Origin: Acidimicrobiales bacterium | Lineage (GTDB): Bacteria > Actinomycetota > Acidimicrobiia > Acidimicrobiales > Bin134 | Length of the DNA stretch: 64,000 nucleotides | Direction of reading: 5' to 3' | Assembly: GCA_965208805.1 (NCBI GenBank) | Contig: OZ242355.1 | Location: 2,760,982 to 2,824,981, forward strand | Shown: one piece after another, positions 1-64,000 of the stretch | How positions within the stretch are numbered: the first letter of the stretch is position 1 | How the letters are laid out: each line of letters opens with the position of its first letter | Made by a program: the position numbers and the translations under genes | The notes under the pieces: model-generated | Databases searched by the model: none | What the model saw: the letters and a program-made list of their open reading frames with translations, nothing else | What the model was told of the DNA's origin: nothing

Positions 1-1
1 G

Positions 2-778
2 ATGGCTTGTCGCGACCTTGGGCGCGGAGCTGTCGCCGTCGCGGCCATCGGCGCTAGGGGAGGGCGCGCACAGGTGGAGGTCGCTGGGCTGGATTTAGGG
101 GACTTGGAATCGGTGCGCGAGTTCTCCGACTGGTTCTGCGGTCGTTTTGAGCGGTTGGACCTGCTCGTCAACAACGCGGGAGTCATGTTGCCGCCAGCGT
201 CGAGGACGGCGGACGGCTTCGAGATGCAATTCGGCACCAACCACCTCGGGCACTTCGCTCTCACCGCGCGGCTGTTGGGCGTGCTGCGAGCCTCGGCTGG
301 CAGCCGGGTGGTCACCGTATCGAGTCTCGCCCACCGTATAGGGGTGATCCGCTTCGACGACCTTCAGTGGGAGTCGCGCCCATACCGGGCCGCCGCGGCC
401 TACGCGCAGAGCAAGCTGGCGAACCTGTTGTTCTGCTTCGAGCTGCAACGCCGAATCGACAGCGCCGGCATCGAGATGCTCTCGGTGGCGTCCCATCCCG
501 GCTACAGCCGCACTGGCATTCTGCGCCACAGCCGAACTCTGAGGATCTGGAACCCGCTGTTCGCCATGCCGGCCTCGCAAGGCGCGCTGTCGATCCTGTT
601 CGCGGCCACCTCCCCCGACGCCGAGCCCGGCGGCTACTACGGCCCGGACCGCTGGGGACAGCTGCGCGGCTACCCCACCCGAGTGAATCCCTCCGCGGCC
701 GCGCAGGACCGGGAAACCGCCAGACGACTCTGGCAGGCGTCCGAAGAGCTCGCCGGCGTGCAATGCCTCCCCCAATGA
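2..778 (+). CDS. Short-chain dehydrogenase/reductase (SDR), 5'-partial at window edge
   Basis: ORF track 2..778. It carries the NNAGVM (NNAG) motif and the catalytic YAQSKLAN (YxxxK) motif of classical SDRs. The N-terminal glycine-rich Rossmann segment lies off-window. Confidence 0.85.
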   Translation: MACRDLGRGAVAVAAIGARGGRAQVEVAGLDLGDLESVREFSDWFCGRFERLDLLVNNAGVMLPPASRTADGFEMQFGTNHLGHFALTARLLGVLRASAGSRVVTVSSLAHRIGVIRFDDLQWESRPYRAAAAYAQSKLANLLFCFELQRRIDSAGIEMLSVASHPGYSRTGILRHSRTLRIWNPLFAMPASQGALSILFAATSPDAEPGGYYGPDRWGQLRGYPTRVNPSAAAQDRETARRLWQASEELAGVQCLPQ

Positions 779-912
779 CAAAAAAGGAGTCTTCGCGGTG
801 CGCGCGGACGCCCACGGGAACCGGCGCCGACAAGGTGATTGTCTCCCCCGTCGAACCCCCCTCCCCATCGAGGCGACCTGCTAACGGAGGATGCTGAGGG
901 TATGTTCTGGTT

Positions 913-2610
913 GTGGACGCTCGCCCGGACGGGGGTCAAGCAAAGAGCCCGATCCAAGTAGGACACCCCCGCCGGTGGGCGCTGGGTGTTGTAGCGGCGG
1001 TGATTCTGTTCGTGGGCGGCATCGGCGCTTGGGTGCTGTTGGGGGGCAGTGGGTCTGACAACGGAGTCCATGACTCCGGACCGGGAGGTGTGTCCACCGG
1101 GCAGGTGCTTGAGTGGGCCGAGTTCGACCCCGACCTGGGAGACGCCGACATCCCGGGGCTCTTCGAGCCTCTCGAGGATGGGCGCATCCTGATGTCGGCC
1201 CATCGCCTAGAGGGCGACGAAGCGGAGCTTGGGTTGCGGCTCTTGGTCACAGAGAATGGATTCGAATGGTCCGAGGTGCCCATTCCGACCGGGCTATGGC
1301 CACCCCAATTCGACTTGTCCGGCAAGCGCTGGCTGGTTGCGGGAAACGACATCCGTCGTGAGTCCGACTCGTCGGTTCGAGACCCAAATGGCGGCGACAG
1401 CCCGGGACTCGTCGAGTTTCGGGCCTTCTACTCCGATGACCAGGGGGCGAGCTGGACAGAGTCTGGGTTCGACTATTCCTCGAGCTCGATGCAAGAGCCG
1501 ACCACCTACGATTTCCCCTCATATTTCCCTACTGCGGTATTGGCCTCGGGGGATCACATGGTGATCGTGCTCCAAGGCGACGAAAGCGACACGAGTGCTG
1601 GGTCCGACTCCGACAGCGCGGTGGCCGGCCGGTCGGGAGAAGAATCCGAGATGAGACCCAAAGCCCGGATATTCGCCAGTGACGGCGGCAACTTTGAGCA
1701 GGTCGCCGAATACGACGGCTCGATCTACAACAGCATCATTTTTGAGAACGTCAGCACGCCTGCCGGCTTCTCACTCACTCTCCACGTAGAGGGCGCAACC
1801 GAACAAGCACCATTTCGGCCGTACACGCTGACTTCCCCCGATGGCCGCACTTGGAGCAAGAGCGAGGGCCCCCTCTCCTTCTTCCCAGCGGCGCTTGGCC
1901 CCGACGGATCGCAGTGGAAGACGGCTTGGACGGGTACCGGGTACGGCCTGCACCAATTCGACCGGGAAGGGACCTTGACGACCGAGGTTGCCTTCGACAA
2001 TGCGATCCCATTTCAGGTAGCCGCTGGCCGGTCAGGGCTGGCTGTCAACGCGGCGGCCTTTCCCGGCAGCAACATCTTCGCCCTCCCCGACAAGCAAATC
2101 GCCAAAGACGGCTACGAGCTTCGGCTAAACGAACCTGAGATGGGTTTCACCCTCTGGGACTTGGCGGCAGGAGCCGCAGTCTACGAGTGCGGGCCAGAAG
2201 TGCTGTGGGTTCGGGGCTTTGCCCCCTTTGAGGGTGATTGCCGGTTCAAGGGCCCCGAAGACGACGACACAGAAATGGACGCCGAAGTCCTCGTGTTCGA
2301 AGACAGGGAGTCCGGCGTCGAACTGGTGTCGTTCACCCGCGGGGAACTGGCGCCTGAGTTCCCTCTGTGGATCTTCACAGGGCTGGTATTCGACAGCCCT
2401 GACCAAGAGGAGCAGTGGCTGGGATGGTCGGCCGACGGCGCCGAGTGGGGCTGGCAGACTCCCGCCGATGCATTTGGCATCGACCCCGCTGAGGCCGACG
2501 AGCCACGGGTCCTGCTTGCCGTCGGCGACGGGTTCGTGCTCGCCCGCATGCAGCAGTTCTCAGATCAAGGACTTCCCCAGGACCGCTGGTTCATCGCCCA
2601 AGTGCCGTAG
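913..2610 (+). CDS. Membrane-anchored protein with BNR/Asp-box-like repeats
   Basis: 565-aa ORF with a GTG start. It has an N-terminal hydrophobic helix (WALGVVAAVILFVGGIGAWVLL) and two SxDxGxxW-type motifs (YSDDQGASWTES, SPDGRTWSKS). No further family assignment is possible by eye. Confidence 0.6.
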   Translation: MDARPDGGQAKSPIQVGHPRRWALGVVAAVILFVGGIGAWVLLGGSGSDNGVHDSGPGGVSTGQVLEWAEFDPDLGDADIPGLFEPLEDGRILMSAHRLEGDEAELGLRLLVTENGFEWSEVPIPTGLWPPQFDLSGKRWLVAGNDIRRESDSSVRDPNGGDSPGLVEFRAFYSDDQGASWTESGFDYSSSSMQEPTTYDFPSYFPTAVLASGDHMVIVLQGDESDTSAGSDSDSAVAGRSGEESEMRPKARIFASDGGNFEQVAEYDGSIYNSIIFENVSTPAGFSLTLHVEGATEQAPFRPYTLTSPDGRTWSKSEGPLSFFPAALGPDGSQWKTAWTGTGYGLHQFDREGTLTTEVAFDNAIPFQVAAGRSGLAVNAAAFPGSNIFALPDKQIAKDGYELRLNEPEMGFTLWDLAAGAAVYECGPEVLWVRGFAPFEGDCRFKGPEDDDTEMDAEVLVFEDRESGVELVSFTRGELAPEFPLWIFTGLVFDSPDQEEQWLGWSADGAEWGWQTPADAFGIDPAEADEPRVLLAVGDGFVLARMQQFSDQGLPQDRWFIAQVP

Positions 2611-2632
2611 GCGGGGATTGGGCTCCGATCGG

Positions 2633-2989
2633 TTATCGAGTCTGCAACGCGCAGCGAGATTCTTCGACGAGCGGTTTGGGCGGGTAGTGGAGCCCGTCGT
2701 ACATCCGGCGCTGGCCCAAGGGCTCTGATAACTCACCCCCATACGTGTTGAGCACTCCCCCGACGATCGGATCGGGATTCTGGGTCGCACCGAGCTTGCC
2801 CACGAGTTGCGACCTCAGCTCCGGCACATCTTCACAGTTCGCCACACCCGCCCGGCCGTCGGGCACACTCTGCGGTTCCGCCACCGACAGCGTGGGCTCG
2901 ACCCCGCCAACCACCACACCGCCAGAACCCGCCCCTCCGCACCCCACGGCAAATGCCACTACGGCCAACAGAATCGCCAACGCCCTCAT
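2633..2989 (-). CDS. Putative lipoprotein
   Basis: 118-aa ORF. The N-terminus MRALAILLAVVAFAVGCGGAGSGG looks like a signal peptide plus lipobox (A-V-G-C). No recognisable domain. Confidence 0.5.
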   Translation of the reverse strand: MRALAILLAVVAFAVGCGGAGSGGVVVGGVEPTLSVAEPQSVPDGRAGVANCEDVPELRSQLVGKLGATQNPDPIVGGVLNTYGGELSEPLGQRRMYDGLHYPPKPLVEESRCALQTR

Positions 2990-3092
2990 AACCGCTTAGA
3001 CGACCCAACCCTATGCCGAGTTCCCAACCCGCCGCCCCAAGACCGCACCAACAACGTGACCAGCCAATGGGGCGAACCTCATGCCCTGGGAC

Positions 3093-3692
3093 TCACCGGT
3101 CCTGTGCGCGGGCGGGAAGTTGGTCTATGGCTTGGGCGGGGCGGGCAGCGATGATGCCGTCTACGGGTATGTCTATGAGCTGGGCGTAGTAGTCGGGGTG
3201 CTCCTGCCAGGCTTCGTTGGGCCAGACCCACACGGCGAGGCCCTCGTCGGCGGCTTTGGCGAGAAGCTCCTCGGTGAGCACTTCGAAGCCGTTGAAGGCG
3301 GGCGGCACTTGCAGCACGAGGTCGTTGGGGTGAAGCGGCGCCGACGCGAAGGCCCACGCGGCCATGGCGTTCTGGCCGGGGCTGATGACCACCTCGGGGG
3401 CGTGCTCGCGGAAAGCGGCCAAAGCGTCGTCGCTGAAAGACGCCACGATCACCGAGTCGGCCCGGCCCAGCTCTTCTATCTCAGCGGCCAGCGCCACTGC
3501 CATTTGGCGGATGAACTCGACGTCGTCGTTGCCGTCGTGGCCCGCGGGGGTCTTGATCTCCACATCGAACACAAACTCGGGAAACGCCTCCGCCACCGAC
3601 CCATGCCCGCCAATATAGGAATCTCGGCTCTGGCCCCTGTTTCCAGCGGCAGTGGTCTCGCCATCCTGAGCGGGCGGGCACGAACCTGGTGC
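3093..3692 (-). pseudogene. Glycerophosphodiester phosphodiesterase (GDPD) remnant lacking the N-terminal catalytic third
   Basis: ORF 3093..3596 matches only the middle and C-terminal GDPD pattern (FDVEIK..., VIVASFSDDALAAF...). The frame stays open upstream to 3692 with no ATG/GTG and no HRG/PENT motifs, and is closed by the TAG formed by the CTAG at 3693-3696. Confidence 0.6.
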
Positions 3693-3860
3693 CTAGTGGT
3701 GTGTCTTGGGTTTAATCGCGCGTGTCCTGCTAGGCATCGACGCCCCTCGCGGCGTTGCTCCTCCTTGCCGTACGCTGCGGGTATGGCTGCGTCGGTGCGC
3801 CTTGCGAGGAACGCCGCTGCCGTCGCAATCCCCGGCGCTAAACCCAAGACACACCACTAG
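3693..3860. mobile_element. MITE-like non-coding element with perfect 22-bp terminal inverted repeats
   Basis: CTAGTGGTGTGTCTTGGGTTTA (3693-3714) is the exact reverse complement of TAAACCCAAGACACACCACTAG (3839-3860). The 124-bp interior has no credible ORF. The ends read C-TA-[GTGGTG...CACCAC]-TA-G, i.e. a TA duplication inside a CTAG target. Confidence 0.6.
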
Positions 3861-3921
3861 TGACTGATGCCGCGGGCCGACGGACCCTGGTGCTGCTTGT
3901 GGGTGGTTGGGAGAGTCTCTG

Positions 3922-4239
3922 CTAGCAGGCTAGGGCGGTTCTCAAGGCGGCACAGGCTTGGGCGAGGCGGTCTGGCTCGAGGGTGCAGATGCGCTCGACG
4001 AGGAGCGCTTTGGGCACGACTCTGAGGTTGTCGAAGCTGGCGGCGCATTCTGTGGGCATGCCGTCGTCGGGGCCCAATCGCAATTCAGTGGGAATGTTTC
4101 GTACGGAGCGGGTCATCGGTGCGGCAACTACATGGTTCAGGACGGGAATGGCGGTCGGTCTGGTCATGATGAGAAATGGGCGGCGTCCGAGTTCTTCGAT
4201 CTCTCCCCACCAGACTTCGCCGCGACCGTGGGAATTCAC
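3922..4239 (-). CDS. mazF: MazF/PemK-family type II toxin (endoribonuclease)
   Basis: 105 aa. It shows the N-terminal RGEVWWGEI...GRRPFLIMTR pattern and the internal AAPMTRSVRNIPTE typical of the PemK/MazF fold. It overlaps the upstream antitoxin gene by 4 nt. Confidence 0.85.
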   Translation of the reverse strand: MNSHGRGEVWWGEIEELGRRPFLIMTRPTAIPVLNHVVAAPMTRSVRNIPTELRLGPDDGMPTECAASFDNLRVVPKALLVERICTLEPDRLAQACAALRTALAC

Positions 4240-4490
4240 CAGGGTTCCTCCGCGATGGCGTCGCGCATGGATGCGAGTGCGGCATGTTGCTCTTGCTGGG
4301 TGGGTGGGTGGCGGATGTAGCCGTCGATGATCTGCCGGTCTATCCGGTGCTGTTGCTCGCCGTGGACGATTGCCTCGATGCCGGCGCGGATGGCTGCGGC
4401 CCGGGATCGGAATGCGCCGCCAGCCACCAGGGCATCAAGGTCGGCAAGCAAGGCTTCGGACAGCCGTACCGGTATCTGCCTCGTTTGCAT
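4236..4490 (-). CDS. Ribbon-helix-helix (CopG/MazE-like) antitoxin
   Basis: 84 aa. The N-terminal RQIPVRLSEALLADLDALV...SRAAAIRAGIEAIV segment is a typical RHH fold pattern. It is 4-nt overlapped with the mazF-like gene. Confidence 0.8.
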   Translation of the reverse strand: MQTRQIPVRLSEALLADLDALVAGGAFRSRAAAIRAGIEAIVHGEQQHRIDRQIIDGYIRHPPTQQEQHAALASMRDAIAEEPW

Positions 4491-5038
4491 CCCAAAAGTA
4501 TATCACAAGTGGGATTCGTTGGCTGTCCTACTCCCGTGCCAGAGATCGGGCGCTTCGATCTCAACGATCTCCAGCCCCAACAGCCCCGCGACTCGGTCCA
4601 AGAACTCAACGCTTATGGCGATCCAGCCCTCGGGGCTGGCAACTGTAGATGAGCAAACAGAGATCGATGACGACGTAGACGCACTGCTCGCCGAGGCGGG
4701 CATTGCGCCTCGGCCACGAGGCCGCGTCTATTACTTGGAAATGCCGACGGGGATTTCTGAACCATGAACGGCCATATTCCCGGACGCATCACGATGGCAA
4801 GCGAGATTGCGGCTCGCGCTCTGGCCTGACGTGTGTATTGGCCTAGCGGCGCTACAAGAGGATCGAGTCGGCAAGCGGTTGGTCTATTGTTGCCCTCACG
4901 TCTTCAGGGTCCGGTCGACCATCCATATGTCACCCCCTCTTTGTACGGTAATTTCATGTCACAGAGAGCACGCGGACTACCCATCCGCGAATACCCAGTC
5001 CTCACCCACCTGTTCATCATGTTCTTCAACATCGCAGC

Positions 5039-5746
5039 ATGAGAGCCGCCGAGTTCTTCGCCGGTATGGGCCTGATGAGAGCAGGTCTAGAGCGGGTGGG
5101 AGTGACCACGGTGTTCGCGAACGACATCGACACAACCAAGGCCGCTCTCTACCGTGCCAATTGGGGCGACGATGTGCTGGTGGTAGAGGACATCCGCAAC
5201 CTTCATGGCGACGACATTCCAGATGCCGAGATTGCCACGGCCTCATTCCCGTGCGTGGACATGTCGCTGGCGGGCAACCTTGCGGGTCTCGACGGCGAAC
5301 AGTCTGGTTTGATCACCGAGTTCTGCCGCATTCTCATAGAAATGGGTGAACGGCGTCCCAGGGCTGTGATTGTCGAGAACGTGCCGGGTTTCGCCACAGT
5401 CAACGGCGGCTGAGATTTTGCGCAAGTCGTCGAGATGCTGGAATCACTCGGCTATGCGGTGAATTCCATCGTCGTCAATGCGTCGGCATTCGTGCCGCAG
5501 AGCCGAGCCCGGGTGTTCTTGCTGGGAGCGCTTGGTGAACAGCCACAGGCCCTGGTGCGAGTGGGGCGCGACAGGTTCGATGTGCGTTGGATGGATGTAA
5601 ACGAATACGCCCGCCTTCAAGGAGCCGAAACCTTGAACTATGACTCCGTGTCGGAGCGGCAAGCCATGTTCGCGCTGGGAGATGCGGTGTGCGTGCCGGT
5701 CATCGAGTGGCTTGGCCAAAACTGGCTGATGACGCTCGCAGCTTGA
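5039..5746 (+). pseudogene. DNA (cytosine-5)-methyltransferase, disrupted by an in-frame TGA and lacking a target-recognition domain
   Basis: ORFs 5039..5413 and 5435..5746 share one frame and are separated only by the TGA at 5411-5413. Motif I FAGMG, motif IV FPCVDMS (PC), motif VI VIVENVPGF, motif VIII QSRARVFLLG and motif X-like GDAVCVPV are all present. Only about 25 residues lie between motifs VIII and IX, where a TRD of 100+ aa is expected. Confidence 0.8.
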
Positions 5747-6309
5747 CCTCAAATTCGCCACCCGAAGTTGGCGCTCTCCACGACGGAGTAACTCGCCTGC
5801 TCGACGCCCTCGACCCATCGGGCCGCAAGGTGGGAGATTGCACCTGCGGCGTGTACCTGTTTACTGACTACGACGGCGAGCCGATCTACGTGGGGCAAAC
5901 CAAAGAGAAGCTTCGCACCCGAATCCGCCGCCACCTGACAAATCAGCGAACTGATGCCGTGGCCATGCGGGTGCTTGACCCGTTCGAGGTCGCGGAGATC
6001 GAGATGTGGCCATTCTGGGACTTGGCGCACAAGGATGTGGGCGACACGCTCGATCGGGCCGAGTACACCGTTTACCGGCGGGCCCTCTCCGACTCGAAAT
6101 TCAATGCCGTGCTCAACGAGGTGGAGATCACCGAGACAGAGCTGGTCGACCTACCTGAAGGCGTGTCCGGATACGGCGGGATCATCGGGTCGATCAGCTG
6201 CGACGCCTTCGGCGACTGCGGCGTGCGGCGAATTGCCGTGGTCGAACATCTCGATTCCGGCGACCCAGCTGCCACTCGGTCCAACACTGTCTACGAGTAC
6301 AATCCGTAG
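5743..6309 (+). CDS. GIY-YIG nuclease domain protein with a foreign C-terminal tail (possible former restriction endonuclease; chimeric)
   Basis: Frame of ORF 5689..6309. A TTG at 5743 overlaps the methyltransferase stop (TTGA). The GIY-YIG pattern is GVYLFTDYDGEPIYVGQTKEKLRTRIRRH ... E ... N. The last 45 or so residues (GGIIGSISCDAFGDCGVRRIAVVEH...TVYEYNP) resemble the C-terminus of Leu/Ile/Val-type periplasmic binding proteins. The start codon is uncertain. Confidence 0.55.
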   Translation: MTSNSPPEVGALHDGVTRLLDALDPSGRKVGDCTCGVYLFTDYDGEPIYVGQTKEKLRTRIRRHLTNQRTDAVAMRVLDPFEVAEIEMWPFWDLAHKDVGDTLDRAEYTVYRRALSDSKFNAVLNEVEITETELVDLPEGVSGYGGIIGSISCDAFGDCGVRRIAVVEHLDSGDPAATRSNTVYEYNP

Positions 6310-6496
6310 CCAGACGCCGATGAGGCCACTCGAACGACCCTTCAACTGACCAGCGACGACGCATCCGCACGCGAGAAAATCCGTCGGAATTGTTGCCACC
6401 TTTCCATCAGCCATGTGGCAACCATCAGCGCCCGCAGACCGGTACCTGCGCGGGACCTGGTCGTGCCATTCGAAGACATCGCTCGCAAGTGGGTCA

Positions 6497-6915
6497 ATGC
6501 TGTTGTTCCGCCGCAAGTATCCACGGTGGTGGTTCGACTGGAACCTCGAAGTCACAAGATTCTCGACCCGGGTGGGGGCATACACCGTGCTCTTGCGAGA
6601 TGAGTACCCCTCTACCGACGAGGAGCAGGCAGTCCACCTCGATTTGGACTACCCCGACGCGCCACGCGACCTGAATCATTGGCTGCCGCTGGTCAAGTGG
6701 ATTCTCGCCATTCCCCACTACGTCGTTCTGGCCGTCCTGGGCATCGCAGCCAGGCTGTGCATTGTGATCGCGTGGTTCGCGATCATCATCACCGGCCGTT
6801 ACCCGCGTCGCCTTTTCGATTTCGTGGTCGGCGTAAACCGTTGGTCGCTGCGTGTCTCTGCCTATGCGTGGCTGCTCATAACTGACCGTTACCCCCCCTT
6901 TACGTTGTTGGGTGG
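6497..6915 (+). pseudogene. DUF4389-family membrane protein fragment (N-terminally truncated, no own stop codon)
   Basis: It lies within ORF 6413..7435. The sequence KYPRWWFDWNLEVTRFSTRVGAYTVLL..YPSTDE..LDLDYP...WLPLVKWILAIPHYVVL...AWFAIIITGRYPRRLFDFVVGVNRWSLRVSAYAWLLITDRYPPF matches the DUF4389 pattern from memory. The first repeat module is missing. Downstream translation is low-complexity until the DUF433 gene. Confidence 0.5.
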
Positions 6916-7180
6916 TCCTGGCCGTGACAGTGTTGGGGCTGGTTGCTCGCCGCCTGAGGCCGAGTCGGGGCCAGCGGACAAAAGAGCACCCGCCCCACAT
7001 GACCACCACCCCGCCTTACACAGAGCGTCCGAGTGTCATTGTTGGTGTTGCCGGGGCCTTCGGCCAGGGGATTTCGGTTCGGTTCCATACTCGGCGGTGC
7101 CTCCGCAAATGGGGTCTCGCGCCCCGCGGCGGCAGTGTCGGATAGCTAGCATTGCGAAAGAAGCGCAGGGAGGAGCAGCC

Positions 7181-7435
7181 ATGGCAGCGGCGGCTGAGTT
7201 GATGGACCGCATTACGGTGCGCCAGGACGTCTTCGGCGGCAAGCCGATCATCCGCGATCTACGGATGGCCGTCGAGCACGTCTTGGGCATGCTCGCGGCA
7301 GGCGAGTCGTCCGAGACGATTCTTCGCGAGCACCCCGTGTTGGAGCCTGAGGACATCCAGGCCTGTCTGCTCTACGCTCATCGCTGCATCGCCGGCGCTG
7401 ATGTGCATGAGCGGCTTCCCGTTGGCGGGGCGTGA
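7181..7435 (+). CDS. DUF433-domain protein (antitoxin-like partner of DUF5615)
   Basis: ATG at 7181 preceded by AGGAGC at 7171. The sequence ITVRQDVFGGKPIIRDLRMAVEHVLGMLAAGESSETILREHPVLEPEDIQACLLYA fits the DUF433 pattern. Its stop overlaps the next GTG start (GTGA). Confidence 0.8.
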   Translation: MAAAAELMDRITVRQDVFGGKPIIRDLRMAVEHVLGMLAAGESSETILREHPVLEPEDIQACLLYAHRCIAGADVHERLPVGGA

Positions 7436-7788
7436 GGTTCCTGCTCGATGTTTGCGCCGCGTCCCGCAGCATGCGCGAGACGCTGATCGCTCTCGGCCAT
7501 GACGTGTTTTCTGCCGCAGAGCACACGCCAACAGCGTCTGATGCCGAACTTCTCGGCCAAGCACTGGCGCAGGACCGAGTACTGGTGACCTAGGACAAGG
7601 ATTTCGGCGACCTGGTGTTCGCACAACGGCTGGCGCATCCGTGCATCATTCGCTTCACTGAAATGGCCGTTGCCGACAAAGTCGCAGCCATGCAGGAGTT
7701 AATCGATCACCATGCCGATGCAATACAGGCTGGCAACATCATCGTCGTGTCCCGAAACCGTGTGCGCATCCGCCGCCAAACGCGTTGA
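7432..7788 (+). pseudogene. DUF5615/Mut7-C PIN-like toxin gene interrupted by an in-frame TAG
   Basis: GTG at 7432. Translation is VRFLLDVCAASRSMRETLIALGHDVFSAAEHTPTASDAELLGQALAQDRVLVT*DKDFGDLVF...IIVVSRNRVRIRRQTR. The TAG at 7591-7593 is codon 54 and sits inside the conserved LVTxDKDFG block. The frame ends with TGA at 7786-7788. Confidence 0.75.
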
Positions 7789-8157
7789 AACCACAGCGCC
7801 TCTTGGGCTTGGGCCTCGGCAACGGTGAACGGCTCGACGGTGTTCCACGGCACGTCGGGCAGTATCCAGCCGAGCGCGGCGAGCACCCGCGCCCAGCGGG
7901 CGTGCTCGGCGTAGGCGGGGCGGCCCTTGTTGGCGTCGTGGTATCGCTTCACGGTGCTCGAGCGCCTTTGCACGGGCGTCGGCCAGGCTCACCTCGGGCC
8001 AGGCTCCCAATCCGGCTTCTCGGCGGCGCCCGTCCACGGTCACGCGCAGAACCCAGCACCTCGACCCGGATTCGTACACTCGCAGTATCAGTCCCTGCCC
8101 GTCTTGGTGCTTTCCAGGACCAGCGTTCTTGACTTTGGCGGCAGTAAGAAGCGGCAT
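7699..8157 (-). pseudogene. Tyrosine integrase remnant (N-terminal DUF4102/arm-binding domain only)
   Basis: From the ATG at 8157: MPLLTAAKVKNAGPGKHQDGQGLILRVYESGSRCWVLRVTVDGRRREAGLGAWPEVSLADARAKA, the typical P4-type integrase arm domain. Similarity then moves to another frame (ORF 7707..7973). No catalytic R-H-R-Y domain follows. It lies next to the tRNA-Arg 3' end. Confidence 0.7.
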
Positions 8158-8296
8158 CCTATCCCCCAATCTGTGGGGGATAGCCCGAATATGGCTGAGA
8201 ACAGCATACCATTATCCCATAACACAACACCGTTGATGAACTGGGGTTTTGTGGAAGAACTGGGACCAGACGACAACAATAGAGAACTCGTGGAAG

Positions 8297-8371
8297 CGCC
8301 CCCGGCAGGATTCGAACCTGCGGCCTGATGATTAGAAGTCACCTGCTCTGTCCGGACTGAGCTACAGGGGC
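8297..8371 (-). tRNA. tRNA-Arg (anticodon TCT)
   Basis: Cloverleaf folded by hand. Acceptor GCCCCUG/CGGGGGC (one G-U), D arm GCUC-AGUCCGGACA-GAGC, anticodon stem GGUGA/UCAUC with loop CU-UCU-AA, T arm GCAGG-UUCGAAU-CCUGC, discriminator G. CCA is not encoded. Confidence 0.9.
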
Positions 8372-8493
8372 GTGTTGGTGAGTACACCAGTCACGTCGAG
8401 TGTATTGCCTACTCAAGTCCGGCCCGTACCAGGTTTGCGGTGACCAGTAGTGACGACAACGGGCGGACACGTCTGCGGCAGTAGCGTCGGGTT

Positions 8494-8871
8494 ATGGCTG
8501 AAATGACCACTGCCAACGGGATTGCCTATGTGCGCACTCCGGAAGAGCGGTTTGCCGGGATCGACGATTATCCGTACGAGCCGCGCTATGTCGACATTAA
8601 CGGCCTGCGGATGGCCTATGTGATGGCGGAACCGGAGGGGGCGGCCGACGACGCGGCCACGATCTTGCTATTGCACGGCGAGCCGACCTGGGGCTACCTG
8701 TACCGCGAGATGATTCCGCCGTTGGTGGAGGGTGGTTACCGCGTGCTGGTTCCCCACCGGATCCCCGGTGCTGCGGGCCAACCCCATGCCCAGTTCCGAC
8801 CGGCCAGCCACTGCATCCAAGAAGACCAGGGTCCCGCGCTGGCCGAGGCCATCATCGCCTGGCTGGATTGA
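8494..8871 (+). pseudogene. Haloalkane dehalogenase-type alpha/beta hydrolase remnant with large internal deletion
   Basis: 125-aa ORF. The N-terminal 83 or so residues (RTPEERFAGIDDYPYEPRYVDINGLRMAYV...LLLHGEPTWGYLYREMIPPLVEGGYRVLVP) join directly to a C-terminal tail (ASHCIQEDQGPALAEAIIAWL, carrying the catalytic His region). The nucleophile elbow and cap domain, about 170 aa, are absent. Confidence 0.65.
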
Positions 8872-8939
8872 GCATGCGCCGGAGCCGGTGCCAAACGGTT
8901 TCCCCGTCTCCGGCTGCTGCCCATAGAATGACCAGGCTT

Positions 8940-9018
8940 GCGGGCCGTAGCTCAGTCAGGTTAGAGCGCCGGGTTGTGGTCCCGGAGGTCGGGGGTTCAA
9001 ATCCCCTCGGTCCGCCCA
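8940..9018 (+). tRNA. tRNA-His (anticodon GTG) with encoded G-1 and CCA
   Basis: Folded by hand. Acceptor CGGGCCG/CGGUCCG, extra G at 8940 opposite discriminator C (9015), D arm GCUC-AGUCAGGUUA-GAGC, anticodon stem CCGGG/CCCGG with loop UU-GUG-GU, T arm GGGGG-UUCAAAU-CCCCU. CCA lies at 9016-9018. Confidence 0.9.
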
Positions 9019-9022
9019 ACAA

Positions 9023-9096
9023 GCCCCTCTAGCTCAATTTGGCAGAGCAACGGACTCTTAATCCGCAGGTTCTGGGTTCAAGTCCCAGGGGGGGTA
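9023..9096 (+). tRNA. tRNA-Lys (anticodon CTT)
   Basis: Folded by hand. Acceptor GCCCCUC/GGGGGGU (G1-U72 and U6-G67 wobbles), D arm GCUC-AAUUUGGCA-GAGC, anticodon loop CU-CUU-AA, T arm CUGGG-UUCAAGU-CCCAG, discriminator A. No CCA is encoded. Confidence 0.85.
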
Positions 9097-9115
9097 CAAC
9101 TCAGGCCATGCCTTC

Positions 9116-9418
9116 TCAGGGGAGGATGTCGTGGCTGCCGATCCGTAGCCAGATGACATGGCGCTTGCCAGGAGTCTGATGAGGGCCCCAGGCGAAAGTT
9201 GCCCGGCCGTCTGGGGACCATGTCATTTCGTAGACACCGGATGCCCCCTTCACCTTCTTGACGCGCAGACTTGATCGGAACCAGGAGAGACGTCCGTCTT
9301 CCATGTCAGCCAGGTCGGCCACGAATTGCTGCAACCGAGATTCGAAGAGAGTCGTCTGCACCGGGGTGAGCCGTTTGAGATCGCGCAGGAAGGAAGGGTT
9401 CTCGAAGTGTGTCGGCAC
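9116..9418 (-). CDS. RelE/ParE-superfamily-like toxin (copy 1 of a paralogous pair)
   Basis: Frame of ORF 9116..9520. The GTG at 9418 is chosen by alignment with the paralogue at 24489..24797. The conserved C-terminal block is LRVKKVKGASGVYEMTWSPDGRATFAWG...HVIWLRIGSHDILP. The family assignment rests on pattern only. Confidence 0.6.
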   Translation of the reverse strand: MPTHFENPSFLRDLKRLTPVQTTLFESRLQQFVADLADMEDGRLSWFRSSLRVKKVKGASGVYEMTWSPDGRATFAWGPHQTPGKRHVIWLRIGSHDILP

Positions 9419-9440
9419 TCGCCCGGAGTTGCGGAGGCAG

Positions 9441-9644
9441 CTATTGAGAGGACCCGTTTTGCCGCGCTCGCAGTGCGGCGATGAAGTCCTCGGTGCTGGC
9501 GTGAAACTCGCCCTCTTCAAGGTTGGCTGCGGGCCCTTTGCCGGTGTCGGCGTCGATGTCGGCGAGTGTCAGGGTTTCGGGCTGCATTTGCTTGCGCTGC
9601 TTGCGGGCCAAGGGAAGCCAGCGCTTTAGATCCAAAACAGCCAT
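9441..9644 (-). CDS. Putative antitoxin (copy 1)
   Basis: ATG at 9644 preceded by GGAGGA. The 67-aa product is MAVLDLKRWLPLARKQRKQ...STEDFIAALRARQ, and the gene ends 22 nt upstream of the toxin gene. It shows weak but colinear similarity to 24807..24989. No known domain was recognised. Confidence 0.5.
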   Translation of the reverse strand: MAVLDLKRWLPLARKQRKQMQPETLTLADIDADTGKGPAANLEEGEFHASTEDFIAALRARQNGSSQ

Positions 9645-9795
9645 TGCCTGTCCTCCGTGGTCAACGACGTCACTCACTCTACTTGCGTCGTCGCTTCAAA
9701 CCAGCAGGATTGGCGTGTAGGCCATTCAATGGAGTGGCCTTCTGGGAGAGCATTCGAGCAGCGCATGGATTGAGACCCCGTGCTATAGTGATGCT

Positions 9796-9830
9796 GTTCC
9801 GCATTGCGGTACTGGTCCACAGTATGGAAC
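9796..9830. promoter_or_regulatory. Double palindromic operator-like site upstream of the corrinoid methyltransferase operon
   Basis: GTTCCGCATTGCGGTAC-T-GGTCCACAGTATGGAAC, two 17-mers of form GkTCCr-N5-yGGwAC separated by 1 nt, ending 38 nt before the ATG at 9869. It matches the reverse complement of 22440-22474 at 26 of 35 positions. Confidence 0.5.
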
Positions 9831-9868
9831 CCGCCCTGGGGTCCAGCACCACAGAAGGAGTGTGTCGA

Positions 9869-10570
9869 ATGACTGACACGCCCGAGATCGACGACATCGA
9901 TCTGTCGAGTCTGAACGACGAAGACCTGTGCGCGCAGATGCACGACGATCTCTACGACGGCCTGGCCGAGGAGATCGATGAGGGCACCAGAATCCTGCTG
10001 GACCGGGGCTGGGGTGCCGACAAGGTGCTGGACGTGGCGCTGGTGGAGGGGATGCGCATCGTGGGCATCGACTTCCGCGACGGCATCCTGTTCGTGCCCG
10101 AGGTGCTGCTGGCCGCCAACGCCATGAAGGCGGGCATGGCCATCTTGCGCCCGCTTCTGGCCGAGACCGGTGCGGAGCCCATCGGCAGCGTGGTGATCGG
10201 AACGGTCAAGGGCGACATCCACGACATCGGCAAGAACCTGGTGGCCATGATGCTGGAAGGCGCGGGGTTCGAGGTAACCGACCTGGGCATAAACACCGAC
10301 GTGGAGGAGTTCATCGCCGCCCTCGACGAGCACCGGCCCGACATCTTGGGCATGTCGGCGCTGCTCACCACCACCATGCCCTACATGAAGGTGGTCATCG
10401 ACACGCTGGTGGAGAAGAGCCTGCGGGAGGACTTCATCGTGCTGGTGGGCGGCGCCCCCCTCAATGAGGAGTTTGGCGAGGCCATCGGCGCCGACGCCTA
10501 CTGCCGCGACGCCGCCGTCGCCGCGGAAACCGCCAAGGAACTCGTTGCTGCCCGCCGAGCCGCGGTCTGA
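9869..10570 (+). CDS. Cobalamin-binding corrinoid protein of a methyltransferase system (MtgC/MttC-like)
   Basis: ATG at 9869 preceded by GAAGGAG. It has an N-terminal helical B12-binding_2-like region, the DxHxxG base-off motif (GTVKGDIHDIGKNLV), and ...GMSALLTTTM further downstream. Confidence 0.9.
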   Translation: MTDTPEIDDIDLSSLNDEDLCAQMHDDLYDGLAEEIDEGTRILLDRGWGADKVLDVALVEGMRIVGIDFRDGILFVPEVLLAANAMKAGMAILRPLLAETGAEPIGSVVIGTVKGDIHDIGKNLVAMMLEGAGFEVTDLGINTDVEEFIAALDEHRPDILGMSALLTTTMPYMKVVIDTLVEKSLREDFIVLVGGAPLNEEFGEAIGADAYCRDAAVAAETAKELVAARRAAV

Positions 10571-10572
10571 CC

Positions 10573-11181
10573 ATGTCCAAAGTGCTCGTGGTGGCCTGCG
10601 GGGCGCTGGCCAAAGAGTTGCGCCACCTCATCTCGGCCCTCGAGAACGAGGGAGGCGGCCCCGGCATCGACCTCGAGTGCCTGCCGGCCAAGCTGCACAA
10701 CCGCCCGGAGCTGATCCCCGAGGCGGTGCGAGATAGGGTGCGGGCCGCCCGCGGCCGCTACCAGACCATTCTGGTGGGCTACGCCGACTGCGGCACCGGG
10801 GGCCTGCTCGACAAGGTGTGCCGAGAAGAAGGAGTAGAACGCCTTCCCGGCCCCCATTGCTATGAGCTCTATGCCGGGGCTGAAGCGTTCGCCCAACTTC
10901 AAGACCAAGAGTTGGGCACGCTGTACCTCACCGACTATCTGGTGCGGCATTTCGAGCGACTGATTCTGGAGGGGCTGGGCATTCTGGACCACCCCGAGCT
11001 GCAAGACGTCTATTTCAAGAACTACACCCGGCTGGTGTACCTGTCACAAGAGCACGACCCCGATCTGGACCGATTGGCCCGACAAGCGGCAGACCGCCTG
11101 GGGCTGCGCTTCGAGAAGGCGGTCACCGGCTACGGAGGTTTGGTCGATGCGCTGGTAGAGATCCGGGAGCGAGCCGCGTGA
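10573..11181 (+). CDS. DUF1638-domain protein
   Basis: 202 aa, starting 2 nt after the corrinoid protein stop. Its pattern is VVACGALAKELRHL ... CLPAKLHNRPELIP ... ILVGYADCGTGG. By memory this family sits next to corrinoid methyltransferase genes. Confidence 0.7.
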   Translation: MSKVLVVACGALAKELRHLISALENEGGGPGIDLECLPAKLHNRPELIPEAVRDRVRAARGRYQTILVGYADCGTGGLLDKVCREEGVERLPGPHCYELYAGAEAFAQLQDQELGTLYLTDYLVRHFERLILEGLGILDHPELQDVYFKNYTRLVYLSQEHDPDLDRLARQAADRLGLRFEKAVTGYGGLVDALVEIRERAA

Positions 11182-11534
11182 GTCGGCGGCGGGGGAGTAA
11201 CGGCAACCTAGTGGTGATCTGTTGGCGGGACATCCCCGCTCAGGTGAACGCCGGCTCGGGATCCTCAAAAATCCAGCGCATCCTCCCCCGCCGCTTCCAA
11301 CGCGCGATCGACGAAGCCGCCATGGTGGCCGGCAAGACCCAGGCATCGCAGTACGTGGGCGAGTGGCGCCGCAAGGTGATCCCCGGCGACGCCGATGATC
11401 CCGAGGGTGCCGCTTTGCGGGCCGCCGAGGAGCTTGAGGCCGCGTTCCCGCGGGAGCGGCTCAAAGAATTCGTAGCCACCGGGGGCTGGGACCCGGACAA
11501 TGCAACCGTGAGTCCCCAGGAGGCGACAACGTGA
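11178..11534 (+). CDS. Virulence_fact (PF13769)-like small protein
   Basis: 118 aa with a GTGA overlap at both ends. VVICWRDIPAQVNA...RRFQRAIDEAAMVAGKT...YVGEW fits the remembered family signature (WRDIPAQV ... RF..AID.AAM). Confidence 0.6.
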   Translation: MSRRRGSNGNLVVICWRDIPAQVNAGSGSSKIQRILPRRFQRAIDEAAMVAGKTQASQYVGEWRRKVIPGDADDPEGAALRAAEELEAAFPRERLKEFVATGGWDPDNATVSPQEATT

Positions 11535-12433
11535 CCGAAACCGTGCTCAGCTCGGCGACCAAAGAGGTGGTGATCGGTTTCGACCGCCCCTTCGTGATGA
11601 TCGGCGAGCGGATCAACCCCACCGGGCGCAAGCTGCTGACCGAGGAGATGAAGGTCGGCGACTTCAGCCGGGTGGAGGCCGACGCCTTGGCCCAGGTGGC
11701 CGCCGGCGCCCACATGCTGGACGTGAACGCCGGCATCCCGCTGGCCGACGAGCCCGCGCTGCTGGCTCGGGCCATCAAGCTGGTGCAGTCGGTGACCGAC
11801 GTGCCGCTGTCCATCGACTCGTCGATCATCGAGGCGCTGGAGGCGGGCATCGCGGTGTACGACGGCAAGCCGCTGATCAACTCGGTCACCGGCGAGGAAG
11901 AAGTGCTGGAGCGGGTGCTTCCCCTGGTGGCCCGCCACAGCGCCGCGGTGGTGGCCATCTCCAACGACGAGACCGGCATCAGCGAAGATCCCGACGTCCG
12001 CTTCAAAGTGGCCCGCAAGATTGTGGAGCGGGCCTCCGACCACGGCATCCCCCGCTCCGATGTGGTGGTGGACCCACTGGTCATGCCCATCGGGGCCATG
12101 GGCACCGCGGGCCAGCAGGTGTTCCGCCTGGTTCGGCGCATCCGGGAAGAGCTCGGGGTGAACACCACCTGCGGGGCCAGCAACGTGAGCTTCGGCCTGC
12201 CCAACCGCCACGCGATCACCGGCACGTTCTTGGCCATGGCCATCGGCGCCGGGATGACCTCGGCCATCATGAATCCCTTGCACGCCGAGGTAAAGCAGGC
12301 GGTGATGGCCGCCGATGTGCTGGCCGGGCACGACCGCGACTGCATGGCGTGGATCGCCGAGAACCGGGACCCGACCGCGGCCGGGGAGGGGGCGGCCCGC
12401 CGTCGAGGAGGACGTCGCCGGGCCGCAGTATGA
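11531..12433 (+). CDS. Methyltetrahydrofolate:corrinoid methyltransferase (pterin-binding domain, MtgA/AcsE/MetH-like)
   Basis: 300 aa. FVMIGERINPTGRKLL ... AGAHMLDVNAG ... PLSIDSS ... LINSV ... GASNVSFGLPNR are the pterin-binding (DHPS-like) barrel signatures. Confidence 0.85.
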   Translation: MTETVLSSATKEVVIGFDRPFVMIGERINPTGRKLLTEEMKVGDFSRVEADALAQVAAGAHMLDVNAGIPLADEPALLARAIKLVQSVTDVPLSIDSSIIEALEAGIAVYDGKPLINSVTGEEEVLERVLPLVARHSAAVVAISNDETGISEDPDVRFKVARKIVERASDHGIPRSDVVVDPLVMPIGAMGTAGQQVFRLVRRIREELGVNTTCGASNVSFGLPNRHAITGTFLAMAIGAGMTSAIMNPLHAEVKQAVMAADVLAGHDRDCMAWIAENRDPTAAGEGAARRRGGRRRAAV

Positions 12434-14499
12434 GTTCCGAGCACCGTGTGGTGTTCACCCCCAGCGGCATCGAGGCAACCGCCGCCGAGGGGTCGACGGT
12501 GCTGGACGCGGCTCGCACCGCCGGGGTGGACATCGACTCGGTGTGTGGGGGCCGAGGGCTGTGCGGCCGCTGCCAGGTGTCCCCCAGCACCGGCCAGTTC
12601 GCCAAGTGGGGGCTGACGAGCACTGACGACGCCCTCTCCGCGCCCGGCCCCACCGAGCTCGACTACCGAGGGCGCCGCCCGTTGGAAGCAGGCCACCGGC
12701 TGAGCTGTCAGGCCGCCGTGCTGGGCGACGTGGTGATCGACGTCCCGCCCCAGAGCCAAGTACACAGCCCGGTGGTGCGAAAGGCGGTCGATCTGGGCGA
12801 GATCACCCTCGACCCGGTGGTGACCCTCCACTATCTGGAACTGCCCATCGCCGTGCTGGGCGACGAGATCTCCGATGCCGAACGGCTGGTCGGCGCTTTG
12901 GACGACGACTGGGACCTGTCCGACGTTGAAGTTCCCGCTTCAGCACTGCCCGCCTTGTCTTCGGCGATCGCACAGGGGAACGGGGCGGTCACCGCCGTGG
13001 TCCACACCCGACGGCAGTACTCAACACATGCCGAAGACGGCGAGGTGGTCGAGCGACGGGTGCTCACGGTGCGACCGGGGTATTCCGATGCGGAATTTGG
13101 CGTGGCGATGGATGTGGGCTCGACCACCGTGGCCGGCTACCTGCTGGATTTGGCCACTGGTGAGGTGGCTGCCACCGCAGGGCGCATGAACCCGCAGATC
13201 CGTTTCGGCGAGGACCTGATGAGCCGGGTGTCCTACGCCATGTTGAACCCCGGCGGCACCGCCGAGCTGACCACGGCGGTGCGGTCGGCCATCGACAACG
13301 TGATCGGCGAGCTCTGTGAGGCCGCGGCCATCGACCGAACCGACGTCTGCGATCTCGTGATGGTGGGAAATCCGATCATGCACCACCTGGTGCTGGGCAT
13401 CGACCCCACCCCGCTGGGCGCAGCCCCGTTCACATTGGCCATGCGCGACGGGGTGTGGGCCAACGCCAGCGACATCGGCGTGGACCTGCCCGGCGCATCC
13501 CTCTATGTGGGGCCGTGCATCGCCGGCCACGTGGGGGCCGACGCGGCCGCGGCCCTGCTGGCCGAAGGGCCGCACCGATCGCCCCAAGCGCAGCTTCTGG
13601 TGGACGTGGGCACCAATGCCGAGATCGTGCTGGGCGACGGCCAGAAAGTGTGGGCGGCGTCGAGTCCTACTGGGCCCGCATTCGAAGGCGCCCAGATCAG
13701 CTGCGGACAAAGAGCCACCGCCGGGGCAATCGAAGGGGTGCGGATCGACCCCGCCACGCTGGAGCCCCGTTTCAAGGTGATCGGCTGCGATCTGTGGTCC
13801 GACGACCCCGGCTTTGAAGACGCGTTGGGCTCTCTGGAGGTGTCCGGGCTGTGCGGTTCGGGAATCATCGAGGTGATTGCGGAGATGTTTTTGGTCGGGA
13901 TCATCGACCACCGAGGAGTCATCGGCGGTGAGTTGGCCGAGCGCAGCCCCCGCATCATCGCCGACGGTCGGACGTATTCCTATGTGCTCCAAACCCAGCC
14001 GGTTCCGCTTTCGGTGACCCAGAACGACGTGCGAGCAGTGCAGTTGGCCAAGGCGGCGCTGCGGGCCGGCATAGACCTGCTCTTCGAGCACGCCGGGATC
14101 GCCGAGGTGGCCGATGTGAGGCTGGCCGGAGCGTTCGGCGCCCACATCAGTCCGGTTCACGCCATGGTGCTGGGTTTGGTGCCCGACGGGCCGGTAGAGG
14201 GGGTCAAAGGGGTGGGCAACGCTTCGGGGGCGGGCGCGGCCCGGATGCTGGTGTCGGGATCACAGCGGGCCGAGACCGAGCACGCCGCCCGGGAAGTGGT
14301 CAAGATCGAGACCGCTACCGAGGCCCGTTTCCAGGAGTTGTTCGTGGCCGCCATGTCGCTGCCCCATGAGACCGCCCCCACCACCCACTTGGAGCAGGCG
14401 GTGGATTTGCCCCCGAGGTCGACAGCCGATAGCGAGACTGCCGGACCCAAGCGGCGACGGACGGGCCGTCAACGAAATCAGATGCAGGAGCAACGATGA
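12430..14499 (+). CDS. Reductive activator of corrinoid protein (2Fe-2S ferredoxin + ASKHA/DUF4445 ATPase, RACo/RamA-like function)
   Basis: The ATG at 12430 overlaps the upstream stop (ATGA). It has an N-terminal plant-type ferredoxin cysteine cluster (CGGRGLCGRCQV). The long C-terminal region with MDVGSTTVAGYL and VDVGTNAEIVL phosphate-binding motifs is typical of ASKHA corrinoid activators. Confidence 0.85.
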   Translation: MSSEHRVVFTPSGIEATAAEGSTVLDAARTAGVDIDSVCGGRGLCGRCQVSPSTGQFAKWGLTSTDDALSAPGPTELDYRGRRPLEAGHRLSCQAAVLGDVVIDVPPQSQVHSPVVRKAVDLGEITLDPVVTLHYLELPIAVLGDEISDAERLVGALDDDWDLSDVEVPASALPALSSAIAQGNGAVTAVVHTRRQYSTHAEDGEVVERRVLTVRPGYSDAEFGVAMDVGSTTVAGYLLDLATGEVAATAGRMNPQIRFGEDLMSRVSYAMLNPGGTAELTTAVRSAIDNVIGELCEAAAIDRTDVCDLVMVGNPIMHHLVLGIDPTPLGAAPFTLAMRDGVWANASDIGVDLPGASLYVGPCIAGHVGADAAAALLAEGPHRSPQAQLLVDVGTNAEIVLGDGQKVWAASSPTGPAFEGAQISCGQRATAGAIEGVRIDPATLEPRFKVIGCDLWSDDPGFEDALGSLEVSGLCGSGIIEVIAEMFLVGIIDHRGVIGGELAERSPRIIADGRTYSYVLQTQPVPLSVTQNDVRAVQLAKAALRAGIDLLFEHAGIAEVADVRLAGAFGAHISPVHAMVLGLVPDGPVEGVKGVGNASGAGAARMLVSGSQRAETEHAAREVVKIETATEARFQELFVAAMSLPHETAPTTHLEQAVDLPPRSTADSETAGPKRRRTGRQRNQMQEQR

Positions 14500-16031
14500 G
14501 CGAGCGACAAGGAAGGCGGGGCGGCGGACGGGCCGGTCGCCAGGCGGCCCGGGCAGCCAGCCAAGTATTGGCCGCCCCGGTGTTGGAGCGGCGCTTGCCG
14601 CCGGTGGAGATCATCGACGAGGCCGGGCTGGCCCAGATCGAGGAGAACGCCGAGACCATCCTGGCCGAGGTGGGCGTCGCCTTCCAGGACTTCCCCGACG
14701 CGCTCGACCTGTGGCGGGATGCTGGGGCCGATGTCGACGGCGAGCTGGTGCGGTTCCCCCGGGGGCTGTGCCGCCAGATCGTGACCCAAAGTGCCCCCGC
14801 CACCTACACCCAGCACGCCCGCAATCCCGAGCGCAGCGTGAGCATCGGGGGCAACACCACCGTTTTCGTCCCCAACTACGGCTCCCCGTTCGTCACCGAC
14901 CTGGACCAGGGGCGGCGCTACGCCACCCTGGCCGACTTCGAGAACGTGGTGAAGCTGGCCTACCGGCTCCCCCACCTGCACCACAGCGGGGGCACGGTGT
15001 GCGAGCCGGTGGACGTGCCGGTGGAGGTGCGCCACCTCGACATGGTGTACGCCCACCTCCGCTACAGCGACAAGCCCTTCATGGGCTCGGTGACTAGCGC
15101 CGAGCGGGCTGCCGACTCGGTGGAGCTGGCCCGCATCGCCTTCGGCGGCGACCTGGCCGACCGCACGGTGATGACCTCACTGATCAACGCCTCCTCCCCC
15201 ATGCGCTGGGACGCCACCATGCTGGGCGCGGCCACGGTGTACGCCCGGGCCAACCAGGCCAGCATCATCAGCCCGTTCATCCTGGCCGGGGCCATGTCGC
15301 CGGTGACGGTGGCCGGCCTGTGCGCCCAAGCCCTGGCCGAGGCGCTGTCGGGCATGGCCTACCTTCAACTGGTGCGGCCCGGGTCGCCCGTTGTCTTCGG
15401 GACATTCGCCTCATCGATGTCGATGGCCACCGGCGCTCCCACTTTCGGCACCCCCGAGGCGGCCCAGGCCATCTTCGTCATGGCCGCGTTGGCCCGGCGC
15501 TGCGGGGTGCCATTCCGCTCCGGCGGCCAGCTCACCGCATCCAAGGCCGCTGATGCCCAAGCGGCCTACGAGTCGGCCCACACCCTGTTGCCCACCGTGC
15601 AGGCCGGGGTCAACTTCGTGCTCCACGCCGCCGGATGGCTGGAGGGGGGCCTGACCCTGGGCTACGAGAAGCTCATCATGGACGCCGACCAGCTCGGCGC
15701 TATGGAGGTCCACGCCCGGGGGGTGGATTTGAGCGACAACGGCCAGGCCATGGAGGCGTTTCGCACCAACACCCACGGCGACCACTTCTTGGGCAACGCC
15801 CACACCCTGGCCAACTTCGAGACCGCCTTCTGGCGCTCAGAGATAGCCGACAACAACAGCTACGAGCAGTGGTCCGAAGAGGGCTCCCTCACCGCAGCCC
15901 AGCGGGCCAACACCCGCTGGAAAGAACTGCTGGCCGACTACCAGCCACCCCCCATCGACGACGCCATCCACGCCGAGCTGCAAGATTTCCTGGCCCGCCG
16001 CAAAACCGAGATCGCCAGCGAGCAAGCATGA
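14496..16031 (+). CDS. MttB-superfamily (trimethylamine methyltransferase family) methyltransferase, non-pyrrolysine type
   Basis: 511 aa, ATGA-coupled to the activator gene. It shows MttB-like sequence throughout (e.g. NYGSPFVTDLD.GRRYATLADFEN..KLA, SPMRWD, FTGAPTFGTPEAAQ-like blocks). The ORF is uninterrupted with no in-frame TAG. Confidence 0.9.
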   Translation: MSERQGRRGGGRAGRQAARAASQVLAAPVLERRLPPVEIIDEAGLAQIEENAETILAEVGVAFQDFPDALDLWRDAGADVDGELVRFPRGLCRQIVTQSAPATYTQHARNPERSVSIGGNTTVFVPNYGSPFVTDLDQGRRYATLADFENVVKLAYRLPHLHHSGGTVCEPVDVPVEVRHLDMVYAHLRYSDKPFMGSVTSAERAADSVELARIAFGGDLADRTVMTSLINASSPMRWDATMLGAATVYARANQASIISPFILAGAMSPVTVAGLCAQALAEALSGMAYLQLVRPGSPVVFGTFASSMSMATGAPTFGTPEAAQAIFVMAALARRCGVPFRSGGQLTASKAADAQAAYESAHTLLPTVQAGVNFVLHAAGWLEGGLTLGYEKLIMDADQLGAMEVHARGVDLSDNGQAMEAFRTNTHGDHFLGNAHTLANFETAFWRSEIADNNSYEQWSEEGSLTAAQRANTRWKELLADYQPPPIDDAIHAELQDFLARRKTEIASEQA

Positions 16032-16051
16032 CCTGAACAAAGGAGCGGACC

Positions 16052-16486
16052 ATGACCGATTCGTTGACCGGACGGTGTATGTGCGGGGCCGTGACCTATG
16101 TGATCGACGGCCCGGCCCGGGACGTATGGAACTGCCATTGTGTGCGGTGTCGGCAGTGGACGGGGCACTTCACCGCGGCCACCGGCTGCCGACACGACCA
16201 CCTTCGCCTGATCACCGAAGACACGCTGGAGTGGTACCACCCCGAAGAATGGCCCGATGTGGCCTACGGTTTCTGCCGACGCTGCGGGAGCTCGCTGTTC
16301 TGGAAGGTGGTCGCCGTGCCTCCCGGAGAGTCGGAGCAACAACTAGACCACATTGCGATCTGGGCCGGAACCCTCGACGCACCCACTGGGCTGTCGACTG
16401 AGTTGGCGATATACGCCGAGGAGGCCTCCGACTACCACACGCTCGACACCAGCATCGAGACCCACCCCCGCGACCAGCCGAGTTAA
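16052..16486 (+). CDS. GFA (glutathione-dependent formaldehyde-activating)/CENP-V family protein
   Basis: 144 aa with AAAGGAG upstream. The zinc-cysteine pattern is GRCMCGAV...CHCVRCRQWTG...FCRRCGSSLFW. Confidence 0.8.
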   Translation: MTDSLTGRCMCGAVTYVIDGPARDVWNCHCVRCRQWTGHFTAATGCRHDHLRLITEDTLEWYHPEEWPDVAYGFCRRCGSSLFWKVVAVPPGESEQQLDHIAIWAGTLDAPTGLSTELAIYAEEASDYHTLDTSIETHPRDQPS

Positions 16487-16503
16487 GTGATCGCTGTTGA
16501 TCG

Positions 16504-16794
16504 TCAAGCAGAAACGACCTCTTCAGACACTTCGGAGCGACCGTATCGCTGGCGAGCGGCTTCCCCTGAAGTGCCCAGCATCGCACCAATTGCGGCCCAT
16601 GAATGCCCATCACGGCGAGCCAGTGCTACGGCTTCACCCAGCTGCCGCTCAGCTTCGGCCCGTGCTCGAAATGCGGCATAAACCGTCCTGAGCGCCGTGG
16701 CATCTTTCACGTTGGCCTCAACAGGCTCATGCTGCTCGAACCGTGTAGCCAGTTCTTCAGCCTGGTCCAGTATTTCCTGCATTGTTCGCGGCAT
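16504..16794 (-). CDS. Small HTH protein, putative antitoxin
   Basis: 96 aa. It has a C-terminal HTH-like segment (GHSWAAIGAMLGTSGEAARQRYG) and overlaps the upstream small ORF 16757..17023 on the same strand. Confidence 0.45.
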   Translation of the reverse strand: MPRTMQEILDQAEELATRFEQHEPVEANVKDATALRTVYAAFRARAEAERQLGEAVALARRDGHSWAAIGAMLGTSGEAARQRYGRSEVSEEVVSA

Positions 16795-17023
16795 TACCTA
16801 ATCCAAGATGCCTCGGGCGGGCTGGCATCGCATGAACGATGGCCGGTCCGCTGTCACTGTCAATCACACCCACCTCAAGTAGATTCCCAGAGAGGTCAGG
16901 GCCAACAAACATGGTGGAGCCCTCGTCGAGGCTCTCAATTCGAATCGGATTGCGAAGCACGTGGATCATGCTGTCTTCTCGAATTCCATGCCGCCTGGCA
17001 CTAGGTGCTACTACAGGAATCAT
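16757..17023 (-). CDS. Small protein, putative BrnT-like toxin (tentative)
   Basis: 88 aa. ARRHGIREDSMIHVLRNP ... LLEVGVIDSDSGPAIVHAMPARPRHL loosely recalls BrnT/DUF497 (KHGV..E ... IISAR). The toxin-first gene order matches BrnTA. This is a weak, pattern-only call. Confidence 0.4.
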   Translation of the reverse strand: MIPVVAPSARRHGIREDSMIHVLRNPIRIESLDEGSTMFVGPDLSGNLLEVGVIDSDSGPAIVHAMPARPRHLGLGNAANNAGNTGPG

Positions 17024-17195
17024 AGTCTAGCAAGTTAGCTTGTGATCCATGCCGCTAGGACCTCCGGATGTGGACAAGGGGCAGAGAACCGACAGGCTCC
17101 TCGCATCGATCCCAAGTGGATTCCCAGTAGTACTATTTCAGTATATTACAATATTTTTCAATATAGCAACATTCCAGCAGAAGAATATTTTCGCT

Positions 17196-17212
17196 GTTCC
17201 GTATCGTGGAAC
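17196..17212. promoter_or_regulatory. Single palindromic operator-like site upstream of the IclR gene
   Basis: GTTCCGTATCGTGGAAC, the same GkTCCr-N5-yGGwAC form as the sites at 9796 and 22440. It ends 28 nt before the ATG at 17241 and follows an unusually AT-rich tract. Confidence 0.45.
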
Positions 17213-17240
17213 GGTTTTGTTTGCGGGGTAGTCTGCGGAT

Positions 17241-17984
17241 ATGGCGGTGCAGTCGGTTGAGCGGGCGTTTTTGCTTCTGCGAACCCTGGCGCAGGGGCCA
17301 TTGGGGGTAACCGAACTCGCCGATCACGTGGAGCTGCCCAAGAGCACGGTGGCCCGGTTGCTGTCCGCGCTCGAGGCTGAGAACGCGGTGGAACAAGTCG
17401 AGGCCGGCGGGGCCTACCGAGTGGGGCCCGGTCTGATCGACATTGCCGGCGCAGTCCCCGCGGGCCGCAACCTCATAACCGCCGCCCGCCCCCACCTATT
17501 GGAGTTGACCGAAGCGACGGGGGAAGCGGCCGGCCTGTCGATCATCGACAACGGCCGGGCCCATTACCTGGACCAAACCCAGATCTCCTCCGACATCCAA
17601 ATCAGAGACTGGACCGGCGAGTACACCCCGCTGCATGTGGTGGCCGCGGGGCTGGTCATGCTGGCCCACCTCCCCGCCGATCAGCAGGATGAATTCCTTG
17701 CCCAACCGCTTGAGGTCTGCACCCAGTGGACCGTTGTCGACCCCGACGCGATACGAGATCGCCTGGTCCAGATCCGCAGTCTGGGATATGCCTGGGTTTA
17801 TGAAGAATTTGTGGAGGACCTGAACTCGGTGGCCGCTCCCGTGCTCGACGCGGACGGACAACCGCTCGCCGCCCTCCACGTCCACGGACCGGCCTACCGC
17901 TTCCCCGATCCCGACCTGGCCCACGACCACGGCCTGGCTGTGGTGGCCGCCGCCAATCGCCTCGCCGCCCAGCTCTCCGCCTAA
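17241..17984 (+). CDS. IclR-family transcriptional regulator
   Basis: 247 aa. It has an N-terminal wHTH (SVERAFLLLRTLAQGPLGVTELADHVELPKSTVARLLSALE) followed by an IclR effector-binding domain pattern. Confidence 0.9.
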   Translation: MAVQSVERAFLLLRTLAQGPLGVTELADHVELPKSTVARLLSALEAENAVEQVEAGGAYRVGPGLIDIAGAVPAGRNLITAARPHLLELTEATGEAAGLSIIDNGRAHYLDQTQISSDIQIRDWTGEYTPLHVVAAGLVMLAHLPADQQDEFLAQPLEVCTQWTVVDPDAIRDRLVQIRSLGYAWVYEEFVEDLNSVAAPVLDADGQPLAALHVHGPAYRFPDPDLAHDHGLAVVAAANRLAAQLSA

Positions 17985-18040
17985 CTGCTGTCTCCTGCAA
18001 CAAGGGCTGCTGAACCCACCGGCAGGCAAAAGACCCGAGA

Positions 18041-19021
18041 TCAGGCTCGGCGGCGCTTGATCTCCTCGGAGATGGCGGGGATGACCTCGTGGAGGTCGGC
18101 GATGACGGCCCAGTCGGCCTTGACCACCATGTTGGCTTCGGGGTCGATGTTGATGGCCAGGATGTGCTTGCTGGCCTTGGCCCCCACCCAGTGCTGGATT
18201 GCGCCGGAGATGCCCGAGGCGATGTAGATCTCAGGGGTGATGCGGGTGCCGGTCTGGCCCACTTGGTCGGAGTGGGGGCGCCAGCCGTTGTTGGTCACTG
18301 CCCGGCTGCAACCCACCCGGCCGCCCAGCATGGCGGCCAGCTCCTCCAGGGGAGCGAATGCCTCGGCCGATCCCACTCCCCGGCCGCCGCCGATCACCAC
18401 CGGAGCAGTCGACAGGGTGACCCCGGCTTCCAGCACCACCCGGTCTTTGACCATGGTTCGGGCCAGCGACGGGTCCAAGTCGACCTCGACCGCTTGGGCG
18501 ACGGGCGCATTGGCGGCCTCAGCCCGCTCAGCGGCCAGCGTGTGCAGGCCGGTGGTCAACAGGGGCCGCTCGGAGTCCAGCTGGGCATCTTCCAGTAGTG
18601 ACCCGCCCCACTGCTGGCGGGTCATGGTCCACTCCCCCGCTGTGCCGTCGGGGTCTACTTCGAGACAGTTGGCCACCATCGGAAGATCGAGGCGGGCGGC
18701 CACCTGGGCCATGACCTCGTTGCCTCGCTCGCTGCCTCCAGCCAACACCGCCGCCGGATTGAGCTGTCGAATCATCTCGGCCGCGGCCTCGCCCCAGGCC
18801 TCGGGGCCGAAATCGGCCAGCACGTCGCTGACCACGGTGTAAACCGCCTCAGCGCCGAAGGCCCCGGCTTCGGCCACCAGATCGGCGTCGTCGCCGCCGA
18901 TCAGCGCAGCATGCAGCGGCACTCCCATCTGGGCGGCCAGGCCGCGCCCGAAGGTCAGCGCCTCCCGGGCGGCCTCGTCCATGGTGCCCCGGTCGTGCTC
19001 CAGCACCACCAGCAGCATCAC
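18041..19021 (-). CDS. etfA: Electron transfer flavoprotein, alpha subunit
   Basis: 326 aa. The C-terminal FAD-binding signature is PEIYIASGISGAIQHWVGAKASKHILAINIDPEA. It overlaps etfB by 4 nt. Confidence 0.9.
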   Translation of the reverse strand: MMLLVVLEHDRGTMDEAAREALTFGRGLAAQMGVPLHAALIGGDDADLVAEAGAFGAEAVYTVVSDVLADFGPEAWGEAAAEMIRQLNPAAVLAGGSERGNEVMAQVAARLDLPMVANCLEVDPDGTAGEWTMTRQQWGGSLLEDAQLDSERPLLTTGLHTLAAERAEAANAPVAQAVEVDLDPSLARTMVKDRVVLEAGVTLSTAPVVIGGGRGVGSAEAFAPLEELAAMLGGRVGCSRAVTNNGWRPHSDQVGQTGTRITPEIYIASGISGAIQHWVGAKASKHILAINIDPEANMVVKADWAVIADLHEVIPAISEEIKRRRA

Positions 19022-19794
19022 AGCACACCCAACTCTTCGAGCACGTCCACCACTGCGGCGGCTGCCTCGGGGCTGTTGCCCAAGAGCTCCGTCTCGGTGA
19101 CCGTTTCCCGGGGCCTGTGCAACCGCACCAGCGACTGCCCGCCGGGCTGGGCGTCGGAGTTCAACTCGGCGATCTCCAGCTTCTTGGACGCCAGCCGTCC
19201 CCGCATGGTCGGATACCGAGGCAGGTTGATGCCCTCCTTGACCCCGACGGCCGCGGGCATGGGCAGCTCGTAGACCTCAAACCCGCCGTCGATTTCCCTT
19301 CGGGCCCGAACCACGCCGCCGTCGTTCTCGGCGTCCACCTCGATGCCCTTGATGCCGTTGACAATGGGGCGGCCCAGGGCGTAGGCCACCCGCACCCCCA
19401 CTTGAAAGCCCCCCGAGTCGGCTGACTCGTTGCCGAACACCAAAAGGTCGAAGGGGCCCTCGGCGGCCTCCAAGCCCTGGATGGCCTCGGTGAGCGCGGC
19501 GGCGGTGCGCTGGGGGTCCCAGGCCGAGCCGTCGGTGGCCACCAGCACGCCGTGATGGGCCCCCACCGATGCGGCATAGCGCAGCTGATCGGCGGCCTCC
19601 GAGGGTCCGAGGGTCAGCACCGTCACCTCGCCACCGTGGCGCTCGGCGAGCTGCACTGCCTCTTCTACACCGCACTCCTCATGGGGGCTGGTGGCAAAGC
19701 CCAGGTGGGTAGCGTCCACGGCCAAGCCATCGGCGGTCACGTTGATCTTGGCCCCCGGTGCTGCCACCCGCTTCACACAGCACAAGATCCTCAT
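19018..19794 (-). CDS. etfB: Electron transfer flavoprotein, beta subunit
   Basis: 258 aa. MRILCCVKRV... and LLVFGNESADSGGFQVG are typical EtfB blocks. It lies directly downstream of the dehydrogenase gene. Confidence 0.9.
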   Translation of the reverse strand: MRILCCVKRVAAPGAKINVTADGLAVDATHLGFATSPHEECGVEEAVQLAERHGGEVTVLTLGPSEAADQLRYAASVGAHHGVLVATDGSAWDPQRTAAALTEAIQGLEAAEGPFDLLVFGNESADSGGFQVGVRVAYALGRPIVNGIKGIEVDAENDGGVVRARREIDGGFEVYELPMPAAVGVKEGINLPRYPTMRGRLASKKLEIAELNSDAQPGGQSLVRLHRPRETVTETELLGNSPEAAAAVVDVLEELGVL

Positions 19795-19798
19795 GGCA

Positions 19799-22330
19799 TC
19801 AGCTCCTCAGACGGGAGTCGTCGGGATCGAACACCGCGCCGGTGCTGGCCACCTTCACCGGGAACAGCTCATTCATGTACATCACCTGGAGGTCGGTGCC
19901 CGGCTGGGCCAACTCGGCGGGGAGGTAGGCCATCAGCAGGTGCTTGCCCACCGACGGCCCCGGCCCCGCGGTGGTCACCCGCGACACCCGCCCGTGGGAG
20001 TCGGTGATCCGCTGGCCGTCCTGAGTCAGGATCGGCTCGTTGCCCCCCTGCATGTAGCGCTTGCGGCCCTGGCCGTCGGTCAAGTCCTCCACGGTGAGCA
20101 CGCACATCGACACCTCGGGGTCGCCCAACTCCCGGGCGGCCAGGTAGGGCTCCTTGCCGATGAACGGCGCGGCCTTCACCTTGGGCCGGGCCAGGCCGGC
20201 CTCCAGCGGGTTGTACTCGCTCTCCAGTTCGGCCCCCATGAGCCGGTAGCCCTTCTCCAGGCGTCCGGAGGTGCCGTACACCCCGCCGCCGGTGGGGCGC
20301 AGCCCGTAGTCGGCCCCCACCTCCATGAGGGCATCCCACAGCACCGGGCCGTCGTCCCAGGCGGCGTAGATCTCCCAGCCGGTGTCGCCCACATAGGAGA
20401 TGCGGAACAGCACAGCCTCAATGGTGCGACCCCCGCAGTTCAGCTCCACGTCCACCAGCGAGCCGTAGGGCGATCCGGCCTGGCTGAGGTCTTGACTGGT
20501 AAGCGCCCCGATCACGTGGGGGGCGTTGGGCCCCCACACCCCAAGGGTGGTGACATGGTCGGTGATGTTGGCGAAGCTCACCGAGCCATCAGTGGGCATG
20601 TGACGACGGGCCCAGAACTCGTCGCGGCCGCCGTCGAACACGCCGGTCACGATGCGCACCCGGTCTGTGCCCATCCGCATCATGGTCAGATCGGAGTGGA
20701 ACCCACCGTCGGGGGTCAGCCACGGGGTGTAGATACTGCGGCCCACCGGCACGTCCACCTTGTTCACCGCCAGATAGTCGGCGTAGGCCACCGCGCCGGG
20801 CCCGGTCAGCTCGAAAATCTGGAAGGCGCTCAAGTCCACCATTCCGCAGTTCTCCCGCAGGTTGAGGTGCTCGGCAATGGTGATGGGGCTCCACCACCGG
20901 GCGTCCCACTCCACCTCCCGGCCCTCCACCTCGTAGCGGTCCACCAGATCGGCGTTCGACTCGAACCACTGGGGCCGCTCCCAGGTGCGGGCCTGGAAGA
21001 AATCGGCCCCCAGATCCTGCTGGCGGGAGAAGTAGGGGCTCACCCGGAGGTTGCGGCGGCTCTCCCACTGCTCTTGGGGATGGACGATGCCGTAGGTCTT
21101 GTTGAAGTGCTCTGCTGATCGAGCCCAGATGTGGTCGTCGCCCCGCTCCTCGGGATAGAAGCGGGACACATCCGCGCCGTGGACATCGATCACCCGGGGA
21201 TAGCCGAAGGTCATCCACTCGGCCACCACCTGGGCCATGCCCGGCCCCTCCTTCACCCAGATGGCTGCGGCCGACCACAGGTTGCGGACCTCGGGCAGCT
21301 CCCCCAGGCACGGCATGGCGTCGGGGGTGAGCGACAGCAGCCCGTTGATGGCGTACTTGATCTCGGCGTCGCCCAGCATGTCCATGAGGTCGATGGCCTG
21401 CTCCATCTGGAGGTCGAAGTCGTCGGGGGTGAACGGCATCTCGGTGGGTGAGAGCGCGGCCTCCTCGTTGGAGGGGATCTCGTCGGGGTGGTGGAAGATG
21501 GGCCGGTGGGCGTACGACCCCACCTCCATCGACCCGGCCGACTGGCGCTCGTAGCAGAAGGTGTCCATGTCCCGCACGATGGGATAGCCGATCTCGCTGT
21601 TGGTCTCGGCCAGGATGTCGAGCGGGCCGACGTCGGCCATCTGATGCACAGCGGGAACCAGCGGGATGTAGGCATCGGCCATGTTGGCCACCCTGTTCGA
21701 CCACACGCCGCAGGCGATCACCACGTACTCGGTCTCGATAGTGCCCTTGTCGGTGACCACCGCTTTGACGGTGCGGTCTCCGGGGTTGGGGCCGTCCTCG
21801 GTGATGATGTCGAGCACCTCGGTATTGGCCGCCACATGGCAGCCCCCGTTCACCGCCACATTGCGCATCTGAGTGCCGGTCTCCAGCGAATCCACCACCG
21901 ACACCGTGGGACAGTAGAAGCCCTCCAAAACGATGTCGGTGTTGACGAACGGCACCAGTTCCTTGACCTCCTCGGGGGTCAGCAGGTGGGCCTCTATACC
22001 CCACGCGGTGGCCGAGGTCATGCGCCGTTTGAGCTCGTCGACGCGCTCATGCGTGCGGGCCACCTCGACGCCGCCGGAGTCCACCGAGAGCCCCAGGTCG
22101 CGGTATTGGTTGGCGCTCTGCTCCCCCAGCAGGCACATCTCCTTGTTGTGGTCCACCGGGAAGATGAAGTTGGAGGCGTGGCCGGTGGAACCGCCGGGAT
22201 TGGGCAACGGGCCCTTGTCCAGCAGGACCAGATCGGTCCAGCCCAGCTTGCTCAGGTGTCCGACCAGGCAGTTGCCCACGATTCCCGCGCCGATAACAAC
22301 GCACTTGGCCTTTTCGGGGACCTCAGCCAT
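19799..22330 (-). CDS. FAD-dependent dimethylglycine/sarcosine dehydrogenase-like oxidoreductase with C-terminal GcvT (folate-binding) domain, paralogue 1
   Basis: ATG at 22330 preceded by GGAGGCAGGAC. It has the dinucleotide fold KCVVIGAGIVG and the C-terminal aminomethyltransferase-like block FRISYVGDTGWEIY. 843 aa from this start. Confidence 0.85.
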   Translation of the reverse strand: MAEVPEKAKCVVIGAGIVGNCLVGHLSKLGWTDLVLLDKGPLPNPGGSTGHASNFIFPVDHNKEMCLLGEQSANQYRDLGLSVDSGGVEVARTHERVDELKRRMTSATAWGIEAHLLTPEEVKELVPFVNTDIVLEGFYCPTVSVVDSLETGTQMRNVAVNGGCHVAANTEVLDIITEDGPNPGDRTVKAVVTDKGTIETEYVVIACGVWSNRVANMADAYIPLVPAVHQMADVGPLDILAETNSEIGYPIVRDMDTFCYERQSAGSMEVGSYAHRPIFHHPDEIPSNEEAALSPTEMPFTPDDFDLQMEQAIDLMDMLGDAEIKYAINGLLSLTPDAMPCLGELPEVRNLWSAAAIWVKEGPGMAQVVAEWMTFGYPRVIDVHGADVSRFYPEERGDDHIWARSAEHFNKTYGIVHPQEQWESRRNLRVSPYFSRQQDLGADFFQARTWERPQWFESNADLVDRYEVEGREVEWDARWWSPITIAEHLNLRENCGMVDLSAFQIFELTGPGAVAYADYLAVNKVDVPVGRSIYTPWLTPDGGFHSDLTMMRMGTDRVRIVTGVFDGGRDEFWARRHMPTDGSVSFANITDHVTTLGVWGPNAPHVIGALTSQDLSQAGSPYGSLVDVELNCGGRTIEAVLFRISYVGDTGWEIYAAWDDGPVLWDALMEVGADYGLRPTGGGVYGTSGRLEKGYRLMGAELESEYNPLEAGLARPKVKAAPFIGKEPYLAARELGDPEVSMCVLTVEDLTDGQGRKRYMQGGNEPILTQDGQRITDSHGRVSRVTTAGPGPSVGKHLLMAYLPAELAQPGTDLQVMYMNELFPVKVASTGAVFDPDDSRLRS

Positions 22331-22439
22331 GTCCTGCCTCCATCGCTTCCACCGTGCGGACCTTGCTCGACTTATCGTCAATCATGATGCCCAACTCGCT
22401 TCCTCAACAGGCCGTGCTGCCTGCAAGTATTGCACTTCT

Positions 22440-22474
22440 GGTCCGTATTATGGTACAGTTCCGTTATGCGGAAC
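22440..22474. promoter_or_regulatory. Double palindromic operator-like site in the dehydrogenase / MetF-like divergent promoter
   Basis: GGTCCGTATTATGGTAC-A-GTTCCGTTATGCGGAAC, two 17-mers with a 1-nt spacer. The second is a perfect 6+5+6 palindrome and contains the ATG at 22466. Its reverse complement aligns 26/35 with 9796-9830. Confidence 0.5.
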
Positions 22475-23350
22475 GACTCGGCCAGTCTATCGCGGTGGGA
22501 GGAGCCCCAACCGACCGGTCCGAATCCCGACGTTCAGCAGCTTATTCGCAGCGCGGTCTTCGAGATCATTCCCCTGAACAGCGCCCCAGAAGCCATCGAT
22601 GCACTGCCCCCGAATTCAAGGGTTTCGGTCACCGCATCGGCCACCAAAGGCCAAAACGCCACGCTAGATCTGGCCGAAGAGCTGATCAAGCGGGGCCACC
22701 ATGCCATCCCCCATTTCTCGGCCCGTTTGATGAGGGACCACGGCCAAGTCAGGGACCTGGCCGACTGGGCCAAGGGCAACGGCGTGACCACCGCCTTCGT
22801 GATCGGCGGGGATGCCACCGAGCCGGGTGCCTACCACGATGCCCACAGTTTCATGAAGGACCTGTTCGAGCACGACCACGGCCTCGACGCGGTTGGAGTG
22901 GCGGCCTATCCCGACGGCCACCTCCTCATCGGCGAGGACGTGCGCCGCAGCGCCTTGTTCGCCAAGCAGGAGCTGCTGACCAAGGCCAACCTGCGCGGCT
23001 ATTGCAGCACCCAGATGTGCTTCGATCCGGCCAAGATCATCGCCTGGCTCAAGGCCGAGCGCCGCGACGGACTGACGCTGCCAGTTCATCTGGGCATCCC
23101 TGGCGCAGTGGAACGCACCAAGCTGCTCACCATCGGCGCCCGCCTCGGCGTCGGCCAGTCGCTTCGCTACCTCCGCAAGAACCGCCGCTCCATGGCCAAG
23201 CTGCTGGGCTCCTCAGCCCACGATTCCTCCGACCTGCTAGAGGCTCTCAGCAGCCAGCTCGCTCCCCTGGGCATCGACGGTCTGCACATATTCACCTTCA
23301 ACCAGGTAGCCACCACCGCCGCCTGGCGCCGCGCCCTCCTCCACGGCTGA
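22466..23350 (+). CDS. Methylenetetrahydrofolate reductase (MetF-family) like protein
   Basis: Frame of ORF 22430..23350, with the ATG at 22466 preferred. FEIIPLNSAPEAIDALP ... HFSARLMRD ... AYPDGH ... FCFD ... HLGIPG ... LHIFTFNQV follow the MTHFR barrel pattern. The start is uncertain. Confidence 0.75.
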   Translation: MRNDSASLSRWEEPQPTGPNPDVQQLIRSAVFEIIPLNSAPEAIDALPPNSRVSVTASATKGQNATLDLAEELIKRGHHAIPHFSARLMRDHGQVRDLADWAKGNGVTTAFVIGGDATEPGAYHDAHSFMKDLFEHDHGLDAVGVAAYPDGHLLIGEDVRRSALFAKQELLTKANLRGYCSTQMCFDPAKIIAWLKAERRDGLTLPVHLGIPGAVERTKLLTIGARLGVGQSLRYLRKNRRSMAKLLGSSAHDSSDLLEALSSQLAPLGIDGLHIFTFNQVATTAAWRRALLHG

Positions 23351-23380
23351 ACCACTCCCCCGCCCGGCTGTCCCAACTGC

Positions 23381-23686
23381 TCAGGGGCGCTCTTCAACCT
23401 TGAGCAGAGAGTTGCCCGCATCCCTTCGTGCAGCATCCAGTCCGAACAGCTTTCTGGCGGATTTTCTTGCCCATGCCGCGAGAATGCCGCGATATCCGCC
23501 TCTGCTCCACCGGACAGCAGACTCTCGCCATCGGGGTGCATGAGTGTCCAAGTATGCAGCTACCTCAAGTGTGCGGAATGTGCTGCCGAAATAGCTGTCG
23601 TTTCGGCTGCGTGCCTCTTCCAAGTTTGGGAGCGCATTGCCATCCGCGAACTCCCAGCTCATGGAGTCCAAGTGCGATCTCAGCAA
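23381..23686 (-). CDS. Hypothetical protein
   Basis: 101-aa ORF in a lower-GC islet. No motif was recognised. Coding status rests only on ORF length and non-repetitive composition. Confidence 0.3.
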   Translation of the reverse strand: MLRSHLDSMSWEFADGNALPNLEEARSRNDSYFGSTFRTLEVAAYLDTHAPRWRESAVRWSRGGYRGILAAWARKSARKLFGLDAARRDAGNSLLKVEERP

Positions 23687-23839
23687 GTTGTACTACTGCA
23701 TTCCCCTCCAGTGGTTGGGGGGCCTCCACTGGCGCTCTCTGAGATAGTTTCCCTTCCTCTTAGTGCGCCCACTTAGGGCCTGTTGACAAATTGATCAAAC
23801 AATTGACAATAAGTGGCGTGCTGGAGTGCTTGCGGGTGC

Positions 23840-24241
23840 TTAGTGACGGCGCAGCCTTCTTCCGTGATCGATGTGCATTCTGCGGCGGCGATCCTCCCGA
23901 TAGGGACGGGTCTGCTCCATTACGAGGGGGACCACTGGCGCGAGCAATATGGCGAGGCCGGATATTTCCATCGCCGGGTTATTGGAATACAGGCCGACCA
24001 GATACAGCGGTATGGCACCGGCCCCGATCACCACCCTTACTGGACGCGTCCACAGCCGTTGTACTCTGGCCAGCACCGTGGGTTTGTAGTTGGGTGCCCA
24101 GCGCCGCTTCGCGGTTACGGCGACCGCGATGGCGAGTGCTATGCCGATGGCCCCGGAGAGGATGATGGGATCGCTGGTAGCGAGCAGCAGGGCTGCGACG
24201 AGCACCCACGGCAGCGCCGCGGCAATTTTCCTGCGCTTCAT
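23840..24241 (-). CDS. Hypothetical membrane protein
   Basis: From the ATG at 24241: MKRRKIAAALPWVLVAALLLATSDPIILSGAIGIALAIAVAV... with 3-4 predicted hydrophobic helices. No family was recognised. Confidence 0.4.
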   Translation of the reverse strand: MKRRKIAAALPWVLVAALLLATSDPIILSGAIGIALAIAVAVTAKRRWAPNYKPTVLARVQRLWTRPVRVVIGAGAIPLYLVGLYSNNPAMEISGLAILLAPVVPLVMEQTRPYREDRRRRMHIDHGRRLRRH

Positions 24242-24271
24242 CGGGAGTTCAACCGATCGTTTCCACACGTG

Positions 24272-24436
24272 ACAATGTACCAGCCGGACAATCTTGTGCT
24301 TCTCTGCCACGACTGCCACCACAAGGTCCACCACCGCCGCTGGGAAGTTGAAAAACACCCCGAAACCCGACGCAACTATCTCCGACCACCCTGGCAACAA
24401 CCCCCAACAGTGCCAACACCCACCCTCAGGCTCTGA
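24272..24436 (+). pseudogene. HNH endonuclease 3' fragment
   Basis: The tail of ORF 23813..24436 reads PDNLVLLCHDCHHKVHHRRWEV..., the C-terminal half of an HNH motif. The upstream part of the ORF is antisense to the membrane gene and shows no HNH N-terminal half. Confidence 0.5.
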
Positions 24437-24488
24437 TCTCCAGACGACCGCCTGTCCAAGGTGGTCGGAGCGACGGCTCGCCCAAAAC

Positions 24489-24797
24489 TCACGGGAGAAT
24501 CTCGTGACCGCCTATGTCGAGCCAGATGATGTGAGTGGCCCCTTCCAAGATCTGTTTGCCGTAGGCAAAGGTGGCCCGTCCGTCTGGGGCCCATGACATC
24601 TCCCAAACCCCTCGATTCCCCCGGACCTGCTTGACTCGCAAACCGGGACGGAACGGGGCTCTTGAGACCCTCCCGGCATCCCTGGCCTCTAAGTCCTCGA
24701 TGAACAGCCTCAGGGCAGCCAGAAATCGCTGCTGATCTTGCCTACTCAGTTGTTTGTAACCGCGTCGAAACGAGTCGGCCTTGTCAAAGGTGGGCAC
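24489..24797 (-). CDS. RelE/ParE-superfamily-like toxin (copy 2)
   Basis: 102 aa. LRVKQVRGNRGVWEMSWAPDGRATFAYG...HIIWLDIGGHEILP is colinear with 9116..9418 along the whole length. Confidence 0.6.
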   Translation of the reverse strand: MPTFDKADSFRRGYKQLSRQDQQRFLAALRLFIEDLEARDAGRVSRAPFRPGLRVKQVRGNRGVWEMSWAPDGRATFAYGKQILEGATHIIWLDIGGHEILP

Positions 24798-24806
24798 TAC
24801 CCGAGA

Positions 24807-24989
24807 TCACGAGTCCTCTTCAAATGACGCCAGGAACTCCTCGGAGTTGAGATAGCGGGTATACCGCCCCGCTGCGATATCCCCGTGGGGGTCCGGGATG
24901 TCAGACTCAGCGTTCGCCCTCGCCCCGCGGCGCTCGCGACGGTTCGCCAGTGCAGCCACCGGCCATTGGAGCAAAGACTTAGCTGACAA
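24807..24989 (-). CDS. Putative antitoxin (copy 2)
   Basis: TTG at 24989 in the frame of shadow ORF 24807..26909. The 60-aa product (M)SAKSLLQWPVAALANRRERRG...NSEEFLASFEEDS is colinear with 9441..9644 (W-P..A..R.R and S.E.F.A. blocks). It ends 9 nt before the toxin start. Confidence 0.45.
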   Translation of the reverse strand: MSAKSLLQWPVAALANRRERRGARANAESDIPDPHGDIAAGRYTRYLNSEEFLASFEEDS

Positions 24990-25187
24990 TTCTGAATCCC
25001 TATCAGGCAATATCGCACACTCAATATACAGCGTCCTTTTCACTTCCCATACAGGTCCCTGTGTCTCGCAATCAGATACGACGCGTCGCCTTCGACGATC
25101 AGGGCGGACCGGCTGCTCACCATCAGCACCCGGCTGTGAGCAGGGTGGGAGTAGGGTTCCGGAAGCACTGATTTCTGGGAGTCCGGC

Positions 25188-26864
25188 ATGGAGCACTTCA
25201 CACTGCGAGGGGGAACCGTTGTCGACGGCACCGGCGAGCCGGCGCAGCGGGCTGATGTGACGGTGGCCGACGGGCGTATCTCCGCGGTGGGCGACGTTCC
25301 CCGCAGCAGCGGCGGTACCGACGTGGATGTGTCCGGGCTGGTGGTGTCGCCAGGGTTTGTGGACATCCACACCCATTTCGACGCCCAGGTGTTCTGGGAT
25401 CCAGACCTCACCCCGTCGTCTTGGCACGGAGTCACCACCGTGGTGCAGGGGAACTGCGGGTTCGGGATCGCCCCCACCAGGCCGCATGACCGCGAGCTGG
25501 TTATGGAGACCCTGGAGTTGGTGGAGGGGATGCGGGTCGACACCCTGAGGTCGGGCATCGACTGGTGCTTCGAGACGTTTCCCCAGTATCTGGACGTGGT
25601 GCGGGCGCTGCCCAAACGGATCAACCTGGGGGCATTCGTGCCCCACTCCATGGTGCGGCTGTATGTGATGGGCGCCGACGCCGCCTTCTCCCGGACCGCC
25701 ACCGACGCCGAGCTGGCCGATATCCGTCACATCACCCGGGAGGCCATGGATGCCGGGGCGGTGGGCATCTCCACCTCCCAGGCGCCGTCGCATCAGGGGC
25801 CGCAGGGCCGACCGGTGCCCAGCCGGTTCGCCGATGTCCGTGAGGTGGCCGCCCTGGTGGAGACGCTGGCCGAGGTCGGTCGAGGCATCATCGAGATCAC
25901 CTACGGGCCGCTGATGGAGATCGAGGAAGTTGCGCAGCTCTCCAAACAGCACGGCGTGCCCATCACCTGGGGCGCAGTGCTTCCCGGCCTGTTCGGCCCG
26001 CCCGGGTCGGCCATGGACATGCTGGAGCGGGGCACCTCGGTGGGCGGCCAGCTGTGGCCCCAGACCAGCACCCGGTTCATCACCACCCAGATGAGCCTGG
26101 AAAACCCCTACCAGTGGAGCCGGGTGCCGGCATTCGCCGAGGTATTGGGCCGGGGGGCCGACGCCATGGCCGCGGCTTACGCCGACCCCTCTTGGCGAGA
26201 GCGGGCCTTGGCGCAGATGGAGTCCATCGCGGATCAAACCGACTTCCTCGACGGCGACATCCAGGGCTACTTCCGACGCACCTCGGTGGAGGAGACCGGC
26301 TGCCACTTCGATCTGCGGGGTGTTCCGCTGGCCGATGTGGCCGCGGCCCGGGGTGGCCATCCGCTGGAGGTGATGCTGGACTTGGCCCTCGAGGACGGCC
26401 TGGCCACCCGGTTCCGCAACCTGCCTCGCACCGACAAAGCCGAGATCACCGAGCTGGTCACCGATCCCCGTACCGTTCTCGGCGCCCACGACGCCGGGGC
26501 CCACGTCGACATGCTGTGCGACTCCTGCTATCCGAGCTACACCCTGCGCTATTGGGTACGCGAGGAGCAGGCCATGACCCTGGAGCAGGCGGTGTGGCGT
26601 ATGAGTGGCCAACCCGCTGCCCTGTGGGGGCTGGCCGACCGGGGCACGATCGAGGAGGGCAAAGCCGCCGACCTCGTGGCCTTCGACCCCGAAACCGTGG
26701 GCGAAACCCACCCCGAGCGGGCCTGGGACTTCCCCGCCGACGGCGATCGGTTGATCGCCCGCAGCGAGGGCATCGAGCACATCTGGGTGAACGGCACCCC
26801 CACCCGCCAAAACGGCACCGACCTCGAAGGCGCCACTCCAGGAATGGTGATCGACTCCCGCTAA
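25188..26864 (+). CDS. N-acyl-D-amino-acid deacylase (D-aminoacylase) family amidohydrolase
   Basis: 558 aa. GGTVVDGTG...VSPGFVDIHTHFD...WHGVTTVVQGNCG is the characteristic N-terminal metal-binding pattern of this amidohydrolase family. Confidence 0.85.
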   Translation: MEHFTLRGGTVVDGTGEPAQRADVTVADGRISAVGDVPRSSGGTDVDVSGLVVSPGFVDIHTHFDAQVFWDPDLTPSSWHGVTTVVQGNCGFGIAPTRPHDRELVMETLELVEGMRVDTLRSGIDWCFETFPQYLDVVRALPKRINLGAFVPHSMVRLYVMGADAAFSRTATDAELADIRHITREAMDAGAVGISTSQAPSHQGPQGRPVPSRFADVREVAALVETLAEVGRGIIEITYGPLMEIEEVAQLSKQHGVPITWGAVLPGLFGPPGSAMDMLERGTSVGGQLWPQTSTRFITTQMSLENPYQWSRVPAFAEVLGRGADAMAAAYADPSWRERALAQMESIADQTDFLDGDIQGYFRRTSVEETGCHFDLRGVPLADVAAARGGHPLEVMLDLALEDGLATRFRNLPRTDKAEITELVTDPRTVLGAHDAGAHVDMLCDSCYPSYTLRYWVREEQAMTLEQAVWRMSGQPAALWGLADRGTIEEGKAADLVAFDPETVGETHPERAWDFPADGDRLIARSEGIEHIWVNGTPTRQNGTDLEGATPGMVIDSR

Positions 26865-27883
26865 GAGACGCCGCCTTCGGCGAGCAGGGCGGCGAGGCTG
26901 CGGCGCCATTCGACTGAGGGACGGTCGGATTGGACGCTGACGGTGGCACCGACGTCCATGGGCAGCACGCCCTCAAGCTTCTCCAGCATGGCTTTGTCTT
27001 CGGCGCCGATGGCCAGGTCGAACTGCATGATCTCGTCGGCGGGCACCGAGAAGTCGTCGTTGCGCCACACCACGAAGTTGAACAGCGAGTTCACGTCGTC
27101 CATCGGAGTGGTCAACAGCAACAAGATGTGCTCCAGACCGGAGTCGTAGGCGATGGTGCTGCGCACCGAGAACGGCAGCACATAGCCGGTGGTCATCCGG
27201 CGGTGCAGCACGTCGTCGTCTTGGCCGGTAGTGGTCTGGCCTGCATCGGATGTGTTGTTGGCGTTCACTTCGTACACGTAGCCCCGATAGCCGTCGGGCA
27301 GGTCACCCATCTCCAAGGGCGGTATCACCGTCTCCTGGGCCAGCCCGAAGGTGGCGGTGTGGACGAAGGGGAAATGGGAAAAGTCCATGAAGTTGTCGGT
27401 GATCCGGGTGGATGAAACCGCCCACTGCTGGAACGGCGTATTGAGCCGGCGGAACTCGGGGTTGTCCTCTTGGGGGATTTCGGGGATCCGGCCCAGGGGC
27501 TTGCCCGGACACAGCCACACCAGGCCATAGCGCTCCTCGATGTCAACAGTGTTCAAGTGGGCCTTGGGCGGCACCGGGGTGCCGGGGGGCGAAGACGGCA
27601 CCAACTGGCACCGGCCCCCGGCTCCGAACCGCCATCCGTGATAGGGGCATTCCATGCAGCCGTCCACCATGCGTCCCTCCGACAGAGGGGCCTCTCGGTG
27701 GGGGCAGCGGTCGGGGGCCGCGGTGAGCGATCCGTCGTCGGAGCGCCACAGCACATAGCGGCGTCCCAGCACCTGAATCCCGACTGGGCCCGGAGCGATG
27801 TCTTCGCTGAGGGCAATGGGGTACCACTGGTGGTCCAGCGCGGGCTGGCCGACGAGCTGATTGGAAGCGCCGTTCCCACTCAT
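26861..27883 (-). CDS. Rieske [2Fe-2S] non-heme iron oxygenase, alpha-subunit type (demethylase/hydroxylase-like)
   Basis: 340 aa. It has the Rieske motif CPHREAPLSEG...CPYHGWRF and a C-terminal mononuclear-iron domain region with FMDFSHFPFVH. Confidence 0.85.
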   Translation of the reverse strand: MSGNGASNQLVGQPALDHQWYPIALSEDIAPGPVGIQVLGRRYVLWRSDDGSLTAAPDRCPHREAPLSEGRMVDGCMECPYHGWRFGAGGRCQLVPSSPPGTPVPPKAHLNTVDIEERYGLVWLCPGKPLGRIPEIPQEDNPEFRRLNTPFQQWAVSSTRITDNFMDFSHFPFVHTATFGLAQETVIPPLEMGDLPDGYRGYVYEVNANNTSDAGQTTTGQDDDVLHRRMTTGYVLPFSVRSTIAYDSGLEHILLLLTTPMDDVNSLFNFVVWRNDDFSVPADEIMQFDLAIGAEDKAMLEKLEGVLPMDVGATVSVQSDRPSVEWRRSLAALLAEGGVS

Positions 27884-28005
27884 GGGCCGATGATATCCCG
27901 TTGGATTCCCCCGAAAAGGGGGAAGCTCATGTCCTTATGTGGTTGCTGCGCGTCTCGCCCTATAGAAGAATCATGAGCGATTTTGAAGGCCCGGAGAGCT
28001 ACTAA

Positions 28006-30723
28006 ATGGACAAATCCGAACCACACGTGATCACCGAAGCGCTGGAACGGCCTTCAGGCGCTCACTTCGTGCGGTGCGCACTTCAGGTGAACCCCCACCA
28101 CTATCTCGAGAACTACCGGAACTCGCCCCACGACGGCGATGCCCAGAGCCATGCGTCAAGTCTCGTGGAGAAGGCGCGCGAACTCGGAATTGGCGTGCTT
28201 GCGATCACCGACCACAACAGCGTTCAAGACGTGGAGACGTTCCGCGAGGCAGCAGAAGGTTCAGGAGTGACCGTGCTGCCCGGCTTCGAATTGGAGTCGA
28301 CCGACGGAATTCATGTCCTGTGCATCTATGACTCGGACACCACCACGGACCAACTCAATCGGCTCCTGGGCGAATTCGGCATCCGCGAGCCCGAGCCTTC
28401 ACGAGACAATTGCAGCCACGACTTCGCCGCGATTTTGGAGAAGGTCTCCAGCCAGGGTGGGATCGCTATAGCGGCACACGCTTTTGGGGAAAAGGGGCTC
28501 TTCAAGGCCCTCCGAAAGAGTGCTCGAGCGCTGGCATGGAGGAACGAGAACTTGTTGGCGATACAGATTCCCTCGTCGATTGACGAGCTCAACGAGGGGG
28601 AGCGCTCGATCATCAGGAACGATGAGCCGGAGTATGCCCGCCCGTATAAGGCCGGTCAGCGTCAGGCCATTGCCGTGGTCAATGCAAAAGATGTCGCCAT
28701 CGTGAGTGACCTAGGCGATCAGGGAGCGACCACCCTGATCAAGTTTGCCGGCCAGCCCAGCGTCGAAGGGTTACGACAGGCCTTTCTCGATCCTGATTCG
28801 CGTGTCCGCCTAAACACTGATGAGGAACTTGAAGAGCATTCGGAGCTGGCGGCCATTGCGTGGGAGGGCGGTGGCTTTCTTGATGGCGGTGCGATTCACT
28901 TTAATCCTAATCTGAACGTGCTCGTCGGCGGCCGTGGCACAGGCAAATCGACCGTGATCGAGAGCATTCGGTACGCCTTGGACCTGGAACCAGCTGGTGA
29001 CGAAGCTCGCAATGCACACCGCGACATCGTCCGCCATGTGCTTCGTAGCGGTACCAAGGTGTCGCTGCTGGTGCGTTCGCTGCATCCCGCCGAACGCCGG
29101 TATCGCATCGAGCGTACTGTTCCGAATCCTCCGGTGGTTCGCAATGACGAAGGTGAGATATTGAACCTGCGGCCGATTGACGTGCTGCCTCGGGTCGAGG
29201 TGTTCGGCCAGCACGAGATTTCTGAGCTCACCCGCAGCGGTTCCAAACTCACCATGCTCCTTGACCGCTTTGTGCGCTCCGATACCGACCTGGAAGCTCG
29301 AAAGGTGAGCATTCAGCGCGGACTGCAAGCCTCTCGGGCAGCAATTCTCGAAGCTGACGATGAACTCGCCTCGATCGACGAGCGCCTTGCTGAATTGCCC
29401 CGGCTTGAAGAAACCTTGGAGCGGTTTCAAGAAGCTGGTCTCGAGGACCGTCTCAAAGACCAGAGCTTGCTGGTTCGCGAGTCTCAGATAGTCGACTCCA
29501 TTTCAGAACGCCTTCAGCCGGTACACGAGATTCTGGCGGGACTGCGCCAAGAACTCCCTATAGACCAAGCCTTCCTATCACCGCGCTCACTAGCCGAACT
29601 GCCCGGAGCACCGATCCTGGACAAGGCGAACTCGGTTCTGAAAGAGCTGAACGACGCACTTGAATCGGCGGCGAAGCAGATCGAGAGCGCCCTGGAGCAG
29701 GCCAAGCAAGGAATCGACACAATCACCGCGGAGTGGTCGGAGCACAAGTCGGCGATAGATGAGCAGTACGAGGCGATTCTTCGCGAGCTGCAAAAGTCAG
29801 CCGTAGACGGGGAGGAATTCATCCGCTTGCGGCGAAACATCGAGAACCTGCGGCCTCTCAAAGAGCGGCGAGGCACGCTTGAGGAGCTGCGCAGCGGGGA
29901 AATGCAGCGACGACGCGATCTGCTTGATGAGTGGGAAGGGGTCAAGGCCGCCCAGTTCCGTGAGCTTGATCGCGCGGCGAAGCGAGTGAGCAAGCGGCTC
30001 AAGGGCTTTGTCCGGGTTGATGTCACCGCCGCCGGAGATCGGACACCGTTGACGCGCTTGCTGAGAGATGAGATCGGTGGCCGGCTAGATGTCGCAATCC
30101 GGCAGCTTGAAGCAGCCGAGGACCTGTCCCTCACCGATCTGGCGGCTCGCTGTCGCGCGGGGGCAGCAGAACTGTCGAAACACTTCGACATCACTCGGCA
30201 ACAAGCTGAAAGCATCGCCGGAGCGGGAGAAAGCACGCTCATGAAGATTGAGGAACTGGAGTTACCGCCAACCACTGAGTTGCTCCTGAACACGTCGGGC
30301 AGCGCGACAGAGGAGTCGTGGCAGTCGCTCCGTAAATTGTCGAAGGGCCAGAAAGCCACCGCCGTACTGCTGCTATTGCTGCTTGAATCCGATGCACCGC
30401 TAATTGTCGACCAACCGGAGGACGACCTCGACAACCGCTTCATCAGCGAGGTCATCGTCGAAAAAATGCGAGAGAACAAGAGGCAGCGACAATTTGTCTT
30501 CTCGACGCACAACGCGAACATTCCCGTGCTCGGAGACGCTGAGCTCATATTGGGCCTCGACGCCCAGGGTGATGTCGACGACGGGGATTTTGAAGGACGG
30601 GCATTTATCAGCCCTGAGCACATGGGATCAATTGACACGCCCGCAGTTCGGGCTCTGGTAGAAGAAATCCTCGAAGGCGGCAAAGAAGCGTTCGAGCGCC
30701 GTCGCCGCAAGTACGGCTTCTGA
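28006..30723 (+). CDS. PHP-domain phosphoesterase fused to an ABC/SMC-like ATPase with coiled-coil insert (PplA/TrlF-like architecture, from memory)
   Basis: 905 aa. PHP motifs: HFVRCALQVNPHHY, LAITDHNS, GIHVLCIY, IAAHAF. ATPase motifs: Walker A GGRGTGKST (about 28924-28953), a long Glu/Leu/Arg-rich coiled-coil region, signature-like LSKGQK, Walker B LIVDQPEDDLD (about 30401-30432) and the H-loop FVFSTHNANI. GC is clearly lower than in the flanks. Confidence 0.85.
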   Translation: MDKSEPHVITEALERPSGAHFVRCALQVNPHHYLENYRNSPHDGDAQSHASSLVEKARELGIGVLAITDHNSVQDVETFREAAEGSGVTVLPGFELESTDGIHVLCIYDSDTTTDQLNRLLGEFGIREPEPSRDNCSHDFAAILEKVSSQGGIAIAAHAFGEKGLFKALRKSARALAWRNENLLAIQIPSSIDELNEGERSIIRNDEPEYARPYKAGQRQAIAVVNAKDVAIVSDLGDQGATTLIKFAGQPSVEGLRQAFLDPDSRVRLNTDEELEEHSELAAIAWEGGGFLDGGAIHFNPNLNVLVGGRGTGKSTVIESIRYALDLEPAGDEARNAHRDIVRHVLRSGTKVSLLVRSLHPAERRYRIERTVPNPPVVRNDEGEILNLRPIDVLPRVEVFGQHEISELTRSGSKLTMLLDRFVRSDTDLEARKVSIQRGLQASRAAILEADDELASIDERLAELPRLEETLERFQEAGLEDRLKDQSLLVRESQIVDSISERLQPVHEILAGLRQELPIDQAFLSPRSLAELPGAPILDKANSVLKELNDALESAAKQIESALEQAKQGIDTITAEWSEHKSAIDEQYEAILRELQKSAVDGEEFIRLRRNIENLRPLKERRGTLEELRSGEMQRRRDLLDEWEGVKAAQFRELDRAAKRVSKRLKGFVRVDVTAAGDRTPLTRLLRDEIGGRLDVAIRQLEAAEDLSLTDLAARCRAGAAELSKHFDITRQQAESIAGAGESTLMKIEELELPPTTELLLNTSGSATEESWQSLRKLSKGQKATAVLLLLLLESDAPLIVDQPEDDLDNRFISEVIVEKMRENKRQRQFVFSTHNANIPVLGDAELILGLDAQGDVDDGDFEGRAFISPEHMGSIDTPAVRALVEEILEGGKEAFERRRRKYGF

Positions 30724-30732
30724 AGTCAACCT

Positions 30733-31953
30733 ATGAATCAGACCGATTTGCTCCGACTGATTGCCGGTGGCGAGAACTCGCGCGTGGAATTCAAGCGGGA
30801 CGACTTGAAGCCGGTCAAGATCGCCGAGGTGATCGCCGGACTGCTGAATCTCCAAGGCGGTCAGGTGCTGCTCGGTGTCGAGGACGACGGCGAAATTTCG
30901 GGGCTAACGCGTTCGAGTGGGAAGGCCGAGGAGTGGATCATGCAGATCGCTCGCGATCATCTGATGCCCTCCATTATCCCTACCTGGGAGGTCACCGATC
31001 TCGAAGGCGGCACCATGGTCGGAATTGTGACTGTGCCGGCCAATGCACCTGACAAGCCTTACAAGTGCAAACAAGGAGCGCACTGGGTTACCAAGGTCCG
31101 GGTCGGCACCACGACGCTCGACGCCACTCGTGAGGAGGAGCAGAGGCTGTACCAACAGTCGGGGGGTCTCCGCTACGGCCTCAAACCGGTGCCAGGTGCT
31201 GGCGTAGCGGACCTTGATGCACGACGCCTAAAGGACTACTTCGTCCGCATCCGCGGCGATGCGGAGATGCCTAGCCCCGGCTCGGAGCAGTGGAGCCGGC
31301 AGCTCTGCAACCTCGAACTTGCCACCGAGACAGATGGCGAAATCTACGCCACCGTCGATGGGATGCTCCTATTCGGCCAGAACACTGGGCGATTCCTTCC
31401 ACAGTGTGGAATTCGGGCTGTGTGCTTCGCGGGCAATGAGCCGGGCTATGCCACGAAGTCCGATGAGAGCATCAAGGGCCCTCTAGTGGGCTTGTTCTCA
31501 ATTGGCGGCGATTTGGTCGAGACAGGAGTCGTGGAGAGGGCTCTCGATTTCATCCGTCGCAATACGGGCACATCCGCGACGCTGGAGGACGGTCGCCGTG
31601 TGGAACGCCGTGAATTCCCCGAGGTGGCCGTCCGCGAGGTAGTGGTCAATGCCCTCGTACACCGCGACTACAGCATCGCTGGGGCAGACGTGCTGCTATC
31701 AGTCTTCAATGATCGAATTGAAGTACAAAGTCCTGGAAGCTTGCCGAACACCATAAGCATCGAAGGCATCCGCGCCGGGGTCCGCTATGCGCGCAATCAA
31801 GTGATGATGAGCATCATGCGTGACTATGGATACGTTGAGGGGCTGGGCATGGGCATCCGCCGGCAGGTCATTCCCGCCATGGCGCAACACAACGGCACGG
31901 AACCGGACTTCCTCGAAGAAGAATTTCGCTTTTCCGTTTGTCTGCGGAAGTAG
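30733..31953 (+). CDS. Schlafen/AlbA_2 (divergent AAA) domain + HATPase_c_4 domain protein
   Basis: 406 aa, starting 9 nt after the upstream stop. N-terminal AlbA_2 pattern: LIAGGENSRVEFKRD...LLNLQGGQVLLGVEDDGEISG. C-terminal HATPase_c_4 pattern: REVVVNALVHRDYSIAGADVLLSVFNDRIEVQSPGSLP...ARNQVMMSIMRDYGYVEGLGMGIRR. Confidence 0.8.
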   Translation: MNQTDLLRLIAGGENSRVEFKRDDLKPVKIAEVIAGLLNLQGGQVLLGVEDDGEISGLTRSSGKAEEWIMQIARDHLMPSIIPTWEVTDLEGGTMVGIVTVPANAPDKPYKCKQGAHWVTKVRVGTTTLDATREEEQRLYQQSGGLRYGLKPVPGAGVADLDARRLKDYFVRIRGDAEMPSPGSEQWSRQLCNLELATETDGEIYATVDGMLLFGQNTGRFLPQCGIRAVCFAGNEPGYATKSDESIKGPLVGLFSIGGDLVETGVVERALDFIRRNTGTSATLEDGRRVERREFPEVAVREVVVNALVHRDYSIAGADVLLSVFNDRIEVQSPGSLPNTISIEGIRAGVRYARNQVMMSIMRDYGYVEGLGMGIRRQVIPAMAQHNGTEPDFLEEEFRFSVCLRK

Positions 31954-31991
31954 GAGCGAAACCGGACACTGCGCCGGTAACGTCAACTGAC

Positions 31992-33365
31992 GTGTCGACA
32001 GCCGACTGGGTGATCACCGGCGACATCGTGACCATGGACGCCGAGCGCGCCATTGTCTCGGGCGGCGCAGTGGCGGTAGCCGACGGGAAGATCGCCGCGG
32101 TGGGCAAAGCCGACGACATCAGAGCGCGATACCCCGGCGCTCCCGAGCGGGGATCGGCCGACGCGCTGGTGGTGCCCGGATTTGTCAACGCCCATCAGCA
32201 CCTCACCGCCGACCGGTTGGTGGCCTCGGCCATCCCCGACGACCTGCCCCCCGGCGCGGCCATCTTCGAGTGGATCGTGCCCGTCCACGAGCACGTCACC
32301 GGCGATGATGATGAGCTGTCCGCCACCCTGGGGCTGGTGGAGGCTGCGGCCAACGGGATCACCACCACCATCGACGCTGGCACGGTGGCCCACCCCAACA
32401 GGGTGGCCCAAGCCATGGACGCAGTGGGCGTGCGGGGCGCCGTCGCCCGCTGGGGTTCGGACGCCGACGGGTTGCCCCAGTCGGGCCCGGTAAACGAGGT
32501 GATCGACGCCCAGCGGGATCTCATAGAGAGATATCCCCCCGGCGGCCTAGTGGAGGCGTCGGTCACGCTGGTGGGCCACGACTTGATGTCCGACGACTTG
32601 GTGATGGCAGCCGCCGATCTGGCCCGCTCCTCCGGGCGGCGGCTGAGCTTCCACATCTCCCCCACCCCGAACGACGCTGCCAGCTATCTGGAGCGGACCG
32701 GGCACCGCCCGCTGGTACACCTCGACCGCTTGGGGGTGCTCGGCCCCAATGTGCTGGTGGGCCACGCCGTACACATCGACGACGCCGAAGTGGAAACCCT
32801 GGTACGCACCGGCACCGCAGTGGCCTCCTGCCCGTGGGCCTACCTTCGGTTGGGTCAAGGGCTCACCGAGCACTTCGCCCACTTGGAGTTGTTGCGGCGG
32901 GGCGGGCGATTGGCGCTGGGTTGTGATACCGAGAACGCTGGCGATGCCATCGACGGGCTGCGGGCCGCCGCCCTGTTCGCCGGTTTGGCCAAAGACACCG
33001 CTGCCGACCCCACCGAGTTCGGCGCCCACCACGCCTTCGAGCTGCTGACGATCACCGGAGCCGAGGCGGTGGGAATGGCCGACCAAATCGGCTCCCTGGA
33101 GACGGGCAAAGCCGCCGACATCGTGGTGATCGACCGTTCCGGCATCCAGTGGCAACCGCCCAGCCCCGACCCGATTTTGCAACTGGTGTGGGCGGGCGGA
33201 GGCCGCTCGGTCACCGATGTACTGGTGGACGGTCGCCTCGTGATTGCCGACGGGCAGTGCACCACAGTGGACACCGGATCGCTGCGCATCGAGGCCCGCC
33301 AGGCCGCCCGATCCCTCATCGAGCGCTCGGGCATCCGCCCCCGTTCCCGCTGGCCGATGCGATAG
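31992..33365 (+). CDS. Amidohydrolase-family protein (chlorohydrolase/aminohydrolase, TRZ/ATZ-like)
   Basis: Frame of ORF 31938..33365. The GTG at 31992 avoids overlap with the upstream gene. VVPGFVNAHQHL is the metal-binding motif, with later HAVHIDD and D-containing C-terminal motifs. The start is uncertain. Confidence 0.8.
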   Translation: MSTADWVITGDIVTMDAERAIVSGGAVAVADGKIAAVGKADDIRARYPGAPERGSADALVVPGFVNAHQHLTADRLVASAIPDDLPPGAAIFEWIVPVHEHVTGDDDELSATLGLVEAAANGITTTIDAGTVAHPNRVAQAMDAVGVRGAVARWGSDADGLPQSGPVNEVIDAQRDLIERYPPGGLVEASVTLVGHDLMSDDLVMAAADLARSSGRRLSFHISPTPNDAASYLERTGHRPLVHLDRLGVLGPNVLVGHAVHIDDAEVETLVRTGTAVASCPWAYLRLGQGLTEHFAHLELLRRGGRLALGCDTENAGDAIDGLRAAALFAGLAKDTAADPTEFGAHHAFELLTITGAEAVGMADQIGSLETGKAADIVVIDRSGIQWQPPSPDPILQLVWAGGGRSVTDVLVDGRLVIADGQCTTVDTGSLRIEARQAARSLIERSGIRPRSRWPMR

Positions 33366-33393
33366 CCAACAACATCAAGTAGAAATAGAAGCG

Positions 33394-33885
33394 ATGACCT
33401 ACCCAAACACACTCATCTTCGTTGACTTCCCCTCCGATGACCCCGAGGCGTCAGCCGCCTTCTACCACGAGGTGTTCGGCTGGGAGGTGGAGCCCCGCCC
33501 CGCCGGCGTGTTCCACCGGATCGTGCCCGGACAGAACTTCCAGTTGGACGACGGCTCGCAGAGCGAAATCGGCAACTTGCACATGGGGATCCACAACGCG
33601 GCCAACGCCCGCCCCCATCCCGACCCCGCCGGAGTCGATCCCCGCGGCCTGTCGCAAGATGGGCGCACCGTGCGGATCTGGATCCTGGTGAGCGACGACG
33701 ACTCCTCCGACGCCATCATGGACCGGGCCATAGCCCGGGGGGCCACAGAGCTGTGGCGCGACCACTATTGGGCCGAGTTCAACGGGTTCAACGCCGCCTT
33801 CAAAGACCCGTGGGGCAACACGCTCATCCTGTGGACCAAGGCCGGCGACGACCCCCAGATCCCCGACGGCTGGACCGACGAGTAA
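33394..33885 (+). CDS. VOC (glyoxalase/bleomycin-resistance/dioxygenase) family protein
   Basis: ATG at 33394, 163 aa. FVDFPSDDPEASAAFYHEVFGWEV and ...FKDPWGNTLILW are typical beta-alpha-beta-beta-beta VOC module ends. Confidence 0.7.
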   Translation: MTYPNTLIFVDFPSDDPEASAAFYHEVFGWEVEPRPAGVFHRIVPGQNFQLDDGSQSEIGNLHMGIHNAANARPHPDPAGVDPRGLSQDGRTVRIWILVSDDDSSDAIMDRAIARGATELWRDHYWAEFNGFNAAFKDPWGNTLILWTKAGDDPQIPDGWTDE

Positions 33886-33892
33886 AGCTGCC

Positions 33893-34381
33893 GTGGCCGA
33901 TCACGACCCCGTCTACGACGTCCACCCCCCGGACCCCCGCTGGACCCACATCGCCCTGCGGGTGGCCGACATGGATGCCACCATCGACTGGTACACCACC
34001 CACACCCCGATGCGGCTGCTCGACCGGCGGGAAGACCACATGGGCTACGGGGCCTGGCTGGGCCACGGCGACTCCGCCGACTCGCCGTTCATCCTGGTGC
34101 TGGCCCAGTTTTTCCCCGAGACCGATCCGTTCAAAGACTCGCCCATGGCCAAGCTGGCCCCCTTCGCCCATCTGGGCATAGAGCTGACCAGCCGTGAGGC
34201 GGTGGAGGAAACCGCAGCCAAGGGCAGCGCCGAAGGGTGTCTGGCCATGCCCCCCACCGACATGCCGCCCCCCATCGGCTACATCTGCATGCTGGCCGAC
34301 CCCGACGGGAACATGGTTGAGTTCTCCTACGACCAGGGCGTTTACGCCCTTGCCCGCCAACTGGCCCAGCAGCAAAGCTGA
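33893..34381 (+). CDS. VOC family protein (second copy)
   Basis: 162 aa with a GTG start. WTHIALRVADMDATIDWY ... HLGIELTSREAV ... LADPDGNMVEF follow the VOC pattern. Confidence 0.7.
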   Translation: MADHDPVYDVHPPDPRWTHIALRVADMDATIDWYTTHTPMRLLDRREDHMGYGAWLGHGDSADSPFILVLAQFFPETDPFKDSPMAKLAPFAHLGIELTSREAVEETAAKGSAEGCLAMPPTDMPPPIGYICMLADPDGNMVEFSYDQGVYALARQLAQQQS

Positions 34382-34403
34382 AGCACCTGCCTTCTCGTTC
34401 CCA

Positions 34404-34688
34404 GTGAGCAATCCCACCAGCCTGACCATCATCTTCAGAGGCCAGCGCCGAACGATGGACTACATCGAAGGCGATACGGTGCTCGAATCTGCCCGGCGGG
34501 CCGGGCTCAACCCGCCGTTCTCCTGTGAGGCCGGCAACTGCGCCACCTGCATGGCCTTTCTCCAGGAGGGCAGCGTCACCATGCGGGCCAACGAGGCCTT
34601 GGAGCCCGACGAGGTAGAGGAGGGATTCATCCTCACCTGCCAATCAGTCCCCGACTGTGACGCCATCGTGGACTACGACAGCCTGTAA
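34404..34688 (+). CDS. Plant-type [2Fe-2S] ferredoxin
   Basis: GTG at 34404, in frame with ORF 34194..34688. The cysteine motif is FSCEAGNCATCMAF ... ILTCQSVP. Confidence 0.8.
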   Translation: MSNPTSLTIIFRGQRRTMDYIEGDTVLESARRAGLNPPFSCEAGNCATCMAFLQEGSVTMRANEALEPDEVEEGFILTCQSVPDCDAIVDYDSL

Positions 34689-34696
34689 TCCTCACT

Positions 34697-35842
34697 GTGA
34701 TGGATCCCGAGACTTTTCGCCGCGACTTGGGAGCTTGGCTCGACGACAACGCCAACGATCTCACTCCGCCGTATGAAGGCATCGGTTCGATGGACGCCCA
34801 CATGGCGCACTACTCCCATGTGAAGCGAGCCCTCTTCGACAGCGGATTCGGCCGCTACGGATGGCCGGAATCGGTGGGCGGACTCGGCGGCTCGCCGTTG
34901 CTGCGGGCCATCATCGGCGAGGAGATCAACTTCCGCGACCTCGCCGACCCCAACGCCTGGACAATGATCGAGGTGCTGGCCCCCACGGTGATCGACTTCG
35001 CCCCGCCCGAGCTCTCCGCCCGTCTCGTGCCGCCCTTCCTGCGGGGCGATGAGATGTGGTGCCAGGGGTTCTCCGAACCGGATGCGGGCAGCGATTTGGC
35101 CTCCCTCTCGTGCCGAGCGGCCGAAACCGACGGCGGTTGGGTGGTCAACGGCCAAAAGATCTGGACCAGTTTTATTGAGTACTCCCAGCGCTGCGTGCTC
35201 CTCGTCCGCACCGGCGAGCCGGAAAGCGCCCACCGGGGGATCACCGCCCTGTTGGTGGACATCGACTCACCGGGCATCGGCTATAGCCCGATTGAGACCA
35301 TGCATGGTCGACGGGACTTCGCCGAGGTGCACTTCGACGACGTGTTCGTGCCCGCTGACCGGCTTCTCGGCGAGGTGAACGGGGGCTGGCAGGTGGCCAT
35401 GGACATCCTCCCCTACGAGCGGTCCACCACGTTCTGGCACCGGGGCGCTCTTTTGCACCGGCGCTTCTCCGATCTAGTGGCCCAGGTATCGGCTGCCGGC
35501 AACCGCGGCGACGCAGCGGCCAAATCCCTGGGCCAAGCGTTCCAGTGGATTGTCGCCTTCCGAAGCCGATCCCGCGACACCCAGCACCAGCTCGCCGCCG
35601 GCGAACAGCTCGGCGTGGAGACCTCGGTGGACAAGATTCTCATCACCTCCGCCGAGCAACAGCTATTCGAGACGGCCCGCGACCTGCTGCCCGGCGTGAT
35701 GGAGTTCGACGACGGCCTCGCGGCTGCGTTGTGGCGCAATGACTACCTCTACTCCAAGGCCGCCACCATCTACGGAGGCACTGCCGAGATCCAACGCAAT
35801 ATCGTCGCCCGGCGTCTCTTGGATCTGGGGCCGGAATCATGA
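34697..35842 (+). CDS. Acyl-CoA dehydrogenase (alpha-type subunit of a probable heteromeric pair)
   Basis: 381 aa. It has the ACAD middle-domain motif CQGFSEPDAGSDLASL and a C-terminal IYGGTAEIQRNIVARRLL block. Confidence 0.9.
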   Translation: MMDPETFRRDLGAWLDDNANDLTPPYEGIGSMDAHMAHYSHVKRALFDSGFGRYGWPESVGGLGGSPLLRAIIGEEINFRDLADPNAWTMIEVLAPTVIDFAPPELSARLVPPFLRGDEMWCQGFSEPDAGSDLASLSCRAAETDGGWVVNGQKIWTSFIEYSQRCVLLVRTGEPESAHRGITALLVDIDSPGIGYSPIETMHGRRDFAEVHFDDVFVPADRLLGEVNGGWQVAMDILPYERSTTFWHRGALLHRRFSDLVAQVSAAGNRGDAAAKSLGQAFQWIVAFRSRSRDTQHQLAAGEQLGVETSVDKILITSAEQQLFETARDLLPGVMEFDDGLAAALWRNDYLYSKAATIYGGTAEIQRNIVARRLLDLGPES

Positions 35843-36816
35843 GCCAGTTCATCGACGCCGACGATCTGGCCTTGCTGGCCTCAAGCTTCGAGGCGGCCAT
35901 GGCCGACGCCCCGGGACCCTCGGAGGCCGACCAGGCGCTGTACGACCTCGGGTGGGCTGAGCTTCTCACCTCCGCCCCCGGCCAAGGGGCGGCCACCGCG
36001 TTCAACGCCCTCGGCGCCACCGGTTCGGCGGCCAGCTTGCTTGACGACGTGGTGGTCAATGCGCTCGGTGCCGAGGCCGCACTCCAGTCCTGCTGTGTAT
36101 TCCCCGCCCCCCATAAGGCCGATGTCCCCGGCCACCTTCGAGGCGAAACAGTGATGGTCGACGGACTGTTGTCAGCCCGAACAGAGACAGCGGTCACCGC
36201 AGTGCTGGGCATGGGGACCGAGAACGGCGTCGGCCTTTTCGCGGTTGATGCGGGGCTGCTCCACGGCCCAGCCGTCGATGGCATCGATCCCGGACGCGCC
36301 TATCGCCGGGTAGTCGTGGAGATCCCGGCTGAGGCTTTGGAACCGACCGCTGCCGAGGGGAGGTGGGAGTCGGCTGTTGCCGCCGCCCGGGTGGCGCTAG
36401 CCCACCAGCTTCTCGGCGGGGCCCGCTGGATGCTGGGCGAAGCCCGCCAGCATGCCATAGACCGAGCGCAGTTCGGCCGCCCGGTGGCGCAGTTCCAGGC
36501 CATCCGCCACAAGTTGGCCGAGTCGCTGGTGCAGATCGAAGGGGCGGCATCGGTGGCCGGGGCGTGCCTGCACGACCCCAACCCAATGCTGGCCGCGCTG
36601 GCCAAGTCGTTGGCCGGCCAGGCCGCGCGCACCACTGCGACCCACGCCCAGCAGGTGCTGGCCGGCATTGGATTCACCGCCGAGCACCGCTTCCACCTGT
36701 GGCTCAAGCGGATGCTGGTGGTGGACACCCTGTTCGGGTCGGCCAGCTCGATCCCTGCCGAGATCGGCCACCAACTGCTGGCCAGTGGCCAGGCACCCCG
36801 TCTTATCCAGCTTTGA
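35839..36816 (+). CDS. Acyl-CoA dehydrogenase-family protein (shorter, beta-type partner)
   Basis: 325 aa, ATGA overlap with the upstream ACAD. An ACAD C-terminal helical domain pattern is present (AIDRAQFGRPVAQFQAIRHKLAE), but the N-terminal/middle domain motifs are weak. Confidence 0.75.
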   Translation: MSQFIDADDLALLASSFEAAMADAPGPSEADQALYDLGWAELLTSAPGQGAATAFNALGATGSAASLLDDVVVNALGAEAALQSCCVFPAPHKADVPGHLRGETVMVDGLLSARTETAVTAVLGMGTENGVGLFAVDAGLLHGPAVDGIDPGRAYRRVVVEIPAEALEPTAAEGRWESAVAAARVALAHQLLGGARWMLGEARQHAIDRAQFGRPVAQFQAIRHKLAESLVQIEGAASVAGACLHDPNPMLAALAKSLAGQAARTTATHAQQVLAGIGFTAEHRFHLWLKRMLVVDTLFGSASSIPAEIGHQLLASGQAPRLIQL

Positions 36817-36832
36817 CCACCAAGGAGGACCC

Positions 36833-37852
36833 ATGGGCCGAGAGGACTACGCCAAGTACGCCACTAGCTGGTCGGCCCCCGACTACACCGTGGACGAGAA
36901 CGGCAAGGTGGTGGGCGGCTATGAGCCCGAAGGGCCCAACAACTGGGGACGCTGGGGCGATGGCGACCAGATCGGCACCCAGAATCTGATCGGCCCCGAG
37001 CAGCGAGTTCGTGCCGCCTCACTAGTGCAGTCGGGCAAAGTGTTCTCGCTGGCCCTTCCTATTGACGCCAGCGGCCCCCGCTTCCATACCCGGCCGGCCC
37101 CGCTGCACTGGTTCATGATGGCCGGGTCCGACCAGGTGGTGGGCTCCCCCTACAGCGCCGCCGATCCCGACTTCCAGTGGAACGACGACATGTTCCAGAT
37201 GCCCCTCCAGGGCTCCACCCAGTGGGACGGCTTCGCCCATGTGATCTACCGGGACACGATGTACAACGGCTATTGGGCTGGCAATGTCACCGCTTTCGGG
37301 GGCGCATCGGTGCTGGGCATCGAAAACCACCGGGAGAGCTTCGTGGGCCGGGCGGTGCTGTTGGACCTGCCCCGCTCCGAAGGCCGTGACCCGCTGGCCC
37401 CGGCCACGGTCATCGACTCGGCCATGCTGGATCGCTGTGTCGAACGCCAGGAAAGCTCAGTTGAAGCCGGGGACATCGCTTTGATTCGCACCGGACACCT
37501 CGCATTGTGGGACCCGGCGTTTACCCCCGAGCAGCAGATGGAGTATTTCAACGGGTCTCCGGGATTCGGAGTGGATGCCCTCAACTGGTGTGACCGCAAC
37601 GACATCTCCGCGGTGGCGGCCGACACCATTGGCGTGGAGGTGCTGGTGCCCGAAGACCCCGAGGACCGCAAACATCCCGTCCACTGCGGGGCGCTGGTGG
37701 ACCGGGGGCTCCCCCTGGGCGAGTTCTGGGTGCTGGACGAGCTGGCCGCCGACTGCGCCGCCGACGGCCGCTATGAATTCATGCTGGTTGCCCCGCCGCT
37801 CAATATCCCCGGCGCGGTCGGATCACCCCTCAATCCGATCGCCATCAAGTAG
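36833..37852 (+). CDS. Cyclase-family protein (kynurenine formamidase-like fold), paralogue 1
   Basis: ATG at 36833 preceded by AAGGAGGA. NWGRWGDGDQIGTQNLI... and QWDGFAHV are shared with the paralogue at 51131..52069 (NWGRWGDDDELGTLNHI). Confidence 0.8.
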   Translation: MGREDYAKYATSWSAPDYTVDENGKVVGGYEPEGPNNWGRWGDGDQIGTQNLIGPEQRVRAASLVQSGKVFSLALPIDASGPRFHTRPAPLHWFMMAGSDQVVGSPYSAADPDFQWNDDMFQMPLQGSTQWDGFAHVIYRDTMYNGYWAGNVTAFGGASVLGIENHRESFVGRAVLLDLPRSEGRDPLAPATVIDSAMLDRCVERQESSVEAGDIALIRTGHLALWDPAFTPEQQMEYFNGSPGFGVDALNWCDRNDISAVAADTIGVEVLVPEDPEDRKHPVHCGALVDRGLPLGEFWVLDELAADCAADGRYEFMLVAPPLNIPGAVGSPLNPIAIK

Positions 37853-37875
37853 GCGCCAAACAGCCCCTTCGCACT

Positions 37876-38850
37876 TCACTCCCCCGGGAACCGCAGACCG
37901 ATCTGGTCGCGGATCTGGTCGAGGGTGCCCATGATCGACAGTGTCTCGGCGTGGGAGATCACCGGGCTCTCCAGCTCACCGGCGGCCAAGCAGCGGTGGA
38001 ACTCCTCCACCTGGAAGCGGAGGCCGTCGCCCTCCCACGAGCCGTCGATCTCTTCTCTTTCAAACCCCCGCACAACCGTCAGCGATCCGGGGCAGTGCAT
38101 GAACGCGGGGATCTCAATTGTGCCCTCAGTTCCGGCGATGCGAGCGGTGCAGCCCAGGTTGGTGGCGATGGCCGCCTTCACCACCGCCAATTCGCCCCCG
38201 GCGTGGCCCAAGACGGCGGCTACTTGCTCATCCACCCTGGTCTGGCCGATGCAGCCCTGGGCCGCCACGCTGGTGGGGGTGCCCAGCACCAGCGAAGCGA
38301 ACTGCACGGGATACACCCCCAGATCGAGAATCCCCCCGCCGCCTCGCTCGGGGTCGTAGAGCCGGTGGTCGGGGTCGAACGGCTGGTGGAAGCCGAAGTC
38401 GGCCTCCACCAATTGGGGCTCGCCGATGGCCTGCTCCTCCAGCAGATCGGCCAATACCCGATAGGCAGGGAGAAATCGGCTCCACATGGCCTCCATCAAC
38501 AGCAGGCCCCGCTCCCGGGCGGCGTCGATCATCCGCTGGCTCTGGGCTAGGTTGAGCGCAAACGGCTTCTCGCACAGTACGGGCTTGCCCGCCTCCAAGA
38601 ACATGAGCGTGTCCTGTTCATGACGGGACTGGGGTGTGGCCACATACACCGCGTCTACGTCAGGGTCGGCGGCCAGATCCTCGTAGCTGCCGTAAGACGC
38701 TGAGGCCTCATATTTGGCGGCGAAGTCCCTGGCCCGGTCGGCCGAGCGCGAGCCAATGGCGTAGATCTCGGCGTCATCCAGCAACTGAAGGCCGTTGGCA
38801 AACCCAACGGCGATACCTCCCGGCCCGGCAATTCCCCATCGAACGGTCAT
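37876..38850 (-). CDS. Gfo/Idh/MocA-family NAD(P)-dependent oxidoreductase
   Basis: 324 aa. It has an N-terminal Rossmann VRWGIAGPGGIA and the family motif CEKPFALN. Confidence 0.85.
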   Translation of the reverse strand: MTVRWGIAGPGGIAVGFANGLQLLDDAEIYAIGSRSADRARDFAAKYEASASYGSYEDLAADPDVDAVYVATPQSRHEQDTLMFLEAGKPVLCEKPFALNLAQSQRMIDAARERGLLLMEAMWSRFLPAYRVLADLLEEQAIGEPQLVEADFGFHQPFDPDHRLYDPERGGGGILDLGVYPVQFASLVLGTPTSVAAQGCIGQTRVDEQVAAVLGHAGGELAVVKAAIATNLGCTARIAGTEGTIEIPAFMHCPGSLTVVRGFEREEIDGSWEGDGLRFQVEEFHRCLAAGELESPVISHAETLSIMGTLDQIRDQIGLRFPGE

Positions 38851-38861
38851 GGCCGGACGCT

Positions 38862-38966
38862 ACCGCGACAAGGGCCGTTGAAAGGCATTCCCCTACATCT
38901 GCTCGGGCGTGCGGTGCTGCCAATACCTCTCACCGCGACAAGGGCCGTTGAAAGGCATTCCCCTAC
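38862..38966. repeat. Two perfect 35-bp direct repeats separated by a 35-bp spacer in a divergent promoter
   Basis: ACCGCGACAAGGGCCGTTGAAAGGCATTCCCCTAC occurs at 38862-38896 and again at 38932-38966, a 70-bp period. Each copy can fold as AGGG-GCC/gttgaaa/GGC-att-CCCT. The pair fills most of the 138-bp gap between starts 38850 (-) and 38989 (+). Confidence 0.8.
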
Positions 38967-38988
38967 TCTGTGCCGACTGGAGGTACCG

Positions 38989-41481
38989 ATGAGATCGTCG
39001 TTCAACGCGGGCTGGGCAGTACGACCCAAGCAAAACCCGTTCTCGGAGTTGACGGGTCCAAAGGGCACGCCCGAGCCGGTGATGCTGCCCCACGACGCGA
39101 TGATCGGCACCGAACGGGATCCCTCCGCTTCCCACGACATCGCCTATTTTCCCGGCGGGGTGTGGGAGTACTCCAAGCGGTTTGAGGCTCCGGCCGAGTG
39201 GAGCGATCGCCGGGTCGCCCTTCAATTCGAGGGCGTGTACCGCGATGCCATGGTCTATGTGAACGACGACTTTGCCGCTTCCGAGCCCAATGGCTACTCC
39301 GAGTTCATCGTCGACCTCGACCCGTTCTTGCGCTACGGCGAAGAGAACACCATCAAAGTTGATTGCCGAGCTGGCGAGGATTCCCGGTGGTATTCCGGGG
39401 CGGGCATCTACCGGCCCGTACATCTGTGGGTGCAGAACCCAGTACACCTGGACATCGACGGCGTGTGGGTCACCACGCCGGAGATCGACGATCACGGCGC
39501 GGTGGTGGAGGTGGCCGCCGAAGTGCAGAACACCACCGCCCGCACGGTGACGGTGCGAATGGCCTGCGAACTACGCGACCCTGCTGGCGAGACGGTGGCC
39601 TCGGGCAACGTCCCGGTGACGCTGCGCCCCCACACCACGGTGATCGCCCGACAGCGGCTGGCGGTGGCCAACCCGGCCCGATGGAGTACCGACCAGCCCA
39701 ACCTGTACTCCTGCACCACCGCACTGGCCCGAAGCGACGATGAAGCTGCCGAACTGGACCGCGATGTCACCGCCTTCGGCATCCGATCGCTCCAGCTCGA
39801 CCCCGACCACGGGCTGCGGATCAACGGCGAGACGGTGAAGCTGCGGGGTGCCTGCGTTCACCACGACAACGGGCCCATCGGCGCCGCCACCATCAGCCGG
39901 GCCGAGGAGCGCCGGGTGGAACTGTTGAAGGCGGCCGGGTTCAACGCCCTGCGCAGCGCCCACAACCCGATGAGCCGGGCCATGCTCGATGCTTGCGACC
40001 GCCTCGGTGTGATCGTGATGGACGAGACCTGGGACATGTGGACCGAGAACAAGGTGAACCACGACTACGCCCTGCGGTTTGAAGACCGATGGCGAAACGA
40101 TGTCGCCACCCTGGTGCGCAAAGACCGCAATCATCCCAGCGTGGTGCTCTACTCCACCGGCAACGAGATCCCCGATGTCGGCTCGCCCCTCGGTGCGGCC
40201 CGAGCCCGCGACATCGCCGAGCACGTCCGCTTTCTAGACCCCCACCGCTACGTCACCACCGGTGTCCAGCCGATGCTGGCCATTCGCGGGCTGATCGCCA
40301 GGATTCCCGAGATCCTCGGGTTTGTGGAATCACCGGACTCCTCCGATGGGGACGAGCCACCATCCACCGAAGAGGCCGAATCGCAAGGGGTGAACACCCA
40401 GATGGCCATGTGGGCCATGGTGAAGGACCAGGTCATGCGGGATCCGATCATCGCAGAGGGCATCGAGGAGGTATCGGCCTCGCTTGATGTGGTGGGTTAC
40501 AACTACGTCTCCAACCGCTATCTCCTGGATCACGAGCTGTATCCCAACCGGGTGATCGTCGGCTCCGAGACCAATGTGACCGACCTGGGCCGAGACTGGC
40601 CGGTCATCAGCGCCCATCCCCATCTGATCGGGGACTTCACCTGGACCGGCTGGGACTACCTGGGCGAGGTGGGCATCGGCCGAGTCGGCTACGACGACGA
40701 AGACCCAGTGGATCGAGGCGTTCCCGGCGTGGTCGCACCATTTCCCTGGCTCGTCGCCCACACCGGCGACATCCACATCACTGGGGTTCGGCGTCCGGCC
40801 TCCTACTACCGGGAGATCGTCTTCGGTCTTCGCCGAGAGCCCTACATCGCGGTGCAGCGTCCGGAAAATGCCCACAAGCAGGTCGCCTACTCCGGCCCGT
40901 GGTCGTGGAGCGACTCCGTCGACAGCTGGTCGTGGGACGGATACGAGGAAACCACGGTGGCCGTCGAGGTGTACTCGGCCGACGACGAAGTCGAGCTGGT
41001 GCTCAATGGCAAGACCCTCGGCCGACAGCCCATCGACGAATTCCAAACCAAGTTCACGGTCGCCTACGAACCGGGCGAGTTGGTAGGCATCGCCTACAGC
41101 AACGGTGAAGAAACGGCCCGAACCGCGCTGAGAACCGCCTCCGGTCCGCTGCACCTTGAGGTTGAGGCCGACCGCACCGAACTCACCGATGGTGATACCG
41201 ACTTGGCCTACGTCTCCGTACGCCTAACTGATGCCAACGGGGTCGTGAACCCGGTGGCGAACCGGCCGATAGAAGTGACCGTGGAGGGCCCCGGAGTGAT
41301 TCAAGGCTTCGCCAGCGCCGACCACCAGTCCACCGAGCCTCTTGGATCGTCCACCTGCTCCACCTACGACGGTCAAGCCCTGGCCGTGATCCGCCCTACC
41401 GGCCCCGGAGTTGTCGAACTCACCTTCACCGCCGACGGCCTCGACCCCACTGCCTGCCGCCTCATCGTGAGCGAAGGCTGA
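38989..41481 (+). CDS. Glycoside hydrolase family 2 (beta-galactosidase/beta-glucuronidase-like)
   Basis: ATG at 38989 preceded by TGGAGG. It has an N-terminal sugar-binding domain, a TIM-barrel block NALRSAHNPMSRAMLDACDRLGVIVMDE and acid/base region YSTGNEIPD. The upstream 37 codons of ORF 38878 lie in the repeat region and are not counted. Confidence 0.85.
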   Translation: MRSSFNAGWAVRPKQNPFSELTGPKGTPEPVMLPHDAMIGTERDPSASHDIAYFPGGVWEYSKRFEAPAEWSDRRVALQFEGVYRDAMVYVNDDFAASEPNGYSEFIVDLDPFLRYGEENTIKVDCRAGEDSRWYSGAGIYRPVHLWVQNPVHLDIDGVWVTTPEIDDHGAVVEVAAEVQNTTARTVTVRMACELRDPAGETVASGNVPVTLRPHTTVIARQRLAVANPARWSTDQPNLYSCTTALARSDDEAAELDRDVTAFGIRSLQLDPDHGLRINGETVKLRGACVHHDNGPIGAATISRAEERRVELLKAAGFNALRSAHNPMSRAMLDACDRLGVIVMDETWDMWTENKVNHDYALRFEDRWRNDVATLVRKDRNHPSVVLYSTGNEIPDVGSPLGAARARDIAEHVRFLDPHRYVTTGVQPMLAIRGLIARIPEILGFVESPDSSDGDEPPSTEEAESQGVNTQMAMWAMVKDQVMRDPIIAEGIEEVSASLDVVGYNYVSNRYLLDHELYPNRVIVGSETNVTDLGRDWPVISAHPHLIGDFTWTGWDYLGEVGIGRVGYDDEDPVDRGVPGVVAPFPWLVAHTGDIHITGVRRPASYYREIVFGLRREPYIAVQRPENAHKQVAYSGPWSWSDSVDSWSWDGYEETTVAVEVYSADDEVELVLNGKTLGRQPIDEFQTKFTVAYEPGELVGIAYSNGEETARTALRTASGPLHLEVEADRTELTDGDTDLAYVSVRLTDANGVVNPVANRPIEVTVEGPGVIQGFASADHQSTEPLGSSTCSTYDGQALAVIRPTGPGVVELTFTADGLDPTACRLIVSEG

Positions 41482-41485
41482 TCTT

Positions 41486-43252
41486 ATGGACCAAGAGACG
41501 CTTCGCTGGCTGACCGATCCCGACTCGGGTTGCTGGGATGAGTTGGGCTACCAGCGGTTCCCCCTCGGTGAGCCGGACTTGGTCGACACCGTGCCGCCGG
41601 TTATCGGTTGGGACGAGGTGCAGGATCGCTACGACGCCGTGGTGGTCGGCAGCGGGGCGGGCGGCGGAGTGGCTGCCCATGTGCTAGCCGCGGCCGGATT
41701 TTCGGTGCTGGTAGTCGAGCGAGGCCGCCCCCTCAGGTCCACAGAAATCGGCTGGGACCCGGTTCGCAATCACCGAACCGCTGTCTTCGGGTTCGGCGAG
41801 GGCGTAACGCCGGTCGGGAATCCCCGGGCCGTCAAAGACAAAGACGGCGAGCAGGCTCTCGAGCCCCACGATTTCCGCTACCACAACAATGCCGTACTGC
41901 TGGGGGGCGGACCCCGGCTCTACGGCTGCCAAGGGTGGCGGTTTGCACCGGAAACGTTCCGCATGGCCAGCGAGTACGGCATCCCCGAGGGCTCGGCCTT
42001 GGTCGACTGGCCGATCACCTATGACGATCTCGAGCCCTACTACGACCTGGTGGAGTGGGAGGTGGGCGTGGCCGGAGCGCCCGGCCATGCTGGCGACGGT
42101 CCCCGATCCCGCGGTTATCCGCTTCCCCCGTTCCCGCCCGACCGAGGCGGCGAGATGCTGGCTGAGGCCGCGGCTCGCCTGGGCTGGGCCACCGCGCCCG
42201 TTCCCCTCCTGGTCAACTCCCGGCCCTACGGGGGTCGTCCCGTGTGCGCGGGTTGCAGCCAGTGCGTCGGCCACCCCTGCCCGGTGGACGCCAAGAACGG
42301 CGTCCACAACACCCTGCTTCCTCGAGCCACCGCGGCGGGTGCCCACATCCTGTGCGACACCCTGGCCGCCCAGGTTGACGATGGCCGAGGCGAGGTGGAA
42401 CTGCGTTCCGAGCGGGGCCAGCGAACTGTGCGGGTCGACCGGATCGTACTGGCTGCCGGTGCGGTGGAGACCGCCCGGCTGCTGATGCTGAGCGGGCTGG
42501 GCAACGACTGGGTGGGCCGGTGCCTCCAGGGCCATACCTACGTGTTGGCCCACGGCCACGTTGACACCGACGAGCCGCTCAATGACGGCATCGGCCCCGG
42601 CCTGGCGATGGCCACTCGGGAGCACTGCCACAACAACGACGGCATCATCGGCGGCGGGATGATCGCCGACGAGTACGCCGTGTCGCCGGTGCAGCACTGG
42701 GTGATGGGCTCGTGGTTCCGACCCGAGCACCAGCAGGCGGCCGAGGCCGCTGGCGAAGTCGACGAGTACGGGCGGCCGACGGGCGCCTCGGCCCGGCAGG
42801 CCCTCCGAGACACCTACCGCCGCACCATCATGATCATGGGCCCGATCCAGGAAATCCCCACCCGCTCAGCCGGGCTGGACTTGTCGGCTGAAGTCCGGGA
42901 CCGGTGGGGCCTGCCAGTAGCCCGCTTCTTCGGCGTGCAACACGAGGAGGACCTGCGCACCGCGGAGTTCTTGGGCGACCGGGCCAAAGAGTGGATCACC
43001 GCCACCGGGGCCCGCGATGTGACCGGCGGCTCTATGGGATTCCAAATCCTGTCCGGCGGCCAGCACCAAGCCGGCACAGCCCGCATGTCGGACACTCCCG
43101 CGGGCGGGGCCGTCGACCCCAGCGGCAAAGTGTGGGGCTGCGAGCGGACTTACGTGGCCGACTCCTCCCTGCACGTCACTAACGGCGGCGTCAACCCCGT
43201 GCTTTCCATAATGGCCAACTCCTGGCGAGTAGCCGACCTGCTCTCTCGCTGA
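41486..43252 (+). CDS. GMC-family FAD oxidoreductase
   Basis: 588 aa. It has the FAD fold YDAVVVGSGAGGGVAAHVLAAAGFSVLVVERG and the C-terminal GMC block HQAGTARM...VADSSLHVTNGGVNPVLSIMA. Confidence 0.85.
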   Translation: MDQETLRWLTDPDSGCWDELGYQRFPLGEPDLVDTVPPVIGWDEVQDRYDAVVVGSGAGGGVAAHVLAAAGFSVLVVERGRPLRSTEIGWDPVRNHRTAVFGFGEGVTPVGNPRAVKDKDGEQALEPHDFRYHNNAVLLGGGPRLYGCQGWRFAPETFRMASEYGIPEGSALVDWPITYDDLEPYYDLVEWEVGVAGAPGHAGDGPRSRGYPLPPFPPDRGGEMLAEAAARLGWATAPVPLLVNSRPYGGRPVCAGCSQCVGHPCPVDAKNGVHNTLLPRATAAGAHILCDTLAAQVDDGRGEVELRSERGQRTVRVDRIVLAAGAVETARLLMLSGLGNDWVGRCLQGHTYVLAHGHVDTDEPLNDGIGPGLAMATREHCHNNDGIIGGGMIADEYAVSPVQHWVMGSWFRPEHQQAAEAAGEVDEYGRPTGASARQALRDTYRRTIMIMGPIQEIPTRSAGLDLSAEVRDRWGLPVARFFGVQHEEDLRTAEFLGDRAKEWITATGARDVTGGSMGFQILSGGQHQAGTARMSDTPAGGAVDPSGKVWGCERTYVADSSLHVTNGGVNPVLSIMANSWRVADLLSR

Positions 43253-43273
43253 GCCCGCCGTAGTGGCTCGGGC

Positions 43274-44575
43274 TCAGGCGTTCAGCAACTCCTCTTCGAT
43301 GCGCTCGGCCATCACTTGTTGAGCCCATTCAATCTTGGCTGGGATGTGCTCGGTGGGGAACAGGCCCTCGGAGGGGCGGTAGTCCTTGAGCACCTGCTTG
43401 GCGATGGTGTCCTTGTGGACCTCGGTGGGGCCGTCGGCCACCCCGAAGGTGGGGGCCATCATCCACATGTTGGCCAGCGGCGTCTCGTTGGACATGCCCA
43501 GCGAGCCGTGGATCTGCATGGAGCGGAAAACCACGTCCATGAGCACCCGGGGGGTGGCCACCTTCACCCCGGCTATGTAGAGCCGGGCCTTGGAGGTGTC
43601 CGACTGGTCGATCTGCCAGGCGGCGTGCAGCACCTGCAAGCGGAACTGCTCGATCTGGACCCAGGAGTCGGCGATCATGTGCTGCACCGCCTGCTTCTCG
43701 GCCAACAGTGAGCCCTTGGTCTCCCGGCTGAGGGCTCGCTCGCACATCATGTCGAAGGCCTTTTTGGCCGTGCCCACCGAGCGCATGGCGTGGTGGACCC
43801 GGCCCCCGCCCAGTCGGGTCTGGGCGATCTTGAAACCGGCGCCCTCCTCGCCCATGAGATTCTCGATCGGGACGCGGCACTCGTTGAACCGCAGGTAGCT
43901 GTGGCCACCGTGGCCCCGGCGCTCGCCTCCCACGCCCACGTTGCGGACCAACTCCAAGCCGGGAGCGTCATGGGGTACCAGCATCATCGACGATCCCCGA
44001 TACACCGACACGTCGGGGTTGGTTATGAGCATGACGATCAGGAACTCAGCCCGCGGGTAGTTGGAGGCAAACCACTTCTCCCCGTTGATCACCCACTCGT
44101 CGCCGTCGCGGTGGGCGGTGCAAGTGAAGTGGTTGGGATCGGACCCGCCCTGGGGCTCGGTCATGGAGTAGCAGGTGGAGATCTCTCCGGCCAGCAACGG
44201 CTTGAGGTACTTCTCCTTCTGCTCGTCGTTGGCGTAGTGGGCCAGGATCTCGGCGTTGCCCGAATCTGGGGCCTGGCTGCCGAATGCCGAGGGGCCGAAC
44301 GTGGAGCGGCCCAAGATCTCGTTCATCAGCGCCAATTGCACCTGGCCGAACCCCATGCCCCCCATCTCCGGCTTGAGGTGACAGGCCCACAGCCCCCGGT
44401 CCTTGACCTTCTGCTGGATGCGGCGCAGATGCGACTGCACCTCGTCGTCGGTCTTGTCGAACGGTGACCGCCCCCGAAAGTAGTGGTCTAGCGGCTCGAT
44501 TTCGGTGTGCATGAGCTCCGTAAGCCATTCAAGGTGGTCTTGAAACTCCGGATCAGTAGAAAAATCCCAGGCCAT
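43274..44575 (-). CDS. Acyl-CoA dehydrogenase
   Basis: 433 aa. CYSMTEPQGGSDP is the middle-domain motif, and a C-terminal helical domain with ...GPTEVHKDTIAKQVL is present. Confidence 0.9.
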   Translation of the reverse strand: MAWDFSTDPEFQDHLEWLTELMHTEIEPLDHYFRGRSPFDKTDDEVQSHLRRIQQKVKDRGLWACHLKPEMGGMGFGQVQLALMNEILGRSTFGPSAFGSQAPDSGNAEILAHYANDEQKEKYLKPLLAGEISTCYSMTEPQGGSDPNHFTCTAHRDGDEWVINGEKWFASNYPRAEFLIVMLITNPDVSVYRGSSMMLVPHDAPGLELVRNVGVGGERRGHGGHSYLRFNECRVPIENLMGEEGAGFKIAQTRLGGGRVHHAMRSVGTAKKAFDMMCERALSRETKGSLLAEKQAVQHMIADSWVQIEQFRLQVLHAAWQIDQSDTSKARLYIAGVKVATPRVLMDVVFRSMQIHGSLGMSNETPLANMWMMAPTFGVADGPTEVHKDTIAKQVLKDYRPSEGLFPTEHIPAKIEWAQQVMAERIEEELLNA

Positions 44576-44615
44576 GATCCGAGACTAGAACAGCCTCGCC
44601 CAACGGCGCGCTTTG

Positions 44616-46145
44616 TCAGCGGATGGGCGCGAGGTGGATGGGGAAGGCTTCTCGGATTCGGGCGTCGGCTTCAGGGGTGATGTGGTCGGGTTTGGGGCGG
44701 TTTAGCACTTCGGTGACGTAGTCGTGGGCTACGTCTTCGATGAGGCGGGCGCCAGCGTCCACCCAGTCGTCGGGGCTGAGGCGGTCGCCGATTTGGGGGT
44801 AGACGTACTCGGTCTGCATGAGCGACAGGGTCTGGGAGTGGCCAAGGAAGTGGCCCTCGCCGTGCACTACATCGGCGATTACCTCGGTAGACAGGGTCTC
44901 GGGGGTGATCTCGATGCCCCGCACCGTGCGGTTGATGGACCCCAGCATGTCGTTGTCGATCACCAGGGCCTCCAGGGAGCAGGCCATGATGCTGGCCAGC
45001 ATTCCGGCTGTCTCGTTGATCATGTTGGCCCCGGCGTTGGCCGCCAGGGTGACGGCGTTGGCCTTCTCGGCACCGGCCTGGTTGTCGGGAAGCTTGGAGT
45101 CGGCCATGCCGGCGGCCACTCCCGACGGCAAACCTAGGTAATTCACCACCTGGGCGGCCGCCGCGTTGATGATCGCCTCCTCACCGCTGCCCCCGCTCAT
45201 CGCTCCAGTGCGAAGATCGGACACGAACGGCCACATGCCCAGGACACAGGGATGGCCGGGCACAACCAGGTTGACTGCGGTCAGCCCGGCCAGGCATTCA
45301 GCCAGTGCTTGGACCAGCGATCCGGCCAGCGCGGCCGGCGAGGTGGCCCCGGCTTGGCCCGCGGACAGCAGGTTGATCGGCATGCCCCGTCGGGCCTGTT
45401 CCATAAGGCACAGGGCCGAATCTTCGGCAAAGCGCAAGGGCGGCACCACGAAGGTGTTGTTGCCGATGCTGAAGGGCCGCCGGGCGAACTCGCCCTCGGC
45501 ACCCAGCGCCATGTCGAAAAGGTCAATGCACTCGTGCACGTGCTCGGGTTGGAACATGGCCGTGCCCAGCGGCTTAGAGGTGCCAGCCAGGATGGCGTAG
45601 GCGGTATTGATGTCCAACTCCCGGGCGGTCTCCATGTCGCGGGCCACCAGCGTCCGCACGAACACGTGGATGTTGTCGAGGGTGTCGACGATCCGGGCCA
45701 CGTCGTAGAGGTCGGCCAATGTGCTGGGGCGGAAGCGCTTGGTGTCGTGGTCGAGCATCATCACCGCGGCCCCGCTGGTGCAGAGATGAACCCGGTTTCC
45801 ACCGATCTCCACCCCCCGGTCGGGGTCGAACCCGTACAGGGTGAACTCCTTGCAGGCCCCGTCCACTACTTGTTTGACCAGGTCGGGGGGGAACCGCAGG
45901 CGATCGTGTTCGTCCATTCGGCCACCGTTGGCGGTGACCGCCTCGATGATCTCTGGAGTGGCCTGCCCCATGCCCAGATCGGCCAGCAGGCCCAGGGCCG
46001 ACTCGAATACGTCGTCGCACTGGCCTTCGGACAGCGGCTTGTAGGCCCCGCCGGGCATTCCCGGCCACACCGCCCGGGCATCGGCTTCGGGCGGGGCCTC
46101 CCGCATGGCTACTCGGGCCGCTCGGCCTCCTGCACGTCGCGCCAT
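44616..46145 (-). CDS. MttB-superfamily methyltransferase, non-pyrrolysine type, paralogue 2
   Basis: 509-aa uninterrupted ORF, colinear with 14496..16031 in family blocks (Arg/Gly-rich N-terminus, ...LSAGQAGATSPAALAGSLVQALAECLAG...). No adjacent corrinoid protein gene. Confidence 0.9.
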   Translation of the reverse strand: MARRAGGRAARVAMREAPPEADARAVWPGMPGGAYKPLSEGQCDDVFESALGLLADLGMGQATPEIIEAVTANGGRMDEHDRLRFPPDLVKQVVDGACKEFTLYGFDPDRGVEIGGNRVHLCTSGAAVMMLDHDTKRFRPSTLADLYDVARIVDTLDNIHVFVRTLVARDMETARELDINTAYAILAGTSKPLGTAMFQPEHVHECIDLFDMALGAEGEFARRPFSIGNNTFVVPPLRFAEDSALCLMEQARRGMPINLLSAGQAGATSPAALAGSLVQALAECLAGLTAVNLVVPGHPCVLGMWPFVSDLRTGAMSGGSGEEAIINAAAAQVVNYLGLPSGVAAGMADSKLPDNQAGAEKANAVTLAANAGANMINETAGMLASIMACSLEALVIDNDMLGSINRTVRGIEITPETLSTEVIADVVHGEGHFLGHSQTLSLMQTEYVYPQIGDRLSPDDWVDAGARLIEDVAHDYVTEVLNRPKPDHITPEADARIREAFPIHLAPIR

Positions 46146-46146
46146 G

Positions 46147-48579
46147 TCAAGCCCTCGGTTTCTCGTTGTCGGGGTCGTAGGCCGGGCCGTCCAACACCAT
46201 CGCCGGACGGCGGTCGCTCATGAGCTGGACCTCGAACCGGGTGCCCGGCGCCTTGTACTCCGGCTTCACGTAGGCGAAGGCCAGGCCGCGCCCGGTGGTG
46301 TGACCCCAAGTGCCCGAAGTGGTCAGCCCGATGAGCTCGTCGCCGTCGTAAACCGGCTCGTTGCCCCGGCAGTCGTTGTCGGTGGTGTCCACCTCGCAGT
46401 ACACGAGGATCATCTCGATGTCGTCGCCCATGGCCAGCCGCTCTTCGGAGGCCTTCTTGCCTTGGAACTCGCCCGACCAGTCCACGAACCGGCCCAGGTC
46501 GGCCTCTACCGGGGTGATCTCGGTGGTCAGCTCGAAGCCCATCGCCTTGTAGGCCTTCTCGATGCGCATGGTGTTCATGGCGTAGGCGCCATAGTGGACC
46601 ATGCCCAACGGCTCGCCTACCTCAACCAGAGCGTCGTAGAGCTCGGCGGTGTGTTCTTGGGAGTGGTGCAACTCCCAGCCCAGCTCCCCCACATACGACA
46701 CCCGCAGGGCCAGACACGGCACCCCGGCTACCTCGATTTCTTGACCAGTGAGCCAGCGGAAGCCGGGGGCCTCCAGCTCGGCGTCGGTGAGCTGAGCCAG
46801 AATCTGGCGGGACAGAGGACCGGAGACGGCCAGGATGCCCATGTCGTCGGTACGGTCGGTAACGGTCACGTCCTCGCCGAATTGCACATGGTGGGCCAGC
46901 CAGTCCCGGTCGTGGAACTGCCCGACGATGGCGGAGTTGAGATAGAACCGGTCGGGGGCCAGTCGGGTAATGGTCATCTCGGTCTCGATGCCGCCCAACT
47001 CAGTCAAGAAGTGAGTGAGGCGCATCCCGCCGTCTTTGGCCGGCATGCGATTGGCGGTGAGGCGATCGAGCAGCGCCTCGGCGTCGGCCCCGGTCACCTC
47101 GAACTTGGAGAAGGCGGTGAGGTCGGCGATGCCAGCCCGCTCCCGGGTGGCCCGGCACTCGGCCCCCACAATGTCGAAGGCGTTGGAATGCCGGAAGGAG
47201 TGGGCCTCGGGCTCTCCGTAATACTGGGGGCGCTCCCAGCCGAAGATCTCCATCCACTGGGCATCCCGGGCGTCGAGCCGGTCGTAGATGGGATCGGTCT
47301 TCTGGGGACGACCGGCGAAGCGCTGCTCGCCAGGGAGGCGGGTGGCGTACATCTCGTGGAATTCGTCGATGGCCTTCTCGATGGCGTAGCGCCCGGTGGG
47401 CCCGCAGTGGTCGCCGAACCGGCGGGGGTCCATCTCGGCCACGTTGATCTCGGTCTGGCCATGCACCATCCACTGGGCCAGGTATTTGCCCGCCCCCGGC
47501 CCCTGGGTGATGCCGATGGAAGCCCCGGCGCACAGCCAGTAATTGCGCAGGCCGGGGGCCGGGCCCATGAGATAGCCGGAGTCGGGGGTGTGGGTGATGG
47601 GTCCGCTGACCACAGTCTTGATCCCGGTGTCGGCAAAGGCGGGGATCCGCTTGCCGGCTTCGATCAGCCAGGGCATGAGCTGGTCGAGATCGGGCGGCGT
47701 CAGATAGAAGTGCTTGTCCCAGTCGATGCCGTCGATCCCGTAGGTCTGAGCGTTCTCCCGCTCGTAGGGACCAACCAGCAGCGAGTCGATCTCCCGCCGG
47801 TAATAGGCCGAGGCCCGGGGGTCGCGGATCACCGGCGGGTCGAATTCGCCCAGCTCCTTCATCTCGGCCATGGGCTCGGTGATGAGGTACTGGTGGATCA
47901 CCGACACGATGGGCACGTCGAGGCCCACCATGGCGCCGAGCTGGGGGGCGTAGCACCCGGCCGCGTTCACCACGTGCTCGGCAATGATGCGGTGGGTTTC
48001 GCCCTTGACGTCGCAGACCACTTCCCAGCGGTGGTCGGGGAGTTGGTTCATGGCGGTGACCAGCGTGTGGCGGTAGAGCTCGCCGCCGAGCTGGCGGGCG
48101 CCCTTGACCATGGCTGCGGTGACGCTGGACGGGTCGGTCCAGCCGTCGTTGGGGGTCCAGCAGCCCATCAGCACGTCGGACACGTCCATGAAAGGCCAGT
48201 GGTCCAGGATCTCGGAGGGCTCGATCAGGTAGTTCTCGATCCCGACCAGATCGAGCATCCCGCTGACGTAGCGGAACCAGTCCACCTGGTGGCGGTCAAG
48301 GGCCAGGCGGATGGCGCCGGTGCCATGCCAGCCGCTGGCCAGCCCGGTTTCCTCTTCGATCTTGGCGTAGAGGTCGGGGGCCACCAGATGGCATTTGGCC
48401 ATGTTCAGGCTGCCGATGAAGTGGGGAATGAGTCCGGCGGCATGCCAAGTGGAGCCCGATGACAGCTCCCCCTTCTCCACCAGCACGGTGTCGGTCCAGC
48501 CCTCGTGGGCCAAGTGGTAGAAGAGGCCCGCGCCCATAGCTCCACCGCCGATGATCACAACTTGGGCTTCATCGCGCAC
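46147..48579 (-). CDS. FAD + GcvT-domain dimethylglycine/sarcosine dehydrogenase-like oxidoreductase, paralogue 2
   Basis: GTG at 48579 preceded by AAGGAG (9-nt spacer), giving 810 aa. QVVIIGGGAMGAG is the dinucleotide fold and LRVSYVGELGWELHH the GcvT block. The longer ORF to 48777 would overlap the upstream gene. Confidence 0.85.
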   Translation of the reverse strand: MRDEAQVVIIGGGAMGAGLFYHLAHEGWTDTVLVEKGELSSGSTWHAAGLIPHFIGSLNMAKCHLVAPDLYAKIEEETGLASGWHGTGAIRLALDRHQVDWFRYVSGMLDLVGIENYLIEPSEILDHWPFMDVSDVLMGCWTPNDGWTDPSSVTAAMVKGARQLGGELYRHTLVTAMNQLPDHRWEVVCDVKGETHRIIAEHVVNAAGCYAPQLGAMVGLDVPIVSVIHQYLITEPMAEMKELGEFDPPVIRDPRASAYYRREIDSLLVGPYERENAQTYGIDGIDWDKHFYLTPPDLDQLMPWLIEAGKRIPAFADTGIKTVVSGPITHTPDSGYLMGPAPGLRNYWLCAGASIGITQGPGAGKYLAQWMVHGQTEINVAEMDPRRFGDHCGPTGRYAIEKAIDEFHEMYATRLPGEQRFAGRPQKTDPIYDRLDARDAQWMEIFGWERPQYYGEPEAHSFRHSNAFDIVGAECRATRERAGIADLTAFSKFEVTGADAEALLDRLTANRMPAKDGGMRLTHFLTELGGIETEMTITRLAPDRFYLNSAIVGQFHDRDWLAHHVQFGEDVTVTDRTDDMGILAVSGPLSRQILAQLTDAELEAPGFRWLTGQEIEVAGVPCLALRVSYVGELGWELHHSQEHTAELYDALVEVGEPLGMVHYGAYAMNTMRIEKAYKAMGFELTTEITPVEADLGRFVDWSGEFQGKKASEERLAMGDDIEMILVYCEVDTTDNDCRGNEPVYDGDELIGLTTSGTWGHTTGRGLAFAYVKPEYKAPGTRFEVQLMSDRRPAMVLDGPAYDPDNEKPRA

Positions 48580-48599
48580 CGTAGGCCGCTCCTTGTCAA

Positions 48600-51044
48600 T
48601 CAGAGTCGAACCCGCTCTTTGCGGGGATCGTAGAACGAACGAATAGATCCGGTGGCGGCGATGGGCGTCCCGGCCACTTCGACCTCGAAGCGCCCAGATT
48701 CCACCCAGTCTTTGGTGACGCCGTCGGCGCACTCCACGTAGCCCAGGGCCAGCGCCCGCTTCTCGGTGTAGCTCCACATGCCGCTGCTGGTGCGGCCCAC
48801 CATCTGGCCGTCGCGGTAGATGGGCTCATCGTGGTACAGCAGCCAGTCGGGGTCTTCCAACCGGAGCTTGATGAGGCGCTTGGTGCGGGGCCCCTCCCGC
48901 TGGGCGGCCAGTGCCCCACGGCCCCGGAATCCGCCGGCCTTGTCCCAAGCCACCGCAAACCCCAGCCCGGCCTCCAACGGGGTGTCCTCGTCGGTAATGT
49001 CGTGGCCCCAGTGGCAGTAAGCCGCCTCCATGCGCAGCGTGTTCATGGCGTGGTAGCCGGCGTGGCGCAGTCCAAGGGAAGAGCCCGCTTCGACCACCGC
49101 ATCGTGCAGGGTCACGGCCTGTTCGTTGGGCACGTAGAGCTCCCAGCCCAGTTCGCCCACATAGGTCATGCGCAGCGCCAATGTCTCCGCGCCGGCGATG
49201 CAGAGATCCTGGGCCGTGCCGAATGGGAAGCCGTCGTTGCCGAGATCAGCGTCGCAGAGCTGGCTGAGCACGGCCCGGGAGTTGGGCCCCATCACGCCCA
49301 ACACCCCGTAGAGGTCGGTTACGTCTTTGAGCACCACGTCCCTTCCCCGGGCGGCTCGCCGCAGCCAGGCCCAGTCGCGGGTGGCGGTAGCCGCCGAGGT
49401 GACCACCCAATAAGAGTCCTCGCCCCGGCGGGTCACGGTGAGGTCGGCCTCGATGCCGCCGCAGTCGTTGAGCCACTGGGTGTACACCGCCCGACCCACC
49501 GGTACGTCCACCTCGTTGGCGCACACCCAGTTGAGCAGGGCCATGGCGTCGGGGCCCTCCACAGTGAACTTGGCGAACGAGGTCTGGTCGAACAGGCCCA
49601 CCGCGTTGCGGACCGCATCGCACTCGTCTCCGCTGACCTCGAACCAATTCTGCGGGCCCCAGCTGTAGCGGTACTCCCGCTCTTGGCCGGGGGCGGCGTA
49701 CCAGTTGGGCCGCTCCCACCCTCCGACCTCGCCGAACACCGCCTTGGCCGCGTCGATGCGCTCGTGCAGCGGTGAGCGGCGGATGTCCCGAGCGGTCTCG
49801 TACTGGCGGAACGGCCAGTGCATGGCGTAGAGCAGGCCGAGGCTCTCGGGGATGCGGGCGTCCAGATAGGCGGGCTCGCACTGGAAGCCGAACGAGCGCC
49901 GGATGTCCACCATCGAGAGGTCCATGGGCGGGTGATCGTCGACGATCCAGTCGGCCAGCACCCAGCCCACGCCCCCGGCCGACTGGATGCCCACCGAGTT
50001 GAACCCCGCGGCCACAAAGCAGCGGTCCACCTCGGGGGATTCGCCCAGGTAGTACACCCCATCGGGGGTGAAGGCCTCGGGCCCGTTGAAGAAGAGTTGA
50101 AGGCCGGCCTCCCCCAGCACCGGCATGCGGTGAATGGCCCGCTCGAAGATCGGCCCGACGTGTTCCCAGTCTTCGGGCAGGGTCTTGAACTGGAGGTCGC
50201 GGGGGATGCCGTTCAAGTTCCAGACCTTGCCCCGAGGCTCGAAGAAACCAGCCATCAACTTGCCGGTCTCCTCTTTGAAATAGGTGTAGTTGGATGGGTC
50301 GCGCACCGTGGGCATGTTGGGGTACGCCCCTTCGACCGGCTCGGTGACGATGTAGAAGTGCTCACAGGCCTGCACCGGCACGCTCACCCCGGCGGTGGCG
50401 GCAAGTTGGCGGGTCCATATCCCGGCGGCCAGCACCACGGTCTCGGCCTCCACCCGGCCGGCCTCGGTGTCCACCCCCACCGCTCGCCCGTCTTCCACCA
50501 CCACCCCGGTCACCGCCGTGCCCTGGACGATGCGGGCACCCCGGGCCCGAGCCCCCTTGGCCAGCGCCATGGTGGTGTCCACCGGGGAGGTCACACCGTC
50601 TCGGGGGATGAACAGCGCGCCCACCAAGTCGTCGACATTGAGCAGCGGGCACAGCTCGAGGGCCTCGTCGAGTTCGATCTGGCGGATGTCCACCCCCACC
50701 GTGCGGGCCATGGACATGCCCCGCAGCAGCTCCTCCCACCGCTCGTGGTCGGCGGCCACCGAAATGGAGCCCGGGGCGCGGTAGCCGGTGGCTTGGCCGG
50801 TCTCGGCCTCGAGTTCTTCGAACAATTGGGCCGAGTAAGTGGCCAGCCGGGTGAGGCTGTGGCTGGACTTGAGCTGGCTGACCAGGCCGGCGGCGTGCCA
50901 GGTGGTGCCACTGGTGAGCTGGCCTTGCTCGATGAGCAGCACGTCGGTCACCCCGCGACGGGTGAGGTGGTACGCGATAGAACAGCCGACGATCCCACCA
51001 CCGACGATCACCACCTGGGCCCGATCGCCGAGATCAGCCATCAC
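48600..51044 (-). CDS. FAD + GcvT-domain dimethylglycine/sarcosine dehydrogenase-like oxidoreductase, paralogue 3
   Basis: 814 aa. It carries QVVIVGGGIVGCSIAYHL and LRMTYVGELGWELYV. It lies 20 nt upstream of paralogue 2 on the same strand. Confidence 0.85.
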   Translation of the reverse strand: MMADLGDRAQVVIVGGGIVGCSIAYHLTRRGVTDVLLIEQGQLTSGTTWHAAGLVSQLKSSHSLTRLATYSAQLFEELEAETGQATGYRAPGSISVAADHERWEELLRGMSMARTVGVDIRQIELDEALELCPLLNVDDLVGALFIPRDGVTSPVDTTMALAKGARARGARIVQGTAVTGVVVEDGRAVGVDTEAGRVEAETVVLAAGIWTRQLAATAGVSVPVQACEHFYIVTEPVEGAYPNMPTVRDPSNYTYFKEETGKLMAGFFEPRGKVWNLNGIPRDLQFKTLPEDWEHVGPIFERAIHRMPVLGEAGLQLFFNGPEAFTPDGVYYLGESPEVDRCFVAAGFNSVGIQSAGGVGWVLADWIVDDHPPMDLSMVDIRRSFGFQCEPAYLDARIPESLGLLYAMHWPFRQYETARDIRRSPLHERIDAAKAVFGEVGGWERPNWYAAPGQEREYRYSWGPQNWFEVSGDECDAVRNAVGLFDQTSFAKFTVEGPDAMALLNWVCANEVDVPVGRAVYTQWLNDCGGIEADLTVTRRGEDSYWVVTSAATATRDWAWLRRAARGRDVVLKDVTDLYGVLGVMGPNSRAVLSQLCDADLGNDGFPFGTAQDLCIAGAETLALRMTYVGELGWELYVPNEQAVTLHDAVVEAGSSLGLRHAGYHAMNTLRMEAAYCHWGHDITDEDTPLEAGLGFAVAWDKAGGFRGRGALAAQREGPRTKRLIKLRLEDPDWLLYHDEPIYRDGQMVGRTSSGMWSYTEKRALALGYVECADGVTKDWVESGRFEVEVAGTPIAATGSIRSFYDPRKERVRL

Positions 51045-51130
51045 ACCTCATAAGCGCTCCAGTGCTACAAGGATGTCTGCGAATTTACCGAAGCCCTGGC
51101 CTCGCAGTGGGTGGTGAAGAAGGTCTCGCG

Positions 51131-52069
51131 CTACAAAATTGCCAGAGGATTCACCGGCGAACCGGTGCCGTAGCGTAGCACCAGCGGGGCACACACGTAC
51201 TGAAATTCCCAGCGGTCCAGGTCGGCGCAGCGGGCGGCCACCGCCTCAAAATCGGCGTTGTCAATGATGGGCATCCCCATGTACGGCAACAGGATGTGGT
51301 GGACGTGCAGCGCGATGCTGATAGGCATCGGATTGGGAATGCCCTGGTCTTCTTGAGGGGCGTCTTGGAAGTCCCAGGTCAGACAGGAGGCCTCCGTCTC
51401 GTAGAGGAACTCAATGGCCGAGGCGTGGACCCCGGCATTCGACCCCATCCCTTGAGACGTGTCGGTCTTCTCGAAATACACGTCCATACCGCTGCGGATG
51501 CACACGGCGTCGCCCGCCCGGGGTTCGATTCCCTGGGCCGCGGCCACGTCGGCCAGCTCCCAGCCGTGGACCGGCTCGCCGGGTGCCACGTAGTCGGTGC
51601 CCCGGAACCGGGGGACGTCGTAGAGCACTCCCCGGGTGACGATGCCGTCGCTCCAGAAGTCGATGGTGCCGGTGTGCTCGGCGGGCATGGGGGACTTGGC
51701 GAACTCCTTGCCGTTCCAGAACTTGCCCCCGCCGTCCACCGGCAGATGGCACAGGGCGTCGATGTGGGTCTGTACGAACCCGTGGATGAACATGCCGAAG
51801 TAGTCGGCCATCGCCCCCGAGTCCCCCGCCCCCACGAAGTGATGGGCGGGGTAGGGGTTGGCCGGACCGGCATGAGTGTCGATGGGCCGGCTCATCGACA
51901 CCGCCTGCCCGGTCTGCACCAGCGTGGCCGCTGAACGGCGAGCCTCAGGAGTGATGTGGTTGAGGGTGCCCAGCTCGTCGTCGTCCCCCCAGCGACCCCA
52001 GTTGCAGAACCGCTCCCGGTAGGCGGCGTACTCTTCAGCAGTCGGCGGCGTGCGGTCACTCAGTCCCAT
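51131..52069 (-). CDS. Cyclase-family protein, paralogue 2
   Basis: ATG at 52069 within ORF 51131..52114. NWGRWGDDDELGTLNHITPE and THIDALCH are shared with 36833..37852. Confidence 0.8.
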   Translation of the reverse strand: MGLSDRTPPTAEEYAAYRERFCNWGRWGDDDELGTLNHITPEARRSAATLVQTGQAVSMSRPIDTHAGPANPYPAHHFVGAGDSGAMADYFGMFIHGFVQTHIDALCHLPVDGGGKFWNGKEFAKSPMPAEHTGTIDFWSDGIVTRGVLYDVPRFRGTDYVAPGEPVHGWELADVAAAQGIEPRAGDAVCIRSGMDVYFEKTDTSQGMGSNAGVHASAIEFLYETEASCLTWDFQDAPQEDQGIPNPMPISIALHVHHILLPYMGMPIIDNADFEAVAARCADLDRWEFQYVCAPLVLRYGTGSPVNPLAIL

Positions 52070-52125
52070 AAGGCAGTCTCTATCACAATGAACGGTTGCG
52101 AACAGCAAGGACACTGGAGAGCGAC

Positions 52126-53310
52126 TTGACCGTCGAATACGACCCGTTCTCCTTGGAGGTGGCCACTGATCCGCTGCCCATCTATCGGGAGCTACGGGCT
52201 GCGGGCGGAGTGCACCGCCTGGAGCAGTATCACGGTTGGGCGCTGCCCCGTTTCGCCGAGGTCTGGGAGGTGAGCTGCGACCGGGACTCCTTTTCCATCG
52301 CTGAGGGGCCGGTGTTCATGAAAGACCTCGTACTCCAGCCACCCCCCGCAAAGTTGGGGCCGTTGCCCGAGGGGTCGTTGCTCACCTTCGCCCAAATGGA
52401 CCCGCCGGCCCACACCCAGATCCGCAAGATCCTCTACCCGCCGCTTCGCCAGCGGCCGGTGGCCGAAATAGAGGCCGAGCTGCGCCGGGTAGCGGCCGAA
52501 TGTGTAGACGTCGGTTTGGAGCAGGGGCGGTTGGACATCGTCACCGAGCTGGCTTCGCCAGTGTCGGTAGCCGGAACCTCGCTGATCCTGGGCTTTCCCC
52601 CTGCTGACGGCGAGCTATTGGTGGAGTACGCCAACCAGACCATGCGCTACGACGATCGCGCTCCCCATGCCCGAGCCAAGATCCATGAGTATCTGTGCGG
52701 CTTTGTGGCCGAGCAGCGGGCCGGTGACTGCCTCGAGTTCATCGAGTCCCTCTTGGGAGTGGACTTGGTGGGCCAACCGTTCGACAACCAAGACGTGGCC
52801 ATCCAGCTTTCCACCTTGTTCACCGGTGGAGTGGAGACCACCCCCAAGGTGATGGGCGGCGGGTTCATCCACCTGGCAGGCGACGACGAACAGCGGGCTG
52901 CGTTGGTCCATGACCCGTCGCTTAGCGGGGGCGCCTTCGAGGAGATGCTGCGTCTGGAGGTACCCATCCAGCATCTGGGCCGTACCGTGTCCCGACCGAC
53001 GGTGATCGGCGGTCAGGAAATGGCCCGTGGCGACCGGGTGTTCTTGTTGTACCAATCGGCCAACCGGGACGAGCAGGAGTTCGGCTCCGATTCAGAGGCC
53101 TTTGACCTCCACCGCCGCCCCACCCGCCAACTCGGCTTCGGCCACGGCCTGCATTACTGCATCGGCGCCCACCTGGCCCGTTTGGAGGGCCGGGTGATCA
53201 TCGAGGAGGCCCTGGCCCGCATCCCCGACTTCGAGGTGCCCGCCGACGACGTGGTCCGTTTGCCGGGCTCCTTCCAGCAGGGCTACGCCTCGGTGCCGAT
53301 CGTCTTCTGA
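52126..53310 (+). CDS. Cytochrome P450
   Basis: Frame of ORF 52096..53310. The TTG at 52126 follows GGAGAG (52096 is an alternative start). It has ExxR (EEMLRLE) and the heme loop FGHGLHYCIGAHLA. Confidence 0.85.
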   Translation: MTVEYDPFSLEVATDPLPIYRELRAAGGVHRLEQYHGWALPRFAEVWEVSCDRDSFSIAEGPVFMKDLVLQPPPAKLGPLPEGSLLTFAQMDPPAHTQIRKILYPPLRQRPVAEIEAELRRVAAECVDVGLEQGRLDIVTELASPVSVAGTSLILGFPPADGELLVEYANQTMRYDDRAPHARAKIHEYLCGFVAEQRAGDCLEFIESLLGVDLVGQPFDNQDVAIQLSTLFTGGVETTPKVMGGGFIHLAGDDEQRAALVHDPSLSGGAFEEMLRLEVPIQHLGRTVSRPTVIGGQEMARGDRVFLLYQSANRDEQEFGSDSEAFDLHRRPTRQLGFGHGLHYCIGAHLARLEGRVIIEEALARIPDFEVPADDVVRLPGSFQQGYASVPIVF

Positions 53311-53317
53311 CTGCCCG

Positions 53318-54517
53318 CTAGGCCAAGGCCACCGGAAGGCGGCTCAGGCCCCTCAGGGTGATCCGGGGCTTCCAGGGAGGGTCGTCTTCGGTCGGGGTCC
53401 AGGTTTCGAAGCGGTCGAGCAGGCCAGCCAGTACCACTTGGCCTTCCAGGCGGGCCAGCGAGGCCCCCAGGCAATAGTGGATGCCCGAGCCGAACGACAG
53501 CAGCGGCGTCTCCTGTCGCCCGATGTCGAACCGGTTGGGATCGTCCATTACGTCGGGGTCGCGGTTGGCCGCCCCCAAGAGCATGAGCACCATGCTTCCC
53601 TTGGCGATGGAGTGTCCGCCGATCTCCACGTCTTCGAAGGTGTAGCGGGCGTCCACCTGTACCGGAGGCTGATAGCGCAGCACCTCGTCCACTGCGCCGG
53701 GCACCAGCGACTGATCAGCGCGCAGCCGGGCCAATTGGTCGGGATGCTGAATGAGCGTGTGGACCATGTTGCCGATCAGGTTGGTGGTGGTCTCGAACCC
53801 GGCCGCGTAGATCAACGACAACGTGAGTCCGATCTCTCTCTGGGTGAGCCGGTCTTCGCCGTCGCTGGCCGCAATCAGCGCTGAGAGCAGGTCGTCACAC
53901 GGCTCGGCCCGTCGCTGATCGATCAGGCCGTCGAAGTACGCCTTCACCTTGACTCCGGAGGCCTCGGCCTGCTCCTGGTCCTGGGGGCTTTGGTTCGGCT
54001 CGAGGGTGCCGGCCAGATCCGACACCAGCGGCCGCAGCCAGTCGCGGTCGGCCCGAGGAACCCCCACCAGCTCGCTGATGACGTTGGCCGGCAACGGAAA
54101 GGCCAGCTGATCGATCAGGTCTCCCCCGCCGGAAGAGGCCAGCGAATCCAGAAGCTCGTCGGTCATCTCCCCCACCGCCCACCGCAGCCCCTCCACCCGT
54201 CGGGGGGTGAAAGCCCTGCTGACCAGCGACCGCAGTCGAGTGTGGTCAGGCGGGTTCAAGAACAGGAAGGTTCGCTCTTCGTTGGGAGTCCGCACTCTCT
54301 CTGCAGTGAGCGTCGGAACCTCGTCCCCGGGCTCGGCATTGCCCATCCGGGGATCCCTCAGCGCCATCCGGCAGTCCTCGTAGCGAGTGAGGACCCAATA
54401 GTCGGCGAAGCTCAGCTTGTAAACGGGCGCCGTCTCCCGCAGCTCCCGCAGCAACGGGTAGGGATCGGCGTAAACCTCCGGATCGGTGACGATCCGAAGC
54501 AGCAGCTCGTCGCTCAC
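53318..54517 (-). CDS. Cytochrome P450
   Basis: 399 aa. It has ExxR (DEVLRY) and the heme-thiolate loop FGSGIHYCLGASLA. It is convergent with the other P450. Confidence 0.9.
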   Translation of the reverse strand: MSDELLLRIVTDPEVYADPYPLLRELRETAPVYKLSFADYWVLTRYEDCRMALRDPRMGNAEPGDEVPTLTAERVRTPNEERTFLFLNPPDHTRLRSLVSRAFTPRRVEGLRWAVGEMTDELLDSLASSGGGDLIDQLAFPLPANVISELVGVPRADRDWLRPLVSDLAGTLEPNQSPQDQEQAEASGVKVKAYFDGLIDQRRAEPCDDLLSALIAASDGEDRLTQREIGLTLSLIYAAGFETTTNLIGNMVHTLIQHPDQLARLRADQSLVPGAVDEVLRYQPPVQVDARYTFEDVEIGGHSIAKGSMVLMLLGAANRDPDVMDDPNRFDIGRQETPLLSFGSGIHYCLGASLARLEGQVVLAGLLDRFETWTPTEDDPPWKPRITLRGLSRLPVALA

Positions 54518-55431
54518 GGCCGGGGGCTGTGGACTCGGCCAAAGGTGTAGGCATCAGGCCAGCCCCTCTCGGCGAGGTTGGCCTCTTGACGGGCGATGGC
54601 CGTGGGGATGTCGCCCGGTTGCCAGCCGTCCACCAGCGATTCGCCCATCAGGTCGCGCACCGGCCGGTTGAGCTCCACCAGCAGTTGCAGGCTGAAGGCA
54701 ATGCGGCCGGTGAGCACATCGGGATCGCCGGCGAGCAGGGCCAGGGAGGCCTCGGCCATGGTCTCCAGCGGCTCGTACATGTCCTCGTCGATCCAGCCGG
54801 CCTCGACCAATATCGGGGTGGCGATGGCCGCCTGGGGGGTGAGGGCGTTCACCGACACCCCCTGCCCTTCACACTCGCTGGCGGCGGACACAGTCAGCTT
54901 GTTCAGTGCCGCCTTGGGGGCCCCGTAGACGAAGCCGGCTTTTGAGGGTTTGCTGGTGGGAAATGGCGGGCCGGGCGGCAACTCCGCTGAGAAGGTAGTG
55001 AGGTTCAATATTGAGCCGCTCCCCCGCTCTCGCATCCCGCCGACCACGGCCTTCATCAGCTCCCACGGCGCCCACAGATTCACTTGCAGGCTCAGCTCGA
55101 GCTGTTTGGAAGTGACTTCCTCGAACGGGTGGTACCCGCCGAAGGCGGCGTTGTTCACCAGGATGTCGATAGGCCCGAACGCCTCCTCAGTCTTGGGCAC
55201 CAGTTGGGTGCGGGCGCCCGACGGATCGCTGAGGTCTGACGGGAGCACCAGGCACTCCCCGCCGAACGATTCGATGCGCTCTTTGGTGGTGGCCAAGCCC
55301 TGTTCATCACGGGCGGTGATTGCCACTCGGGCCCCTTCGGCGGCCAGACGCAAAGCGATCGCCGTGCCCGTGCCACCCTTGCTCGCGCCGGTGACCAGCG
55401 CAACCTTGCCGTCGGCGGCCCGTTCTGCCAT
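54514..55431 (-). CDS. SDR-family oxidoreductase with C-terminal extension
   Basis: ATG at 55431 within ORF 54514..55542. It has GKVALVTGASKGGTG (TGxxxGxG-like), NNAA and YGAPKAAL (YxxxK). It overlaps the P450 start by 4 nt. Confidence 0.85.
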   Translation of the reverse strand: MAERAADGKVALVTGASKGGTGTAIALRLAAEGARVAITARDEQGLATTKERIESFGGECLVLPSDLSDPSGARTQLVPKTEEAFGPIDILVNNAAFGGYHPFEEVTSKQLELSLQVNLWAPWELMKAVVGGMRERGSGSILNLTTFSAELPPGPPFPTSKPSKAGFVYGAPKAALNKLTVSAASECEGQGVSVNALTPQAAIATPILVEAGWIDEDMYEPLETMAEASLALLAGDPDVLTGRIAFSLQLLVELNRPVRDLMGESLVDGWQPGDIPTAIARQEANLAERGWPDAYTFGRVHSPRP

Positions 55432-55482
55432 AGCCTTGCCTTCCCGTGAGAAATTATCTGCGAGCCTAGGACTACTAGCGAC

Positions 55483-56223
55483 GTGACTGAGAAGCAACGC
55501 CCACGCCAATCCCTCTCCCTGCTGCACACGTCGGACTGCCACCTGGGCACCTCACCAGCCCGACGGCAAGAAGCCGCCTTTGCCGCCGCCATGGATCTGG
55601 CCATCTCTGAGGAGGTGGACGCAGTCATCATCTCCGGAGACCTGTTCGACCACAATCGGGTGGGCGACGACGTGCTGAGCTGGGCCGCCGATCAACTGGC
55701 CCGGCTGTCGTGCCCGGCGGTGATGATCGCCGGCAATCACGACGCCCACCCGGAATCGTCGGTGCTCCACCGTTTCAGCCCCCACATCCAAGACCTCCCG
55801 ATCACCATCCTCGATTCCCTCGAGGGAACCACCACTCACCTCCCCGAGCTGGATCTCACCGTCTGGGGCAAGTCGATGGACGACCACCATCCCGGTTTCC
55901 ACCCCCTCGACAGACTCCCCGACCGTCCGGAAGAGGGCTGGTGCATAGCCATGGGCCATGGATTGGTCATGCCCGACGAAACGCCGTCTTACCGCTCATC
56001 CCCCATCTACCCCAGCCATCTCGATGCCCTCGACTGGGACTACGTCGCCCTCGGCCACATCCACCGCCACATGGTGATCCGCGAATCACCTTCGGTGGTC
56101 GCCTACTCCGGCGCCACCGCGGAATCACTGGAAGGCGATCCCGCCGTGCTGCTCGTCACCCTAGACCCCGACTCCGGCGTCTCCCTCACCCTCCGCGAGC
56201 TAAAGCCCAGTCCCGTCGCTTAG
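55483..56223 (+). CDS. Calcineurin-like metallophosphoesterase (SbcD/Mre11-like fold)
   Basis: 246 aa. The motif series is LLHTSDCHLG, ISGDLFDH, IAGNHD, GHGL and LGHIH. Confidence 0.8.
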   Translation: MTEKQRPRQSLSLLHTSDCHLGTSPARRQEAAFAAAMDLAISEEVDAVIISGDLFDHNRVGDDVLSWAADQLARLSCPAVMIAGNHDAHPESSVLHRFSPHIQDLPITILDSLEGTTTHLPELDLTVWGKSMDDHHPGFHPLDRLPDRPEEGWCIAMGHGLVMPDETPSYRSSPIYPSHLDALDWDYVALGHIHRHMVIRESPSVVAYSGATAESLEGDPAVLLVTLDPDSGVSLTLRELKPSPVA

Positions 56224-56595
56224 CCTCTCAGCATCAATCCGACGATCCTCTACCTGCGGCGTTCCCGGATTTTCCGGTCCATCACAGCAGCGGACATCGC
56301 CGCCGTCATAGTGCTCGCAGCTTGGCCCGAAGGACTGGGCGTACTCGCCGCCTTTTTGGTGCTCGTCGCCGTGTTCGGCACTGTCTATGTTGGCTTCGAG
56401 AAATGGTGCCAGCACAGAGGCTGGGGCGAGCTGTCGGACTATCCCGAGGCCCGCCAACAAAAGCATCTGCGCTGGCTGTTGAACTTCTCCGCTCACGGCC
56501 TCATCAACATCCTCTTAATCAGGGCATTGGACTGGTAGGCCTTCCGAGAGCGCCAACAGATGAAATCTGGTATCTGATCGGATACCATTTGTTCT

Positions 56596-56907
56596 ATGAA
56601 TGCGGCCGAGGTGATCCGCACTGTTCGATTACGAGCGGATCTCACGCTGCGGGCGCTGGCCGCCCGGGCTGGCACCTCCCACTCAGCGATCGCCGCCTAT
56701 GAGTCGGGAGCCAAGACCCCGTCGGCCTCCACCCTCGACCGCATTGTTCAAGCGGCGGAGTTCGCCCTCGACCGGGAGCTCAGCCCCAGGATGCAGGGCG
56801 ACGACCAGCTCGACAGAGGCACCGAGCTGGCAGTTGTCATTGAATTGGCCGCTGAGTTTCCTGCCCGCCACTCCCCGACACTCAAGTTTCCCGTGTTTGG
56901 ACGATGA
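56596..56907 (+). CDS. XRE-family HTH protein, putative antitoxin
   Basis: 103 aa. The HTH is LTLRALAARAGTSHSAIAAYESGAKTPSASTLDRIV. Its stop overlaps the start of the downstream nucleotidyltransferase-fold gene (ATGA). Confidence 0.7.
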   Translation: MNAAEVIRTVRLRADLTLRALAARAGTSHSAIAAYESGAKTPSASTLDRIVQAAEFALDRELSPRMQGDDQLDRGTELAVVIELAAEFPARHSPTLKFPVFGR

Positions 56908-57436
56908 AGCTGGTCGAGCAAGTCGTCGACCTTCATCGGGCTTTGGACGACGCCGACATTCCCCACGCTTTTGGCGGCGCCCTAGCTCTGGCCTGGTGCA
57001 CTCAGCAAGCCATAGGCACCATCGACATCGACTTAAATCTTTTTGTCAATGTCGATGAGATCGAGCGAGCGCTGGCCGCCCTCCCCGAAGGCATATCGAT
57101 TTCTGAAGCCAACCGGCGCGAGCTGGAACCGACGGTCAGAGCCGTCTGTGGTGGGGCGCCACGCCAGTGGACGTCTTCTTCAACACCACACCCTTCCACG
57201 AGGCCGCCGCCAGCCGAGCCCGAATCGAGCAATTCGGCGGCGCCGCGATCCCCTTTCTCGCATGCCGCGACCTAGCCGTATTCAAGGCTTTCTTCGACCG
57301 AACGAGAGACTGGGCCGACCTTGAGGACATGAACTCTGCTGGCACGCTCGACCATGAAGCCGTGCTCGGCGTGCTCGTCCGCTACCTCGGCGGCGAAGAC
57401 ACCCGAATCGCCCGCCTCCGAGCCCTCGCCGAATAG
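56904..57436 (+). pseudogene. Nucleotidyltransferase-fold toxin-like gene with a frameshift
   Basis: ORF 56904..57275 carries the NTase motif HAFGGALALAW...IGTIDIDLNLF. Family-like sequence continues in another frame from about 57128 (GTDGQSRLWWGATPVDVFFNTTPFHE...DLAVFKAFFDRTRDWADLEDM, ORF 57167..57436). The junction is consistent with a 1-nt deletion near 57126-57131. Confidence 0.65.
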
Positions 57437-57449
57437 TGGTCGGGTTGGC

Positions 57450-58328
57450 TTAGGGCTTACCCACGCCAGGGACGGTGACGTCGGTGGCGTAGATGGAGCC
57501 GGTTTTGGCCGCGGTGACCACTTCTCTCTTCCAGTCGTCGGCGGCGCAGATAAGGAGGGTGCGGCGGTCGTCACCACCCAGCACGCAGGCCACCGGGACT
57601 TTGGGGGCCATGTCATAGGAGTCGGTTACCTCGCCGCCGGGCAGCACCCGGAACACTCGAAGGCCCAGAGGATCGGCCACCCACACCGCGCCTTCGGCGT
57701 CGAGGCAGATGCCATCGGGCGGAGCTACCGGCAGCTTGTCCGACTCGGGCACCAACTCGGCAAAGACCCGGCGGTTGGACAGGGTGCCATCGGCGGCCAC
57801 ATCAAACGCGGTGAGGCGGGAGGCGGCGCTCTCAGCCACGATCAGCGTCTCCTCATCGGGGGTCAGGATGTGGCCGTTGGGGGCCTCCATCTCGGGCGCG
57901 CCCACGCTCACCGATCCTTCGGGAGTCACCCGGAAGGTCTGGCCGGTGAACCGATCACCCCCAGCGTGAATCCTCTGGCCCATGTCGCCGATGTAGGCGG
58001 TGCCGTCGGAGCGCACGATCATGTCGTTGATGTCGCCGATGGCCAGCGGCGACAGATCGGCGTGCTCGACCATCGACCCATCGGGCTCTTGGCGCAACAG
58101 CTTCTGGGTGGACATGGCCACCACCAACAGCCGACCGTCGGGCAGCCAGCCCAGCCCCGAGGGGTCGTCCCAATCGACCACCGCCACGGTTTCAGCGTTT
58201 CCGTCCAGGTCGGTGCGGATCACCCGATGGGCGTGCATGTCGGAGAACCACAGTGCGCCGTCACGCCATCGGGGTCCCTCGGAGAAGTTGAGCCCGTCCA
58301 AGATCGTGCGCATCAGGTGCCTCCTCAT
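57450..58328 (-). CDS. SMP-30/gluconolactonase/LRE-family protein
   Basis: 292 aa. It has the N-terminal FSEGPRWRDGALWFSD and repeated beta-propeller blades with DG/NG turns. Confidence 0.85.
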   Translation of the reverse strand: MRRHLMRTILDGLNFSEGPRWRDGALWFSDMHAHRVIRTDLDGNAETVAVVDWDDPSGLGWLPDGRLLVVAMSTQKLLRQEPDGSMVEHADLSPLAIGDINDMIVRSDGTAYIGDMGQRIHAGGDRFTGQTFRVTPEGSVSVGAPEMEAPNGHILTPDEETLIVAESAASRLTAFDVAADGTLSNRRVFAELVPESDKLPVAPPDGICLDAEGAVWVADPLGLRVFRVLPGGEVTDSYDMAPKVPVACVLGGDDRRTLLICAADDWKREVVTAAKTGSIYATDVTVPGVGKP

Positions 58329-58363
58329 CGGCTTGCGTGCTGACGAGATGGCACAATAGCCCT

Positions 58364-59308
58364 ATGAGCGTGACTCTCACCCCAAGCCTCGACGCCGAGG
58401 AGTCCTACGAGACCATTCAGGTTTCTCGTATCGGTGGGTCGCTGGGCGCGGTCATCTCCGGTGTGGACCCCCGCGACGGCCTGACCGAGCAACAGTTCGC
58501 CGAGATTCATGAGGCGCTGCTCCGCCACGAGGTGATCCTCTTCCGCAATGTGCCCATGAGCGCCGAAGACCAACTGGAGTTGGCCTCACTGTGGGGCCAG
58601 CCCAGCATCTACCCAGTTCAAGCCCTGATGGGGGTGACCGAGCCAAATACCTCCGTCATCCGCGACGACGCCGAGAGTCTGCCCACCACCGACAACTGGC
58701 ACACCGATGTGACCTGGATCGAAGTACCCCCCAAGGTCGCCTTGCTCCAATCCGTGGTTGCACCTCCCTATGGGGGCGACACCATGTGGTGCAGCATAAC
58801 GTCGGCCTACGACGCCCTGTCGGAGCCGATGCGGGCCATGATCGACGGATTGGAACTCCACCACTCCAACTACCCGCAGTACTGCACGAACATGGCCGAG
58901 AAGTCGGGAAGTTGGGATTTGGTGCCCTTGTTGCGGGAGGCCTACCCCGGAGTCAACCACCCGCTGGTGAGAACCCACCCCGAGACCGGACGGCGAGCGC
59001 TATACGTGGCCACCAACTTCCATCAGTACGTGGTCGGGCTGAACGAGGCCGAGAGCACGGCCCTGCTCGATTTCTTGATGCGCCACATCAACCAACCCCG
59101 CTTCCACTGCCGCTGGTCGTGGACCGAGGGCGATCTGGCCATCTGGGACGAGCGGTCCACCAATCACCGGGGGGTGTCCGACCACTATCCCGAGGTCCGC
59201 GAGATTCGCCGCTGCACCGTGGACGGCGACCGCCCCTACTTCGACCCGTCGGTGCCCTACCAACCCAAGGCCATTATGATGCCCACGGTCGCCTATCAGC
59301 CCCAGTAG
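58364..59308 (+). CDS. TauD/TfdA-family Fe(II)/2-oxoglutarate dioxygenase
   Basis: ATG at 58364 within ORF 58337..59308. WHTDVTWIEVPPKVALLQSVVAPPYGGDTMW contains the HxD iron ligands, and a distal His/Arg region (IWDERSTNHRG) is present. Confidence 0.85.
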   Translation: MSVTLTPSLDAEESYETIQVSRIGGSLGAVISGVDPRDGLTEQQFAEIHEALLRHEVILFRNVPMSAEDQLELASLWGQPSIYPVQALMGVTEPNTSVIRDDAESLPTTDNWHTDVTWIEVPPKVALLQSVVAPPYGGDTMWCSITSAYDALSEPMRAMIDGLELHHSNYPQYCTNMAEKSGSWDLVPLLREAYPGVNHPLVRTHPETGRRALYVATNFHQYVVGLNEAESTALLDFLMRHINQPRFHCRWSWTEGDLAIWDERSTNHRGVSDHYPEVREIRRCTVDGDRPYFDPSVPYQPKAIMMPTVAYQPQ

Positions 59309-59329
59309 TCGCCGGCCGGCAGCCGCCGC

Positions 59330-60181
59330 CTACCAGCCCCAGTAGTCGCCCCCGAAACGCTCGTCGCGCTCAGCCAGCGCGCCCTTCATGCCCTTCTCCC
59401 GAGACGTCTCGTGGAAGTCGAACTCGTCGGGGCTGCGGCGGGTGCCCATCACGAACAAGGGGTGGACGCCGTAGTGGGGGGTGAATGACTGGCCGAAGCC
59501 CAGCATGTCGTAAGCCAGATGGGCCACGGTACGGCCGGTGGCGATGCCATCGCGGGGCAGGCTGGACAACGCCCCGGTGAGCTGGGCCACCGCTTCATCC
59601 AACTCATCGGAGGGCACCACCCGGTTGACCAGGCCCAGCCGCTCAGCCTCGGCGGCGTCGAACTTCCGTCCGGTCACCACCAGCTCGTTAGCCCGCTTTA
59701 GCCCGATCTGGGAGGCGAGCATGGGGTAGAGCCACGACGTACCCGCCGAGCCGAACCGCTCCTCGGGCAGCCCGAATACGGCGTCGTCGGTCACCACCGC
59801 GAAATCGCACACCAGCATCAGGTACAGTCCGGCGCCGATGCACGGCCCGTGAACCCGGGCCACGATGGGCTTAGCCGAGTACAGCAGGTCGCGCATCACC
59901 CAGGCCCGGCGACGCAATCCGGCGATGGCGAACCGGCTTCCCTTGGTCTCGGCCCCCCCGTAGAAGTCGTCGGGGCTGGACAGGTCGAAACCCGAGGTGA
60001 ACCCCCGGCCCGCCCCAGCCAACAAGATGCACTTCACATCGTCGTCGGCCTCGGCCTGGCGGACGAAAGCCACGATCTGGTCGAACATCTCGTCGGTCAG
60101 CGCGTTGAACACGTCGGGCCGATTGAGGGTGATCGTCGCCACCGCTCCGGCCGTCTCGTAGGTCACATTGTCTTCAGCCAT
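59330..60181 (-). CDS. Enoyl-CoA hydratase/isomerase (crotonase) family protein
   Basis: ATG at 60181 within ORF 59330..60385. ATITLNRPDVFNALT and ILLAGAGRGFTSGFDL are crotonase oxyanion-hole blocks. Confidence 0.85.
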   Translation of the reverse strand: MAEDNVTYETAGAVATITLNRPDVFNALTDEMFDQIVAFVRQAEADDDVKCILLAGAGRGFTSGFDLSSPDDFYGGAETKGSRFAIAGLRRRAWVMRDLLYSAKPIVARVHGPCIGAGLYLMLVCDFAVVTDDAVFGLPEERFGSAGTSWLYPMLASQIGLKRANELVVTGRKFDAAEAERLGLVNRVVPSDELDEAVAQLTGALSSLPRDGIATGRTVAHLAYDMLGFGQSFTPHYGVHPLFVMGTRRSPDEFDFHETSREKGMKGALAERDERFGGDYWGW

Positions 60182-60201
60182 GACCCCTATCCTGTCGGAT
60201 T

Positions 60202-61087
60202 GTGAGCAACCCGCCCACCCGGTTGGCCCGACGGCTGGGCACTGGGGATGCGATCGTGATCGGACTGGGGTCGATGATCGGGGCCAACGTGTTCGCTGCC
60301 ATCGGGCCGGCGGCGGCCGCAGCCGGATCGGGCCTGATGATCGGATTGGCGGTAGCCGGAGTGGTGGCGTTCCGCAACGCCACATCCTCAGCGCAGTTGG
60401 CCGCCCTCTACCCCGCCTCCGGGGGCACCTACGTATATGGGCGCAAGCGGCTGGGCCACCTCGCCGGGTTCTGCGCCGGATGGGGGTTCGTGGTCGGCAA
60501 GTCGGCCACGCTGTCCGTCTCGGCGCTCGCTTTCGGGGCCGACCGCCGTGTGGGCGGTCGGCCCCGAAGTGCTGGCAAACGCGGCCGCACCATTGGCCGC
60601 GGCCACCGACGCCGGGGCTTGGAACGGCCTCACCCCGGTAGTGCGAGTGGGCGCGGCCATCGCCTCGGCCGGGGCGGTGATGGTCCTCATCGCCGGGGTG
60701 GGGCGAACCACATTTGCCATGGCCTCAGAAGGCGACTTGCCCCGATCGCTGGACAAGGTCCATCCGACATTCAAGGTGCCCCACTACGCCGAGGTCGCGG
60801 TGGCCGCAGTGGTGATCGTGCTAGTGGCGCTGACCGACCTGCGCAACGTGCTTGGCTTCAGCTCGTTCTGCGTGCTGTTCTACTACGCCGTGACCAATGC
60901 CGCCGCGTGGACCCTGTCAGCCACCCAGCGCCGCTGGCCGCGGGGGCTGAGCGGCATCGGCTTCATCGGCTGCGTCACCCTGGCCGTGACTCTGCCCGGG
61001 GCCTCCGTGATCGGCGGGTTCTGCGTGCTCGCCTCGGGGATAGTCGTCTGGCGCATTCGCCATGCCTTGAACCCGGCACCCTCATAA
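60202..61087 (+). pseudogene. APC-family amino acid permease remnant (frameshift plus internal deletion)
   Basis: ORF 60202.. gives an APC N-terminus (GTGDAIVIGLGSMIGANVF...YPASGGTYVYGRKRLG...GWGFVVGK). From about 60540 the family sequence continues in the frame of ORF 60437..61087 (GRTTFAMASEGDLPRSLDKVHPTFKVPHYAE...). The total of about 295 codons compares with the 440+ expected. Confidence 0.65.
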
Positions 61088-61126
61088 CCCCTTGACCAAA
61101 ATACGGGACTCGGTCGGTCTTCTTCC

Positions 61127-61627
61127 TTATGGCGCACGTCTGTCACTGTGAGGCCCTGAAAGCCGCTCTGTCCATATTCTCTGCATAGCTGCCTCAACAA
61201 TCAGAACCGCCAGAAGCGCGGGTAGAATGACAATATACGGCAAGGTGATGAGGCCGAGACCAGCCGTTGATGAATCCGATCTTGCTACAATTCCATAGAT
61301 GATTGGAAATCCAACTAGCAGCACTATTGAACCTAACACACTAGCGACCCGAGAATCCATAAATAAAATATACACCAGTGATATAGGCCATAAGGCACCA
61401 ATAAAAAACAGAGTACCAACAGAAAATCTCAACCAATCGCCAGCTTCAAAAATGGCATTGCCCTCCCGGTCCTTCAACACTGCATGCAAAATTCGCGCTG
61501 CTACAAGCGACACTAGAGATACAGCAAGTCTGTGTGACCAGAACATGCTAGGCAGCGCCATCAGATGCAATGTTCCCAGAGTCTTGTGCAGCAGCGACAT
61601 TCGCCCCGAGTCCAAAACACAACGCAA
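61127..61627 (-). CDS. Hypothetical membrane protein in low-GC islet
   Basis: 166-aa ORF with about 4 hydrophobic helices (e.g. FSVGTLFFIGALWPISLVYILF, SIVLLVGFPIIYGIV). No family was recognised. The start is uncertain. Confidence 0.4.
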   Translation of the reverse strand: MRCVLDSGRMSLLHKTLGTLHLMALPSMFWSHRLAVSLVSLVAARILHAVLKDREGNAIFEAGDWLRFSVGTLFFIGALWPISLVYILFMDSRVASVLGSIVLLVGFPIIYGIVARSDSSTAGLGLITLPYIVILPALLAVLIVEAAMQRIWTERLSGPHSDRRAP

Positions 61628-61891
61628 CAGCAGACAATAGCGCCACGGATCGCCGAAGAAACGGCCTTGATAGAAGTTGCGGAAATTGCTTCATAGGCAT
61701 TTGCGTTGCGTATGCTTACCACTCATATTCAGGAATCAGCAAACTCGCGGAGGACGACCTGAAAAAGGAAAGTACATCAACTTTATCAAAAGACGTGTCC
61801 GGTCAACTTTGGGGGCTCAAGACCATAGTTACCCCTCGATGGTTCAGCCCTCAGACGATAGGAAGACCCAACTCAGAATTCGAAGTACAGT

Positions 61892-62992
61892 TCAGATCTT
61901 GCTCTGCACGTTAGCGGCGATCTGGTCCTCGAAGGTGAAATCCAAGTCGAGGCTCTGGTCGAGGCCCTCGGCCACCATCCAGCGGTGTACGTGGTCGACC
62001 ATGGCAGCCAGGGTGTACTCCGGCTCCCAGCCGATGTCGGCTCGCAGCCGGTCGACCGAGAACACCACGCTGCGGTTCCAGCGATGGAGGTTGGGAGCCA
62101 GCCGCTGCACGAGTTGAGCGAGCTTGAACCGCCGCCGCATGTTGTCGGCATCGGAGCGGGCGGTGCCGGAACTGCGGATGTCGATGTTCACCGGGGAGGC
62201 CTTGCCCTCCTCGAACACCAGGGCGCCGTCCCACAGGTCGTCCATGACCGGGGCGGGGATGAACACCTTGTTCGCCTCCACCCCCAACACATCGGCAAAA
62301 GCGTCCACATAGCCCACATCTGACTGATAGGTCCCGCCGGTGAGGTTGTAGCGCTTTCCGAAGGTTTGGGGCTGAAGCATCATCATCCGCAGCGCCCGAG
62401 CCTGGTCGTCCACATGGCCCACTTGGCCCACTGTGGTGCCGTCGCCAGGGATCAGGACCGGGCGACCCCTCAGCAGCCGCAAGATCATCCGCTGCTCCCG
62501 GTCGGCGAGGATGTTGCGGGGGCCGAACACCATCGAGAACGGCACGATGGTGGCCGGGAACCCCCGGCTGCGCCAGGCATCGATCAGGGTGTCCTCGCAC
62601 AGGAGCTTGTGCAACCCGTACTCGTTCTGGTTGGGACCGCGGTCATCAGGGTGGTTCTCGGTGATGGGCAGGATGTCGGTGGGGGCGTAGATGACCGTGG
62701 AGGAGGCGAAGATGTAGTGGCCGATGCGCCCCTCGAACACCTCGATCATCAGCTCCACGTCGGCCGGGTGGTAGGCGCTCATGTCCTGGACCACGTCGAA
62801 GCTCTCGCTGCCCAGCACCGATCGCACCTGGTCGTGGTCGGTGCGGTCGGCCACCAGTCGGCGTACCGACCGGGGAAAGTCCACCCGGGTGCGCCCTCGG
62901 TTCAGCACCGTAACCTCGTGGCCCTGCTTGACGAGTTCCATGACCAGCGAGTAACCGTTGAACTGGCTCCCCCCCATCACCAAGACCCTCAT
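61892..62992 (-). CDS. NAD-dependent epimerase/dehydratase family protein
   Basis: 366 aa. It has the N-terminal Rossmann MRVLVMGGSQFNGYSLVMELVKQGHEVTVLNRG and an extended-SDR YxxxK region (YGLHKLL). Confidence 0.85.
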   Translation of the reverse strand: MRVLVMGGSQFNGYSLVMELVKQGHEVTVLNRGRTRVDFPRSVRRLVADRTDHDQVRSVLGSESFDVVQDMSAYHPADVELMIEVFEGRIGHYIFASSTVIYAPTDILPITENHPDDRGPNQNEYGLHKLLCEDTLIDAWRSRGFPATIVPFSMVFGPRNILADREQRMILRLLRGRPVLIPGDGTTVGQVGHVDDQARALRMMMLQPQTFGKRYNLTGGTYQSDVGYVDAFADVLGVEANKVFIPAPVMDDLWDGALVFEEGKASPVNIDIRSSGTARSDADNMRRRFKLAQLVQRLAPNLHRWNRSVVFSVDRLRADIGWEPEYTLAAMVDHVHRWMVAEGLDQSLDLDFTFEDQIAANVQSKI

Positions 62993-63020
62993 ACTTGCTC
63001 CCCTATTGATTGAAACGATC

Positions 63021-64000
63021 TCAGCGGCACACGCCAGCTGCGGCGAGGGCTTCTACTTCGTCGGGTGAGATCCCGAGGACTTCACCCAGCACTTCGACGG
63101 TATCGGCACCAAGGAGTGGCGAAGGACCGGCGGTGCGGGTCTGGGTGAGGCTGAAGCGGATCGGATTGCCCACGTGAGTCTCTTTGCCCACCACCGGGTG
63201 CTCCAACACGTCGAGGGCGCCCCTTGAGGCCAAATGCTCGTCGCCCAAGTGGTCGTAGGGGCCCATGACTGCCATGGCCGACACCCCGGCAGCCTGTAAG
63301 CGCTCGACCCGGTCGGCGGCCAGGCCCTGTGCCATCCAGGCCGCCACCGCGGCATCCACCGCTGCCACATCGGCCAGCCGGTCGGCGATGGCAGGCCAGC
63401 GGTTCTCCACACCGATCACCGTGCAGCACTGCCGCCAAGACTCGTCGTCGTGGCAGGCCAGTGCCACCCAGTCGTCGTCACCGCCCGCTCGGTACACGTC
63501 GTGGGGAGCGACCGTATCGGAGCGGTTGCCTTTAGGCTCGGGGTCGGCACCGGCGGCGACCGCTCCCATGTACACCTCGCCAATGAGATAGGCGGCGGCC
63601 TCGGTCTGCGCCATGTCGATGAGCTGGCCCTGGCCGGTGCGCTGCTTGTGGTCGAGAGCGGCCAGCACCGCCACCGCCAGCAGCTTGCCCGCGATGTGGT
63701 CGGGGTGGTTCAGCGTGGTGCCGCACGGAAACGGCACATCGGCGTGGTTCCACAGCCAGTGGGCCCCGGCAAAGCTGGCATTGAGAGGCCCGTAGGCCGG
63801 CATCTTGCCCATCGGGCCGCCTCGGCCGTAGCCCTGCGAGCACACGTACACCAGATCGGGCCGCTTGGCCGACATGTCGTCCCACCCCAGCCCGAGCTTG
63901 TCCAGCGACCCGCCCCGCAGATTCTCGGCCACCACGTCGGCGGCCATGAACAGTTCCAAGGCCAGCTCACGGCCTCGTTCGGTGGTCATGTCCAGGCCCA
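63021..64000 (-). CDS. CoA-transferase family III (CaiB/BaiF/Frc-like), 5'-partial (runs off window end)
   Basis: ORF 63021..63989. AADVVAENLRGGSLDKLGLGWDDMSAKRPDLVYVCSQGYG is the family III interlocked-dimer region. The N-terminal 70 or so residues, including the GxxGP Rossmann part, are beyond 64000. Confidence 0.85.
   Translation of the reverse strand, partial: GLDMTTERGRELALELFMAADVVAENLRGGSLDKLGLGWDDMSAKRPDLVYVCSQGYGRGGPMGKMPAYGPLNASFAGAHWLWNHADVPFPCGTTLNHPDHIAGKLLAVAVLAALDHKQRTGQGQLIDMAQTEAAAYLIGEVYMGAVAAGADPEPKGNRSDTVAPHDVYRAGGDDDWVALACHDDESWRQCCTVIGVENRWPAIADRLADVAAVDAAVAAWMAQGLAADRVERLQAAGVSAMAVMGPYDHLGDEHLASRGALDVLEHPVVGKETHVGNPIRFSLTQTRTAGPSPLLGADTVEVLGEVLGISPDEVEALAAAGVCR

What the first reader, a model, noticed from the sequence alone, without database searches (positions are those of the whole stretch)
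9796..22474. Shared 17-bp palindrome (GkTCCr-N5-yGGwAC) at three promoters: candidate operator set for the IclR regulator
Five instances of one palindromic 17-mer occur, all in promoter regions of functionally linked genes.
- 9796-9812 GTTCCGCATTGCGGTAC and 9814-9830 GGTCCACAGTATGGAAC, upstream of the corrinoid methyltransferase operon.
- 17196-17212 GTTCCGTATCGTGGAAC, 28 nt upstream of the iclR-family gene.
- 22440-22456 GGTCCGTATTATGGTAC and 22458-22474 GTTCCGTTATGCGGAAC, between the dehydrogenase-etfBA operon and the MetF-like gene.

The two double sites have identical geometry (17+1+17). They align 26/35 when one is reverse-complemented, so each is oriented the same way relative to its operon (mtgC on +, dehydrogenase on -). 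A single site at the regulator's own promoter fits autoregulation. I found no copy upstream of the second MttB operon.
Basis: partly seen in the sequence, partly recalled or inferred. Interest (0 to 1): 0.6.

Follow-up and report, generated by a model that had tools for sequence, protein, structure and literature searches.

The report
IclR operators of a betaine-demethylation regulon
The repeated 17-base palindromes are real and are almost certainly the binding sites of the neighbouring IclR-type regulator, which switches the genes for glycine betaine and dimethylglycine breakdown in a sponge-associated actinobacterium; it is a well-supported but fairly ordinary new example of a known kind of switch.

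Summary
All five palindromes are present exactly as described. They are far beyond chance. A weight matrix made from them puts them at ranks 1-5 of 3.8 million genome positions. Rank 6 is an unseen sixth site, about 56 kb downstream and outside the window. It again forms a 17+1+17 pair, upstream of a serA-like/DUF1015 operon.

In 80 related Acidimicrobiales loci, 74 carry the motif (184 sites against 6 for a control matrix). Paired sites are almost always 18 bp apart. The sites follow the promoters when gene order changes.

Same-genus genomes without the regulator lack the sites, including at serA. The regulator's recognition helix is invariant. The consensus GTTCCRYAWTRYGGAAC equals the published IclR-family "GTT-11-AAC" consensus, and the tandem spacing is typical of the family.

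The sites overlap or directly follow predicted -10 boxes, so repression relieved by a pathway metabolite is the likely mode. The effector is unknown.

The orientation argument is weak. This is a new member of a known kind, of moderate interest. No binding or expression data could be obtained.

The parts
9781..9789 (+). Predicted extended -10 box (TGcTATAGT) of the mtgC-operon promoter. It ends 6 nt before the first operator.
   Evidence: Sequence. In ten relatives, conservation starts at CGTGCTAYAGT and everything upstream is unrelated. This is a prediction; no transcription start data are available.
9796..9812 (.). Operator O1 of the mtgC operon, GTTCCGCATTGCGGTAC (23.7 bits). Predicted position about +1 to +17.
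   Evidence: Identical in the same-genus loci L004-L019 that hold this promoter.
9814..9830 (.). Operator O2 of the mtgC operon, GGTCCACAGTATGGAAC (21.7 bits), 18 bp centre-to-centre from O1.
9869..16486 (+). Regulated operon. Genes in order: corrinoid protein (MtgC-like), DUF1638, a small ORF, methyl-THF:corrinoid methyltransferase (pterin-binding), RACo-type reductive activase, non-Pyl MttB-family methyltransferase, GFA-family protein.
   Evidence: Pfam, NCBIfam, synteny.
17196..17212 (.). Single operator at the iclR promoter, GTTCCGTATCGTGGAAC (23.1 bits). Predicted position -45 to -29, overlapping the -35 region.
   Evidence: It is the only conserved island besides the -10 box and the ATG in the alignment of 22 upstream regions (A1). 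Across the loci, 43 sites lie upstream of iclR, with a median of 37 nt from site centre to start codon.
17229..17234 (+). Predicted -10 box TAGTCT of iclR, 6 nt before the ATG. This implies a leaderless mRNA.
   Evidence: A TAnnnT box is conserved at fixed spacing in alignment A1. This is a prediction only.
17241..17984 (+). IclR-family regulator gene (247 aa; HTH_IclR plus IclR_C domains). It is the proposed binder of all the sites.
   Evidence: Pfam. NCBIfam best hit is BhcR, far below its cut-off. Recognition helix LPKSTVARLL is invariant in 81 orthologues. It is one of only 3 IclR genes in the genome.
18041..22330 (-). Regulated operon: DMGDH-like dehydrogenase (DAO, FAO_M, GCV_T domains), etfB, etfA.
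   Evidence: Pfam. It is adjacent to the regulator in most of the 80 loci, including nearly all full-length ones.
22440..22456 (.). Operator GGTCCGTATTATGGTAC (22.9 bits), on the DMGDH-proximal side. Its centre TATTAT is also a candidate -10 box for the metF-like gene.
   Evidence: Invariant in the same-genus loci that hold this promoter.
22458..22474 (.). Operator GTTCCGTTATGCGGAAC (23.6 bits). It contains the first in-frame ATG (22466) of the metF-like ORF.
22484..22489 (-). Predicted -10 box TAGACT of the DMGDH operon. It places the operator pair at about +4 to +38.
   Evidence: Conserved in L009 and L019. An equivalent GGTAnnnT box lies 2-3 nt before the pair in Aldehydirespirator-type loci (L026, L044, L045, L052, L055, L078). 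This is a prediction only.
22466..23350 (+). Regulated metF-like (MTHFR-family) gene. Its start codon is uncertain: ATG 22466 or TTG 22430.
   Evidence: Weak MTHFR matches. A MetF2-type role is taken from PMC12478193.

Best explanation
The palindromes are the operators of the adjacent IclR-family transcription factor (window 17241-17984).

**Binding mode (inferred).** A dimer recognises each 17-bp site, consensus GTTCCRYAWTRYGGAAC. The 17+1+17 pairs, 18 bp centre to centre, would bind a tetramer.

**Regulon in this genome.**
- The corrinoid/MttB betaine methyltransferase operon.
- The dimethylglycine-dehydrogenase-like/etfBA operon.
- The divergent metF-like gene.
- A serA-like/DUF1015 (proposed serine kinase)/amidohydrolase operon about 56 kb away.
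- The regulator's own gene.

In related genera the same regulator and motif also cover formate-THF ligase and a formate-dehydrogenase-like gene. The unit therefore controls methyl-group removal from betaine, oxidation of the C1 units, and assimilation of the glycine/serine carbon.

**Mode of action (inferred).** The sites overlap or lie just downstream of the predicted -10 boxes, so the protein most likely represses. A pathway metabolite would release it; dimethylglycine or glycine betaine are the best guesses.

**What is shown and what is inferred.** Shown: the sites, their statistics, their conservation and their co-occurrence with the regulator. Inferred: binding, repression, promoter positions and the effector.
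For: **Specificity in the genome.**
- The six highest-scoring positions of 3.8 million all lie at four promoter regions. There is a clean gap from 20.9 bits to a 17.3-bit hit inside a coding region.

**Conservation in relatives.**
- 184 sites of 16 bits or more occur in 80 related loci (1.47 Mb), against 6 for the backward control matrix. 74 of 80 loci are positive.
- Pair spacing is 18 bp in 120 of 125 counts.
- Upstream of iclR only the palindrome, a -10 box and the ATG are conserved.
- The serA-like pair is kept at a fixed distance in five other genomes while its flanks diverge.
- The site moves with gene order. In Aldehydirespirator-type loci the pair lies between fhs-metF and DMGDH-etfBA-iclR, and there is no separate iclR site.

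**Link to this regulator.**
- All 10 same-genus genomes with the regulator have the site cluster. The two genomes that are at least 90% complete and lack the regulator have none, and their serA orthologues lack the operator.
- The recognition helix is invariant while the rest of the protein drops to 52% identity.

**Fit to the family.**
- The consensus equals the IclR group-1 subtype GTTYCRYW3RYGRAAC. Tandem sites 18-22 nt apart are reported for 94 IclR orthologous groups (PMC8222616).
- No Rfam family matches at the sites.
Against: - No binding, expression or transcription-start data exist.
- The promoter boxes are predictions from TAnnnT matches.
- At the iclR promoter the site centre (about -37) would also suit a class II activator.
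- Three full-length related loci (L027, L065, L079) have the regulator but no site within 10 kb.
- In L062, L076 and L077 the DMGDH promoter carries a GntR/FCD regulator and another palindrome instead. The link between regulator and target is therefore not universal.
- An 18-bp spacing is at the low end of the published 18-22 range.
- Within the own genus the mtgC leader is conserved as a whole, so that promoter adds little footprinting power.
Confidence: 0.85

Rival explanations
1. The sites are IclR-type operators, but the protein acts as an activator, or as a dual regulator like GenR or PcaU. It would recruit RNA polymerase when the effector is bound, and would not repress.
For: Many catabolic IclR-family members are activators (PobR, PcaU, GenR; table cited in PMC8222616). 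At the iclR promoter the site centre is about -37. In L059/L063/L072 the pair lies just upstream of a TGTAGCCT -10-like box on the DMGDH side.
Against: At the mtgC promoter (extended -10 TGcTATAGT, 6 nt before O1), the pair lies at or downstream of the predicted start. The same holds at DMGDH promoters of two clades (GGTAnnnT, 2-9 nt before the pair). This is a repressor position. All of it rests on predicted promoters.
Confidence: 0.15
2. The palindromes are bound by a different regulator. This could be one of the two other IclR paralogues or an unrelated factor, and the adjacency to this iclR gene would be coincidental.
For: The IclR-family consensus is shared by many paralogous groups (PMC8222616). 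The genome has two more IclR genes.
Against: - Sites and this orthologue travel together across 74 loci and three gene orders.
- The sites vanish in same-genus genomes lacking this orthologue.
- The autoregulatory site stays at a fixed distance from this gene.
- The paralogues have different recognition helices and lie more than 2.5 Mb away.
Confidence: 0.05
3. The palindromes act as RNA hairpins (terminator, attenuator or processing sites) and are not protein-binding DNA.
For: - The simple scan flags 17193-17215 plus TTTGTTTG as terminator-like.
- Three of the four predicted promoters would transcribe their sites.
- Inner G-T positions could pair as G-U in RNA.
Against: - The T-run after the iclR site is not conserved in any relative.
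- The iclR site lies upstream of the predicted transcription start.
- The half-sites are conserved in sequence and do not covary.
- No Rfam match.
- The motif equals a known protein-binding consensus.
Confidence: 0.03

Closest known systems
IclR-family group-1 'GTT-11-AAC' operators and tandem sites (comparative genomics of Suvorova & Gelfand 2021, PMC8222616)
   Same: - The consensus is identical (GTTYCRYW3RYGRAAC).
- It is a palindrome read by a dimer.
- Tandem sites fall in the 18-22 nt range, interpreted as tetramer binding.
- Sites lie mostly 20-80 nt upstream of start codons.
- Autoregulation is seen, and the subtype is most frequent in Actinobacteria.
- That paper's COG table lists betaine transporters, sarcosine oxidase subunits, FolD, PurU, MetF, FTHFS and EtfAB in consecutive rows. 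This hints that a similar regulog was already predicted for some group.
   Different: - Neither betaine nor dimethylglycine is mentioned in the main text.
- The stored supplement is cut, so I could not tell which orthologous group holds those rows.
- No Acidimicrobiia, no MttB/corrinoid system and no DUF1015 were found in the supplement text.
- Here the spacing is fixed at 18 bp, the lower edge of their range.
GenR of Corynebacterium glutamicum (IclR-type; sites ATTCC-N7(5)-GGAAT)
   Same: An actinobacterial IclR regulator with TTCC...GGAA half-sites at the same spacing, several sites per regulon, and autoregulation (as cited in PMC8222616).
   Different: GenR controls gentisate/3-hydroxybenzoate catabolism and both activates and represses. 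The outer bases differ (A/T against G/C). It is not an orthologue: the best NCBIfam hit here is BhcR at 150 bits, against a cut-off of 350.
TtgV of Pseudomonas putida (IclR family; tetramer-operator crystal structure 2xro)
   Same: It is a repressor tetramer that binds cooperatively to two adjacent pseudo-palindromes overlapping the promoter. It is the second-best solved-structure match (E 3.9e-18).
   Different: TtgV controls an efflux pump and responds to aromatic solvents. Its operator sequence and spacing were not compared here.
GbdR/SouR (AraC family) of Pseudomonas aeruginosa, and the GntR/FCD repressors predicted for actinobacterial betaine/sarcosine/C1 genes
   Same: Both play the same physiological role, which is induction of glycine betaine, dimethylglycine and sarcosine catabolic genes. 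GntR/FCD regulators with a TGATATATCA-type palindrome replace the IclR site at the DMGDH promoter in L062, L076 and L077.
   Different: The protein families and operator types differ. GbdR is an activator (my own knowledge; Wargo 2008 appears in the reference list of PMC12478193).
Aerobic MtgBCD glycine betaine demethylase with MetF2 (Ruegeria pomeroyi, Phaeobacter inhibens)
   Same: This is the regulated pathway. An MttB-family methyltransferase, a corrinoid protein and a pterin methyltransferase are present, with a MetF paralogue oxidising methyl-THF (PMC12478193).
   Different: Those papers describe no transcription factor. They report cobalamin riboswitch control of gbcAB (bioRxiv 10.64898/2025.12.19.695462). 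The substrate of the MttB protein here is not proven: its MtgC-type corrinoid protein scores 204 bits against a cut-off of 370.

Membership tests
IclR-family transcription factor (the proposed binder) | N-terminal HTH_IclR domain (PF09339) plus C-terminal IclR effector domain (PF01614), both above the Pfam cut-offs | tested here: met
   PF01614 scores 114.2 bits (cut-off 24) and PF09339 scores 47.1 bits (cut-off 22). Solved IclR-family structures match across the full length.
IclR-family group-1 operator, GTT-11-AAC subtype (PMC8222616) | 17-bp palindrome fitting GTTYCRYW3RYGRAAC | tested here: met
   The count matrix of 46 distinct sites gives GTTCCRYAWTRYGGAAC. The published consensus was read. 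In the window, some outer positions are G/T or A/T variants (GkTCC...GGwAC).
IclR-family group-1 operator, GTT-11-AAC subtype (PMC8222616) | Tandem palindromes 18-22 nt between centres (tetramer binding) | tested here: met
   18 nt in 120 of 125 spacing counts across the loci. All three pairs of this genome follow it.
IclR-family group-1 operator, GTT-11-AAC subtype (PMC8222616) | Located in the promoter region, with the site centre typically 20-80 nt upstream of a start codon, often including the regulator's own gene | tested here: met
   Site centres lie 37 nt (iclR), 47/65 nt (mtgC) and 71/89 nt (serA-like) upstream of the start codons. They are 118/136 nt from DMGDH, but overlap the metF-like start.
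IclR-family group-1 operator, GTT-11-AAC subtype (PMC8222616) | Co-occurrence of site and regulator across genomes | tested here: met
   74 of 80 loci are positive. 10 of 10 same-genus genomes with the regulator have the sites, and 2 of 2 without it lack them.
IclR-family group-1 operator, GTT-11-AAC subtype (PMC8222616) | Physical binding of the protein to the site, modulated by a small molecule | not testable with these tools
   This needs EMSA or footprinting.
Named IclR orthologues (BhcR, PcaR/PcaU/PobR, IclR, KdgR, AllR) | Score above the NCBIfam equivalog cut-off | tested here: not met
   The best hit is BhcR at 150.3 bits against a cut-off of 350. All others score lower. It is therefore not an orthologue of any named regulator.

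The most novel reading that the evidence does not exclude
The regulon reveals a complete, co-regulated route by which sponge-associated Acidimicrobiia turn glycine betaine into central metabolites. B12-dependent demethylation and DMG dehydrogenase would give glycine and methylene-THF, which would be joined to serine. Serine would then be drained to 3-phosphoglycerate by a reversed phosphorylated pathway, using the DUF1015 'SerBK' serine kinase and a SerA-like dehydrogenase. All of this would be under one IclR repressor that senses a methylated glycine. This would be independent genomic support for the recently proposed catabolic role of DUF1015, and the first transcription factor assigned to an aerobic MtgBCD-type system.
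Probability: 0.3. Interest if true: 0.55.

Novelty: new member of a known kind. Interest (0 to 1): 0.35.

Why it matters
- **A testable regulon in an uncultured group.** The organisms are Candidatus Poriferisocius and Aldehydirespirator-type Acidimicrobiales from sponges and corals. Glycine betaine is a major host-derived substrate for them.
- **A first candidate regulator.** I found no publication naming a transcription factor for a corrinoid/MttB-type betaine demethylase.
- **A functional link for DUF1015.** The regulon ties a SerA-like dehydrogenase and DUF1015 to betaine and one-carbon catabolism. This bears on the proposed serine-kinase role of DUF1015.
- **Practical use.** The operator and regulator could serve as a betaine- or dimethylglycine-responsive switch.
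- **Limits.** The motif, spacing and logic are textbook IclR, so nothing here changes how the family is understood.

Tried and rejected
- **Rfam scan of 9000-24000 at E up to 1.** It found only a tRNA and a sub-threshold PYLIS hit inside mttB, and nothing at the sites.
- **Terminator reading of the iclR site.** The simple scan flags it. I rejected it because the T-run is not conserved.
- **The 17.3-bit hit at genome position 2103804.** It lies inside an epoxide-hydrolase-like coding region, so it is noise.
- **Genome-wide coding versus intergenic split.** My crude longest-ORF caller wrongly labelled the true sites as coding, because longest ORFs over-extend N-termini (9566-10570 and 22430-23350). 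I used it only for background hits, of which about three quarters fall in ORFs, as chance predicts.
- **Orientation claim.** The match is 26/35 against 23/35, and the serA pair is reversed, so I did not rely on it.
- **Matching regulog in Suvorova & Gelfand's Table S3.** I tried to identify which orthologous group holds the betaine/C1 rows. The stored file is cut to 49 columns, so this is unresolved.
- **Literature searches.** Searches combining IclR with betaine and dimethylglycine, and MttB with a regulator, gave no relevant paper.
- **proS as a target in Aldehydirespiratoraceae-type loci.** I considered it, but the site is closer to the start of the divergent Sec-containing FDH-like gene, which fits the regulon better.


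Full report
**1. Observation**

The five 17-mers are present exactly as listed: 9796, 9814, 17196, 22440 and 22458.
- The pattern GKTCCN7GGWAC has 7 strand matches in the window against 0.89 expected. None of 100 shuffles reached 7. With one mismatch allowed the signal dissolves into noise (19 found, 18 expected), so the exact pattern is what is special.
- The window is C1:2760982-2824981 of a 3.81-Mb, 64% GC, single-contig genome.
- Genome-wide the loose pattern hits 26 positions. Five are in this 13-kb stretch.
- A symmetrised weight matrix of the five sites scores them 21.7-23.7 bits. Only one other genome position exceeds 18 bits, and the next best is 17.3 bits.
- Matrices built while leaving out each promoter in turn still place the left-out sites in the genome's top 6.
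- The 17.3-bit hit lies inside an epoxide-hydrolase-like coding region.

**2. Genes around the sites**

Pfam and NCBIfam give the following.

| Window coordinates | Strand | Product |
|---|---|---|
| 9869-10570 | + | corrinoid protein (MtgC-like, below the NCBIfam cut-off) |
| 10573-11181 | + | DUF1638 |
| 11531-12433 | + | methyl-THF:corrinoid methyltransferase |
| 12349-14499 | + | RACo activase |
| 14496-16031 | + | MttB-family methyltransferase |
| 16052-16486 | + | GFA-family protein |
| 17241-17984 | + | IclR-family regulator |
| 18041-19794 | - | etfA, etfB |
| 19799-22330 | - | DAO/FAO_M/GCV_T dehydrogenase (dimethylglycine or sarcosine dehydrogenase type) |
| about 22466-23350 | + | weak MTHFR-family gene |

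All five sites lie between homology-supported gene starts.

**3. A fourth promoter outside the window**

- The sixth-best genome position is 2838820 (GTTCCGCTATGCGGTAC, 20.9 bits). It was not used to build the matrix.
- It has a weaker partner exactly 18 bp upstream (GTATCGTAGAGCGGAAC, 14.2 bits). This makes a third 17+1+17 pair.
- The pair ends 62 nt before the ATG of a SerA-like D-2-hydroxyacid dehydrogenase. That gene is followed by a DUF1015 gene and an amidohydrolase_2 gene.
- The pair is kept at the same distance from the ATG in five other same-genus genomes, while the flanks diverge.

**4. Relatives**

A search with the regulator returned 80 loci from Acidimicrobiales MAGs. These are Candidatus Poriferisocius, Candidatus Aldehydirespirator and Aldehydirespiratoraceae, with 52-95% identity to the regulator.
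- The window-derived matrix finds 184 sites of 16 bits or more in these 1.47 Mb, against 6 for a backward control matrix. 74 of 80 loci are positive.
- Three of the six negative loci are short or truncated contigs. Three are full length (L027, L065, L079).
- The regulator sits beside DMGDH-etfBA in most loci, including nearly all full-length ones.

Three layouts occur.
- (a) The window's layout, in the own genus.
- (b) fhs-metF on one strand and DMGDH-etfB-etfA-iclR on the other, with the double site between them and no separate iclR site (L022-L055).
- (c) A single site before iclR, a double site between DMGDH and an fhs-metF-DUF1015 operon, and a site between proS and a selenocysteine-containing formate-dehydrogenase-like gene (L057-L074).

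The motif therefore follows the promoters and not the coordinates.
- In the alignment of 22 iclR upstream regions (mean identity 32%), only three things are conserved. These are the palindrome, a TAnnnT box 16 nt downstream of it, and the ATG 6 nt after that box.
- Paired sites are 18 bp apart in 120 of 125 counts. The consensus of 46 distinct sites is GTTCCRYAWTRYGGAAC.

**5. Link to this regulator**

- The genome has only three IclR-family genes. The other two are more than 2.5 Mb away and have different recognition helices.
- The helix LPKSTVARLL of the local protein is invariant in 81 orthologues.
- Among same-genus genomes, the 10 that have the orthologue all show the site cluster.
- G005 and G008 (95% and 90% complete) lack the orthologue. 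They show 0 and 2 stray pattern hits. Their serA-like orthologues have no site within the 1.5 kb upstream.
- G012 is only 68% complete. It has the serA site, but the regulator is not in its assembly.

**6. Comparison with what is known**

Suvorova and Gelfand (PMC8222616) describe the IclR-family group-1 consensus GKTYCRYW3-4RYGRAMC.
- Its subtype GTTYCRYW3RYGRAAC covers 54 orthologous groups and is commonest in Actinobacteria.
- They report tandem sites 18-22 nt between centres in 94 groups, read as tetramer binding.
- Site centres lie mostly 20-80 nt upstream of start codons.

The present motif and geometry fit on every point. GenR of Corynebacterium glutamicum (ATTCC-N7-GGAAT) is the nearest experimentally studied operator type in their table.

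The regulator is not an orthologue of any named one. Its best NCBIfam hit is BhcR at 150 bits against a cut-off of 350.

The papers on aerobic MtgBCD betaine demethylation describe MetF2 and a cobalamin riboswitch, but no transcription factor. Searches for IclR together with betaine and dimethylglycine found nothing relevant.

The COG table of PMC8222616 lists betaine transporters, sarcosine oxidase subunits, FolD, PurU, MetF, FTHFS and EtfAB in consecutive rows. A similar IclR regulog may therefore already have been predicted in another group. The stored file is cut, and I could not identify it. Earlier notes of this scan report comparable IclR operator pairs in other actinobacteria.

**7. 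Mechanism (inferred)**

| Promoter | Predicted -10 box | Predicted operator position |
|---|---|---|
| mtgC | extended box TGcTATAGT, ending 6 nt before O1 | pair at about +1 to +35 |
| DMGDH | TAGACT; GGTAnnnT in the Aldehydirespirator type | box 2-9 nt before the pair |
| metF-like | TATTAT, at the centre of one operator | first in-frame ATG inside the other operator |
| serA-like | conserved TATCGT, inside the weaker operator | overlaps the box |
| iclR | TAGTCT, 6 nt before the ATG | site at about -45 to -29 on an apparently leaderless mRNA |

These positions favour repression. A pathway metabolite would presumably relieve it. Dimethylglycine is the most economical guess, because DMGDH is the target shared by most clades. 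None of this has been measured.

**8. Regulon logic**

- Betaine is demethylated to dimethylglycine by the MttB/corrinoid system.
- Dimethylglycine is oxidised by the ETF-linked dehydrogenase.
- Methyl-THF is oxidised by the MetF paralogue, by analogy with MetF2 (PMC12478193).
- In relatives, FTHFS and an FDH-like enzyme finish the C1 oxidation.
- DUF1015 has recently been proposed to be a serine kinase ('SerBK') that supports serine utilisation together with SerC and SerA in reverse (bioRxiv 10.1101/2024.10.14.618325).

This last point gives a reason for the serA-like/DUF1015 operon to belong to the regulon. Glycine plus methylene-THF gives serine, which would then be drained to 3-phosphoglycerate. 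This step is inference.

**9. Exceptions and limits**

- L062, L076 and L077 carry a GntR/FCD regulator and a TGATATATCA-type palindrome at the DMGDH promoter instead.
- Within the own genus the whole mtgC leader is conserved, so it adds little footprinting power.
- The argument that both pairs share one orientation is weak: 26/35 against 23/35, and the serA pair is reversed.
- No site lies near the second MttB/dehydrogenase cluster at 43-51 kb.

**10. Verdict**

This is a clean, conserved IclR operator set and regulon. It is a new member of a known kind, and I rate its interest as moderate.

Noticed in passing
Genome C1:2838802-2838836 (about 14 kb beyond the window end; L001 9803-9837), with genes at L001 9900-13616: A third 17+1+17 operator pair lies upstream of a serA-like dehydrogenase, a DUF1015 ('SerBK', proposed serine kinase) gene and an amidohydrolase_2 operon. 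The pair is conserved in five same-genus genomes. It is absent from the two genomes that lack the regulator.
   Followed up: yes
window 16487-17195: In relatives the GFA gene ends about 70 nt before iclR. In this genome about 680 bp are inserted between them: orf 16603-17004 with no Pfam match, plus a strikingly AT-rich tract at 17130-17195. The operator and -10 box are left intact.
   Followed up: partly
window 22325-22393 (- strand): A possible 17-21-codon upstream ORF ends with TGA overlapping the DMGDH start (ATGGCTGA). It stays open in the window and in L009, L019 and L020 despite sequence changes. It may be only a by-product of the conserved ribosome-binding site.
   Followed up: no
window 22430-22474: The only in-frame start codons of the metF-like ORF are TTG 22430 and ATG 22466. 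Both lie at or inside the operators, and the ATG is part of the palindrome centre in all same-genus loci. The true start is unresolved.
   Followed up: partly
L063 5305-7338 (- strand); the same gene in L059 and neighbouring loci: A molybdopterin oxidoreductase (formate-dehydrogenase-like) is complete only if an in-frame TGA is read as selenocysteine (motif CNRT-U-HAPS). An IclR-type site lies at its start, divergent from proS.
   Followed up: partly
L062 16440-17099, with equivalents in L076 and L077: A GntR/FCD regulator and the palindrome TGATACACAAGTGATATATCA replace the IclR operator at the DMGDH promoter in some Aldehydirespiratoraceae. The same genes are thus under a different regulator family.
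   Followed up: partly
window 43274-51044 (- strand): A second cluster holds an MttB paralogue, an acyl-CoA dehydrogenase and two more DAO/GCV_T dehydrogenases. It has no IclR-type site (no hit of 9 bits or more), so it must be controlled otherwise.
   Followed up: partly
Genome C1:239480: A 15.9-bit IclR-like palindrome, GTTCCGCTTACCGGAAC, lies 2.5 kb downstream of another IclR paralogue (236023-236967). It may belong to that paralogue's own regulon.
   Followed up: no
window 15531-15630: A sub-threshold Rfam match to the mttB pyrrolysine insertion element (PYLIS_3, 33 bits against 38) lies inside the non-Pyl mttB gene. It is probably only a coding-sequence resemblance.
   Followed up: no

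What the first reader, a model, noticed from the sequence alone, without database searches (positions are those of the whole stretch)
27884..31991. Lower-GC two-gene cassette: PHP-nuclease + ABC/SMC-like ATPase fusion coupled to a Schlafen/AlbA_2-HATPase_c_4 protein (candidate defence system)
A 4-kb block is wedged between a Rieske oxygenase gene and an amidohydrolase gene of the catabolic core.

Composition:
- Hand counts give 32/60 GC (29401-29460) and 34/60 (30481-30540) inside the block.
- The core gene nearby gives 39/60 (26401-26460).

Gene 1 (905 aa):
- An N-terminal PHP phosphoesterase domain with its His/Asp motifs is fused to an ABC-type ATPase.
- The ATPase is split by a long coiled coil and carries Walker A GGRGTGKST, LSKGQK, Walker B LIVDQPEDDLD and an H-loop THN.
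- This is an SMC/RecN/OLD-like sensor-motor wired to a metal-dependent nuclease/phosphatase. From memory it resembles the single-gene 'Ppl' (PHP + ATPase) defence candidate and proteins annotated as TrlF-family ATPases.

Gene 2:
- It starts 9 nt later and combines a Schlafen-type AlbA_2 domain with HATPase_c_4. That architecture recurs in defence islands but is experimentally uncharacterised.

I am not aware of this pairing being described as a system.

A perfect hairpin, TTCCCCC-gaaaa-GGGGGAA (27906-27924), sits in the AT-richer 5' flank. No integrase or flanking direct repeats are visible.
Basis: partly seen in the sequence, partly recalled or inferred. Interest (0 to 1): 0.8.

Follow-up and report, generated by a model that had tools for sequence, protein, structure and literature searches.

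The report
TrlF ATPase–Schlafen nuclease defence gene pair
A horizontally acquired two-gene cassette pairs an SMC-like ATPase carrying a PHP phosphoesterase domain with a Schlafen-type RNase; the same pair recurs across bacteria and an archaeon, often inside restriction-modification operons, so it is very probably an uncharacterised two-component anti-phage/anti-plasmid module.

Summary
Two co-directional genes (28006-30723, 905 aa; 30733-31953, 406 aa; 9-nt gap) form the lowest-GC 4.1-kb stretch of the window.

Gene 1 passes NCBI's curated model for the TrlF family, a PHP + SMC/Rad50-like ABC ATPase. It is a sister of the validated anti-phage protein Ppl but not a member of that family. Gene 2 is a "Schlatpase": a Schlafen nuclease with an intact Ex4ExK motif joined to a GHKL ATPase.

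The pairing is not accidental:
- In 80 species-representative genomes from many phyla, 64 of 78 assessable TrlF genes have this partner directly downstream.
- On plasmids, about 42-49 of 49 full-length partner homologues abut a TrlF gene.
- The two proteins co-diverge (r = 0.84).
- A natural single-chain fusion exists.

No other neighbour is conserved. The main recurrent theme is restriction: the pair is often nested inside type I RM or DUF1156/DUF499 BREX-related operons, including on IncC resistance plasmids.

Best reading: a two-component defence module in which an SMC-like DNA sensor/nuclease works with an ATP-gated tRNase. I found no paper describing the pair. One key paper (Krishnan 2020) could not be read. 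No experiment exists.

The parts
27884..28005 (.). Divergent intergenic region between the Rieske gene (-) and gene 1 (+), GC 0.53. The last ~70 nt (about 27940-28005, including the GGAGAG ribosome-binding site) are conserved with relatives and probably form the cassette's own promoter/leader.
   Evidence: the upstream ~70 nt are conserved in L001 and L006 and, in a different genomic context, in L007. No sigma-70-type consensus promoter was found.
27906..27924 (.). Perfect 7-bp stem / 5-nt loop hairpin, 22 nt from the Rieske start codon. No T-tract on either strand. Probably belongs to the Rieske side and not to the cassette.
   Evidence: exact in the window, imperfect without compensatory changes in L001 and L006, absent in L007. 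Not called as a terminator.
28006..30723 (+). Gene 1: TrlF-family protein (905 aa), an N-terminal PHP phosphoesterase fused to an SMC/Rad50/RecN-like ABC ATPase.
   Evidence: NCBIfam NF045780 523 bits against cut-off 350. Pfam. AlphaFold2 model pLDDT 87.7. Foldseek top hits are SMC, MukB, JetC, RecN and Rad50 heads.
28057..28815 (+). PHP domain (aa ~18-270). Conserved residues are Q27, N29, D69, H70, E95, H103, H158, N226 and D229. Motif I is Q-x-N where the canonical motif is H-x-H.
   Evidence: Two of 60 family members have H-x-H at these columns, which confirms the alignment.
28843..29280 (+). ABC ATPase head, N-terminal half (aa ~280-425): Walker A G308-S315 and Q-loop Q402.
   Evidence: 60/60 conserved.
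29284..29997 (+). Long helical coiled-coil insertion (aa ~427-664). No cysteine zinc hook at the apex (aa 517-534).
   Evidence: Secondary structure of the model and sequence.
30010..30285 (+). Small helical domain (aa ~669-760) between the coiled coil and the signature motif. Role unknown; it could bind DNA or the partner protein.
   Evidence: helices 680-750. Not tested further.
30286..30723 (+). ABC ATPase head, C-terminal half (aa ~761-905): signature S779-x-G781-Q782, Walker B D802-Q-x-E805, D-loop D809, H-loop H835.
   Evidence: 59-60/60 conserved.
30733..31953 (+). Gene 2: 'Schlatpase' (406 aa), a Schlafen/AlbA_2 nuclease domain plus a GHKL (histidine-kinase-like) ATPase, with no extra C-terminal HTH. 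It starts 9 nt after gene 1's stop and has no ribosome-binding site of its own, which suggests translational coupling.
   Evidence: Pfam. Foldseek hits are 3lmm and histidine-kinase catalytic domains. PADLOC hit to the SLFN-GHKL part of pAgo. Sequence.
30772..31077 (+). Schlafen (AlbA_2) nuclease domain (aa 14-115) with catalytic motif E14-x4-E19-x-K21.
   Evidence: E14, E19 and K21 are conserved in 59, 57 and 59 of 60 diverse partners. The motif is defined in 10.1101/2025.07.24.666596.
31180..31950 (+). GHKL ATPase region (aa ~150-406; Pfam HATPase_c_4 at aa 317-404). N-box E302/N306 and G-box G372-x-G374.
   Evidence: E302 and N306 60/60. These residues are equivalent to E314/N318 of RzAgo, which coordinate the ATP gamma-phosphate and Mg.

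Best explanation
The block is a horizontally acquired two-gene defence module against phages or other invading DNA, and the two proteins work together.

Gene 1 (TrlF) is a homologue of the anti-phage protein Ppl. It has an SMC/Rad50-like ABC ATPase head split by a coiled coil, which most likely dimerises on ATP and engages DNA ends or abnormal DNA. Fused in cis is a PHP metal-dependent phosphoesterase, and in Ppl that domain is a 3'-5' exonuclease.

Gene 2 is a Schlafen RNase whose GHKL ATPase domain, by analogy with the SLFN-GHKL module of SLFN-pAgo, drives ATP-dependent oligomerisation. That oligomerisation assembles the active tRNA-cleaving site.

Proposed sequence of events:
1. TrlF senses invading or damaged DNA, or the failure of an adjacent restriction system.
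2. This releases or licenses the Schlafen tRNase.
3. Translation shuts down (abortive infection) while the PHP domain degrades DNA ends.

Shown here: the domain identities, conservation of catalytic residues, tight operon structure, reciprocal co-occurrence, co-divergence, a natural fusion, mobility, and nesting in restriction operons. Inferred: any defence phenotype, physical interaction, the substrate of either nuclease, and which protein is sensor and which is effector.
For: **Family identity**
- TrlF model 523 bits against cut-off 350. Homology to Ppl (179 bits; PADLOC Ppl 1.4e-35) and to LmuB (4.5e-12).
- Fold matches SMC, MukB, JetC, RecN and Rad50 heads.
- Gene 2 has AlbA_2 + HATPase_c_4 and a GHKL fold.

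**Catalytic residues** of all four enzymatic modules are conserved over 60 diverse pairs.

**The pair is the conserved unit**
- 5/5 metagenomic loci at 59-90% identity, in four different contexts.
- 64 of 78 assessable species-representative loci, with the partner directly downstream and a typical gap of 3-12 nt.
- Apart from gene 2 (62 of 80 loci by clustering), no other neighbour recurs in more than 8 of 80 loci.
- Reciprocally, about 42-49 of 49 full-length gene 2 homologues on plasmids abut a TrlF/PHP-ATPase gene.
- Pairwise identities of the two proteins correlate: r = 0.84, Mantel 0/999.
- A single-chain TrlF-Schlatpase fusion occurs in two assemblies, with split versions in the same 90% cluster.

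**Defence context**
- The pair is nested inside type I RM operons (L072, L077, Citrobacter pCFR-0b27, IncC pNDM102337) and DUF1156/DUF499/SNF2-NOV_C operons (L005, L011, L016, L019, L034, L053), or sits next to PglZ/BrxL.

**Mobility**
- 208 plasmids, 144 of them conjugative.
- Disruption by an IS607-family element in L007.
- Aberrant GC and GC3 in the window.

**Mechanistic precedents from the literature**
- Ppl is an NTP-inhibited, end-sensing 3'-5' exonuclease (PMC12904381).
- In RzAgo, the SLFN-GHKL module needs ATP-driven tetramerisation to cleave tRNA and cause abortive infection (10.64898/2026.05.29.728809).
- Prokaryotic Schlafens defend by tRNA cleavage, and Slfn-HisKinase is the commonest architecture (10.1101/2025.07.24.666596).
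- Schlafen-HisK(-wHTH) genes are linked to BREX and BREX-related loci in at least 1017 taxa (PMC12839542).
Against: - No experiment exists on any TrlF or on any stand-alone Schlatpase of this clade.
- In the window itself no restriction or other recognised defence gene flanks the cassette; the neighbours are catabolic genes. Most of the 80 loci likewise have ordinary metabolic neighbours.
- TrlF occurs without the partner in 14 of 78 loci and on many plasmids, so it can presumably act alone. The partner may be an accessory.
- The PHP domain lacks canonical motif I (Q-x-N for H-x-H), so its nuclease activity is uncertain.
- The Schlafen domain model is of low confidence (pLDDT below 50).
- Co-divergence reflects co-inheritance and does not prove interaction.
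- The fusion could be a tolerated or inactivating read-through mutation.
- PADLOC v2 has no model that recognises the pair as a system.
Confidence: 0.7

Rival explanations
1. These are two independent single-gene defence systems that merely sit side by side: a Ppl-like nuclease-ATPase and a stand-alone Schlafen tRNase. Defence genes often cluster this way. On this reading there is no functional coupling.
For: Ppl works as a single gene (PMC12904381). Some single-gene Schlafens defend on their own. TrlF is solo in 14/78 loci and on plasmids such as the Xanthomonas and Staphylococcus ones. Schlatpases occur in many other contexts.
Against: The order, strand and very short, often overlapping spacing are fixed across phyla in 64/78 loci. 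The association is reciprocal on plasmids. The two genes are inserted together between hsdS and hsdR or between DUF1156 and DUF499. They co-diverge, r = 0.84. A natural fusion exists. Gene 2 has no visible ribosome-binding site of its own.
Confidence: 0.15
2. This is a housekeeping or stress DNA-repair module. On this reading it is an SbcCD/Mre11-Rad50-like end-processing machine in which PHP replaces the Mre11 nuclease, and the second gene is a DNA/RNA-binding regulator.
For: The fold resembles Rad50, RecN and SMC. PGAP attaches the GO term 'double-strand break repair'. Some sources name homologues 'DNA repair ATPase RecN'. L003 and L004 share a chromosomal context.
Against: The distribution is patchy and the contexts highly variable. 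The genes are carried on 208 plasmids and next to Tn7-like transposition genes. They are nested in restriction operons. GC3 is foreign in the window. The gene is disrupted by an IS in a close relative. The nearest characterised homologue is an anti-phage protein. The partner carries an intact Schlafen RNase motif.
Confidence: 0.05
3. This is a guard for restriction systems, in the manner of PrrC or PARIS. On this reading the pair's primary role is to detect phage anti-restriction proteins or the failure of an associated type I RM or BREX-related complex and then trigger tRNA cleavage. The stand-alone copy in this window would be a remnant, or would act with a restriction system encoded elsewhere in the genome.
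For: The pair occupies the same intra-operon position as prrC in hsd loci: HsdM-HsdS-[pair]-HsdR in L072, L077 and pCFR-0b27; HsdR-[pair]-HsdS-AAA-HsdM in pNDM102337; inside DUF1156/DUF499 operons. The combination of an ABC-type ATPase with a tRNase effector parallels PARIS and PrrC (PMC12839542; established knowledge of EcoprrI/PrrC). In L001 the neighbouring variable spot holds two DNA methyltransferases.
Against: Only about 13-20 of 80 loci show a restriction system within two genes of the pair. The window has none nearby. The pair is standalone on pPsv48B. TrlF has its own nuclease-type domain, which a pure guard would not need.
Confidence: 0.1

Closest known systems
Ppl (Gao_Ppl), single-gene anti-phage PHP + ATPase protein of E. 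coli
   Same: Homologous over the PHP domain, the ATPase N-lobe and part of the coiled coil (NCBIfam Ppl 1.1e-52; PADLOC Ppl 1.4e-35). Same overall architecture and similar length.
   Different: The score is far below the Ppl equivalog cut-off (179 against 1000). This protein belongs to the sister family TrlF. Ppl acts alone, whereas about 82% of TrlF genes sampled carry a Schlatpase partner. Whether Ppl shares the Q-x-N motif I variant was not tested.
TrlF family AAA-like ATPase (NCBIfam NF045780)
   Same: Full-length match above the curated cut-off (523 against 350; aa 18-904 on model positions 2-944). RefSeq uses this name for homologues on plasmids.
   Different: It is a name without a described function. 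I found no paper on TrlF. The NCBIfam model covers only gene 1, and the partner has no NCBIfam model.
Schlatpase / pSlfn-HisKinase (prokaryotic Schlafen + GHKL ATPase), as in SLFN-pAgo RzAgo
   Same: Same two Pfam domains in the same order. The Ex4(E/D)xK nuclease motif and the GHKL E/N box are conserved. PADLOC aligns gene 2 residues 29-360 to the N-terminal part of a pAgo model.
   Different: No Argonaute, NACHT or other sensor is fused. Here the candidate sensor is a separate upstream protein (TrlF). Stand-alone Schlatpases of this kind have no published activity or trigger.
PARIS (AriA ABC ATPase + AriB Toprim tRNase) and PrrC/RloC anticodon nucleases
   Same: The logic is shared: an ABC-type ATPase coupled to a tRNA-cleaving effector, often associated with or embedded in type I restriction loci, acting as an abortive backup (for the embedding).
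   Different: The ATPase class differs (SMC/Rad50-like with a long coiled coil, not OLD-type). The effector differs (Schlafen, not Toprim or the PrrC nuclease). There is an additional PHP domain. AriA matches only the C-terminal signature region.
Lamassu (LmuB SMC-like ATPase + LmuA effector + LmuC) and Wadjet (JetC)
   Same: An SMC-like ATPase with a coiled coil serves as the DNA sensor that controls a nuclease effector. LmuB models match across the whole ATPase (aa 297-838, 4.5e-12). JetC is among the top structural hits.
   Different: There is no LmuA, LmuC or kleisin-like gene. A PHP domain is fused to the ATPase. The partner is a Schlafen-GHKL protein.
SbcCD / Mre11-Rad50
   Same: A Rad50-like ATPase is combined with a metal-dependent phosphoesterase nuclease.
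   Different: The nuclease is PHP, not calcineurin-like, and it is fused in cis. The coiled coil is much shorter and has no zinc hook. The gene is mobile and patchily distributed, not a core gene.

Membership tests
TrlF family AAA-like ATPase (NCBIfam NF045780, equivalog) | Whole-protein score above the curated cut-off (350 bits) with end-to-end coverage of the model | tested here: met
   523.4 bits; residues 18-904 on model positions 2-944 of 944.
TrlF family AAA-like ATPase (NCBIfam NF045780, equivalog) | Architecture: N-terminal PHP domain + ABC ATPase split by a coiled coil, with intact Walker A/B, signature, D-loop and H-loop | tested here: met
   Pfam; model; motif conservation 59-60/60.
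Ppl anti-phage protein (NCBIfam NF042955, equivalog) | Score above the curated cut-off (1000 bits) | tested here: not met
   179.2 bits, partial coverage over aa 72-640. It is homologous but not a member.
Ppl anti-phage protein (NCBIfam NF042955, equivalog) | NTP-inhibited 3'-5' ssDNA exonuclease activity and phage protection as a single gene | not testable with these tools
   Biochemical and phenotypic property, known only from the literature (PMC12904381).
Spaf_1101 family AAA-like ATPase (NCBIfam NF045781) | Score above the curated cut-off (475 bits) | tested here: not met
   176.5 bits.
Prokaryotic Schlafen with GHKL ATPase ('Schlatpase' / pSlfn-HisKinase) | SLFN_AlbA_2 (PF04326) followed by HATPase_c_4 (PF13749), both above Pfam gathering scores | tested here: met
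   51.6 bits (cut-off 25.3) and 67.8 bits (cut-off 26).
Prokaryotic Schlafen with GHKL ATPase ('Schlatpase' / pSlfn-HisKinase) | Catalytic E-x4-(E/D)-x-K nuclease motif | tested here: met
   E14-NSRV-E19-F-K21, conserved in 57-59 of 60 partners.
Prokaryotic Schlafen with GHKL ATPase ('Schlatpase' / pSlfn-HisKinase) | GHKL ATP-binding residues (N-box Glu/Asn, Gly-rich box) and Bergerat fold | tested here: met
   E302 and N306 60/60; G372 and G374 58-59/60. Foldseek hits to histidine-kinase catalytic domains.
Prokaryotic Schlafen with GHKL ATPase ('Schlatpase' / pSlfn-HisKinase) | ATP-dependent oligomerisation and tRNA cleavage | not testable with these tools
   Shown only for RzAgo. The Schlafen domain model here has pLDDT below 50.
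Lamassu | LmuB SMC-like ATPase together with an LmuA effector (and usually LmuC) | tested here: not met
   LmuB-like match for the ATPase, but gene 2 matches no LmuA or LmuC model and no third gene is conserved.
PARIS | AriA (OLD-type ABC ATPase) + AriB (Toprim/DUF4435 nuclease) | tested here: not met
   AriA matches only aa 763-839. The fold is SMC/Rad50-like. There is no Toprim partner.
Type I RM-embedded anticodon-nuclease guard (PrrC-like arrangement) | Gene located inside an hsd operon | tested here: not met
   Not met in this window: the flanks are catabolic genes. It is met for homologous pairs elsewhere (L072, L077, pCFR-0b27, pNDM102337).

The most novel reading that the evidence does not exclude
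TrlF-Schlatpase is a distinct, very widespread but undescribed two-component immune system. On this reading an SMC-like, PHP-bearing DNA sensor supplies the missing trigger for the most abundant class of prokaryotic Schlafens. DNA-end or aberrant-DNA engagement by TrlF, or collapse of the restriction complex it is nested in, licenses ATP-driven oligomerisation of the Schlafen tRNase and abortive infection. It would be a Schlafen activation route parallel to DNA-damage-triggered SLFN11 in humans.
Probability: 0.35. Interest if true: 0.8.

Novelty: new variant of a known kind. Interest (0 to 1): 0.62.

Why it matters
Schlafen + GHKL proteins are the most common prokaryotic Schlafens: 58.6% of about 103,000 proteins, or 34% + 19% of architectures. 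What activates the stand-alone ones is unknown. This locus, and the survey built on it, identify a specific, obligate-looking partner for one large clade of them. That partner is an SMC-like ATPase with a PHP domain, related to the anti-phage protein Ppl.

The resulting sensor-effector hypothesis can be tested with existing cultivable material, because the same pair sits on IncC multidrug-resistance plasmids of E. coli and Klebsiella, on Pseudomonas syringae-group plasmids and on Yersinia ruckeri plasmids.

The pair is repeatedly inserted inside type I RM and BREX-related operons, at the position classically held by prrC. It may therefore be a general 'second line' behind restriction. On conjugative resistance plasmids it could influence phage susceptibility and plasmid competition.

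For the window's organism, probably a sponge-associated Acidimicrobiia, it simply marks a foreign defence cassette dropped into a catabolic gene cluster.

Tried and rejected
- **Literature on 'TrlF':** returned only spectroscopy (TRLFS) and unrelated hits. The origin of the name was not found.
- **Papers not held:** Krishnan et al. 2020 (NAR, ABC ATPase classification), cited elsewhere for Schlafen-linked ABC systems, and Makarova 2011. A prior computational mention of the pair therefore cannot be excluded.
- **Papers that mention no PHP/TrlF partner:** the BREX-diversity paper and its supplements, the bacterial Schlafen preprint and the SLFN-pAgo preprint.
- **Megablast** of the 8-kb region against plasmids: no match.
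- **Sequence search of the PDB:** only weak PHP/SMC fragments and 3lmm. No Ppl or TrlF structure.
- **Promoter/terminator scan:** nothing above shuffled expectation, and the hairpin is not a terminator.
- **Repeat search:** no credible target-site duplication or terminal inverted repeats around the block.
- **Solo versus paired TrlF:** I considered that paired and solo TrlFs might be separate subfamilies or differ by a docking domain. This is rejected: solos are scattered through the identity-based clustering and show no indel or domain difference.
- **Antisense ORF clusters:** I considered that conserved antisense ORF clusters (clusters 2-9) were real genes. This is rejected: they lie inside genes 1 and 2 on the opposite strand.
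- **Schlafen domain structure:** the model was too poor (pLDDT below 50) to examine the active site.
- **Complex prediction** was not possible with the tools.

Full report
**1. What is in the sequence**

Two co-directional ORFs occupy 28006-30723 (905 aa) and 30733-31953 (406 aa). They are separated by 9 nt (TGA-AGTCAACCT-ATG). They lie between a Rieske/VanA-like oxygenase gene on the minus strand (26861-27883) and an amidohydrolase gene on the plus strand.

The block (GC 0.589) is the lowest of 599 sliding 4.1-kb windows in a window of mean GC 0.649. Third-position GC is 0.67 and 0.70 in the two genes, against 0.82-0.88 in neighbouring genes.

The quoted ATPase motifs and the hairpin at 27906-27924 are all present as written. 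No integrase and no credible flanking repeats exist. The wider surroundings are catabolic: IclR regulator, ETF subunits, a DAO/GCV_T oxidase, amidohydrolases, glyoxalases and acyl-CoA dehydrogenases.

The closest relatives of both proteins come from sponge-associated Acidimicrobiia ('Candidatus Poriferisocius/Poriferisodalis'). The window very probably derives from such an organism.

**2. Gene 1**

Pfam finds PHP, AAA_23/SMC_N and AAA_21. NCBIfam places the protein end to end in the curated equivalog 'TrlF family AAA-like ATPase' (523 bits, cut-off 350). The models for the anti-phage protein Ppl (179 against 1000) and for Spaf_1101 (176 against 475) are matched but not passed. PADLOC's best hit is also Ppl (1.4e-35), followed by the Lamassu SMC-like ATPase LmuB across the whole ATPase.

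An AlphaFold2 model built on 36 diverse homologues is confident (pLDDT 87.7, pTM 0.73). It shows the following layout:
- a PHP barrel (aa ~18-270);
- an ABC head split by about 240 residues of long helices (aa ~427-664), with no cysteine zinc hook;
- a small helical domain (aa ~669-760);
- the C-terminal head half.

Foldseek against the PDB returns SMC, MukB, JetC, RecN and Rad50 heads. The ATPase is therefore of the SMC/Rad50 class, not the OLD class.

Across 60 diverse family members every ABC motif is essentially invariant: Walker A, Q-loop Q402, signature S779/G781, Walker B D802/E805, D-loop D809 and H-loop H835. The PHP residues D69, H70, E95, H103, H158, N226 and D229 are conserved as well. 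The canonical PHP motif I (H-x-H) is replaced by a conserved Q27-x-N29. Two members carry H-x-H at these columns, which validates the alignment. The PHP site is thus conserved but non-canonical, and its chemistry is uncertain.

**3. Gene 2**

Pfam finds SLFN_AlbA_2 (aa 14-115) and HATPase_c_4 (aa 317-404). No NCBIfam model matches. RefSeq calls homologues 'RNA-binding domain-containing protein'.

The Schlafen catalytic motif defined in recent work, E-x4-(E/D)-x-K, is present as E14-NSRV-E19-F-K21. It is conserved in 57-59 of 60 partners. The GHKL N-box (E302, N306) is 60/60 and the Gly box (G372, G374) 58-59/60.

The model is good for aa 150-406 and poor for the Schlafen domain. Foldseek finds the uncharacterised DIP2311 protein (3lmm), which has the same architecture, and then histidine-kinase catalytic domains.

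PADLOC aligns aa 29-360 with the N-terminal part of a pAgo model. That part is the SLFN+GHKL 'Schlatpase' supradomain described in a 2026 preprint. [quoted passage not shown]

**4. Is the pairing real?**

Yes, and this is the main result.

- *Metagenomic relatives.* Homologues of gene 1 at 90, 77, 60, 58 and 59% identity all have the 406-412 aa partner directly downstream. One is in the same context as the window, the others in three other contexts: gatCAB...MatE, His_Phos_1/DUF3090...UDG (twice), and a restriction-type operon.
- *Species genomes.* I built a diverse alignment (28-77% identity) from the exhaustive representative search, which found 1,468 clusters at E ≤ 1e-30. With it I scanned one genome per species. 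At least 591 genomes encode a relative, and the best 80 loci span Acidimicrobiia, Dehalococcoidia, Binatia, Latescibacterota, Acidobacteriota, many Proteobacteria, Actinomycetes, Chlamydiales and an ANME-1 archaeon.
- *Counts.* In 64 of these 80 loci a gene 2 homologue lies directly downstream on the same strand, usually 3-12 nt away or overlapping. That count includes one locus disrupted by an IS607-family transposase plus a TnpB-like gene, and two loci cut by contig ends. Two further loci have no room, and 14 lack the partner. That is 82% of the 78 assessable loci.
- *Other neighbours.* Clustering all neighbouring ORFs shows that nothing else recurs in more than 8 loci.
- *Solo TrlFs.* They are scattered among paired ones and have the same architecture, which indicates sporadic loss of the partner.
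- *Reciprocal test.* On complete plasmids, about 42-49 of the 49 full-length gene 2 homologues abut a TrlF or 'histidinol-phosphatase' ATPase gene.
- *Co-divergence.* Pairwise identities of the two proteins across 60 loci correlate (r = 0.84; 0 of 999 Mantel permutations reach it).
- *Natural fusion.* A 1,354-aa protein carries all four domains in one chain. Its C-terminal part is 44% identical to gene 2. It occurs in two independent assemblies, while members of the same 90% cluster encode the split 948 + 404 aa version.

**5. Context elsewhere**

The recurrent neighbours are mostly restriction-type genes (MatE, UDG and HTH_3 each also recur in 3 loci). The pair is nested as follows:
- HsdM-HsdS-[pair]-HsdR in L072, L077 and Citrobacter plasmid pCFR-0b27;
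- HsdR-[pair]-HsdS-AAA-HsdM next to Tn7-like transposition genes (TnsD-family) on the IncC plasmid pNDM102337;
- DUF1156-[pair]-DUF499, or SNF2/NOV_C helicase-[pair]-DUF1156, in L005, L011, L016, L019, L034 and L053. These are the 'type-1 BREX-related' systems of PMC12839542.
- Two further loci have PglZ and BrxL immediately downstream.

The intra-hsd position is the one classically held by prrC.

TrlF relatives occur on 208 plasmids, 144 of them conjugative, and on a few phage or satellite records. Many loci, including the window, have only ordinary metabolic neighbours.

In the window's nearest relative (L001) both flanks are shared (Rieske 93%, amidohydrolase 89%), so the cassette predates the split of these two genomes. 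In L006 the right junction differs. About 70 nt upstream of gene 1 are conserved with L001 and L006 and, in another context, with L007, so a promoter/leader appears to travel with the cassette. The hairpin is imperfect in L001 and L006 and absent in L007. It lies 22 nt from the Rieske start codon and is more likely part of that gene's leader.

**6. Mechanism**

*Shown here:*
- four conserved enzymatic modules;
- an operon with probable translational coupling;
- reciprocal co-occurrence, co-divergence and a natural fusion;
- mobility;
- association with restriction systems.

*From the literature:*
- Ppl is a single-gene 3'-5' ssDNA exonuclease, inhibited by NTPs bound to its PHP and NTPase domains and activated at 3'-OH ends (PMC12904381).
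- The SLFN-GHKL module needs ATP-driven oligomerisation to cleave tRNA.
- Prokaryotic Schlafens defend by tRNA cleavage, and the Slfn-HisKinase class is the commonest. Of seven Schlafen genes tested, the two that protected had other architectures.
- Schlafen-HisK(-wHTH) genes accompany BREX and BREX-related systems in at least 1017 taxa.

*Inference:* TrlF is the DNA-engaging sensor, and possibly a first nuclease. Its ATP/DNA state licenses the Schlatpase tRNase, giving abortive infection. In restriction-embedded copies this would act as a second line when restriction fails, as PrrC and PARIS do. The direction of control, the interaction and the substrates are not shown.

**7. Rivals**

- *Two independent neighbours.* Disfavoured by the fixed order and spacing, the reciprocity, the joint insertion into operons and the fusion. 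TrlF clearly can exist alone, however.
- *Housekeeping repair.* Disfavoured by the patchy, mobile distribution and the foreign composition.
- *Pure restriction guard.* Fits a minority of loci, but not this window or the standalone plasmid copies.

**8. Novelty**

Both proteins belong to known, named families. The logic of an ABC/SMC-type ATPase plus a nuclease effector is familiar from PARIS, PrrC, Lamassu and Wadjet. What I could not find described anywhere in the searchable literature is this specific pairing: TrlF as the partner of a large Schlatpase clade.

There is one caveat. Krishnan et al. 2020, which is cited for Schlafen-linked ABC systems, was not available. PADLOC v2 has no model for the pair.

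I therefore rate it a new variant of a known kind. Interest is moderate to high: it gives a concrete, testable trigger hypothesis for the most abundant class of prokaryotic Schlafens, and the same pair sits on clinically relevant IncC plasmids.

Noticed in passing
L007:12657-14896 (Ca. Poriferisocius sp. chromosome OZ244918.1): In the closest complete genome, an IS607-family transposase gene and a TnpB-like gene are inserted between TrlF and its partner. The partner is truncated to 262 aa, so the pair has been naturally inactivated.
   Followed up: partly
L091:2247-6311 and L092:2231-6295: A natural single-chain TrlF-Schlatpase fusion (1,354 aa) is followed by a HEPN_Swt1 gene. Members of the same 90% cluster encode split 948 + 404 aa versions. 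Across phyla the TrlF stop to partner ATG gap is most often 9 or 3 nt, i.e. in frame, so a single stop-codon change fuses the genes.
   Followed up: partly
window:22354-24797 compared with L001:2987-8604: The spot between the DAO/GCV_T gene and the Rieske gene is variable. The window has an ORF with an HNH-like 'HDCHHKVHH' motif (23813-24436), a 102-aa ORF (24489-24797, -) and a second amidohydrolase, none of the small ORFs having a family hit. L001 instead has a Dcm-type and a D12-type DNA methyltransferase plus three unknown genes, possibly a restriction-modification island one gene away from the cassette.
   Followed up: partly
window:4327-9097: A lower-GC patch (about 0.60) holds DUF5956, a GIY-YIG domain ORF (5689-6309) and a DUF433+DUF4389 protein (6413-7435). 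It sits next to tRNA-Arg(tct), tRNA-His(gtg) and tRNA-Lys(ctt) at 8296-9097, and may be a small integrated element at a tRNA cluster.
   Followed up: no
window:61100-62100: This is the sharpest GC dip of the window (0.51 for 61001-62000). It contains only small ORFs without Pfam hits, between a truncated-looking amino-acid permease ORF and an epimerase gene.
   Followed up: no
L089:1-14181 (E. coli IncC plasmid pNDM102337, NC_019045.2): Tn7-like transposition genes (TnsD-family) lie beside HsdR-TrlF-Schlatpase-HsdS-AAA ATPase-HsdM on a conjugative NDM resistance plasmid. Near-identical loci occur on many E. coli and Klebsiella plasmids.
   Followed up: partly
L002, L008, L009, L010 (about 90 nt upstream of TrlF): The Poriferisodalis-lineage copies share their own conserved upstream sequence (…GTCGTATCCTCGCGC…GGTGACCTTGAGGACACAAATG). 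It differs from the leader conserved in the window, L001, L006 and L007, so each sub-lineage carries a distinct conserved 5' region.
   Followed up: no
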